Shown: one piece after another, positions 1-32,000 of the stretch
Layout: the number at the start of each line of letters is the position of its first letter
Numbering within the stretch: position 1 is the first letter of the stretch
Position numbers and translations under genes: made by a program
NCBI GenBank assembly: GCA_000166095.1
Contig: CP002278.1
Span: 390,001 to 422,000 of the forward strand
Direction of reading: 5' to 3'
Source of the DNA: Methanothermus fervidus DSM 2088
Lineage (GTDB): Archaea > Methanobacteriota > Methanobacteria > DSM-2088 > Methanothermaceae
DNA length: 32,000 bases
Notes under the pieces: model-generated
The model's database searches: none
What the model saw: the letters and a program-made list of their open reading frames with translations, nothing else
What the model was told of the DNA's origin: nothing

Positions 1-334
1 CAGTAGCTATAACAAGATAATCATATTTTAGTTCTTTTATTTTTGTATCATCAAGTCTTTTATATTTAATTAAGTTCTTAGTAGGTGAAATTTCAATTAC
101 TTCTGTTTCAGTTAATATATTAATATCTTTATCCAAATAATATTCGATATCATGCATTATAATTTCATCAAAGCTTTTTATTTTCCCTGAGAGGACATAA
201 GGTATTGCACAAGGAGAATAAGCAACATATTTATCTTTTGTGATAACTATTATTTCGATTTCTTTGTTGTATTTTCTTATATTAGAAGCTGTGGATAACC
301 CACCTGCACCACTGCCAATTATGACCACTCTCAT
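1..334 (-). CDS. FAD-dependent pyridine nucleotide-disulfide oxidoreductase (NADH oxidase / CoA-disulfide reductase-like), N-terminal part; gene runs off the window start
   Basis: Reverse-strand ATG at 332-334 is preceded by AGGTGA. Translation MRVVIIGSGAGGLSTASNIRKYNKEIEIIVITKDKYVAYSPCAIPYVLSG... shows the Rossmann GxGxxG motif and the SPCxxPY redox-Cys context typical of Nox/CoADR enzymes. Not in the ORF track because it is truncated. Confidence 0.8.
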   Translation of the reverse strand, partial: MRVVIIGSGAGGLSTASNIRKYNKEIEIIVITKDKYVAYSPCAIPYVLSGKIKSFDEIIMHDIEYYLDKDINILTETEVIEISPTKNLIKYKRLDDTKIKELKYDYLVIAT

Positions 335-348
335 AACGTCACCTTACC

Positions 349-1497
349 CTAAAAAATGATACCTTTTCCAATACTGAATGTAATATTTATAAGGACTATT
401 AAAACCAATATTATGCCAATGCAATTTGTTATAGATTTTGCAACATCTTTTGAAATATTTAAATGTTTTAACAATTCTTCAAACATCAATCCACCATCTA
501 AAGGCTTTATAGGTAGTAAGTTAAAAGATCCTATCCCTAAATTTAAAATTTGTATCCAAGAAAGTAATATACTAAACTCTAATAAAAATGAAAATAATGG
601 TGCATAACTTTCAAGTCCTTTTTTAGGTACATAATTTTCCATACTTCTTATACCCATATATCCTCTTTTTGGATCTTCCGGTTTATGAGCCGTGACTAAA
701 GTATATGTTCCTTTATCAGTCTGAATTTTTATTTTTTCACCTGGTTTTAATTTACTTACTACTGCAAAATAGCTTGAAAAATTATTTGTGGGGTGATCAT
801 TGATAGCATGTATAACCATCCCACTTTTTAAAACCTTCGATGCAGGGGATCCAGGTACAACATCTGTAATTTTCATTCCATCTGGATGAAGTGCTGCAGG
901 AATTATAAAATTTCCAATTAAGAAGGCAATTGCTAAACATATTAATGCTAAAGTGATGTTTGCAACCGACCCTGCAGCATATATCCTAAGTTTAGATATT
1001 CTTTTAGCTTTTTTCATGTCATTTTCATCAGGCTCTACAAATGCTCCAGGAAGTATGGCTAAAAGCATTACTCCAATAGATTTTATTCTAACTCCTTCTA
1101 CTCTGGCTAATATTCCATGTGCTAACTCATGCACTACTAAAACAGTTACTAATGCTATTATTCCATACCCTAAAGGCACATATATCTGTGATCCGGGCAT
1201 GTCAACGCCAGGCACGACAACTGAAACTGCAGGTTTTTTAAATACTGTTTTTAATGAATAAAAAAGAAATACTGTTGTCACAACCATGGTAATAAATGCA
1301 ACCACAATTCCAACATTCATATACCATTTCCAGAATTTTTTATGTCTTTTAGCGATTCTATCTATAAATTCTCTCATTCTTTTTGTTTTTCTCATCATTA
1401 ATAATCCATGAATTTCAATTTTCAATTTGTCCCTAAAGATTATTCCAAATGTCCAAACAATGAGAAAAAATATCAGATAAAAATGCAAAGCATCCAT
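349..1497 (-). CDS. Site-2 protease family (M50) membrane metalloprotease with PDZ domain
   Basis: 382-aa ORF with multiple TM segments, HExxH (VVHELAHGI), a second M50 motif NLLPIKPLDGG, and a PDZ-like soluble insert (ITDVVPGSPASKVLKSGMVIHAIN). It lies 2 nt downstream of moeA. Confidence 0.88.
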   Translation of the reverse strand: MDALHFYLIFFLIVWTFGIIFRDKLKIEIHGLLMMRKTKRMREFIDRIAKRHKKFWKWYMNVGIVVAFITMVVTTVFLFYSLKTVFKKPAVSVVVPGVDMPGSQIYVPLGYGIIALVTVLVVHELAHGILARVEGVRIKSIGVMLLAILPGAFVEPDENDMKKAKRISKLRIYAAGSVANITLALICLAIAFLIGNFIIPAALHPDGMKITDVVPGSPASKVLKSGMVIHAINDHPTNNFSSYFAVVSKLKPGEKIKIQTDKGTYTLVTAHKPEDPKRGYMGIRSMENYVPKKGLESYAPLFSFLLEFSILLSWIQILNLGIGSFNLLPIKPLDGGLMFEELLKHLNISKDVAKSITNCIGIILVLIVLINITFSIGKGIIF

Positions 1498-1499
1498 TA

Positions 1500-2723
1500 T
1501 TACACCCCTAATGTAAATGAATTAAATAATATTACATCACATTCTTCACCTTTATATATACCTTCAACATTTTCATCCACTACTATATAACAGTTTGCTT
1601 TCACCATAGATCTTATTATACCAGAGCCTTTACTTAAAATTGGTGTAACATATTTGTCATCTGCAATGCCTCTAACAAAAGTTGTTCTTCCCAGGCTTGA
1701 TATTATCTTCTTCTTTGTTATTCTTTTAACTATTTGATGTTCAAAATCTATGCCTTGCATCCTAAGGAGGTAAGGTCTTACAAAAATATCAAATTGTACC
1801 ATTGCAGCCACTGGATATCCTGAAAGCATGAAAATAGGTGTACCATCAATTTTTCCAAATGCCATGGCTTTTCCTGGTTGTATTGCAGTGCCATGGAAAA
1901 ATACTTTACCAATCTCATCTACAGTGTCTACAACAATGTCACTTTCACTCACTGCGGTTCCACCAGTAGTTATTATTAAGTCATATTTTTCTTTAGCTTC
2001 TAAAAGCATTTCTTTAAGCTGGGTAGGGTTGTCATTACAGTGTTTAACATTTGGAATTGCATTAGTACTTTTTACCATTCCTAACATAATATACTTGTTG
2101 GAATTAATTATTTCTCCAAGTTTTAAACTCTCTTTGGGTTCTACTAATTCATCCCCAGTTACTATTATATTTACTTTGGGTCTTTTATATACCTCAATTT
2201 TAGAATAACCAGCAGATGCTAATGCTCCAAGTTCTTGAGATCTCAATATTTGCCCTTTTTTTATAACTTTATCACCACGTTTTATATCTTCTCCTTTCAA
2301 AGACACATTTTCTAAGGGTGTTACTCTTTTTGTGATGAGAATTTTATCATCATTTTTTTCTAAAACATATTCTTCCATTATCACTGCATTTGCACCAGGA
2401 GGTAGTGGTGCACCAGTATTAACTTTAATTGCTTCTCCAGAATTTATTTTTTTATTTGATGCACTTCCTGCAGATATTCTATCTATAACTTTCAATTCTA
2501 CAGGATTATCTTCAGAAGCTTGAAAAGTATCTTCAGCTTTAACTGCATAACCATCCATTGCAGCTCTATCAAAAGGTGGTGAATCTAGTTTTGAGACAAT
2601 GTCTTTAGCACAAATTCTCTTATATGCATTTTCTAATCTTACAACCTCCAAATCTAATATTTTTTGTTCTTTTTCTAGTATTTTATATACTTCATTAATT
2701 GAAAAAAGTTTTGTAAAAAACAA
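1500..2723 (-). CDS. moeA: Molybdopterin molybdenumtransferase MoeA
   Basis: 407-aa ORF with MoeA blocks (PPFDRAAMDGYAV, VNTGAPLPPGANAV, IITTGGTAVSESD, AIQPGKAMAFG). TTG start is preceded by GGAGGTGAT plus 3 nt. Confidence 0.9.
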   Translation of the reverse strand: MFFTKLFSINEVYKILEKEQKILDLEVVRLENAYKRICAKDIVSKLDSPPFDRAAMDGYAVKAEDTFQASEDNPVELKVIDRISAGSASNKKINSGEAIKVNTGAPLPPGANAVIMEEYVLEKNDDKILITKRVTPLENVSLKGEDIKRGDKVIKKGQILRSQELGALASAGYSKIEVYKRPKVNIIVTGDELVEPKESLKLGEIINSNKYIMLGMVKSTNAIPNVKHCNDNPTQLKEMLLEAKEKYDLIITTGGTAVSESDIVVDTVDEIGKVFFHGTAIQPGKAMAFGKIDGTPIFMLSGYPVAAMVQFDIFVRPYLLRMQGIDFEHQIVKRITKKKIISSLGRTTFVRGIADDKYVTPILSKGSGIIRSMVKANCYIVVDENVEGIYKGEECDVILFNSFTLGV

Positions 2724-2774
2724 TTAATCACCTCCATTAGTAAAAACTTTTTAACAAATTTAAAAATATTATTT

Positions 2775-3692
2775 TTGATGAAAGCTGTGGAACTTAAAGG
2801 CGTGAGTAAAAAATTTGGGGAAATTAATGCGCTTAATAATTTTACTTTAGAGATTGAAGAAGGAGAAATTATGGGAATAATAGGCCCCAATGGTGCTGGA
2901 AAAACAACGACTATAAGAATAATATCCGGTATATTACGTCCTGATGATGGAGAAGTACGTGTATATGGATATGATGTTACTAAAAATCCTTTAGAAGTTA
3001 AAAAACTGATTGGTTACTTACCTGAAGAACCAAATCTATATGAAAGATTTACAGTTTATGAGTTGCTTAAGTATTTTGGCGAACTTTATGATGTAGATAA
3101 GAAAAAATTAGAAATGCGGATAAAAAAACTTTTAAAATTAGTAAATATGGAAGATAGAGCAAATCATCGTATAAATACCTTATCTAAAGGAATGAGACAA
3201 AGAGTCGCGGTTGCAAGAGCATTAATACATGATCCAAAAATAGTAATATTTGATGAACCAACGATGGGTTTAGACCCTGGTACTGCACTTACAATAAGAA
3301 AATTCATTGCAAAACTTAGAGGTAAAAAAACTGTAATTTTATGTACACATTATATGGAAGAGGCAGAAATGTTATGTGATAGGGTTGCTATATTAAATAA
3401 AGGTAAAATTTTGGATATAGGAACTCCTGAAGAATTGAAATCTAAAATTCACAGTCCAATTGTCCTCCAAGTAAAATTGAATGACTTAAATGTATTAAGA
3501 AATTTAGAGATTCAAGGTATCAAAAAAATTGAAGTTAAAAAACACCACAATGTTGAGATTTTTCTAGAAAAAAGATCTGTAATCCCAAAAATAGTTGAAA
3601 AATTAGGAAAAAATATCCTATCTATCAATACAAAAGAAACATCATTACAAGACGTTTTTATAAAGATGGTTGGTGAGGATGAGTTTCATTAA
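2775..3692 (+). CDS. ABC transporter ATP-binding protein (ABC-2/CcmA-like)
   Basis: Walker A GPNGAGKTT, signature LSKGMRQRV, Walker B IVIFDEPTMGLD, H-loop CTHYMEE. The exact start is uncertain (TTG 2775, ATG 2778 or GTG 2787). Confidence 0.93.
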   Translation: MMKAVELKGVSKKFGEINALNNFTLEIEEGEIMGIIGPNGAGKTTTIRIISGILRPDDGEVRVYGYDVTKNPLEVKKLIGYLPEEPNLYERFTVYELLKYFGELYDVDKKKLEMRIKKLLKLVNMEDRANHRINTLSKGMRQRVAVARALIHDPKIVIFDEPTMGLDPGTALTIRKFIAKLRGKKTVILCTHYMEEAEMLCDRVAILNKGKILDIGTPEELKSKIHSPIVLQVKLNDLNVLRNLEIQGIKKIEVKKHHNVEIFLEKRSVIPKIVEKLGKNILSINTKETSLQDVFIKMVGEDEFH

Positions 3693-4800
3693 ACTTGCTA
3701 AATGGGAAATAAAAAATGTATTTAAAAGTAAAAAGTTTATGATTTTGTTTTTATTGCAGATTTTATCTCTTAGCATGATAATTTTTGTTTTCAGCATAGT
3801 ATCACATAGTTTTGAAACTCGGGAAGTTACATTAAATCCTTCATTTACTTTTGTTACATTAGGTATAAATGATCCCACAGGGCTAATAATTAAAAATATT
3901 GATCAAAGTTGCTTAAAACTTGAAAAAAATAACTTATCAATAAATAACGTTAAAAACAATGATTTAACTGGAGTTTTAATTGTCAATTCTTCGTCTCCAA
4001 TATCTTTGGATTTGTTTTTGAATGGAAAAGATCCAAAATCCATAGTTATTAAAGATGAAGTTTCAAAAGCATCGAACAGGACAGAAAGTATTATTTTAAA
4101 TAAAATTGTAAATAAATTAGGAATTTCAAAAAAAATTCCAAATGCTCAAACCATATCAAGAGGAGAAGCTTTACCAGTAAAACTGATTAATAAATTTATG
4201 ATCGCAATATTATTGTTCCTTCCAATTTTTCTTTTTGGAAATATCATAGTAGATAATATGGTGGGAGAAAAAGAAAGAAAAACAATAGAATTTCTTCTGG
4301 TTTTACCTACAACTAAAACATCAATAATTTTTTCAAAATCTCTTTCTGCTCTAATTGTAATTGGAATCCAGGTGTTTATATGGATAAATATATTATCACT
4401 CTTGGGCTTTAAAATTCCACAACCGCTGTTAGTTTATACCATAATTATTTTTACGGCGATTCCTATAGTTGGAGTAACAATGTTGATATCTGTTTTTGCT
4501 AAAAACTATGGAGAAGCTGGCATGGCAGTCACAATCACTTATATAATAATACTTGGAATATTAGTTATTCCCACAATTTTATACATAACAAACCCTAGGA
4601 TAGTTATTTCACCAATGACGCTTGTGGTGAAATTACTTTCTTCTCAGCCCCTTACCTTAAGTGATTTAATCGTGCCTTTTTCTTTAATATTTTCCGTTGC
4701 TTTTATAAGTTATACATTGTCAATATACTTATTTGGAAAGGATGAAATAATATTTGGACCCAGACCTAGTGTATTTAAAATTATATGGGGGAGAAAATGA
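3670..4800 (+). CDS. ABC-2 family permease (NatB-like), paralogue 1
   Basis: 376 aa. It has an N-terminal TM, a roughly 140-aa predicted external loop, the GEKERKTIEFLL motif and then 5 hydrophobic helices. It overlaps the ATPase stop. An alternative ATG lies at 3679. Confidence 0.85.
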   Translation: MVRMSFIKLAKWEIKNVFKSKKFMILFLLQILSLSMIIFVFSIVSHSFETREVTLNPSFTFVTLGINDPTGLIIKNIDQSCLKLEKNNLSINNVKNNDLTGVLIVNSSSPISLDLFLNGKDPKSIVIKDEVSKASNRTESIILNKIVNKLGISKKIPNAQTISRGEALPVKLINKFMIAILLFLPIFLFGNIIVDNMVGEKERKTIEFLLVLPTTKTSIIFSKSLSALIVIGIQVFIWINILSLLGFKIPQPLLVYTIIIFTAIPIVGVTMLISVFAKNYGEAGMAVTITYIIILGILVIPTILYITNPRIVISPMTLVVKLLSSQPLTLSDLIVPFSLIFSVAFISYTLSIYLFGKDEIIFGPRPSVFKIIWGRK

Positions 4801-5903
4801 GCGTTATTCCTCTAATCAAAAAAGAAACAAAAGATATTATTTTTAATCGCCTTTATATTTTCATGGTGCTATTACAAATATTCATAATAGTAGGTGCCTT
4901 TCTACTTTCTCTTGCGTTTGCTGCAACTACTGATCCTCAAGTAATTGACAAAATAGGATTAAAAGATTTATTAAGCGTAGGATTAGCAGATTCATTACGT
5001 GGGTCTTCCTTAGATAATTATATTAAGTCACAAAATTTAAACACAATTTATTATAAGACATTAGAGGAAGGTAGAAAAGCATTAGGTTCTAAGATAATTG
5101 CATTTGTTTATGAAAAAAATGGTAACATTAATGTTGAATTAGATTACGGGAATGTATTTTCTCCTGTTGTGTCACAAAAAATCAATAAAGCAATAGAAAA
5201 ATATAGAGTAGATGCAATGCTAAATAAATATAACATAAAATTAAAATCTGTAAGGCTAAACGAACATTATATTGACAATAATTCTTTACCTTTTTTACTA
5301 CAAAGTCCAACTTTTGTTAAAATGATGTATGTTTTTATTATACCTTTAGTTCTTTTTCTTCCATATTTCATGGCATTAGATATTATAACTGACACGATAG
5401 TAGGTGAAAAAGAAAGAAAAACCTTTGAAATTTTACTGATGGCACCACTACCTGAATATAAAATTATTCTTGGAAAAATAACGCCAATATTATTATTTTC
5501 TACGGTCCAAGCATGTGCGTGGATGATTTTACTCCAAATTTTAAAACTTCCAATCTACAATCAATTTTATGTAATTACATTTTTGTTTATCTGTGGTATG
5601 GGACTTATAGGTGCTGGATTACTGATATCTATGGTTGTTGAAAGTACAAAGGAATCTAACACTGCCATGACATTATTATTATCTTTAATAACTTTTATAT
5701 TTTTTATACCACTGTTTACAAAAGTGCCAGTTCTTTCTCAGTTTTCTGATTACATTCCTACAATAATTTTAATTAAAACTTTTTCAAATCCAACATTAAA
5801 AGAGGAAGTGATTTTTGATTCGATTCCAACTTTAATCTTTTCTCTTTTAATCATTATTATTTCAGTAGAAATTTTTAAACATCAAAAAGTAATAAGGTTG
5901 TGA
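4785..5903 (+). CDS. ABC-2 family permease (NatB-like), paralogue 2
   Basis: 372 aa with the same architecture and a GEKERKTFEILL motif encoded by nearly identical nucleotides (GAAAAAGAAAGAAAAAC in both genes). The likely true start is ATG 4797, which overlaps the upstream stop as ATGA and follows GGGGGAG. Confidence 0.85.
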   Translation: MGEKMSVIPLIKKETKDIIFNRLYIFMVLLQIFIIVGAFLLSLAFAATTDPQVIDKIGLKDLLSVGLADSLRGSSLDNYIKSQNLNTIYYKTLEEGRKALGSKIIAFVYEKNGNINVELDYGNVFSPVVSQKINKAIEKYRVDAMLNKYNIKLKSVRLNEHYIDNNSLPFLLQSPTFVKMMYVFIIPLVLFLPYFMALDIITDTIVGEKERKTFEILLMAPLPEYKIILGKITPILLFSTVQACAWMILLQILKLPIYNQFYVITFLFICGMGLIGAGLLISMVVESTKESNTAMTLLLSLITFIFFIPLFTKVPVLSQFSDYIPTIILIKTFSNPTLKEEVIFDSIPTLIFSLLIIIISVEIFKHQKVIRL

Positions 5904-5913
5904 GGTGATACTT

Positions 5914-6771
5914 TTGATAATAGGTGGTTCTGCATCACAAAAATTGGCTGCAGACATTGCAAACATTCTAAATGAAAAATTAGGTAACTTAGAGATTAAA
6001 AAATTCCCAGATGGTGAGAAGTACATACGATTTAATGATGATATTGAGGATGAGATAACAATTGTCCAATCTACAGGTTATCCTCAAGATGAAAACTTAA
6101 TTGAATTATTTCTAATAGCAAAAAACCTTAAAAGTTTGGGTTGTAAAAAAGTTAGGGCAGTTATTCCATATTTGGCTTATAGTAGACAAGATAAAAGATT
6201 TAAGAAAGGAGAGGCCATTTCCATATCAATTATTGCAAACTTAATAGAATCATCAGGAATAGATGAAGTTATTACAGTAAATCTTCATGAAGAGAAAATA
6301 GTGGAATTCTTTAATATTCCAGTCAAAAATTTGTCTGCAATGCCCTTACTAGCCGAATATTTTAAAGATATTGTGAACAATCCTATTGTGGTTGCCCCTG
6401 ATGAGGGCGCATTGCAACATGCCAAAGAAGTGGCTAAAATACTTGATTGCGAATATGATTATTTGAAAAAAAAGCGTATATCCCCGGATAAAGTCTCAAC
6501 AGAAATTAAAGAAATAAATGTAAAAAATAAGGATGTGATATTAGTTGATGATATCATAAGTACTGGAGGTACTATTATCAATGCTTCAAAGATTTTAAAA
6601 AATGAAAAAGCTAAAAATATATTTGTTGGTTGTGTTCATCCTGTACTTGTTGGTGATGCATTGATGAAGATATATTTGAGTGGTGTAAAAGAAATTGTAG
6701 GTACTGATACGTTGTCATCCCCTATAAGTAAAGTATCAGTTGCTCCTCTTTTAGCTAATACATTAAAATAG
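5914..6771 (+). CDS. prs: Ribose-phosphate pyrophosphokinase (PRPP synthetase)
   Basis: Class III archaeal Prs features: IIGGSASQKLA N-terminus, PYLAYSRQDKRF, PRPP loop VDDIISTGGT. The ORF opens at GTG 5905, but the in-frame TTG 5914 sits 4 nt after GAGGTGAT and gives the usual N-terminus. Confidence 0.92.
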   Translation: MIIGGSASQKLAADIANILNEKLGNLEIKKFPDGEKYIRFNDDIEDEITIVQSTGYPQDENLIELFLIAKNLKSLGCKKVRAVIPYLAYSRQDKRFKKGEAISISIIANLIESSGIDEVITVNLHEEKIVEFFNIPVKNLSAMPLLAEYFKDIVNNPIVVAPDEGALQHAKEVAKILDCEYDYLKKKRISPDKVSTEIKEINVKNKDVILVDDIISTGGTIINASKILKNEKAKNIFVGCVHPVLVGDALMKIYLSGVKEIVGTDTLSSPISKVSVAPLLANTLK

Positions 6772-8631
6772 TCAATGAGGGATAGCCTTTGTCATGTCTT
6801 TTGGAATAATACTACCAACTTTTTGCATTTTCTCTATTAATGTTTTTTTCTTTTTACCTACAAGCACATGTTCCAAGACTTCCCCAAGTGTCTCAACTGG
6901 TACAATTTCGACTTTATCTTCATAGTGTTTTTCAATCATTACATCTTTATAGTTAGATTTTGGAATTAATACTTTCTTAATACCAGCCTCAGCTGCAGCC
7001 TCTATTTTGCTAGTTACACCTCCAACAGGTAACACTTCCCCTCTAACACTTAATGATCCTGTAAGTGCAACTGACTGATCTACAGGTATATTTTCAAGAG
7101 CAGAAATCACTGCAGCTGCAACTGATACACTAGCACTATCACCTTCAACCCCTTCATAGGTTTGTAAGAATTGTATGTGAATATCATAGTTAGAAATATC
7201 TCTTCCTGTATATTTTTTGATGAGTGCACTAACATTTTGTACGGCTTCTTTTGCAATTTTGCCTAATTTACCAGTGGCAATTATTCTTCCTTCTTCTTTA
7301 CTTTGTGATGGTACAGCTTCCGCAGCTATTGGTAATACTATTCCACTTCTATCACCTATTACAGCTAAACCATTTACACGACCTATTTCATAACCTTTAG
7401 ATTTGAAAACACTGTATCTTTTTCTATTTTCTATGTATCTGTCAGCTATTTGCTGTTCTAATGTTCTGGCATGTTTTTTAGCTTTAATTACGTGTTCTCT
7501 TCTAACTAATTTTGAGTTTTCACTTCTAGCAACGTCTCCAGCTGCTCTTATTAAACCACCTAAATCTCTTAATTTAAGTGTTAGCATGCCTTTTTTACCT
7601 GCCCTTCTCCTTGCTTCTCTTATTATTTCATCAATTGCTCCTCTGTCAAAATGTGGAATTTTTCCATCTTTTTTAACTTCTTGAGCTATAAACTGAACGA
7701 GTTTTTTTCTATTTTCAGGAGTATCTGGCATTGTATTTCGCATATAAACTTCATATCCATATCCACGAATTCTTGAACGTAGGGCTGGATGCATTCCTTT
7801 TAATGCATCTAAATTACCTGCAGCAACTAACACAAAATCACAAGGTACTGCTTCTGATCTTACCATTGCACCACTACTGGTCTCACTTTGGCCAGTTATT
7901 GCATATTTTTTTTCTTGCATCGCTGTCAATAATTCTTGTTGTGTTTTCATTTTTAAAGTACTTATTTCATCAATGAAAAGAACTCCCTTATGTGCTCTAT
8001 GAATCATTCCTGGTTCAACTCTTTCATGGGCTGGAGTACCTAAACCTCCGGATTGATATGGATCATGTCTTACATCACCTAACAATGCTCCAGCATGAGC
8101 ACCCGTAGCATCTACAAATGGTGCTTTTTTTCTATTTTCATTATTAACCAATAATTTTGGCACTTGAACAGATTCTTTAGTTTTTATATGTTGCATGGCT
8201 AAAAATACTAATGCAGCAGCTATTATACTCGCTAAGAACTCTTTTGTTATTATACCCATGAATATGATTGTGATGATTAAAAATAACATGAGCGAGTTTT
8301 TCTTTTCTTCTTGAGCTCTTGCTCTTCTTTTATAATTCATTACAATCTTTTTTCCTTCACCAGCAGGTACCACGCTAACCTTTGGATTGTTTGGATCTTC
8401 GGGATTTGGATACACTAAAATGTCTTCTAATTGTTCACGTGGCAATAGTTCTGCCATGGCCTGCGCAAGCATTGATTTACCAGTTCCGGGCTCACCAATT
8501 AATAATACATTTCTTTTTTGTTTTGCAGCCTTTTTAATTGTCTCAACAGCTTCTTCTTGCCCTATAACCTGATCTATTAGCCTCTTAGGAACTTTAACAT
8601 CTTTTGTTGTTTTATATTCAAATTCTGACAT
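6772..8631 (-). CDS. lon: Archaeal membrane-anchored Lon protease (LonB)
   Basis: Walker A GEPGTGKS, Walker B VLFIDE, a hydrophobic insert (LMLFLIITIIFMGIITKEFLASIIAAALVFLAM) inside the AAA+ domain, and a C-terminal Lon protease domain (GDSASVSVAAAVISAL, GGVTSKIEAA). The ORF opens at 8664. ATG 8631 is preferred because GGAGG lies upstream of it. Confidence 0.95.
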   Translation of the reverse strand: MSEFEYKTTKDVKVPKRLIDQVIGQEEAVETIKKAAKQKRNVLLIGEPGTGKSMLAQAMAELLPREQLEDILVYPNPEDPNNPKVSVVPAGEGKKIVMNYKRRARAQEEKKNSLMLFLIITIIFMGIITKEFLASIIAAALVFLAMQHIKTKESVQVPKLLVNNENRKKAPFVDATGAHAGALLGDVRHDPYQSGGLGTPAHERVEPGMIHRAHKGVLFIDEISTLKMKTQQELLTAMQEKKYAITGQSETSSGAMVRSEAVPCDFVLVAAGNLDALKGMHPALRSRIRGYGYEVYMRNTMPDTPENRKKLVQFIAQEVKKDGKIPHFDRGAIDEIIREARRRAGKKGMLTLKLRDLGGLIRAAGDVARSENSKLVRREHVIKAKKHARTLEQQIADRYIENRKRYSVFKSKGYEIGRVNGLAVIGDRSGIVLPIAAEAVPSQSKEEGRIIATGKLGKIAKEAVQNVSALIKKYTGRDISNYDIHIQFLQTYEGVEGDSASVSVAAAVISALENIPVDQSVALTGSLSVRGEVLPVGGVTSKIEAAAEAGIKKVLIPKSNYKDVMIEKHYEDKVEIVPVETLGEVLEHVLVGKKKKTLIEKMQKVGSIIPKDMTKAIPH

Positions 8632-8664
8632 TTTTAGATCTATGCCTCCTACAATTTTTATCAA

Positions 8665-8754
8665 GTTTTATGGTGAGACAAATAAAAACTTAACATTAAC
8701 TATTATGTAACATTCAAGTATTTATATATCATCTTTATGTTGGGGAGATATACA
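8665..8754. promoter_or_regulatory. Divergent lon / cobQ intergenic promoter region
   Basis: TTTATATA at 8721-8728 lies about 27 nt upstream of the cobQ ATG 8755. On the minus strand, AAGTTTTTATTTG (about 8680-8692) lies upstream of the lon GGAGG (8645-8649). Confidence 0.35.
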
Positions 8755-10278
8755 ATGGCCAATAACCTTGCAAAGTGTTTAATGGTACAAGGCACATCAT
8801 CAAATGCTGGAAAGAGCGTATTAGTTGCTGCATTATGTAGAATATTTGCAAGAAAAGGATATAGTGTTGCACCTTTTAAATCACAAAATATGTCACTCAA
8901 TTCATATGCAACTGAAGAAAATTCAGAGATAGCAATGGCTCAAGCATTGCAAGCTGAAGCTGCCGGTGTGAAACCATCACATCATATGAATCCTATACTT
9001 TTAAAACCAAAAGGAGGGTTTATTTCACAAGTTATAGTGCATGGAAAACCTGTTGGAGATATGAGTTTTGATGAATACCAAAAAAAATTTCGAAAGAAAG
9101 CATTAGAGGCAATTAAAGAATCTTTGACATATCTAAGAAAACGTCATGACATAATAATAATAGAAGGAGCAGGTTCACCAGCTGAAATAAATATCCAAAA
9201 ATATGATTTGGCAAACATGAAAGTTGCACAATTAGCAGACTCAAATGTTATTCTTGTGGCAGATATAGATAGGGGCGGAGTTTTTGCATCAATTGCAGGA
9301 ACTTTTTTATTGCTGAATAAAGAAGATAGAAAAAGAATTAAAGGAATAATAATCAATAAATTTAGAGGGAATTTAGATATTTTAAAACCCGGAATAAAAA
9401 AAATTGAAAAAATTGTTAAAACACCAGTAATAGGAGTATTACCTTATAGTGAAGATTTGAGGTTACCTGAAGAAGATTCAGCATCCTTGGCTGAAAGAAA
9501 ATATAAAAAGAAAGGTAAAATAAAAATAGGAGTCATTCATTTACCAAAGATATCTAATTTTACTGATGTAGATCCATTAGAATCAGAACCAGACGTTAGT
9601 TTAAAATTTATAGGTTTAGATGATTCTTTAGATAAATTAGATGCAGTGATATTACCTGGTACTAGAAACACTGCTAAAGATTTAATTAAAATTAGAGAAC
9701 ATGGATTGGATGAAGAAATTATAGAATTTTCTAAAGATTCTATAGTATTTGGAATTTGTGGCGGATTTCAAATGTTGGGTACAAAAATAATAGATAAATA
9801 TCATAAGGAATCTAAATTTGAAGAGGTGGAAGGACTTGGACTCCTTGACTGTAAAACAAAATTTTCAATATCATCTAAAATAATATCTCAGAGCAAAGGT
9901 ATAGTCCTTGGCGGTGGAATATTTAAAAATATGGAAAATGTCGTTGTTGAGGGTTATGAACTTCATGAGGGCACAACAATATTAAAAAATGTTAGGCCTT
10001 TTATCAAAATAATTAAAGGTCATGGAAATTTATTACATGGTAAATATGATGGTGCAGTTAATGAAAATGTAGCAGGTACATATTTTCATGGTATATTCCA
10101 CAACCCGGAGTTTAGGACACAATTTGTAAATATATTGAGGAAAAAGAAAGGTTTAAAAACAAACAATCACATGAAAGATTACTACAAACAAAATAAAAAA
10201 TATTCTCTAGATAAATTAGCAGATATTGTCCTTAAGCATGTAGATATTAATAAAATAGAAGAGATGTTAGGGTTGTAA
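8755..10278 (+). CDS. cobQ: Cobyric acid synthase (CobQ/CbiP)
   Basis: N-terminal CobQ ATPase domain (MVQGTSSNAGKSVLVAALCR, IIIEGAGSPAEINI, NKFRGN) and a C-terminal GATase domain (GICGGFQMLG, GYELHEG, YFHGIF). The ORF opens at 8737; ATG 8755 gives the conventional N-terminus. Confidence 0.93.
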   Translation: MANNLAKCLMVQGTSSNAGKSVLVAALCRIFARKGYSVAPFKSQNMSLNSYATEENSEIAMAQALQAEAAGVKPSHHMNPILLKPKGGFISQVIVHGKPVGDMSFDEYQKKFRKKALEAIKESLTYLRKRHDIIIIEGAGSPAEINIQKYDLANMKVAQLADSNVILVADIDRGGVFASIAGTFLLLNKEDRKRIKGIIINKFRGNLDILKPGIKKIEKIVKTPVIGVLPYSEDLRLPEEDSASLAERKYKKKGKIKIGVIHLPKISNFTDVDPLESEPDVSLKFIGLDDSLDKLDAVILPGTRNTAKDLIKIREHGLDEEIIEFSKDSIVFGICGGFQMLGTKIIDKYHKESKFEEVEGLGLLDCKTKFSISSKIISQSKGIVLGGGIFKNMENVVVEGYELHEGTTILKNVRPFIKIIKGHGNLLHGKYDGAVNENVAGTYFHGIFHNPEFRTQFVNILRKKKGLKTNNHMKDYYKQNKKYSLDKLADIVLKHVDINKIEEMLGL

Positions 10279-10301
10279 TAAAAAATTTCTTTTGATCAGG
10301 A

Positions 10302-10865
10302 ATGGGAGGAACAATCTTGCATGAGAAAAGTAAGGAAATAGGGCTTAGGATAAAGGAATTAAGGAAATTATCAAACATTAGCGCAAAAGAAATGTCTAAA
10401 TTTCTTGGCATACCTGTAGAATTATATAAAAAATATGAAAATGGAGAAGAAGACATTCCTGTAAGTTTACTTTTTGAAGTTGCACAAAAATTAAATGTAG
10501 ATATGGGATTACTACTGACAGGTAAAGAAACAAGAATGCATATTTTTACAGTGACAAGAAAAGGTAAAGGTGTAAAAGTTAAAAGACGGGAAGATTATGA
10601 ATATGAAAGCCTAGCTGAAAAATTTATCCATAAAAAAGCAGAGCCTTTTATTGTTACAGTTAAACCAGGGAAAGGAAAACCCAAAATGAATAGTCATCCT
10701 GGACAGGAATTTGATTATGTATTGAAAGGCACCCTTAAAGTTTATATTCACAATCATGAAATCATTTTAAATGAAGGAGATTCTATATTTTTTGATTCTT
10801 CCTACAAACATGCAATGGAAGCAGTTGGTGACAAAGAAGCAAAATTCTTGGCTATAATAATGTAA
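10302..10865 (+). CDS. XRE-family HTH transcriptional regulator with C-terminal cupin domain
   Basis: N-terminal HTH ([37 protein letters not shown]) and a C-terminal cupin fold ([41 protein letters not shown]). Confidence 0.85.
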
Positions 10866-10879
10866 AGTGAGGTGTACTT

Positions 10880-12574
10880 ATGGCATCTTTACTCAATGAA
10901 TTTGTAAATAGAGTAAATTTTGAATCTTACGAAGATTTCAAGAAAAATTTTAAAATAATAGTTCCAGATAATTTCAATTTTGCATATGACGTAGTTGACA
11001 GATATGCTGAGGAAGTACCTGGAAAAAGGGCTCTTGTATGGTGCGATGACAACGGGAATGAAAAGATATTAAATTTTGCGGATATGAAATTACAATCAGA
11101 CAAAGTTGCTAACTTTTTACGAAATTTAGGTGTGAAAAAAGGCGATAAAGTAATGCTAACTCTTAAAGGAAGATATGAATTTTGGTTTTCATTGTTAGCC
11201 TTACATAAAATAGGAGCTATAGCTGTACCTGCTACCCATATGCTCAGAGAAAAGGATATAGTATATCGTATAAAAAAAGCAGGTATAGACACAGTTATCT
11301 CTGTAGATGATAAAGACTTAATTGAGTCTTATGAAAGCGCTGAAAAAAAATTAGGTGTAGAACTCAAGAAAATTATAGTAGGAAATGAAAGAGATGGATG
11401 GTTAAACTTCAGGGAAGAAGTTAAGAAAACACCTTCAAACTTTAAAAAACCAGAAGGTGACAAGTATCCTTCAGGGAATGACATATCTCTTATCTATTTT
11501 TCTTCGGGTACTACTGGAATGCCAAAGATGATCCAACATGATTTCAACTATCCACTTGCACATATAATAACAGCAAAATATTGGCAAAATGTTCGTGAAG
11601 GTGGATTACATTATACATTGTCAGACACAGGTTGGGCAAAATCTGTCTGGGGACAAATATATGGTCAATGGATAGCCGGAAGTGCAGTATTTGTTTATGA
11701 TTTTGATAGGTTTGATCCCCACAAAGTATTGAAGAAAATTGAAAAATATAAAATTAATACTTTTTGTGCACCTCCTACAGTATATAGATTCTTCATAAAG
11801 CAAGATTTATCCAAATATGATTTATCCAGTATAGAACATGCTGTAACTGCTGGTGAGCCTTTAAACCCAGAAGTATTTAAAAAATTTTATGAAGAGACTG
11901 GAATTAAAATCATGGAAGGGTTTGGACAGACAGAATGTACTTTATGTATAGCCAACTTCATTTGGATGGAACCAAAACCAGGATCTATGGGTAAGCCATC
12001 GCCACTTTACGATGTAAAAGTTGTTGACAAAGAAGGCAATGAAGTAGACATTGGAGAAGAAGGAGAAATAGCAATTGATACTTCTGATGGTAGGCCTTTA
12101 GGACTATTTCTAGGCTATTATAAAGATCCTGAAAAAACAAAAAAAGCATGGCATAATGATTTGTATCACACAGGAGATACAGCATGGGTAGATGAAGATG
12201 GATACTTTTGGTTTGTTGGAAGAAACGATGACGTAATAAATAGTTCAGGATATCGTATAGGTCCGTTTGAAGTAGAAAGTGCTATTATTTCACATCCTGC
12301 AGTTCTTGAATGTGCAGTGACTGGTTATCCAGATCCAATTAGAGGTCAGGTTGTAAAAGCAACTATAGTATTAACTGATGGATATGAACCATCTGAAAAA
12401 CTAAAAAAGGAAATTCAAGAACATGTAAAGAAAGTTACAGCGCCATATAAATATCCAAGAATAATTGAGTTTGTCGATGAATTACCAAAGACTATTAGTG
12501 GTAAAATCAAGAGGGCCGAAATAAGGAAAAGAGACGAGATGAGATATAAAAAAGAACAACAAAAGAAATTATGA
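10880..12574 (+). CDS. AMP-forming acyl-CoA synthetase (medium/short-chain acyl-CoA ligase-like)
   Basis: 564 aa with ANL-superfamily motifs: [56 protein letters not shown]. Confidence 0.9.
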
Positions 12575-12589
12575 TTTTGGGGATAGAGA

Positions 12590-13624
12590 ATGGGTGTACA
12601 ATTAGTTAGAGGGAATAGTGCAATAGTAATTGGAGCATTGTATGCTGGCTGTGATTGTTTTTTTGGATACCCTATTACACCTGCTAGTGAAATACTTCAT
12701 GAGGCATCTAGATATTTCCCAATGCTTGGAAGAAAATTCGTTCAGGCAGAATCAGAGGAAGCTGCCATAAATATGGTTTATGGAGCAGCTGCCGCGGGAC
12801 ATAGAGCAATGACAGCGTCTTCAGGACCTGGAATGAGTTTAATGCAAGAAGGTATTTCATATTTAGCTGGGTCTGAACTCCCTGCAGTAATTGTAAATAT
12901 TATGAGAGCAGGTCCTGGTTTAGGAAACATAGGACCTGAACAAGGTGACTATAATCAGATTGTAAAAGGCGGCGGACATGGTAATTATAAAAACATGGTT
13001 TTAGCTCCAAATAGTGTTCAAGAAATGTGCGATTTAACAATGGATGCATTTGACTTGGCAGAAAAATATAGAAATCCAGTTGTTATTCTTGCCGATGGTG
13101 TTTTAGGACAGATGGCAGAACCAATGAGATTTCCATCAAAAGCTATAAAACCAAATTTAAATAAAGATTGGGCAGTTCGTGGAACAAAAGACTCTCGAGG
13201 GAATCTTATAACATCTATACGTTTAGATTTTGACAAACTTGAAAAATTAAATAAAAAATTACAAAAAAAATACAAAAAAATGAAAGAAGATGTTAGATAT
13301 GAAGAATATAAAACAGAAGATGCTGAAATTATTTTGGTTGCTTATGGCATAAGCAGTAGGATCTCTAAACATGCTGTAGATATAGCAAGAGATAAGGGAA
13401 TTAAAGTTGGTTTATTGAGGCCTATAACTTTATTTCCATTTCCTGAAAATAAATTGAACAAGTTAAGTGAAGAAGGATGTAAGTTTGTAGCAGTGGAGAT
13501 GAGCAATGGTCAAATGAAAGAAGAAATAGAAAGAATAACAAAGCAAAAGGTTCACATTGTCAGCAGAATGGGTGGAAACATTATAGAAGTAAGAGATATC
13601 CTTCAAAAACTTTATAAATTCTAG
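12590..13624 (+). CDS. 2-oxoacid:ferredoxin oxidoreductase, alpha subunit
   Basis: 344 aa with [42 protein letters not shown] and [16 protein letters not shown], typical of Kor/Vor/Por alpha subunits. Confidence 0.9.
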
Positions 13625-13634
13625 GAGGAGCAGC

Positions 13635-15068
13635 ATGGGTAAAAAAATCTTAAAAAAACCAAATTCTCTTTACAATGTATTTCATAGAAAAGAATATGGG
13701 CCAAAAACTGCAACACATTATTGTCCTGGTTGTGGTCATGGGATTTTGCATAAGTTAATTGCTGAATGTATAGATGAACTTGGAATACAAGATCAAACTA
13801 TTCTCATAAGTCCGGTAGGATGTGCAGTTTTTGCTTATTATTATTTTGATTGTGGTAATATACAAGCTGCACATGGTAGAGCTCCAGCTGTTGGTACAGG
13901 AGTGTCCCGAGCTGAAGATGATGCAATAGTGATACTATATCAAGGAGATGGAGATCTTGCATCTATAGGTTTGAATGAAACAATACAGGCTGCCAATAGA
14001 GGAGAAAGAATGGCTGTATTTTTTGTTAATAATACTGTTTATGGTATGACAGGTGGAGAAATGGCTCCAACAACATTAGTGGATGAAATCACGACAACAA
14101 CACCCCAAGGTAGAGACCCAAAACTTACTGGTTATCCAATACATATATGTGAATTATTAAATAAACTTAAAGCTCCAGTCTTTATAGAAAGAGTCTCACT
14201 TTATGATGCAAAAAGTATAAGAAAAGCAAAAATTGCCATAAAAAAGGCTCTTAAAATACAAAAAGAAAGAAAAGGTTATGCATTTGTAGAGGTACTTTCA
14301 CCATGCCCTACTAATTTTAACCATGAAATAACCGACGTTAAAAATTTCATGAAAAAAATGGAAGAAGAATTCCCTGTAAAAAATTTCAGAGATTTTAGTA
14401 AAGATGTTAAACCAATGCCAAAAATGAAAAGTGATTTTTCAAAAGAAAGTTTAGATAAAATCTTTAAAATAAATGAAAGATCTTTGCCATCTCCAAAACA
14501 TGATAAAAGGTTTGAAGAAATTAAAATAAAGCTCGCAGGGTTTGGAGGTCAGGGAATTATCAGTATGGGATTCATTTTGGCTCAAGCAGGGTGCATTGAA
14601 AGAAAATATGTTACCTGGTATCCATCTTATGGTCCAGAACAAAGAGGAGGAATTTCTAGCTGTGATGTCGTTATTTCAGGAAGTGAAGTATCTTCTCCAG
14701 TTGTCCATGAACCTAATATATTGGTTGCATTTACTCAAAGTTCAATTGAAAAATTTAAAGATAAAGTAAAGGATGTTATTTTATATGATTCAACAACTTT
14801 CAGATTTGAAGAACCTACAGATTTAAACATTATAGCAGTTCCTGCATTAAAAATTGCAAAAAAAGAAGGTATTAAAAGAGCTGCCAACACTGCAATGTTA
14901 GGGGCTCTAACAGAATTAAATTTAATAAATATATCAAAAGATTCATTTAAATCAGCAATAAAAATGGCTTTTCAAGGAAAAGACAAAATAATCAACAAAA
15001 ATTTAGAAATATTTGAAAAAGGTGCAAAATGGGCAAGAGAAAATTTATCAGAAATTAATATCATCTAA
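13635..15068 (+). CDS. 2-oxoacid:ferredoxin oxidoreductase, beta (TPP/Fe-S) subunit fused to a gamma-subunit domain
   Basis: The N-terminal roughly 245 aa form the beta subunit ([24 protein letters not shown] motif, SPCPTN). After a Lys-rich linker, the region from about nt 14517 reads as a gamma subunit ([46 protein letters not shown]). Confidence 0.85.
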
Positions 15069-16727
15069 TAAAGAAAATTCATTTATATCCATTAATAATT
15101 CTGCAGACTTAATATTTACTTTAATTCCATTCTCTTTTAGGGCAGCAATTAAATTTAAACCACCAGGAGTAACAATTCCTACTCTATATCTTTCCACTTT
15201 TGCATTATATAAAATTTCATTCGTTTTGCCAACCTTCATAATTTGAAAATTGGCTTTTTTAAGTTTTTTAATTACCTTTAAAGCCTTGTTTCTTGCTAAG
15301 TATGGTATTTCTCTCAAACTTGCCAATATTGTGGAAGTTTTAGATGATCTATATATTTTTGTCATGTTCTTTGAAATATATATCTCATGAGGGTCAAAAG
15401 ATGATCCACTATAATCTATAAGTTCTACAAATCTTTTTTTATTATTTTTTATTTCAAGTAAACCTCCATATCTTGGAACAGACATTATTCCATTGTTTAT
15501 AAGTACGCCATCTATAGTCAAACTACATACAGTTGCTATATCTACTTTATTATCTCTTTCTTTTAATTTTATAGAAGGAAACACAGAATATTCTGGTTTT
15601 TCATCAATAATGGTTTGAAATATTTCCAATGCATCATTTAAGTATTTTTTATCTATAGTTGATAAATTTGCAATGACTTTTCCATCCAATTTTTTGATAT
15701 CCAAGTCTACCTGTCCTATTAGATTCCACACTTTTGTTAATAAAGGCACGATTTTCTTACCTTTCTCTTTTTTACTCTTTTTTAGGATCGGATTTGTTTG
15801 TGTTATGGTTTTAAGATTTTTAAATTCTGTTAAATCCTCAGCAACTTTAATATCAATATCATATCCTGCTTCATGTACCGCACAAATTGGAGTAATGCCC
15901 CCAACTATTGCTATTCCAATCATTCCATCATCTACCGGTACTCCCAATACTTTTTTTTCTCCAATTTTTAGTAAACCATTTATACCTATTTTACGAAGTT
16001 TTTTAAATAGATTTATTGCTTTTTCTTTAGCAGACTTTGGTATAATACGAAAATTAGCAGGAATTTTCCCCTTACCTTCATTTACTACATCAAGAACTGA
16101 AGTTAATTCCTTTGTAGCAAATGCTTCTAATGGTGTCATCGAAGTTTTCTTATATTCAATCAACTCTGTAAACTTTATTGGACGGAAATCTTCAACTTCG
16201 ACTAATCCTCCAAACTTAGGTATTACTGGAATTCCTTCATTTAAAAGCATTCCATCTACTGTGGTTCCACAAATAGTTTTTACTTCATATTTTCCATTTT
16301 TTTTATTTAATCCTACTTTAGGACTTACACACAACCCCGTATGGAAAATCTTTTTCATCATGTTAAAAGCTTCAGATGGAATCACTGATATGTTTACAAC
16401 AACTTTACCTTCACCTGTTTTTGGATTCAACGTTGTTTCATACATCATATTTTCGAATCTGGAAAATATGAAATCAACCTGATCATATACAAGGCCTCTT
16501 TCTACTTCTTTTAATCCTTTTTTTGTTATTTTCCTACCAGAATAACCTATACGTTTTGTAAGTCCTCTTTCGTCAAGTATACGCATGTGGTATCTTACAG
16601 CCCTTTCTCCAATATCATATCCTCTCTCTTTAAGTTCTCTTGCTACAGCTCTTGCCCCCAAGACTTCATTATGTTCGGCAAGAATTCTTAAAATTTCTAA
16701 TAATTTTTTATCAAATTCTTTAAACAT
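15048..16727 (-). CDS. nrpR: Nitrogen regulatory repressor NrpR (winged HTH plus two NrpR/DUF128 domains)
   Basis: N-terminal wHTH ([48 protein letters not shown]) followed by two paralogous domains (..[27 protein letters not shown].. and ..[27 protein letters not shown]..). The ORF opens at TTG 16739; ATG 16727 follows GGTG. Confidence 0.88.
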
Positions 16728-16739
16728 GAAAAACACCAA

Positions 16740-16876
16740 CTGAAAAATTTAAAATTTAAAACTTATGATACACTAAAAACTTTTTTATTGAATCACTTAA
16801 AAAATTATATAGATAAATTATACTATTTGAGATTAACTATTTTTGCAAATTTTTATTAGAAGGAAGGAGGAGTAGT
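16740..16876. promoter_or_regulatory. Divergent nrpR / small-ORF-ACT-hom operon intergenic promoter region
   Basis: A 137-nt AT-rich spacer with TATA-like AAAATTATATAGATAAATTATAC, the direct repeat AAATTTAAAATTTAAAA, and a strong GGAAGGAGGAG SD before GTG 16877. Confidence 0.3.
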
Positions 16877-17095
16877 GTGAAAGTTAAAAAAGATGCAAAA
16901 AAAATATTAGATGAATTTTCTAAAGCATTGGAAAATATACCTAAATTAGATGAGACATATTACATTGTTGATAATACTAATAGAACACGCCCTGACGTTG
17001 TTTCAAAGACTAAAAATCCAACTAAACTTTTAAAAAATGCTAAAACTAATGAAAAAGGGGAAATAATAGTCGAAAGAGGTAAATGGGTCAAATGA
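16877..17095 (+). CDS. Small conserved-looking protein (72 aa), weakly GatC-like
   Basis: GTG start follows GGAAGGAGGAG. The C-terminal pattern NRTRPDVV...LLKNAKTNEKGEIIVERG resembles the GatC tail (N-x-R-x-D-x-V ... L-x-N-A ... G-x-F-x-V), but the usual N-terminal helix is absent. The stop overlaps the next gene's ATG (ATGA). Confidence 0.5.
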   Translation: MKVKKDAKKILDEFSKALENIPKLDETYYIVDNTNRTRPDVVSKTKNPTKLLKNAKTNEKGEIIVERGKWVK

Positions 17096-17599
17096 AGGGA
17101 AAAATAATGCGAATGAATCTTGTTCTTGAGCTTCTAGATGTTCCAGGACAACTGTTTAATGCATTAAAACCTATAGCTTCTGCTGGTGCCAATATAGTAA
17201 CAATAATACACGAAAGAGAAAAAAGCGCTAGAGGAAAAAAAAGTACCAGTTTCAATAACAATTGAAGGTGATAAAAAAACTCTAGATTTAGCACTTGAAG
17301 GATTAAAAGCAGCAGGAATACCCATTGTCAAAATTGACGGTGTTACACAAAAAGAAGATACAACCTTAATATTCATTGGAAAAAACATGGATCAAAAAAT
17401 CCAAGAAATTTTAAATAAAGTAGATTCTATTACTGAAACAAGAATTGTAGACTTATCTTTTAAAATTTCCCATAAACCAGGAACAGCTGCAGCAAAATTA
17501 GTTATAGAAACTCCAAAAAATAAAAAAGAAAGTGTAATAGGGAAAGTAAAGAAACTTGCATCGAAAAGAAATATTCTAGTGATATGTGAGGCAGGATAA
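17092..17599 (+). pseudogene. ACT-domain protein (COG2150-like amino-acid-binding regulator) interrupted by a +1 frameshift in an A8 run
   Basis: Frame 1 (17092-17241) gives MKGKIMRMNLVLELLDVPGQLFNALKPIASAGANIVTIIHEREKSARGKK. The sequence continues only in the next frame from 17243 (VPVSITIEGDKKTLDLALEGLKAAGIPIVKIDG...ILVICEAG*). The junction is AAAAAAAA at 17235-17242. Skipping one A gives a single 168-aa ACT protein. As written, frame 1 stops at 17263-17265. Confidence 0.75.
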
Positions 17600-17600
17600 G

Positions 17601-18611
17601 ATGAGATTGTGTTTAGTGGGTTTTGGATCTGTAGGACAAGGAGTTGCAGAAGCATTGTTATTAAAAAATAAGTTTTTGAAAAAAAGATATGGTCTAAATG
17701 TTAAAGTTGTAGCAGTAGCCGATTCCTCAGGAGCTGCACTTAATCAAAATGGGTTAAATCTTGAAAAATTATTAAAAATAAAGCAAAAGACAGGGAAAGT
17801 ATCAAATTATCCTAATTATGGCGTTGAAGGCGTTACTGCACTTGAAGTCCTAGATGAAATAGATTATGATTGCTTAGTTGAAATGACACCAACCAATATT
17901 ACTGATGGTGAGCCAGCAAGAAAATTAACAATAAAAGCTATAAAAGATGGCAAAGATGTTGTGACCTCAAATAAAGGACATTTAGCTCTTTATTTCCCAA
18001 AACTTATGAAAATTGCCAAAAAGAATAATGTTAAATTTAAATTTGAGGCATCAGTAGGAGGGGCCATGCCAATCATAAATTTTGCAAAATATAATTTACC
18101 TTCATGTAGTATAGAATCTATCATAGGAATATTAAATGGAACAACAAATTTTATATTATCTAGAATGGCATCTGAAGGATCATCGTATGAACAGGCTTTA
18201 AAAGAAGCACAGGAACTAGGAATAGCAGAAACAGATCCAACATATGATGTTGAAGGTATAGATGCTGCTTGCAAATCTGTTATTTTGGCTAATTCAATTA
18301 TGGAATTAAATTGTACTCTAGAAGATGTTGATATTACTGGGATAACAAATATAACCCCGGAAGCTATAGATTTAGCTAAAGATGAAGGATATTTAATAAA
18401 ATTAATAGCAGAAATATCTAAAGATAGGATGGAAGTTTCACCAAGACTTGTAGATAAAAATTCACCATTAGCAGTTGATGGTACTTTAAATGTAGCAATG
18501 TTAAAAACAGATCTTGCAAAAAATATTACTGTTATGGGACGTGGAGCAGGTCCATTAGAAACTGCATCTGCAATACTTACAGACATCATAAATATATGGC
18601 GAGAAAAATGA
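17601..18611 (+). CDS. hom: Homoserine dehydrogenase
   Basis: [16 protein letters not shown] Rossmann N-terminus, then [21 protein letters not shown] and [14 protein letters not shown] 17601 lies 1 nt after the ACT-gene stop. The ORF opens at 17586. Confidence 0.93.
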
Positions 18612-19783
18612 AATATGTAATTCTAGTTGGCGACGGGATGGCTGATTATCCTATAGAGGATCTAGGTAATAAAACGCCACTACAAGTAGCAAATAAGCCT
18701 AATATGGATGAGCTAGCTAAAAAAGGTTGTAGTGGCCTTTTAAAAACTATACCTAAAGGTATGAATCCAGGTTCAGATGTAGCAAATTTATCTATTTTCG
18801 GATATAATCCCAAAAAATATTATACTGGAAGAGGTCCATTAGAAGCAGCAAGTCTTGGAATTAAATTGAAAAATGATGAAGTAGCATTTAGATGTAATTT
18901 TGTAACTGTAAATAATAATGTTATGGTAGATTTCAGTGCTGATCATATAACTACTGAAGAATCTAAAGAATTAATTAATGTTTTAAATAATAAAATAAAA
19001 AGTGGTAAGTTTTACGTTGGTGTAAGTTATAGAAATATATTCATATATCCTGATGGAAAAATCAATAAATTAAAAACTACTCCACCACATGACATAGTTG
19101 GTGAACGCATTGATAAATATTTACCAAAAGGTGAAAATTCGAAGAAGATTGTTGAGATAATGGAAAAATCTAGAGAGATTCTTAATAATCATCCAATCAA
19201 CAAGCAGCGAGAAAAAAATGGTAAAAAGCCAGCGAACATGATATGGCTATGGGGACAAGGAAAAAGGCCAAAAATGATACCATTCGAAAAGAGATTTAAT
19301 ATTAAAGGCGCAACGATAGCAGCAGTTGATTTAATAAAAGGGATTGGTAGTTATTTAGGTCTCAAAAATATAGAAGTCCCTGGTGCTACAGGCTATATTG
19401 ATACAAATTATAAAGCTAAGGGTAAATATGCTATAAAAGCCTTAAATAATTATGATTTTGTTTATATACATGTTGAAGCTCCTGATGAAGCTGGTCATGC
19501 AGGCGATGTAGAAGAAAAAATTAAGGCAATTGAAAATATAGATTCTAAGATTTTAGGTCAAATTATTGACAATGTAAATATGGAAGAATTAACGATAGCA
19601 GTGCTTCCTGATCATTTCACCCCAGTTTCTGTGAAGACACATACATCAGAACCAGTACCGTATGTCCTTTATTCACCACGACTTAAACCTGATGACGTTT
19701 ATAGCTATGATGAATTTTCTGCTAAAAATGGTTCACTTGGTATAGATAAAGGCTATAATTTAATAAAAAAGATGATGGGGTGA
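18608..19783 (+). CDS. apgM: Archaeal cofactor-independent phosphoglycerate mutase (ApgM)
   Basis: [20 protein letters not shown]-like [32 protein letters not shown] and LPDHFTP. ATG 18608 overlaps the hom stop as ATGA. Confidence 0.92.
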
Positions 19784-19787
19784 TAAA

Positions 19788-21401
19788 CTGGTAAAATATA
19801 TCATTTTTACTGGTGGCGTAGTAAGTTCTGTAGGTAAAGGCATAACTTTAGCTTCAATTGGAAGAATACTTAGATCTTATGGTCTACGTGTAACAGCAAT
19901 CAAAATAGATCCATATCTCAACTGGGATGCTGGAACCTTAAATCCATATCAACATGGGGAAGTATTTGTCACTGAAGATGGTATGGAAACAGATTTAGAT
20001 ATTGGACACTATGAACGATTTTTAGATGTGAATTTACCAGGTGAAGCAAATATCACAACTGGAAAAGTGTATCTATCTGTTATCAAAAAAGAAAGAGAAG
20101 GTAAATTTTTAGGATCATGTGTTCAAATTATACCTCATGTCACAGATGAAATAAAAAGAAGGATTAGGAATATATCAGAAAGAGATGATAATGACGTTGC
20201 ATTAGTTGAAGTAGGTGGCACTGTAGGAGATATAGAAGGTCAACCATTTTTAGAAGCCTTAAGACAATTGAAAAATGAAGAAAATTATGAAAATGTGATG
20301 TTCATTCATGTAACTTATGTTCCTTATCTAAAGTCAGCTGGAGAACTTAAAACAAAACCTACACAACATAGTACAAAAGAGCTTAGAAGTATGGGTATAA
20401 ATCCTGACATGATAATATGTAGAAGTGAAATTCCCATAGATGTTAACACAAAAAATAAAATTGCTCATTTTTGTGATGTAGAACCAAATGCCGTTATAAA
20501 CGTTCCTGATGTAAGTTCGATATATGAAGTTCCACTAATTTTAAATAAACAAAACGTAGGGGAATATATAATAAATAGACTCAATCTAAAGCCAAGATCT
20601 CCTTTTGACATGTCTCGTTGGGAAAAAATTGTAAAAATGATGAAAGTAAAGAAACCTTCTGTTACTGTTGGCATAGTTGGAAAATATGTAGAACTAGAAG
20701 ACTCATATATAAGTATAAGAGAAGCATTAAGGCACGCAGCCGCTAAAGTTGGTGTAAATGTTAATATTGAATGGATTAGCGCCGACAAAGATCTCAAGAA
20801 AGAAAATTTTGAAAATTTAGACTCTATACTAGTTCCAGGAGGCTTTGGTTCAAGAGGCGTTGAAGGGAAATTAAAGGTCATACGACATGCTATGAATAAC
20901 AAAGTCCCAATTTTTGGAATATGTTTGGGCATGCAATGTATGGTTATTGAATTTGCTAGACAACATGGCCTCAAAAATGCTAACAGCACAGAATTTGACA
21001 AAAATACACCATATCCAGTTATAGATTTAATGGAAGAACAGAAAAAGATAAGAAAGATGGGAGGAACAATGCGACTTGGAGCTTATCCCTGTAAAATAAA
21101 GAAAGGCACAATTTCATATGATGCATATAAAAAAGATCTTGTATATGAAAGGCATAGACATAGATACGAAGTAAATAATGAATATAGAGACATTTTAGAA
21201 GAGGAAGGACTCGTAATAGCCGGAGTTTCTCCTGATAATTTTTTAGTTGAAATTATTGAACTAGAAGACCATCCATGGTTTTTAGGATGTCAATTTCATC
21301 CAGAATTTAAATCAAGACCCAACAGACCTCATCCATTGTTTGTTTCTTTCATTGAGGCATCATTGAATAATAAAAAATTAAGAGACAGGGATAAAAAATG
21401 A
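19788..21401 (+). CDS. pyrG: CTP synthase; conserved N-terminus has no canonical start codon (best candidate CTG 19788)
   Basis: The frame is open from 19776 and encodes VKYIIFTGGVVSSVGKGITLASIGRILRSYGLRVTAIKIDPYLNWDAGTLNPYQHGEVFVTEDGMETDLDIGHYERF, the conserved PyrG synthetase N-terminus. The first ATG (19983) is 65 codons into that domain. The C-terminal GATase has GICLGMQ and FHPEF. CTG 19788 follows GGTGATAAA. Confidence 0.9.
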   Translation: MVKYIIFTGGVVSSVGKGITLASIGRILRSYGLRVTAIKIDPYLNWDAGTLNPYQHGEVFVTEDGMETDLDIGHYERFLDVNLPGEANITTGKVYLSVIKKEREGKFLGSCVQIIPHVTDEIKRRIRNISERDDNDVALVEVGGTVGDIEGQPFLEALRQLKNEENYENVMFIHVTYVPYLKSAGELKTKPTQHSTKELRSMGINPDMIICRSEIPIDVNTKNKIAHFCDVEPNAVINVPDVSSIYEVPLILNKQNVGEYIINRLNLKPRSPFDMSRWEKIVKMMKVKKPSVTVGIVGKYVELEDSYISIREALRHAAAKVGVNVNIEWISADKDLKKENFENLDSILVPGGFGSRGVEGKLKVIRHAMNNKVPIFGICLGMQCMVIEFARQHGLKNANSTEFDKNTPYPVIDLMEEQKKIRKMGGTMRLGAYPCKIKKGTISYDAYKKDLVYERHRHRYEVNNEYRDILEEEGLVIAGVSPDNFLVEIIELEDHPWFLGCQFHPEFKSRPNRPHPLFVSFIEASLNNKKLRDRDKK

Positions 21402-22516
21402 TACCAACAATCTGCGTGATTATAGGTATAATCGTAACATTTTATGCAGCATATAGTGATTTTAAATGGGGTATTATTCCAAATAAATTAACATTTTCAA
21501 CACTTCTCCTAGGATTGCTATTAAATACTGCTTGGGCAGTTATGATGTCTAATATTCCTTTTCTTACTAACATGCTTATATTTGTAGGTTCTGTATTTGC
21601 TATTTGCTATTTCTTCTATTGGATAGGGGCTTGGTCTGGGGGCGACGTAAAATTACTTACGGCATTGGCGGCATTGGTACCTTACAGATATTCTATAACA
21701 GATGTGACTGTAACAGCCCCATACCCTTTTCCATTTACAATTATAATAAATAGTATTATATCCCTTTTACCTTATTTAATGTTTTATACGACCTATATTG
21801 TTTTTAAAGAAAAAAAGCACTTGGTGAATGAATTATTAGAGCCAATACGGAATTATAAAAAAATTTTAGTAACATCTATAGTTTTGGTAGCTTCTATAAA
21901 CTTTGCAAAATTTTTCACACATATATATCTTTATTCCATAGTCTTAACAGTCATATTTACATTTCTTATTTTTCTTTTCATTTCTAAGTTACAGAAATAC
22001 ATAAAGTTAGCTGTAATTCTATCAATAACCTTTTTAATTTTGTTTATACATCCTTACAATAATTTTATTTCCATTATTTCAATTTTTATAACATTATTAA
22101 TTTTTAGCTTTCTCCTGAATTTTTTCACAAGAATTGTAACTGAGGCTTTGAGAGACGATGTGAAAGTTGAAGATCTTAAAGAAGGAATGATATTAGCATA
22201 TGATCTTGTTGAGAAGAATGGAAAAATATTTTTTGATTCCAAACCTTTAAAAGAAAAAATAAAAGAATGTTTGAGAATGGGAAACATAGGTCCAATAATA
22301 AATCCTGGTAGAATATTGATAAAATCAATGGCGGCGGGTTTATCAGAAAAAGATATTAAACTCTTAGAAAAACTTGTAAAAGAAAAAAAATTAGAAAATA
22401 AAATAAAAATTAAAAAAGGCATTCCATTTGGGCCTGCAATATTTATTGGCTTCTTGATTTCTGTGTTATTTGGAGATATAGTTTCTGCTATTTTAGAATT
22501 CGTGAACTACCCCTAA
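21398..22516 (+). CDS. A24-family aspartic prepilin/preflagellin peptidase (FlaK/EppA-like) with extended C-terminal half
   Basis: Catalytic Asp contexts YSDFKWGIIPN and WSGGDVKLLTALA. Many TM helices, a roughly 90-aa charged soluble insert (RDDVKVEDLKEGMIL...KLENKIKIKKG), then the terminal GIPFGPAIFIG motif. The ATG overlaps the pyrG stop (ATGA). Confidence 0.8.
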   Translation: MIPTICVIIGIIVTFYAAYSDFKWGIIPNKLTFSTLLLGLLLNTAWAVMMSNIPFLTNMLIFVGSVFAICYFFYWIGAWSGGDVKLLTALAALVPYRYSITDVTVTAPYPFPFTIIINSIISLLPYLMFYTTYIVFKEKKHLVNELLEPIRNYKKILVTSIVLVASINFAKFFTHIYLYSIVLTVIFTFLIFLFISKLQKYIKLAVILSITFLILFIHPYNNFISIISIFITLLIFSFLLNFFTRIVTEALRDDVKVEDLKEGMILAYDLVEKNGKIFFDSKPLKEKIKECLRMGNIGPIINPGRILIKSMAAGLSEKDIKLLEKLVKEKKLENKIKIKKGIPFGPAIFIGFLISVLFGDIVSAILEFVNYP

Positions 22517-22520
22517 CGAG

Positions 22521-22937
22521 TTAAAAATATCTATCTAAAATACCTTTTAGCATTTTAGCGTGCCTAGCTTCATCTCTTGAACTTTCATCAAAAAAATCAT
22601 GTGCTGGATCGATGCCAACTTCCTTTGCTTTGGTTGCAGCATCTTTTTTCTCTTTATTAGCTTTCAATTCTCCTTCTAACATCATTTCTATGTTTTTCTT
22701 TAGATCTTCATTAATTACACCATTCATTTCTGCGAAATGTGCTGCATGTTCTGCTTCTTCGAATGCAATTCTTTTAAAAACCTCTGCAACCTCTGGTAAT
22801 CCTTCTCTTTGGGCTTGTCTAGCCATTGCTAAGTACATTCCTACCTCTTTGCATTCACCTTCAAAATTATTTTGAACTTCTTTTTCTATTTCTGTATTCT
22901 TGGTTATTCCAATTTTATGCTCATTAACAACTTTCAT
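22521..22937 (-). CDS. rbr: Rubrerythrin-family diiron protein without rubredoxin domain
   Basis: 138-aa ferritin-like four-helix pattern with the diiron ligand motifs [24 protein letters not shown] and DEARHAKM. There is no C-terminal CxxC pair. It starts 2 nt after the fprA stop. Confidence 0.85.
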
Positions 22938-22939
22938 TT

Positions 22940-24160
22940 TTACATCTCCTTTACCTTTTTTGCCAGTTTTCTACCAATTTCGTAACACTTTTCTAATTCT
23001 TTTTCATCAGGTATATAAAATATTTCATATTCATCTATAACCTCAAAACCACATTCTTTAAGTTCATTTGCTATTATTTCTGGGGCTCCACCTTCTCCAC
23101 CCATAGATCCAAATGTTATTGCTAATTTTTTAAATCCAGTCCTATCAAATCTTAAACCTTTAAGATAATATATAATATCTCCAAGTGTGGGATATGGTTT
23201 GTCATAAATAGTAGGAGTTCCAAAAGCAACGGCTTTGCTGTCTAGAATATCCTTAACAATTTCACTTCTCTCATCTTCATGAAGGTAGTACATCCTAACA
23301 TCTACTCCTTCACTTATTATACCTTCAGCTATTGCATGTGCCATTTTTTGTGTTGAGTAATGCATTGTATCATAGATTATCGTTATTTTGTTTTTACATT
23401 TTCCTTCAGCCCAATCCTTATAGGCTCCAATTATTTTCATTGGATCTGTCCATATTTGTCCATGGGAAGGAGCTATCATTTTTATTTTATTTAAAAGCCC
23501 CAAATCCTCTATTTCTTTGAATTTCTTTAAGACTCTCTTTGATAAAGGTGTAATTAAATTTGCATAAAATTTTTGGGCAGCATCCATTAGCACATATTCG
23601 GGAATCTCATAATCATATCTTTGAGGATAACAGAGATGTTGTCCAAAGGCATCATTTGGGAATAATATACCGTCCTCAACAAGTAAAGTGAACATACTGT
23701 CTGGCCAGTGTAAAAGGAAAGCTTCCACAAATGCCAGTGTTTTATTTCCTAAATCTAATTTGTCACCTGTTTTAACTTCGATAAAATCTGCATTTTTAAG
23801 TTGAGGGTAATGCTTCTTTAAACCATCAACTGCTATTTCCGTACAGTAAATTGGAGCTTCTGGAAATTTTTTATGGATTTGTGGCAATGCTCCACTGTGG
23901 TCTCTTTCAACATGGTTTTGTACTATTACATCAATTTTTTCTCTCTTTTCTTTTTCTAATGCATCTTTTATTCTTGCCCATAATTGGGTTTCAGTGCCAG
24001 GGTATGTGTTATCAATTAAACAAGTTTTATCTTCCCCAAAAACTAAATATGCATTATAGGTTGTGCCTTTAAGTGTATATCCGTGATATATTCTAATATC
24101 CCAATCTAAAACTCCAACCCAATATACACCGTCTTTTATTTTTACAGCTTTGGCTTTCAT
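22940..24160 (-). CDS. fprA: Type A flavoprotein FprA (F420H2 oxidase-type flavodiiron protein)
   Basis: Metallo-beta-lactamase-like domain with HVERDHSG (HxExDH), then a flavodoxin-like domain ([27 protein letters not shown]). The ATG is preceded by GGTGATAAA. Confidence 0.92.
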
Positions 24161-24264
24161 TTTATCACCATTTTGTTCTATAATATTCGAACAATATATA
24201 TTTTTCGGTCATGATCGAACAATTTTATATAAAAATATAAATAAAATTAATTTTAGGTGAAAAA
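24161..24264. promoter_or_regulatory. Divergent fprA-rbr / HTH-V4R promoter region with repeated and palindromic elements
   Basis: TCGAACAAT occurs twice (24187-24195, 24215-24223). There is an inverted repeat TTGTTC-N10-GAACAA (24173-24194) and a 16-bp imperfect palindrome TTCGGTCATGATCGAA (24204-24219, 7 of 8 pairs). TATA-like TTTTATATAAAAATATAAATA (24223-24243) lies upstream of the + gene, and an AT-rich box (24195-24205) upstream of fprA. Confidence 0.45.
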
Positions 24265-25012
24265 ATGCAAGAACTAAAAAGCAGTATATTTTCAACAAAA
24301 AAAGGCTTAAAGATTGTAAACAGTCCTACAAAATTGAAAATATTAAATTTGTTAATGGAAAATGGTGAAATGTATTTTAACGAAATTGTAAATGCCGTTG
24401 GAAAATCAAAATCAACAATATCTACACACCTAAAAGATTTAATTAATGAGGGCATTGTAAAATCGAAAGTTTCTCCAAGAAATCGTAGAAAAAAGATATT
24501 TTATGTAGAATCTAAATATTTAGGAAAAATAATGCAAAGAAGTCCATATAAATTTCATGAAAACATAGAAGATTTAAAAAAATTGTTAAAGGATGGAAGT
24601 AGAGGATTTTATAGACTCATGTTTCATCTAATTCGTGTTGAATTAATGAAAAAAGGTATAGATTTGGATCCTATCTTAAAAAATGTTGGAAAAAAACTTG
24701 GAAAAATAATTTATGATGAAGTAGAAGAAAAAAATTTTGAAAAGTTGTTAATTAAATTAGTTAATTTCTGGCAAAAATATGGTCTTGGAAAAATGGAAAT
24801 AAAAAAGAAAAAAACCTTTAGAGATTAAAGTATATGATTGTTTTGAATGTGGTACACTGCCAAATATTGGAAAATCAGCATGTGTGTTGGATTCTGGTAT
24901 TCTCAGCAATATATTTCAATTATATACTGGTAAAAAGGTAAAGGTAAATGAAAAAAAATGTTACGCACAAGGCAACGATTTTTGTTTGTTTGAATTATCT
25001 TTTGAAGAATAA
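24265..25012 (+). pseudogene. ArsR-like wHTH plus V4R-domain transcriptional regulator interrupted by a +1 frameshift in an A7 run
   Basis: Frame 1 gives the wHTH (SPTKLKILNLLMENGEMYFNEIVNAVGKSKSTISTHLKDLINEGIV) and the start of the V4R domain, ending ...GLGKMEIKKKKTFRD* at 24828. The next frame reads PLEIKVYDCFECGTLPNIGKSACVLDSGILSNIFQLYTGKKVKVNEKKCYAQGNDFCLFELSFEE* (stop 25010-25012), a textbook V4R C-terminal half with no Met of its own. The junction is AAAAAAA at 24808-24814. Confidence 0.75.
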
Positions 25013-25045
25013 AATTTATTGAAAAAATAAATTTAATTAAAAACT

Positions 25046-25495
25046 ATGAAGAGGTATGAGACATTAATAAAAAATATTAAAAAAGAAATAAAAAAAGGTT
25101 CAATAACTAGAGTTTTAGAATTACTTTATGAATTGCCTCATTTTGATTGGGTAGGAATATATTTACTCAAAGAGAAATCACTTGTTTTAGACAGATATAA
25201 AGGATTTCCAACAATACATAAAAGAATACCTTTAGGTAAAGGTTTATGTGGTACTGCTGCACTTAAACAAAAAACTATAATTTCTAATGACGTTTCAAAA
25301 GAAAAAAATTATATCCCTTGCGATGAAAATGTAAAATCTGAAATAGTTGTACCTATAAAGAAAAATGACAAGATTTTAGGGGTTATTGATGTTGACAGTA
25401 ATCAACTTTCTGCATTTAATGATGCAGATAAAAAACTACTTGAAAAGATTGCAAAAATGATATCAGATGCTTTTGACCAACTGTTTTCCTCTTGA
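25046..25495 (+). CDS. GAF-domain protein of the free methionine-(R)-sulfoxide reductase (fRMsr/MsrC, YebR-like) family
   Basis: 149 aa. FDWVGIYLL, GKGLCGTAA, NYIPCDENVKSEIVVPI and ILGVIDVDS..F match the fRMsr single-GAF pattern, including the conserved Cys positions. Confidence 0.72.
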   Translation: MKRYETLIKNIKKEIKKGSITRVLELLYELPHFDWVGIYLLKEKSLVLDRYKGFPTIHKRIPLGKGLCGTAALKQKTIISNDVSKEKNYIPCDENVKSEIVVPIKKNDKILGVIDVDSNQLSAFNDADKKLLEKIAKMISDAFDQLFSS

Positions 25496-25849
25496 AAGTA
25501 CGAGAATATCTGGACGAGGAGATTTACCTGAAAATTCCTTTTTACATCTATTACAAAGTTTTCTAGCTGTTAAACCAACAACCATTGAAGTACCAGGGAA
25601 ATTCCTTGCATACACAATATCTACTTTCATAGTTATATTCTTTAAAATTTTTTTGATCATTTTTGTTATGTGTTTGTGAAACACTTCTGCATCTTCAACC
25701 TCTAGGCCTCTGATGTCGGCAAGAAATCCCGAACATCCACAAGCCATTTTAAAAATTTTTACTTCAGGTACATAAACAAACTTACCAGTAAAATTTTGTA
25801 GGTCATTTTCTATTTTATTTCTAGCATCGCTCAACAGATTTAACTTCAT
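25463..25849 (-). CDS. Hypothetical small protein with two Cys pairs (CxC ... CxxC)
   Basis: 128-aa ORF whose ATG lies 29 nt inside the 3' end of the upstream U32-family gene. It contains MACGCSG and KLCNRCKK. I recognise no family. Its 3' end overlaps the convergent GAF gene by 33 nt. Confidence 0.55.
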   Translation of the reverse strand: MKLNLLSDARNKIENDLQNFTGKFVYVPEVKIFKMACGCSGFLADIRGLEVEDAEVFHKHITKMIKKILKNITMKVDIVYARNFPGTSMVVGLTARKLCNRCKKEFSGKSPRPDILVLSRGKQLVKSI

Positions 25850-26834
25850 TTACATCACATTTAACTACTTCTTTAGCTAGTTCATTACAAAAACCACAAT
25901 CATGGCAAAATTTAGAACATTGCTTCCATTGTTCTATAACACCATCCAATTTATCATTGGGGATGTAAAAACGATCTCGAAGTTCATTTGGACAATCCAA
26001 TATATCTAATAAATTTCCAACATATTTCCCCTTCATATAACTTTTAGCTGTATTTATAATCCATTCTACTGTGTTACTTCTGCCAGCTATTTTTACAGAA
26101 TCTATTCCTAATTTCTTGTATTCTTTGATATCTTCAGGTCTAATCCAAGGAGATTTTATGATTAAGGAAGGATCTTGAACTCGGAGTGATATACACCTTT
26201 CAAAATAATAATCACCAAAAATAGGTTCTGGAGATGTAGTAACATGGGAAAATAAATTAAAATGGAAATACCGAAAAGGACATTTATAAATACATGCTTC
26301 ATTAGCTATAACCTTTAATTTGCAATTTACACAATCTCTAATAGCTTCTATAATATCAAAATGTCTATTTATATTGGTATCAAGAGTTATTTCCGATGCT
26401 CCTAATTTTTCAAAAAATTTTGCTTTTTCTGGTGAATCAATATGTGCAATACAAGAAACACATACTTCAATGTTTTTAGTTTCTTTTGACACAAGCTCAA
26501 CTAGATAGGGATCTGAAACTATTACACCATCTACACCAATCTCTTCTAATTTCTTGATATATCTGGCTAGGATTTTATATCCTTCAAAAGTTAGATGTTT
26601 TCCTCCAAAACAGGAAGAATTTAAAACTAAATTAAATTTTATGCCATGTTTATGGGCATAATTTACTTGTTCTTTAATATCATCAAAAAAAGGTGAATAT
26701 AAAGCAGCCCTGCCACTACCTATAAATTCAGAGATTCCTGCCATATATACATCGTAATCTCTTTTAGGTAAATTCTTAAATATTTCTTTTTCAGAATCTA
26801 AAGTTCCAGGAAGAGGTATGCTAAACTTCATCAT
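25821..26834 (-). CDS. Peptidase-U32-family protein (TIM-barrel, Cys-rich, probable Fe-S)
   Basis: 337 aa. The layout parallels U32 proteins such as UbiU/YhbU: DVYMAG..., HKHGIKFNLVLNS, IGVDGVIVSDPYLVELV, EVCVSCIAH, LKVIANEACIYKCPF. It has about 17 Cys, including the C-terminal cluster CSKFCHDCGFCNELAKEVVKC. Confidence 0.6.
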   Translation of the reverse strand: MMKFSIPLPGTLDSEKEIFKNLPKRDYDVYMAGISEFIGSGRAALYSPFFDDIKEQVNYAHKHGIKFNLVLNSSCFGGKHLTFEGYKILARYIKKLEEIGVDGVIVSDPYLVELVSKETKNIEVCVSCIAHIDSPEKAKFFEKLGASEITLDTNINRHFDIIEAIRDCVNCKLKVIANEACIYKCPFRYFHFNLFSHVTTSPEPIFGDYYFERCISLRVQDPSLIIKSPWIRPEDIKEYKKLGIDSVKIAGRSNTVEWIINTAKSYMKGKYVGNLLDILDCPNELRDRFYIPNDKLDGVIEQWKQCSKFCHDCGFCNELAKEVVKCDVNEVKSVERC

Positions 26835-26966
26835 ATTTTACTTTGTCATCGAGAATACAAAATATTTTCCAGATTAAAAGTCTCTAAACAATTATTATTT
26901 TGAGAATTTTTAAAACAAAAGTAATACGATAGTATTAATAATTAAAAATTTATTGCGAGGAAAAAT
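26835..26966. promoter_or_regulatory. Divergent U32-operon / tmk intergenic promoter region
   Basis: A 132-nt AT-rich spacer between divergent start codons. It has TATA-like TATTAATAATTAAAAATTTAT upstream of the tmk SD (GAGG). Confidence 0.3.
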
Positions 26967-27557
26967 ATGTATATAGCATTCGAAGGAATTGATGGTTCAG
27001 GAAAGACAACTATATGCAAGTATATTTCTTCATATTTGAGAAGAAACGGTTATAAAGTCCTTACTGTTGGATTCCCTAGCAATAATGAAATTGGTAAATT
27101 AGCTAAAAAAATGTTAAAAGGTGAAATTAAATGGAACGAAATAGCCTTTGAATTACTTATAACTGCTGATATGTTACAATGTAATCACAAAATTAAAAAA
27201 TTTTTAAAAAATGGAGGAATTGTTTTAAGTGATCGTAGCCCTTATTCAAGTATTGCATATAGGCCACATTTACGCAATTGGATAGAAAAAATACACAAAC
27301 CTTTAATTAAACCAGACATTGTTATATTTTTAGATGTGAGCGTAGATAATGCATTGAAAAGAATATATAAACATGACAAATATGAAAAAAAGAAATACCT
27401 AGAGATAGCAAGAAGAACATATTTACGTCTTTCTAAAGAGTTAAATTTTGTTAAGATCAATGCAAATAAAAATTTTAAAAAAGTATTTTTGGATGTAAAA
27501 CATATCATTGAAAGTTCAGTGAAAAATAAAAGACTATCACTCAGGCCTTCTCAATAG
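26967..27557 (+). CDS. tmk: Thymidylate kinase
   Basis: MYIAFEGIDGSGKTT P-loop, DRSPYSSIAY and an FLDVSVDNALKR lid region; 196 aa. GAGG lies upstream of the ATG. Confidence 0.88.
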   Translation: MYIAFEGIDGSGKTTICKYISSYLRRNGYKVLTVGFPSNNEIGKLAKKMLKGEIKWNEIAFELLITADMLQCNHKIKKFLKNGGIVLSDRSPYSSIAYRPHLRNWIEKIHKPLIKPDIVIFLDVSVDNALKRIYKHDKYEKKKYLEIARRTYLRLSKELNFVKINANKNFKKVFLDVKHIIESSVKNKRLSLRPSQ

Positions 27558-30500
27558 ATATCCTGCTGCTATTAATGCAATCAATATTATAACACCAATT
27601 ATTCCTGCAAATGGAATTCCTGGCTTTCCAATTCCCTTAGACACTGGTGTAATCTCATATGCTTTACCTGCTGCTCCAGCAGCTTGGGCTGCCCCCCTTG
27701 CACCAATTTCACCACCAACTCTACCTGAAGGACCTGAAATTCCTGGTGAAACTCCCCTTGTTGTTGCAGTTCCAATTCCTACTCTTCCTAATGCAGTTGG
27801 AGCTCCTAGTTGTGATGGTGCTCCTGGAATTGAAGGTTGTGGTGTAGTTGTTGGAATTCCAGGGATTGAAGGTTGTGGTGTTGTTGGAGCTCCTGGGATA
27901 GTTGAGGGAACTAAAACTTTTAAATATTCACTAGCCAAATTAAGTTGTTGAGATGTTAGCTGTACCATTCCACGAGAATAAGCTTGATAAATATATCTAC
28001 AAATCATTTCAGCTGCGGAAGCATCAAATTTTCTTAAAATATCTCTATTTAAGTAGATAGACACCAATCTATTCCACATATCTTTATTTATAACTTTAAC
28101 TAGCACATCTGTCGTAAATAAATCTCTAATTTGTAGTGCTACAGATGCATGTCCTGATGGTCCTTCATTTAGTTTTCCTTCGAGCCATTCTGGATTAAGC
28201 AAGGTTGTCACTATTGTATCATAATAAGATTCTTTTAAAGTGTTTACACGAGGAATTGCATAAGCAGTCTTTATAATATAACTTTCCATTTCCCTACCTG
28301 TTAAATATCTTACAGCGAAATTTATAAGTGCTGAAGCCCTGTAAAGACAAAGGCCTTCACCACTGCTCCTGTATGGCATTATTGCTATACTTGTTTCAAC
28401 AGTTCTCGTTAATAACTTAAGTAAGTTAGGACTGTGAATACCATCTAAGTCTGCTCCATATACATATGAATAATAATTAGTATACATTTCTGCTAATTCT
28501 TTTGGTGTCCAATCATCCTTTGACCAAAGAACACGATCTACTGAAACTCCATGTGGATCTGAACCAGGAGGCAATCCAAATAATCTTGATCTAGCTAATC
28601 TTTCTGATAATCTCTCTGATTCTTCTTTTGCCAATCCTGAGGAAATGAACTCATTTAAGAGATCTTGTTTTATTGATAAATAATGTTTTCGTAAAAAGTT
28701 GAGAGAAGTTGGTTCATTTAAGCTTACAATTCGTTTTATAGCATTATCTATTACTTTCAGAGCATTTGGAACAAGACTTCTGAAATTGTGTAAATCCAGT
28801 ATAAGAACATCGATTCTAGGCCTGCCAAACTCTTCTAACGGTACTATATCAGCTCCAACCAATTTTTCATTTTCATATATGGGTTTCAATCCTATTAATT
28901 CAAAGATAATAGCTAAACTAAGTCCTTGAGTTGGTATTAAATCTGAGATATCAATAGCAACTGTTTCTGGATATTTACCATATGTTTCTTTATATCGCTT
29001 TAAAAATTCATTTACACATTTTTTAGCGAGTACTATTGCAGCTTTATCTGGTACAGCGTCAGGATCAAATGAATACATATTACGTCCAGTAGGCAATGCA
29101 TTTAAGTTAGTTATTGGGTCTTTGGCTGGTACAGGATCAATAAATTCTCCATTTAAAGCTTTCAATACAGCGTTAATTTCATTTGAACAAGAGTCAATCA
29201 ATAATTTTTTTACTTCATCACGATTTCTATGTTCAGGATCATATTCAACTATTACATCTATGAATTTCTCTAAAGTTTTGTTGTCAGGCAACTCACCTAA
29301 TGTATGAAGTCCAAATGTTGTTAAAGTTTCTTGTAATTCTTTGAGATATTCATACAACTTATCTTTTAGTATAACAAAAGGTGTTTTTTCATTTGCCCCA
29401 ATTCTATCTTTTAATCCAGGTATTTCATTGATTTTATTCTGGATTAATTTTTCTAATACTTCCATTCTCTCAGTATTATTTAATGACTGAGCAGATTCCC
29501 ATGATTTTAAAAGTTCAGACAATTCTTTGAATTCTCCAAAAAGTTCAGTTTTTATTAAAGGTGGTGGGAGATATGACAAGGTGATACCATAAGCTCTCCT
29601 CTTTATAGGATTAATGACGGATTCCAAAGGATCATCCATTCTAAGCAGATGTATATATGGCAGATAACCTATCAAATTATTTGGCCAATCACTTTCTGTC
29701 ATGCCACAAGGTCTACCAGGCAACAATTCGAGAGTCCCATGTTGTCCTATACAAACCAATGCATCTGCATGAAACTTATTCCTAATGTAAAGGTAAAATG
29801 CTATGAATTGATGAGTTGGTGGTAATGTATTGTTATATAAATTCTGAAGTGATCCTTTCCATTTCCACACAGGATTAGGTCCTAAAAATATTTTACCTAG
29901 GATAAATCCAGGAATAACAATTTTATTTTTATATACCATTACATTGCCTGGTGGAGGTCCCCACACAGCCTCTACTTGATCTCTAAGTATTTTTGGAAGT
30001 GTATTATACCACTTTAAATATTCTTCTACATCAATTGTTATACAACCATTCTTTATTAATTCTTCAATATATTGAATATTTGTTACATTTTTTGGATTTC
30101 TTCCACATCTATTTATCATTTCCATAAGAAATGTAGGTGAAATTGAAACATTTCCTAAATCATATCCTGCTAGCTTCATGGAATTTAATAAATTAGCTAA
30201 GCTTTTATATAAGTTTAAACCATTAGTTACAGGCATTTTTTCATCATGTGTATTATCAAAATATACAATTGCTATTTTTTTATCTGAATTATTCTTTTTC
30301 CTGAGATTTATCCAAGCTGTAACCCTATCTACCAACTGTTTAATTCCAAATTCGTATGGCATATATTTCTTTTCGGGATACCCTGTATTTTCATCTATAT
30401 TTGTAATAATGTCTCCTCCAATGAGGATTGGCTCAATACGTCCTTGTACTTCAAAAATACAGAGCCAAAAGTATTCTAAACCTCTTAACCCCATTTTTTT

Positions 30501-31586
30501 GTTTTTTAAGTATTCATCAAGCGTTGTTTGTGAAAATACAGGTAACGGTCCCAAAACAGGTACATTAAGATCTTTATATAATTTTAAAGTTGCATTATCC
30601 GTCCAATATCCAAATTGAAGGCATGCAACAATTATATCCACTAATGGTTTTCCATCTTTCATGAAATATTTTCTTGATGAATTGATTGCATCATTTGTAT
30701 AAAAGTAAGGTATTACATTAAGGCCTCGAGATTCAAGCTCTCCTATTAGTTTTTTATACACTTCCATGTTGTTAGCTACATAATATCTACCTAATATGGG
30801 TACTCCAACCCACGGTTGTCCTTCTTTATATTTTCCAGAACTCTTATACCAAGTTATATATGACTGTAAATCTTGAAAAATAGTGCCGTAGGGAGCATCA
30901 GGATGATACAGAAAATCACTAGGTGGTGGTACAAATCTTGTTTCATTGAGAGTAATATTTATTACTCCCGCACGTCTTAATATTTCAAGTATGAGTCTTT
31001 TCATGTTTTCCTGACTTAACATTGGTGCTGCTATTCCAGCATAGGGTGGTGCTAACAGCTCAATTCCGATATCAGTTCTTGTAACATTTGGCTTCGTTGT
31101 CCCTAATACAAAAACTTTTGCACCAGATGGTAGTGAATTAATTATGTTCTGAAAATCTATAGGTGCATCAAGTTCTGTCCCATAGGTTAATCCAGTTACA
31201 GGATAACCAGGTCTTGTACATAAAAAGAATATATTAGCATCCTTAATATCCTCTTTAAATTTCATATAGACTGTAGAATTTAAGTTAATCAAATCCATAG
31301 TATATATTTTTAATGTGAAATTATAACCTTTAGGCTCTAACTCTTTTTTGTATGTTTCATACATAACTTTGTCAACAGTGCCTACAACACATCCAGTAAC
31401 CAATACAACCATTTTAGTGTTTTGAAGTTTAGATTGTGTAAGATTTTCCATTTTTATATCTGATGAATTTGTTGAAAGGTTGTTTGCAAATACAAAATTA
31501 CAACATCCAAATAATAACAAAATTAAAATTCCACAAAGGCAAACTTTCTTGTTTATACCCTTGCCTAGTTTCATAACTTTCACCAA
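27537..31586 (-). CDS. CobN/Mg-chelatase-H family protein with N-terminal signal peptide and C-terminal Pro/Thr linker plus membrane anchor
   Basis: 1349 aa. CobN blocks: CIGQHGTLELLPGRPCGMTESDWPN, NPIKRRAYGITLSYLPPP, ALNGEFIDPVPAKDPITNLNALPTGRNMYSFDP. N-terminus: MVKVMKLGKGINKKVCLCGILILLLFGCCNFVFANN. C-terminus: IPGAPTTPQPSIPGIPTTTPQPSIPGAPS..., a G/A-rich tract, then KPGIPFAGIIGVIILIALIAAGYLLRRPE. GGTGA lies 5 nt upstream of the ATG. Confidence 0.88.
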   Translation of the reverse strand: MVKVMKLGKGINKKVCLCGILILLLFGCCNFVFANNLSTNSSDIKMENLTQSKLQNTKMVVLVTGCVVGTVDKVMYETYKKELEPKGYNFTLKIYTMDLINLNSTVYMKFKEDIKDANIFFLCTRPGYPVTGLTYGTELDAPIDFQNIINSLPSGAKVFVLGTTKPNVTRTDIGIELLAPPYAGIAAPMLSQENMKRLILEILRRAGVINITLNETRFVPPPSDFLYHPDAPYGTIFQDLQSYITWYKSSGKYKEGQPWVGVPILGRYYVANNMEVYKKLIGELESRGLNVIPYFYTNDAINSSRKYFMKDGKPLVDIIVACLQFGYWTDNATLKLYKDLNVPVLGPLPVFSQTTLDEYLKNKKMGLRGLEYFWLCIFEVQGRIEPILIGGDIITNIDENTGYPEKKYMPYEFGIKQLVDRVTAWINLRKKNNSDKKIAIVYFDNTHDEKMPVTNGLNLYKSLANLLNSMKLAGYDLGNVSISPTFLMEMINRCGRNPKNVTNIQYIEELIKNGCITIDVEEYLKWYNTLPKILRDQVEAVWGPPPGNVMVYKNKIVIPGFILGKIFLGPNPVWKWKGSLQNLYNNTLPPTHQFIAFYLYIRNKFHADALVCIGQHGTLELLPGRPCGMTESDWPNNLIGYLPYIHLLRMDDPLESVINPIKRRAYGITLSYLPPPLIKTELFGEFKELSELLKSWESAQSLNNTERMEVLEKLIQNKINEIPGLKDRIGANEKTPFVILKDKLYEYLKELQETLTTFGLHTLGELPDNKTLEKFIDVIVEYDPEHRNRDEVKKLLIDSCSNEINAVLKALNGEFIDPVPAKDPITNLNALPTGRNMYSFDPDAVPDKAAIVLAKKCVNEFLKRYKETYGKYPETVAIDISDLIPTQGLSLAIIFELIGLKPIYENEKLVGADIVPLEEFGRPRIDVLILDLHNFRSLVPNALKVIDNAIKRIVSLNEPTSLNFLRKHYLSIKQDLLNEFISSGLAKEESERLSERLARSRLFGLPPGSDPHGVSVDRVLWSKDDWTPKELAEMYTNYYSYVYGADLDGIHSPNLLKLLTRTVETSIAIMPYRSSGEGLCLYRASALINFAVRYLTGREMESYIIKTAYAIPRVNTLKESYYDTIVTTLLNPEWLEGKLNEGPSGHASVALQIRDLFTTDVLVKVINKDMWNRLVSIYLNRDILRKFDASAAEMICRYIYQAYSRGMVQLTSQQLNLASEYLKVLVPSTIPGAPTTPQPSIPGIPTTTPQPSIPGAPSQLGAPTALGRVGIGTATTRGVSPGISGPSGRVGGEIGARGAAQAAGAAGKAYEITPVSKGIGKPGIPFAGIIGVIILIALIAAGYLLRRPE
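27823..27891. repeat. Tandem 33-36-nt coding repeat (Pro/Thr linker of the CobN-family gene)
   Basis: CCTGGAATTGAAGGTTGTGGTGTAGTTGTTGGAATT (27823-27858) is followed by CCAGGGATTGAAGGTTGTGGTGTTGTTGGAGCT (27859-27891), with a degenerate third start at 27892. On the minus strand these encode the IPGxPTT(T)PQPS units. Confidence 0.8.
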
Positions 31587-31677
31587 ATATGATAACTATT
31601 TGAAAAGTTATTATCCATTCTTGTCAAGGGAAAGTTTATAATTTTCCATTTAAAAGAAAAACATAAATTTTATAAAT
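31587..31677 (-). promoter_or_regulatory. Promoter/leader of the CobN-family gene with a short inverted repeat
   Basis: The minus strand carries TATA-like ATTTATAAAATTTAT and AAAATTATAAAC boxes. It also has the inverted repeat ATAACT-N8-AGTTAT (31592-31611) between the candidate TATA and the GGTGA SD. Confidence 0.3.
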
Positions 31678-31693
31678 AAAAAAAAAACAAAAA
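31678..31693 (-). terminator. Oligo-T tract immediately downstream of the tatD stop (archaeal intrinsic terminator candidate)
   Basis: The minus strand reads TAA-A-TTTTTGTTTTTTTTTT directly after the stop codon. Oligo-T runs are the known archaeal RNAP termination signal. Confidence 0.5.
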
Positions 31694-31694
31694 T

Positions 31695-32000
31695 TTAAAG
31701 TTTAAAGAATTTTTCTGCATTTTTATAAGAAACTTTTGCAATTTCTGAATCATTGAAATCTTTGAGTCGCATTTTATGTACAGTTTTTGGAACTGAAAGA
31801 GGATCTGAAGGTGCAGAACTCATGTCAGAGTTTAACATAAATTTGTCAACACCATATTCCTCTAAAATTGTTATAGCCTTGTCTATGGTTAATTTACCTG
31901 GTTGAATTGTGAGTCCAAGCATGCATTCTCTATCCACAACTTTGTCAACAACTTTATCATCAATATGGTCTATGACAGCTAAAGATTCATCTAAATTTTC
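31695..32000 (-). CDS. TatD-family metal-dependent hydrolase, C-terminal part (gene starts beyond the window end)
   Basis: The reverse frame is open from 32000 (ENLDESLAVIDHIDDKVVDKVVDRECMLGLTIQPGKLT...FMLNSDMSSAPSDPLSVPKT...NAEKFFKL*). The DH..D and SD..S/P patterns fit the TatD/amidohydrolase C-terminus. Confidence 0.7.
   Translation of the reverse strand, partial: ENLDESLAVIDHIDDKVVDKVVDRECMLGLTIQPGKLTIDKAITILEEYGVDKFMLNSDMSSAPSDPLSVPKTVHKMRLKDFNDSEIAKVSYKNAEKFFKL

Follow-up and report, generated by a model that had tools for sequence, protein, structure and literature searches.

Four consecutive genes of the heat-loving methanogenic archaeon Methanothermus fervidus DSM 2088, at 10302-15068 on the + strand of the window (the whole stretch of DNA analysed, 32,000 nucleotides, positions 390,001 to 422,000 of contig CP002278.1), encode an XRE-cupin protein, a Macs-type acyl-CoA synthetase and two subunits of a 2-oxoisovalerate:ferredoxin oxidoreductase (VOR). 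We put at about 0.7 the probability that they form an accessory salvage operon, through which exogenous branched short-chain acids would be converted to the 2-oxoacids from which branched-chain amino acids are made. In the proposed route, the Macs-type ligase would join acid, ATP and CoA into the acyl-CoA with release of AMP and PPi, a release that points to the anabolic direction. The VOR, made up of VorB (alpha), VorA (beta-gamma) and an unlinked VorC ferredoxin subunit, would then use reduced ferredoxin and CO2 to carboxylate the acyl-CoA reductively, giving 3-methyl-2-oxopentanoate or 2-oxoisovalerate, and the IlvE of the genome would carry these on to isoleucine or valine by transamination. 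The initial annotation had suggested activation to the acyl-CoA followed by reductive carboxylation, and this order of events is supported by the orthology of the synthetase to MacsMa, the match of the alpha subunit to the VorB model and the conserved linkage of the genes. Because ilvB, ilvC, ilvD and ilvE of the de novo branched-chain pathway are all present in the genome, the operon would serve salvage and not be the sole route; ilvE is not part of this cluster.

Layout and conservation of the putative operon

The four ORFs are intact and are separated by gaps of 14, 15 and 10 nt (ORF listing of the window), exactly where the initial annotation had placed four consecutive same-strand genes with spacers of 10-15 nt. 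Each of the three gaps holds a purine-rich ribosome-binding site, and gaps this short on one strand leave no space for internal promoters; we infer that the four genes are co-transcribed. The first gene, for the XRE-cupin protein, occupies 10302..10865 (187 aa from the ATG at 10302), and its start is probably the TTG at 10317, 8 nt past a GGAGG, which would yield a protein of 182 aa, matching the length of its orthologs. This gene begins 23 nt after the cobQ stop (38 nt if it starts at the TTG), and a candidate promoter region lies within the 3' end of cobQ (10240..10301), with the AT-rich stretch TATTAATAAAA at about 10245-10256. A bacterial intrinsic-terminator scan, applied here to an archaeal host, found no terminator-like site between cobQ and the regulator gene. 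Across the sigma-70 and intrinsic-terminator scans, hits did not exceed shuffle expectation, and such bacterial-type signals are not meaningful for an archaeon. No Rfam family, and thus no riboswitch, was detected in the window.

The order regulator-macs-vorC-vorB-vorA is found in 37 of the 40 Methanobacteria genomes sampled, spread over many genera, and also in Methanosarcinales. Such a shared order within the class places the linkage far above chance, and the possibility that relatives might lack it, raised in the initial annotation, can be set aside. In Methanothermobacter marburgensis the arrangement is regulator (182)-macs (559)-vorC (79)-vorB (352)-vorA (478)-gatD-gatE, in which stop and start codons overlap. 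Macs orthologs occur in 86 of 91 sampled Methanobacteria genomes, and genomes of the rumen and gut Methanobrevibacter type carry the same operon. Both of its enzymes have relatives that have been studied, and the M. fervidus operon is a well-supported, fairly ordinary member of a type common to most related methanogens. Our search of the full-text literature found no published description of a regulator-macs-vor operon, which does not disprove that one exists.

At 1.24 Mb the genome is highly compact, and the module is directly flanked by cobQ and nrpR, neither of which was found beside it in 40 loci of other Methanobacteria genomes. These features would suit an adjacency produced by genome compaction with no functional coupling, a reading that we consider highly improbable given that the gene order is kept across so many genera and into Methanosarcinales. 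Linkage to nrpR was also considered as a conserved feature and was rejected (0/40 relatives' loci searched).

The ligase, the oxidoreductase and their likely substrate

The second gene (10880..12574, 564 aa) encodes a protein with AMP-binding (232 bits) and AMP-binding_C (89 bits) domains; here, as for the XRE-cupin protein and the oxidoreductase, Pfam domains agree with the identities first given to the genes, in this case an ANL synthetase. The protein matches MacsMa of Methanosarcina acetivorans (PDB 3ETC; Meng et al. 2010 via PMC10455477) at 845 bits across residues 1-553. With the MacsMa pocket residues taken as defined by mutagenesis in PMC10455477, the alternate-pocket Trp259 and the Gly at the position of Acs Trp416 are kept (GFGQTE and VWGQ, compared with GFGQTE and VWGK in MacsMa), as are Tyr460, Arg490, Tyr525 and Tyr527 of the CBAL-like CoA pocket (SGYR, DPIRGQ and APYKYP align with MacsMa). 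Lys461 to Arg is the single change in the CoA pocket, and motif III, YHTGD, lines up with MacsMa residues 431-435. In MacsMa a Gly stands in for Trp416 of the Acs pocket, the alternate Trp259 shapes the branched-acyl pocket, and 2-methylbutyrate is both the preferred substrate and the sole acid carried through the complete reaction (PMC10455477). The likeness to MacsMa spans the full length as well as the pocket, CoA-site and YHTGD residues; identity is about 63%, as judged from Methanosarcina loci, and the host here differs in having a hyperthermophile-type genome. One Methanosarcina gene, nearly identical to the 3ETC sequence from end to end (1268 bits), is itself adjoined by the regulator and by vorC-vorB-vorA. 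The identification of MacsMa with locus MA4008 was rejected, as MA4008 is the acetate transporter aceP.

The top NCBIfam model for the synthetase is MbcS (NF047394), matched at 518.5 bits over the full length. As this score lies below the 850-bit equivalog cut-off, we file the protein as a MacsMa ortholog and not as an MbcS equivalog; the shortfall is also counted against the salvage reading. MbcS of Staphylococcus aureus, likewise the best model match, activates 2-methylbutyrate and isobutyrate and is selective for them (PMC10026030), but it supplies branched-chain fatty acid synthesis via FabH, and archaea are without FabH. The initial annotation had allowed that the synthetase might be a plain acetyl-CoA synthetase; its score to MacsMa and the presence of a separate Acs in the genome (928 bits, cut-off 657) speak against this. 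A PaaK-like ligase is also encoded separately.

The third gene (12590..13624, 344 aa) encodes VorB, the alpha subunit of a Methanothermobacter-type VOR, with POR_N and PFOR_II domains (Pfam). It scores 558 bits on the VorB model NF005507 (cut-off 399), compared with 323 on the next-best model, NF006412 (cut-off 411), and 109 on PorA (cut-off 550). For KorA and PorA of this genome the scoring pattern is the opposite, and with KOR and POR encoded elsewhere, the housekeeping KOR that had been entertained for this gene pair does not fit. The fourth gene (13635..15068, 477 aa) encodes VorA, a fusion of beta (TPP/[4Fe-4S]) and gamma subunits with TPP_enzyme_C at residues 70-220 and POR gamma at 304-464 (Pfam), whose translation carries the CPGCGHG, GC and PCP cysteines and the TPP-binding GDGD motif. 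VorB is 70% identical to the vorB product of the vorCBA cluster in Methanothermobacter-sized genomes, and VorA 64% identical to that of the Methanothermobacter vorA (478 aa). The anabolic 2-oxoisovalerate:ferredoxin oxidoreductase VorABC of M. marburgensis, reportedly described by Tersteegen and colleagues in 1997, is built from the same kinds of subunit (VorB alpha, about 350 aa; VorA beta-gamma, about 478 aa; identities 64-70%) and has the same neighbouring regulator and macs genes.

The M. fervidus locus departs from that of M. marburgensis in the placement of vorC. The initial annotation had described a two-gene oxidoreductase, which stands as far as the alpha subunit and the beta-gamma fusion go; the enzyme so composed is incomplete, as the delta subunit is encoded about 77 kb away. 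The vorC gene (delta, 2x[4Fe-4S], about 80 aa), which all examined relatives carry between the synthetase and alpha genes, is missing from the operon, where the macs-vorB gap is only 15 nt. Its ortholog at G000:C1:482403-482636 (65-69% identity) is intact, with 8 Cys and both CxxCxxCxxxCP motifs, and still stands directly before gatDE, the downstream neighbours of the vorC locus in relatives. Because vorC is unlinked, both the regulation and the subunit stoichiometry of the full enzyme are uncertain, and we counted this against the salvage reading.

The initial annotation had held that the substrate could not be read from the sequence. This was too pessimistic, as the two characterised homologs indicate branched C4/C5 acids, among which 2-methylbutyrate is the most likely substrate and isobutyrate a probable one. 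Methanogens assimilate propionate, and OFOR substrate ranges are frequently broad, so that the operon might instead handle propionate (to 2-oxobutyrate for isoleucine), or acetate or succinate as a spare pyruvate/2-oxoglutarate synthase. The adenylation of C3-C8 acids by MacsMa would also allow this, but most non-preferred acids are not carried on by it to the thioester (PMC10455477). With Acs, POR and KOR all dedicated and encoded elsewhere, and with an alpha subunit that passes the VorB model and falls under the KOR-type and PorA cut-offs, we regard another acid as improbable.

Reductive carboxylation of branched acids is also favoured over an oxidative VOR serving amino acid catabolism. Thermococcales use VOR catabolically, which lends that direction some plausibility, but an AMP-forming ligase favours acyl-CoA formation and not ATP recovery, and amino acid oxidation yields methanogens no energy; like adjacency by compaction, it has very little likelihood.

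The XRE-cupin protein

The XRE-cupin protein has an N-terminal HTH_3 domain (E 9.7e-10) and a C-terminal Cupin_2 domain (E 1.7e-18; Pfam), and its AF2 model (pLDDT 94) shows five helices and a jelly roll. It shares both domains, a length of about 185 aa and a place beside metabolic genes with PauR, PsdR and ErfA of Pseudomonas (PMC7901475) and PuuR of E. coli, and in Pseudomonas, XRE-cupin factors locally repress the metabolic genes next to them (PMC7901475). From this resemblance, the protein, a candidate ligand sensor encoded by the operon's first gene, is most likely a local repressor of the operon. It would most likely act until a ligand enters its metal-containing cupin pocket, the candidates being the acid, the CoA ester of the acid or the 2-oxoacid. 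Unlike those proteins, this putative DNA binder belongs to an archaeal host, has an invariant His-Glu-His and comes from a family whose members are sometimes fused to the enzyme.

These differences bear on an alternative in which the pathway is the same and the XRE-cupin protein is instead a metal-binding partner of Macs, with transcription controlled otherwise. Such a partner might serve as a subunit, allosteric or substrate-sensing, or might itself be a non-oxidative enzyme whose substrate is the acid or acyl-CoA, such as an epimerase of the 2-methyl centre. The XRE-cupin gene adjoins a synthetase gene in 78 of 80 loci drawn from Bacteria and Archaea and in 40/40 Methanobacteria loci, so that the pair moves as a cassette though the transcription machineries of the two domains differ. 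Natural XRE-cupin-Macs fusions also occur (758-768 aa; 53-58% identical to the ligase here and 36-42% to the regulator, which in M. fervidus is encoded as a separate protein), and the same genome holds a second, paralogous pair of XRE-cupin and ANL ligase genes. The triad of His127, Glu131 and His165 is invariant among 48 homologs, and the enzyme HppE can be aligned to the entire family profile with the two triads in register (E 1.3e-12; Foldseek E 1.8e-14), whereas the presumed regulator 1y9q is without the triad's first His and Glu in the profile alignment. The two-domain fold and metal triad are thus those of the phosphonate epoxidases HppE and Psf4 (PDB 1zz6, 5u55), a resemblance at about 23% identity that does not amount to membership; HppE needs an oxidant, and oxygen-dependent chemistry of its type is implausible in a strict anaerobe. 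The HTH_3 match is genuine, and the same profile matches SinR, the 434 repressor and other DNA binders. Moreover, the XRE-cupin gene is always the first of the operon, characterised XRE-cupins are repressors (PMC7901475), and eight unfused bacterial XRE-cupin/Macs loci contained no riboswitch (Rfam) that could take over control. We therefore hold the partner role to be unlikely, if worth weighing. The predicted complex of Macs and the XRE-cupin protein reached a median ipSAE of 0.30 relative to a mark of 0.32, a value that gives no verdict for or against binding.

Returning to the repressor reading, we searched for an operator. No shared palindrome rose above background upstream of the regulator gene in 58 Methanobacteria loci, no 8-mer was enriched in 46 bacterial loci, and no recognisable operator was found in the window. 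A forward-only tandem of ATCATTA precedes the regulator gene in 35 of 58 relatives and was rejected as its operator: the tandem also marks cdhA, is missing from this window, and is shared in identical form by genomes whose helix-3 residues differ, a variation that also favours the partner role. The position of the regulator gene 23-38 nt past cobQ with no operator is counted against the salvage reading, as are the acidic, variable recognition helix and the enzyme-like His-Glu-His triad of the cupin.

A broader proposal about the family is speculative, and we think it unlikely as it stands. XRE-cupins accompanying Macs-type ligases and a second ANL ligase class may be obligate, metal-dependent ligase partners, fused or free, and not ordinary repressors. 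They might sense or process a carboxylate at the His-Glu-His site, either as 'trigger' proteins that link gene control to the state of the enzyme or as a cupin enzyme of a new, non-oxidative kind, with the cassette having spread through Bacteria and Archaea as a unit.

Implications for methanogen nutrition

The salvage reading would assign named methanogen genes to a physiologically known route, in which branched fermentation acids enter isoleucine and valine through reductive carboxylation. It places MacsMa and the Methanothermobacter VOR, which were characterised separately, in one conserved operon, and by sharing an operon with VOR, MacsMa would gain a physiological role. One rumen or gut methanogen of the Methanobrevibacter type is reported to require 2-methylbutyrate (PMC2812497), and the operon's genes are therefore candidate handles on the nutritional dependencies of methane producers. 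The likeliest source of novelty is the XRE-cupin/ligase cassette, which also occurs in fused forms and has a metal site like that of an enzyme.

Module layout and the enzymes it encodes

The initial annotation had proposed four consecutive same-strand genes with spacers of 10-15 nt. Within the window (G000:C1:390001-422000, from a one-contig genome of 1,243,342 bp and ~30% G+C), our ORF listing gave identical coordinates: the XRE-cupin regulator (10302-10865, 187 aa), the Macs-type ligase (10880-12574, 564 aa), VorB (12590-13624, 344 aa) and VorA (13635-15068, 477 aa), all on the + strand and separated by measured gaps of 14, 15 and 10 nt, each containing a purine-rich ribosome-binding site and no other content. 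An in-frame TTG at 10317 lies inside the first ORF, 8 nt past a GGAGG, and is probably the regulator start (182 aa) rather than the ATG at 10302, since orthologs are 182 aa long and align from approximately residue 3-6. The cobyric acid synthase gene cobQ (TIGR00313, 662 bits) ends 23 nt 5' of the regulator ORF (10276-10302), and the promoter of the module must lie inside cobQ, or else the module is read through from it. At the other end, nrpR is convergent with vorA on the opposite strand, their 3' ends overlapping by 21 nt (15048-15068). Neither cobQ nor nrpR was found beside the module in 40 loci from other Methanobacteria genomes, and the adjacency most simply looks like genome compaction rather than a functional link.

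A domain search placed the product of the second gene in the ANL superfamily, and its closest solved structure is PDB 3ETC (845 bits across residues 1-553), the MacsMa enzyme from Methanosarcina acetivorans. The favoured substrate of MacsMa is 2-methylbutyrate: acids of C3-C8 are adenylated, but essentially 2-methylbutyrate alone is carried through to the thioester (PMC10455477). Its defining residues are a Gly at the position of the Acs acetate-pocket Trp416, an alternate Trp259, and Tyr460, Arg490, Tyr525 and Tyr527 in a CBAL-like CoA pocket (PMC10455477). The aligned window ligase has every one of them, the sole difference among the residues compared being an Arg in place of the non-critical Lys461 (the 3ETC chain has a 23-residue tag, and the numbering offset was verified on YHTGD 431-435). 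The top NCBIfam model is MbcS (518 bits, below its cut-off of 850), which in S. aureus acts selectively on 2-methylbutyrate and isobutyrate (PMC10026030). MA4008 was rejected as the locus tag of MacsMa, as this M. acetivorans tag denotes the acetate transporter aceP (PMC2838876).

VorB scores 558 bits on the VorB model NF005507 (cut-off 399) and stays below the cut-offs of the KOR-type and POR models. VorA is a beta-gamma fusion (TPP_enzyme_C at residues 70-220, POR gamma at 304-464) with the cluster cysteines and GDGD motif present. The genome encodes porCDAB (PorA, 633 bits against 550) and korABG (NF006412, 589 bits against 411) elsewhere, as well as a PaaK-like ligase and a genuine Acs (929 bits, cut-off 657); the module's synthetase and oxidoreductase are not the housekeeping enzymes. 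The genes ilvB, ilvC, ilvD and ilvE are all present above cut-offs, so de novo branched-chain amino acid synthesis exists and the module is an accessory route.

Conservation of the operon and a detached vorC

We retrieved 80 loci from public genomes with the Macs alignment and searched them with tblastn. Among archaeal loci with enough downstream sequence, regulator-macs-vorB-vorA was found in every one from Methanobacteriaceae, Methanosarcina, Methanolobus, Methanomethylovorans and Methanothrix, the exceptions including a Methanocella, one Methanobacterium MAG and Methanobrevibacter olleyae. A Macs ortholog occurs in 86 of 91 Methanobacteria genomes, and 37 of 40 loci drawn from these (~18 genera) contain regulator-macs-vorC-vorB-vorA, many with gatD directly next; the remaining three hold regulator-macs alone. 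Methanothermobacter marburgensis, from which VOR was reportedly purified by Tersteegen in 1997, has the order regulator(182)-macs(559)-vorC(79)-vorB(352)-vorA(478)-gatD-gatE, in which stop and start codons overlap. A Methanosarcina gene whose product agrees with 3ETC at nearly every residue along the full length (1268 bits) also lies in a regulator-macs-vor cluster, and therefore both characterised enzymes, MacsMa and VOR, map to one conserved operon; the identity, orthology and linkage of the module's genes are established. Some Methanobacteria, including Methanobrevibacter filiformis, carry two tandem regulator-macs pairs ahead of a single vorCBA (relatives' loci L034:3482-10779 and L109:7053-12444). 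One relative has a Macs match with three in-frame stops (TGA, TAG, TAA; G049:C1:752213-753898), possibly a pseudogene, with the remaining cluster present.

In relatives, the macs-vorB gap (230-860 nt) holds an ORF of ~80 aa with two CxxCxxCxxxCP motifs, which is VorC; in the window, macs and vorB are 15 nt apart, and the operon lacks vorC. An ortholog match located vorC (delta, 2x[4Fe-4S], 77 aa) at G000:C1:482403-482636 on the + strand (L140:1904-2137 in the excised locus). Its product is 65-69% identical to those of relatives, retains the full set of eight cysteines and has hits to Fer4 dicluster families. The gene lies ~77 kb from regulator-macs-vorBA, directly 3' of a DNA ligase gene and abutting gatD-gatE, the downstream neighbours of vorA in relatives, and the neighbour that followed the ancestral operon has therefore stayed with vorC. 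To explain this detachment, either two or more rearrangements or a duplication with subsequent complementary losses must be assumed. As the three closest sampled genomes (73-75% identity) have the ancestral order intact, it is specific to the M. fervidus lineage.

The XRE-cupin protein and a candidate operator

The XRE-cupin and Macs genes are adjacent in 78 of the 80 loci, including those of Clostridia, Bacteroidales, Planctomycetota, Ignavibacteria and Lentisphaerota, where they form a two-gene unit that stands alone, often with genes of the opposite strand beside it. The XRE-cupin gene is always the first of the operon, consistent with a local repressor, as are a genuine HTH_3 match extending to SinR and the 434 repressor, a riboswitch search of eight unfused bacterial loci that found none, and the local repressor function of characterised XRE-cupin proteins (PMC7901475). 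However, an exhaustive search with the regulator (83 representatives at E <= 1e-30) also matched proteins 758-768 aa long that share 53-58% identity with the window ligase in their C-terminal part; natural fusions therefore exist, which argues for a metal-binding partner of the ligase. The metal triad is likewise enzyme-like: His127, Glu131 and His165 are invariant in 48 homologs. The AF2 model is confident (pLDDT 94); globally it fits best to 1y9q, an HTH_3 'regulator' from Vibrio (TM 0.71), and its highest-scoring hits are two epoxidases, HppE and Psf4 (E 1.8e-14). An alignment of the family profile with HppE spans the entire length and keeps the triad in register; in 1y9q the first His and the Glu are missing. 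Helix 3 is also acidic and variable (ETYxxYExG), and no operator is visible in the window. Weighing these points, we infer that the protein is more likely a repressor than a partner.

A paralogous pair lies on the - strand at G000:C1:32873-35117 (L005:1048-3292 in the excised locus), directly 3' of korABG-sucC. Its XRE-cupin protein (185 aa) is 32% identical to the first with the same His-Glu-His triad, and its ANL ligase (555 aa) is PRK12583-like (797 bits). In seven of eight sampled relatives a DEAD-box/DUF5814 helicase gene (~820 aa) comes next after this pair; kor and sucC were not found beside it in the eight relatives' loci.

In 35 of 58 Methanobacteria loci the heptad ATCATTA precedes the regulator gene (57 forward, 1 reverse), often as the exact tandem ATCATTA-N3-ATCATTA ~20 nt past a TATA-like box. 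Examples are L095, where the heptads lie ~40 and ~30 nt ahead of the start of the regulator, and L141:3052. Five whole genomes contain 2-3 tandems each, compared to 0 for a reversed control, located at the regulator-macs-vor promoter, the promoter of the CODH/ACS alpha gene cdhA (TIGR00314, 1443 bits) and, once, atwA. Because the tandem sits at both the operon and cdhA promoters, the salvage operon of these relatives seems to have a control element in common with CODH/acetyl-CoA synthase. A single perfect site exists in the M. fervidus genome, a triple heptad immediately before cdhA (G000:C1:506485-506511, -), and no tandem was found near the regulator in the window; this lineage has lost the element at the salvage operon. 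The tandem is a candidate operator that would link autotrophic acetyl-CoA synthesis with organic-acid salvage.

Proposed route

For substrate, direction, co-transcription and regulation, the module suggests the following scheme. Macs would activate the acid, a step that is effectively irreversible because the enzyme is AMP-forming; VorBA with VorC would reductively carboxylate the acyl-CoA with reduced ferredoxin; and IlvE would transaminate the 2-oxoacid, the whole under control of the XRE-cupin protein. A full-text literature search found no description of the regulator-macs-vor operon or its regulator, and the genome paper on Methanobrevibacter ruminantium appeals to reductive carboxylation of 2-methylbutyrate but names no genes for it (PMC2812497). 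Neither the enzymes nor the physiological route is new.

Follow-up and report, generated by a model that had tools for sequence, protein, structure and literature searches.

The closest structural relative of the protein described here is HmuS, a protein with transmembrane helices at its termini and its body in the periplasm, which takes iron out of haem with no help from AAA+ partners (PMC12583661, PMC13227078). The closest relative by sequence with experimental data is CobN1 of Methanothermobacter marburgensis, whose proteomic intensity climbs under nickel limitation from ~7e6 to ~2.4e9, or about 300-fold (PMC12350162 supplement), which is among the strongest inductions seen for any protein under that limitation. 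The rise occurs under nickel limitation only; CobN1 goes down under iron limitation (~5-fold) and under H2/CO2 limitation (PMC12350162). Co-induced with it are NikR1, the "predicted transporter" MTBMA_c10530 and MTBMA_c10580 (PMC12350162), and the induced protein makes up ~1% of total proteome intensity (PMC12350162 data). From annotation and synteny, MTBMA_c10530 appears to be a DUF2162 protein. The literature on CobN1 regards it as a hypothetical protein, related to B12 or to metal chelation, and makes no mention of export.

The nickel demand of methanogens is unusually large, as the metal is required for F430, [NiFe]-hydrogenases and CODH/ACS, and its acquisition at nanomolar concentrations is poorly known. 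We know of no member of the PF02514 superfamily that handles nickel. In the 2011 analysis of the Methanothermobacter genome, the nickel transporter was not identified (PMC3087415), and the role of many archaeal "CobN" paralogues is a stated open question (PMC12583661). Here, a gene of this kind is analyzed in a 32-kb window, the whole stretch of Methanothermus fervidus DNA under study (32,000 nucleotides).

Family, fold and translation start

The sequence-only reading assigned the protein to the CobN family, and a profile search agrees: Pfam PF02514 (CobN/Mg-chelatase H) matches at 696 bits against a gathering cut-off of 24.5 (E = 1.2e-208), delimiting the body at residues 187–1216 (Table 1). 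Familiar CobN blocks occur at residues 610–621 (GQHGTLELLPGR), 655–672 (NPIKRRAYGITLSYLPPP) and 824–838 (LNALPTGRNMYSFDP), numbered from the ATG. The AlphaFold2 model (pLDDT 90.8, pTM 0.91) has the multi-domain fold of a class I chelatase large subunit, with TM-scores over ~1300 columns of 0.74 to CobN and 0.70 to ChlH, yet Foldseek places HmuS closest (PDB 9d26, TM-score 0.81, rmsd 4.9). Ahead of the Pfam match, the modeled head region (residues 55–186) has a flavodoxin-like α/β fold. More specific assignments fall short of their thresholds. The CobN equivalog TIGR02257 scores 388 against 822, the NF00464x models 357–477 against 1248–1926, and the Mg-chelatase models 497 against 829 (TIGR02025) and 14.7 against 27.4 bits (PF11965, DUF3479). 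CobN in the strict sense is a cytoplasmic protein served by the AAA+ subunits CobS/CobT, whereas the window protein carries a signal peptide and an anchor.

The mechanically called open reading frame (27537..31586, minus strand) counts 1349 residues from a TTG at 31586. That start is not borne out; translation likely begins at the ATG at 31574, giving a 1345-residue protein that opens MKLGKG. A GGTGA lies 5 nt ahead of this ATG, with the same spacing to the start as the GGAGGTGA Shine–Dalgarno sequence of the orthologues, while the TTG overlaps the Shine–Dalgarno element itself. A ribosome-binding sequence precedes M1 only, and none precedes the internal Met42 or Met55 (M59 in TTG numbering), which supports translation of the signal peptide. 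Further upstream, a 26-bp palindrome at 31589–31614 and a second at 31626 were considered as a NikR-type operator; they are not significant, since 68 of such quality occur in the 32-kb window, and their spacing is unlike that of published NikR boxes (PMC545781).

Table 1. Features of the chelatase-like gene and its predicted product (window positions; residues numbered from the ATG)
Feature	Positions	Strand	Basis or remark
Gene, predicted exported CobN/HmuS-like protein	27537..31574	-	1345 aa; stop codon 27537–27539
Shine–Dalgarno GGTGA	31580..31584	-	5 nt ahead of ATG 31574
Predicted signal peptide, residues 1–30 (MKLGKGINKK / VCLCGILILLLFGCC / NFVFA)	31485..31574	-	V-x-A sites in full-length clade members
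Mature N-terminal segment, residues 31–54	31413..31484	-	sequons; residues 31–47 pLDDT <50 in model
Head domain region, residues 55–186, N-terminal to Pfam match	31017..31412	-	weak DUF3479 match; model
CobN/Mg-chelatase body, residues 187–1216	27927..31016	-	PF02514 and model
THDE, residues 442–445	30240..30251	-	clade-invariant; stands in for family-wide F/N-P-P motif
GQHGTLELLPGR, residues 610–621	29712..29747	-	alignment
DDPLESVINPIKRR, residues 647–660	29595..29636	-	alignment; 2-residue insert, KRR universal
GSDPHG, residues 1004–1009	28548..28565	-	clade alignment
SSGEGLCLYRAS, residues 1070–1081	28332..28367	-	site of HmuS Asp1208/His1209; DD or DH elsewhere in family
Pro/Thr repeat and Gly/Ala-rich linker, residues 1221–1320	27615..27914	-	rich in G, P, A, T
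Conserved KAYE[IV] motif in linker	27639–27668	-	
36-nt tandem repeat in linker	27807–27899	-	
C-terminal TM helix 1321–1341 and RRPE tail 1342–1345 (predicted cytoplasmic)	27540..27614	-	hydropathy

A body outside the membrane

The chelatase-like body almost certainly sits outside the membrane, judging by features at both ends of the chain and by their conservation. The N-terminus has four lysines within its first ten residues, followed by a core whose best 10-residue Kyte–Doolittle mean reaches 3.30, and VFA|NN fits the −3/−1 rule, predicting signal peptidase I cleavage after VFA30. At the other end, the helix at 1321–1341 (17-residue mean 2.92) is followed by the basic RRPE. These calls were made from hydropathy, the −3/−1 rule, the positive-inside rule and conservation. 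Signal peptide, linker, transmembrane helix and basic tail are kept in all full-length homologues of the Methanobacteriales clade, and the exported and anchored topology proposed from the sequence alone is upheld, down to its sequons. The predicted arrangement, with a membrane anchor at either end of an extracytoplasmic body, is that of HmuS.

The sequons deserve separate mention, as "more than a dozen" had been noted before. The protein holds 16 N-X-S/T sites against 8.5 ± 2.7 expected from its composition, about a twofold enrichment (shuffle p ~0.006), and its density of 1.19 per 100 residues is reached by 2 of the 24 other open reading frames in the window, both much shorter. Observed-to-expected ratios are 1.4–2.6 in 10 of 11 full-length clade relatives (0.61 in the remaining one, P0011); exported homologues from bacteria mostly give 0.24–0.95, and cytoplasmic homologues 0.67. 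Their positions are conserved as well: a sequon of the window protein is common on average to 6.9 of 13 relatives, versus 1.5 for an asparagine outside a sequon.

Several embellishments of this topology were rejected. A lipobox (LFGC) had been suggested, but its cysteine is not conserved and is absent from the signal peptide of the Methanothermobacter orthologues; where the cysteine is present, an atypical Leu occupies the −1 position and a V-x-A cleavage site follows downstream. No NCBIfam sorting domain, PGF-CTERM or related, matches the C-terminus. A NikN-like (PDGLE) C-terminal helix received a sub-threshold match (tail vs. PF13190, E = 0.0065), read here as a chance transmembrane resemblance because just 2 of 31 homologous tails show it. 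Nor is the exported architecture the exception it was first taken to be. A signal peptide combined with a C-terminal helix occurs in 46 of 87 homologues retrieved by word index, in 73 of 95 CobN reading frames from archaeal loci and in 59 of 138 distant representatives. Among the nearest members of the superfamily, roughly one in two has it, and it was described earlier for HmuS (PMC12583661, PMC13227078).

Active-site residues kept and lost

The universal G-x-H-G histidine and the KRR motif are both retained (GQHGTLELLPG and NPIKRR). Within the first, His612 aligns with the catalytic His538 of HmuS, and Glu616 with the ChlH glutamate that is replaced in the structure of the E625K variant; Glu652 aligns with HmuS Glu577 and ChlH Glu660. 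The His538–Glu577 combination of HmuS is thereby present in the window protein, as His612 and Glu652. The second HmuS dyad, Asp1208/His1209, falls in a gap, and the whole clade reads GE--GLCLYR at this site. Since the equivalent of Glu577 is also missing from deeper members of the clade, catalysis may be altered or lost. At haem site 1 of HmuS, the His254 column, mapped via multiple alignment only, holds Q/F. No stretch of 60 residues contains more than four methionines, leaving no counterpart of the Met-rich insertion, and the head domain, where the HmuS Met79 ligand region would lie, yields no sequence alignment to HmuS. The clade has motifs of its own: in GSDPHG, the Asp-Pro-His and the last glycine are clade-invariant and the second position is A or S, while the element is unconserved elsewhere in the superfamily. 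The window protein conforms to this clade signature, with THDE and DPH in place and the DD/DH motif lost.

Orthology and genomic context

The window gene is the orthologue of Methanothermobacter CobN1 (MTH237/MTBMA_c06860). The protein is 56% identical to M. marburgensis CobN1 (D9PVN3) over 1181 residues, both genomes carry a TatD-like gene upstream, and a neighbor-joining tree places the window sequence as sister to the Methanothermobacter CobN1 group. This Methanobacteriales CobN1 clade is distinct, with 41–56% identity and scores above 860 bits versus at most 583 for the next representatives. A scan of GTDB representatives yielded no protein beyond 55% identity, and database records contain no identical protein for either start; proteins of adjacent genes are recorded, on contigs that break off within the 3′ end of the window gene. 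The nickel-starvation response demonstrated for the orthologue presumably extends to the window gene. The window itself contains no transporter, NikR gene or significant operator tying the gene to nickel.

The window also contains no ChlI, ChlD, CobS or CobT gene; its sole AAA+ protein is the protease LonB (6772–8664), which confirms the missing chelatase partner remarked on earlier. An Rfam search of the window found nothing, cobalamin riboswitches included, and no defence-system families were found. The gene is solitary, as are its closest relatives: genes for DUF2162, MotA and DUF2149 do not accompany them, and hmuT, hmuU (MotA/ExbB) and hmuV (DUF2149) are absent from the window and from the closest relatives' loci. 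A survey of co-occurring genes, as the sequence-only reading had proposed, was informative for distant exported paralogues, which form CobN–DUF2162–MotA/ExbB–DUF2149 operons equivalent to the hmuSTUV gene set. In 29 of 78 loci, exported CobN genes have DUF2162, MotA_ExbB or DUF2149, one or more of them, as neighbors, with each family present in ~26, and two loci of the hmuSTUV type also carry NikM/NikN-type genes (CbiM and a PDGLE (NikN) domain). In one locus (L006), hcgE/F genes lie near a clade member. Their product builds the cofactor of Hmd, which is induced under nickel limitation.

A proposed role in nickel acquisition and its alternatives

The reading that we prefer, held at about an even chance, is that of an extracytoplasmic, membrane-tethered and ATP-independent HmuS-like member of the CobN/ChlH/HmuS superfamily that would serve nickel acquisition at the cell surface. 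Sequence and conservation suggest export via a cleavable Sec signal peptide and N-glycosylation at the conserved sequons, and the ~100-residue Pro/Thr/Gly/Ala linker and C-terminal helix would tether the protein to the outer face of the membrane. As neither ATP nor AAA+ partners would be usable outside the cell, it would have to act without them, by analogy with the periplasmic haem dechelatase HmuS. The conserved central cavity, furnished with His612, Glu616 and Glu652 and the clade-specific THDE and DPH, may bind a nickel complex, for example a Ni-tetrapyrrole such as F430 or what F430 breaks down to, or perhaps Ni2+ itself. The Ni2+ would then be handed to an uptake system, for which a NikMN-type ECF transporter is one candidate and a DUF2162/MotA-ExbB/DUF2149 module, specified by genes elsewhere in the genome, another. 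The protein may be a dechelatase that strips the metal catalytically, or it may only bind it. Because its orthologue rises ~300-fold when nickel is short, the protein probably helps to scavenge nickel and has no part in making vitamin B12; the data agree with the earlier proposal of capture in place of biosynthesis. A bolder form, possible but unlikely, makes the protein the nickel counterpart of HmuS: an ATP-independent extracytoplasmic (de)chelatase that mines environmental Ni-tetrapyrroles (F430, its derivatives, Ni-porphyrins) or (un)loads a tetrapyrrole nickelophore. Across the archaeal family, the reaction would be coupled to the proton motive force via DUF2162/MotA-ExbB/DUF2149, which would replace the AAA+ ATPases.

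Conceivably, the chelatase fold is a mere scaffold, and the protein a non-catalytic metal-buffering, wall-associated or adhesin-like surface glycoprotein. The protein lacks one catalytic dyad, and the counterpart of Glu577 is not clade-wide; the abundance of induced CobN1, ~1% of proteome intensity, is what one expects of a binding protein more than of an enzyme; and repeats mark the region of linker and anchor, where public assemblies break within the 3′ end of the gene. The strong conservation of cavity motifs (GQHGTLELLPG, KRR, LPTGRN, RPRIDV), the clade-invariant THDE and DPH and the nickel-specific regulation of the orthologue nevertheless make a scaffold rather unlikely. An ectodomain that binds cobamides, cobalt-free corrinoids or Co2+ at the surface, for capture or salvage, and feeds a B12 or cobalt transporter would suit a family whose founder CobN binds a corrin and for whose haloarchaeal members a salvage role has been proposed (PMC8305020). 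The CbiM-type genes by some paralogues could in principle be cobalt transporters, and the window includes cobQ (8737–10278). That gene, however, is 17 kb off in another transcription unit, and BtuFCD-type genes are absent nearby. Where CbiM occurs beside a paralogue, its partner is a PDGLE (NikN-type) domain rather than CbiN, and the window shows neither a cobalamin riboswitch nor any further Rfam element. Corrinoid capture, as suggested by the sequence-only reading, gains no support, and we consider it improbable: the single piece of experimental evidence, on the 56%-identical CobN1, which reacts to nickel limitation, points to nickel (PMC12350162).

A haem dechelatase freeing iron from environmental or host haem could be imagined, HmuS being the best structural match with the same topology and with equivalents of His538 and Glu577. 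Its other markers are absent (site 1 His254 is Q/F, and the Met-rich insertion and Asp1208/His1209 are lacking), CobN1 falls ~5-fold under iron limitation, and hmuY, hmuR and hmuTUV are not nearby, all of which leave a haem substrate very improbable. Databases annotate the gene as cobaltochelatase subunit CobN and Kaster et al. 2011 placed it among the B12 genes, which would make it a cytoplasmic biosynthetic chelatase, a B12 CobN or an F430 nickel chelatase, whose N-terminus is untranslated or is no signal. We regard this as extremely unlikely. The protein lies far under every CobN/BchH equivalog cut-off (TIGR02257 388 vs. 822), it has a conserved signal peptide, sequons and C-terminal anchor, its Shine–Dalgarno sequence precedes M1 only, no AAA+ partner is in the window, and cobalt and nickel insertion in methanogens proceeds via CbiX/CfbA (PMC3087415).

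Implications

Together, export, the induction of CobN1 under nickel limitation, the hmuTUV-like and NikMN neighbors of paralogues and the dechelatase activity of HmuS provide a testable hypothesis for both questions, how methanogens acquire nickel and what archaeal "CobN" paralogues do. The result also corrects an annotation in wide use, since genes of this kind do not encode the cobaltochelatase subunit of the B12 pathway. Archaea retain the HmuTUV module while lacking an outer membrane, which suggests that its proteins act for the chelatase-like subunit rather than for a TonB-dependent receptor. If the nickel-HmuS reading is true, the protein would be the first nickel-specific member of its superfamily and part of a previously unrecognized nickel-acquisition route in methanogens and ANME archaea. 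In gut and rumen methanogens, a surface-exposed nickel-starvation protein could be a target for methane mitigation.

Comparison with known systems

CobN and ChlH/BchH resemble the window protein in their PF02514 match, in overall fold and in conserving G-x-H-G-x-L-E, KRR and LPTGRN. They are cytoplasmic, biosynthetic and driven by ATP via CobST or ChlID, whereas the window protein is predicted to be exported, has no partner nearby and stays below all equivalog cut-offs. The operon-borne exported paralogues of Methanobacterium, Methanosarcina, ANME-1 and others belong to the same superfamily and are likewise anchored, with KxYE before the transmembrane helix, but are only ~30% identical, keep the DD-type motif and in several cases have Ala for the HGxLE glutamate. 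They come with an ExbB/ExbD-like module, sometimes with NikM/NikN, and often bear CarboxypepD_reg or other extra domains.

HmuS of the Bacteroidota, as in Bacteroides thetaiotaomicron (PDB 9d26) and Porphyromonas gingivalis, has the superfamily and the six-domain fold in common with the window protein, as well as an N-terminal signal/anchor, a C-terminal transmembrane helix, an extracytoplasmic body and no AAA+ partner. Starvation for the relevant metal induces HmuS, and likewise the orthologue CobN1. Sequence identity is nevertheless ~20%; the window protein lacks the Met-rich insertion, the site 1 His254 and the Asp1208/His1209 dyad; its gene is solitary and not part of an hmuYRSTUV operon; and it is archaeal, with no outer membrane and an orthologue responding to nickel, not iron. 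Closest of all is CobN1 (MTBMA_c06860, D9PVN3; MTH237, O26339). It belongs to another genus than the window sequence (GC ~30%), nickel regulation is known for the Methanothermobacter protein only, and synteny is partial, with the TatD-like gene upstream and differing downstream neighbors. Yet the two proteins are 56% identical over the full ectodomain and have the same signal peptide, linker, anchor and clade-specific motifs.

Gene start and upstream region

In the ORF listing of the window, an ORF spans 27537..31586 on the minus strand and encodes 1349 aa from a TTG. The true product is most likely a 1345-aa protein, MKLGKGINKK..., that starts at the ATG at 31574, since a Shine-Dalgarno sequence lies 5 nt upstream, the Shine-Dalgarno sequence of the orthologues, GGAGGTGA, stands at an equal distance from its start, and the TTG at 31586 overlaps the Shine-Dalgarno sequence itself. 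No such sequence was seen ahead of internal Met42 or Met55, the latter being the M59 of an earlier, sequence-only reading. A Pfam profile search matches the product to the CobN-Mg_chel family (PF02514; 696 bits, E=1.2e-208), and the CobN-family blocks quoted in that reading are present (see the table). Two palindromes, ATGATAACTAT-ttga-AAAGTTATTAT (plus strand) and AAGGGAAAGTT..AATTTTCC, lie ahead of the start codon and downstream of the likely TATA region. Both look like repressor operators; by themselves they are not significant, because 68 of like quality occur in the 32-kb window.

Coordinates of the features discussed (window positions unless a comparison locus, L0xx, is named; residues in ATG numbering)
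Feature	Location	Strand	Remark
CobN block GQHGTLELLPGR	residues 610-621		
CobN block NPIKRRAYGITLSYLPPP	residues 655-672		
CobN block LNALPTGRNMYSFDP	residues 824-838		
Shine-Dalgarno GGTGA	31580-31584	-	ahead of ATG 31574
Upstream palindromes	31589-31614; 31626-31650		
TatD-like C-terminus	31695-31937		directly upstream of the gene
36-nt tandem repeat	27807-27899		linker
[K/G]-x-Y-E-[I/V/M] motif	27639-27668		
3' anchor-coding end	27537-27620; L086 8592-8607		
CTP synthase	19786-21401	+	
ArsR/MarR-type HTH regulator	24265-24828; L086 5300-6046	+ (window)	
hcgE-like and hcgF genes	L006 1024-2246		
HPGH(G/N) small proteins	L005 7044-7484; L006 9877-10323; L020 980-1438		
CobN (1-4 tandem exported), then DUF2162, MotA/ExbB, DUF2149	L008, L009, L013, L014 (e.g., 5194-12909), L016, L018-L020, L022, L025-L027, L036, L042, L053, L068, others		

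Predicted export and anchoring

The N-terminus of the protein carries four lysines in 10 residues and a hydrophobic core (best 10-residue Kyte-Doolittle mean 3.30) that ends in VFA, followed by NN. At the opposite end, the 100 residues preceding the C-terminal helix are rich in Gly, Pro, Ala, and Thr; their first part consists of IPGAPTTPQPS-type repeats, visible in the DNA as a tandem repeat. This linker leads into a 21-residue helix (17-residue Kyte-Doolittle mean 2.92) and a terminal RRPE, and the positive-inside rule is satisfied at both termini for a body outside the cell. The same layout is found in the surrounding clade, the CobN1 relatives of the Methanobacteriales: all full-length members compared (Methanothermobacter, Methanobacterium, and other Methanobacteriaceae; 41-56% identity) possess a hydrophobic signal ending V-x-A (for example MKRFLLIALILLLISVPSVSA, followed by ADNNTT), a low-complexity linker, a single C-terminal helix, and a short basic tail. 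Among 87 homologues, signal and anchor are both present in 46 and both absent from 35, and a neighbor-joining tree sets the exported homologues apart from the cytoplasmic ChlH and CobN types.

N-X-S/T sequons provide a further line of evidence. The protein contains 16, against 8.5±2.7 expected (p about 0.006), and its density of 1.19 per 100 aa is attained by only two of the 24 other window ORFs, both much shorter. The observed-to-expected ratio is 1.4-2.6 in 10 of 11 full-length clade relatives (0.61 in the remaining one, P0011), compared with mostly 0.24-0.95 in bacterial exported homologues, which lack this N-glycosylation, and 0.67 in cytoplasmic homologues. Moreover, the sequon positions are common to a mean of 6.9 of 13 relatives (within 3 columns), versus 1.5 for non-sequon asparagines. 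The many sequons, signal peptide, linker, and transmembrane helix seen in the sequence-only reading are present, and its external body is supported. Because conservation, two clean homologue classes, and sequons constitute three independent lines, the exported topology is very likely, in preference to a chance hydrophobic stretch. As predicted from sequence, the protein would be exported by Sec, cleaved after Ala30, N-glycosylated, and tethered through its linker and helix.

The suggested lipobox finds no support: the signals of Methanothermobacter orthologues lack cysteine, and where cysteine does occur elsewhere, it has leucine before it and a normal V-x-A site after it. The C-terminus gave no match to known archaeosortase-type sorting domains. 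In the window protein and in multiple alignment A3, a [K/G]-x-Y-E-[I/V/M] motif is located 15-20 residues ahead of the C-terminal helix; it is common to archaeal and bacterial (Desulfobacca-/Nitrospirae-type) exported CobN homologues and matches no known sorting signal. Two public contigs that carry the neighboring tmk, L086 and L087, stop ~35 nt inside the anchor-coding end of the gene, and L084, reached via the rubrerythrin gene, appears, judging by its length, to stop at the same point; no database record of the exact window protein was found. Exact copies of neighboring proteins do turn up in several public sequencing runs. Further copies of the linker/anchor region may exist at other places in the genome, or the region may differ between strains.

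The CobN1 orthologue and nickel limitation

The clade includes Methanothermobacter CobN1. By cluster look-up, UniRef100_D9PVN3 (M. marburgensis "cobN1", ADL58281.1) falls in the cluster of homologue P0004 and O26339 (MTH237) in that of P0001, and BLASTP aligns the window protein to D9PVN3 with 56% identity across 1181 residues. The Methanothermobacter gene order, cbiC, hemL, mtxX, uppS, TatD-type hydrolase, CMD, ..., cobN1, FwdC-like, RFC, agrees with published synteny.

In a nickel-limitation proteome of M. marburgensis (2025), CobN1 rose from ~7e6 to ~2.0-2.7e9 intensity, roughly 300-fold, to about 1% of total intensity, and the rise was already full at the mildest tabulated nickel-limited condition (PMC12350162). 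CobN1 fell ~5-fold under iron limitation and ~2-fold under H2/CO2 limitation, and cobN2 was not induced under nickel limitation (PMC12350162). Among the proteins co-induced were NikR1, MTBMA_c10530 (a "predicted transporter"), MTBMA_c10540, and MTBMA_c10580 (~300-fold); the authors labeled CobN1 a "possible metal-chelating protein" and did not discuss its location (PMC12350162).

Genomic context

Like its closest relatives, the window gene is solitary, amid housekeeping genes, and the gene content of the window bears out the earlier remark that it holds no AAA+ chelatase partner. Seventy-eight loci were analyzed, comprising 77 distinct ones from a scan of GTDB representative genomes, among which the best match to the window protein is 55%, and the Methanothermobacter locus. 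Many carry two to four tandem CobN paralogues, with signal and anchor in 73 of 95 near-complete CobN ORFs, most of the others being cut by locus ends. Adjoining the more distant paralogues (~30% identity) in 29 of the 78 loci is at least one of DUF2162 (a "predicted transporter"), MotA/TolQ/ExbB (a proton-channel protein), and DUF2149, each in ~26; these loci come from Methanobacterium, Methanosarcina, Methanolobus, Methanocellales, and ANME-1. L009 and L014 additionally carry, after the module, one gene of the CbiM family and one with a PDGLE (NikN-type) domain. MTBMA_c10530 probably belongs to the same DUF2162 module, since it bears a DUF2162-style name and has a HisA-related gene two genes away, as does the DUF2162 cluster in Methanobacterium loci L008, L019, and L020.

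Two other neighborhoods are worth recording. Small exported proteins of 146-152 aa, with a predicted mature N-terminus HPGH(G/N), a Ser/Gly-rich linker, and a C-terminal transmembrane helix, are encoded directly downstream of window-clade CobN in L005 and L006 and after a partial CobN ORF in L020; they are possible metal-binding partners, and none was found in the window. In Methanobacterium sp. MBAC-LM (L006), the clade CobN gene is preceded, at a distance of 3-4 kb, by hcgE-like (ThiF family) and hcgF genes. The products of hcgE and hcgF build the cofactor of Hmd, a hydrogenase induced under nickel limitation.

Other genes of the window

The window has a GC content of about 30% and Methanobacteriales-like gene content. 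Its CTP synthase ORF is called from the ATG at 19983 (472 aa), likewise in other assemblies, and the N-terminal P-loop region (KYIIFTGGVVSSVGKG...) runs on in frame upstream for ~66 codons without ATG, GTG, or TTG. This conserved region ahead of the called start, lacking a usual start codon, points either to truncation of the gene or to the use of a non-canonical start codon. The ArsR/MarR-type regulator is 187 aa long here and in some assemblies, and in others 248 aa, including a V4R domain at the C-terminus, a strain-level truncation or frameshift.

Proposed role and alternatives

We give a role in nickel acquisition roughly even chances, and regard catalytic nickel dechelation as unlikely. 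By analogy with HmuS, the periplasmic haem dechelatase of Bacteroidota, and given the nickel context, the ectodomain at the cell surface would act without ATP on a metal complex. The substrate might be free Ni2+, Ni-tetrapyrroles (F430 or derivatives), or nickel chelates of another kind, and Ni2+ would be passed on to an uptake system. The protein could serve either as an enzyme or as a binding protein of high capacity, both being possible because one catalytic dyad is lost and the induced orthologue is highly abundant. Of the rival readings, a non-catalytic surface protein is the most serious.

Surface capture of corrinoid or cobalt, the former suggested by the sequence-only reading, finds no specific support: the window holds no riboswitch, its cobQ lies 17 kb off in a separate unit, and the CbiM neighbors of the paralogues are paired with NikN-type domains. 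Haem dechelation, which the resemblance to HmuS might bring to mind, conflicts with the absence of the HmuS markers and with the decrease of the orthologue under iron limitation. Likewise, a cytoplasmic biosynthetic chelatase is contradicted by the exported topology and the failed equivalog tests, and methanogens are known to use CbiX/CfbA as chelatases. Returning to nickel acquisition, the interest of the protein stems mainly from the joining of two questions, nickel scavenging by methanogens and the role of archaeal "CobN" paralogues, in one testable hypothesis.

Comparison with HmuS, CobN, and ChlH

A model of residues 31-1215, generated with AlphaFold2 from an 87-sequence alignment (mean pLDDT 90.8, pTM 0.91), retrieved only class I chelatase large subunits from the PDB by Foldseek: HmuS (9d26; TM 0.81, rmsd 4.9 Å), M. 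tuberculosis CobN (0.74), and ChlH (0.70). The protein scores far under all NCBIfam equivalog cut-offs for CobN and BchH/ChlH. B. thetaiotaomicron HmuS (2025) is a membrane-bound dechelatase that, unaided by AAA+ partners, yields protoporphyrin IX and Fe(II) from haem, with a single transmembrane helix at each end and an essential His538 (PMC12583661). For P. gingivalis HmuS (2026), the signal peptide, terminal helices, and periplasmic exposure were set against cytoplasmic CobN and ChlH (PMC13227078).

The equivalent of His538 is His612 in GQHG, which is universal. Glu616 (HGTLE), whose ChlH counterpart is the residue altered in the E625K variant, is kept; Glu652, which aligns with HmuS Glu577 and ChlH Glu660, is shared by the window protein and the CobN1 group and lost in deeper clade members. 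In contrast, no member of the window clade (GE--GLCLYR) has the second HmuS dyad, Asp1208/His1209, at whose position most of the superfamily shows DD or DH; the HmuS site 1 histidine (HGR) is aligned with QF-GY, and the methionine-rich insertion of HmuS is missing. The clade also has invariant residues of its own, THDE (442-445) and the Asp-Pro-His of GSDPHG (1004-1009), at positions where the rest of the family carries different motifs. It follows from this active-site comparison that the protein is HmuS-like in fold and topology, yet outside the HmuS family, with remodeled cavity chemistry.

The archaeal CobN-DUF2162-MotA/ExbB-DUF2149 clusters correspond to the Bacteroidota set hmuS-hmuT-hmuU (MotA/ExbB)-hmuV (DUF2149). 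Since archaea lack an outer membrane, it is probably the chelatase-like protein, rather than a TonB-dependent receptor, that the ExbB/DUF2149 pair serves.

The exported architecture, which the sequence-only reading took as exceptional, thus has a characterized precedent in HmuS and is not a new kind of system. It is also common: of the 138 best distant representatives with a length of 1100 residues or more, 59 have it. We found no description of archaeal exported CobN-type proteins as extracellular in the literature searched. The clade itself is small and distinct (~seven 50%-identity clusters above 860 bits, the next match being at 583). What is new relative to HmuS and the cytoplasmic chelatases is this small archaeal clade with a remodeled cavity, without operon partners, and with nickel-specific induction in the one organism tested.
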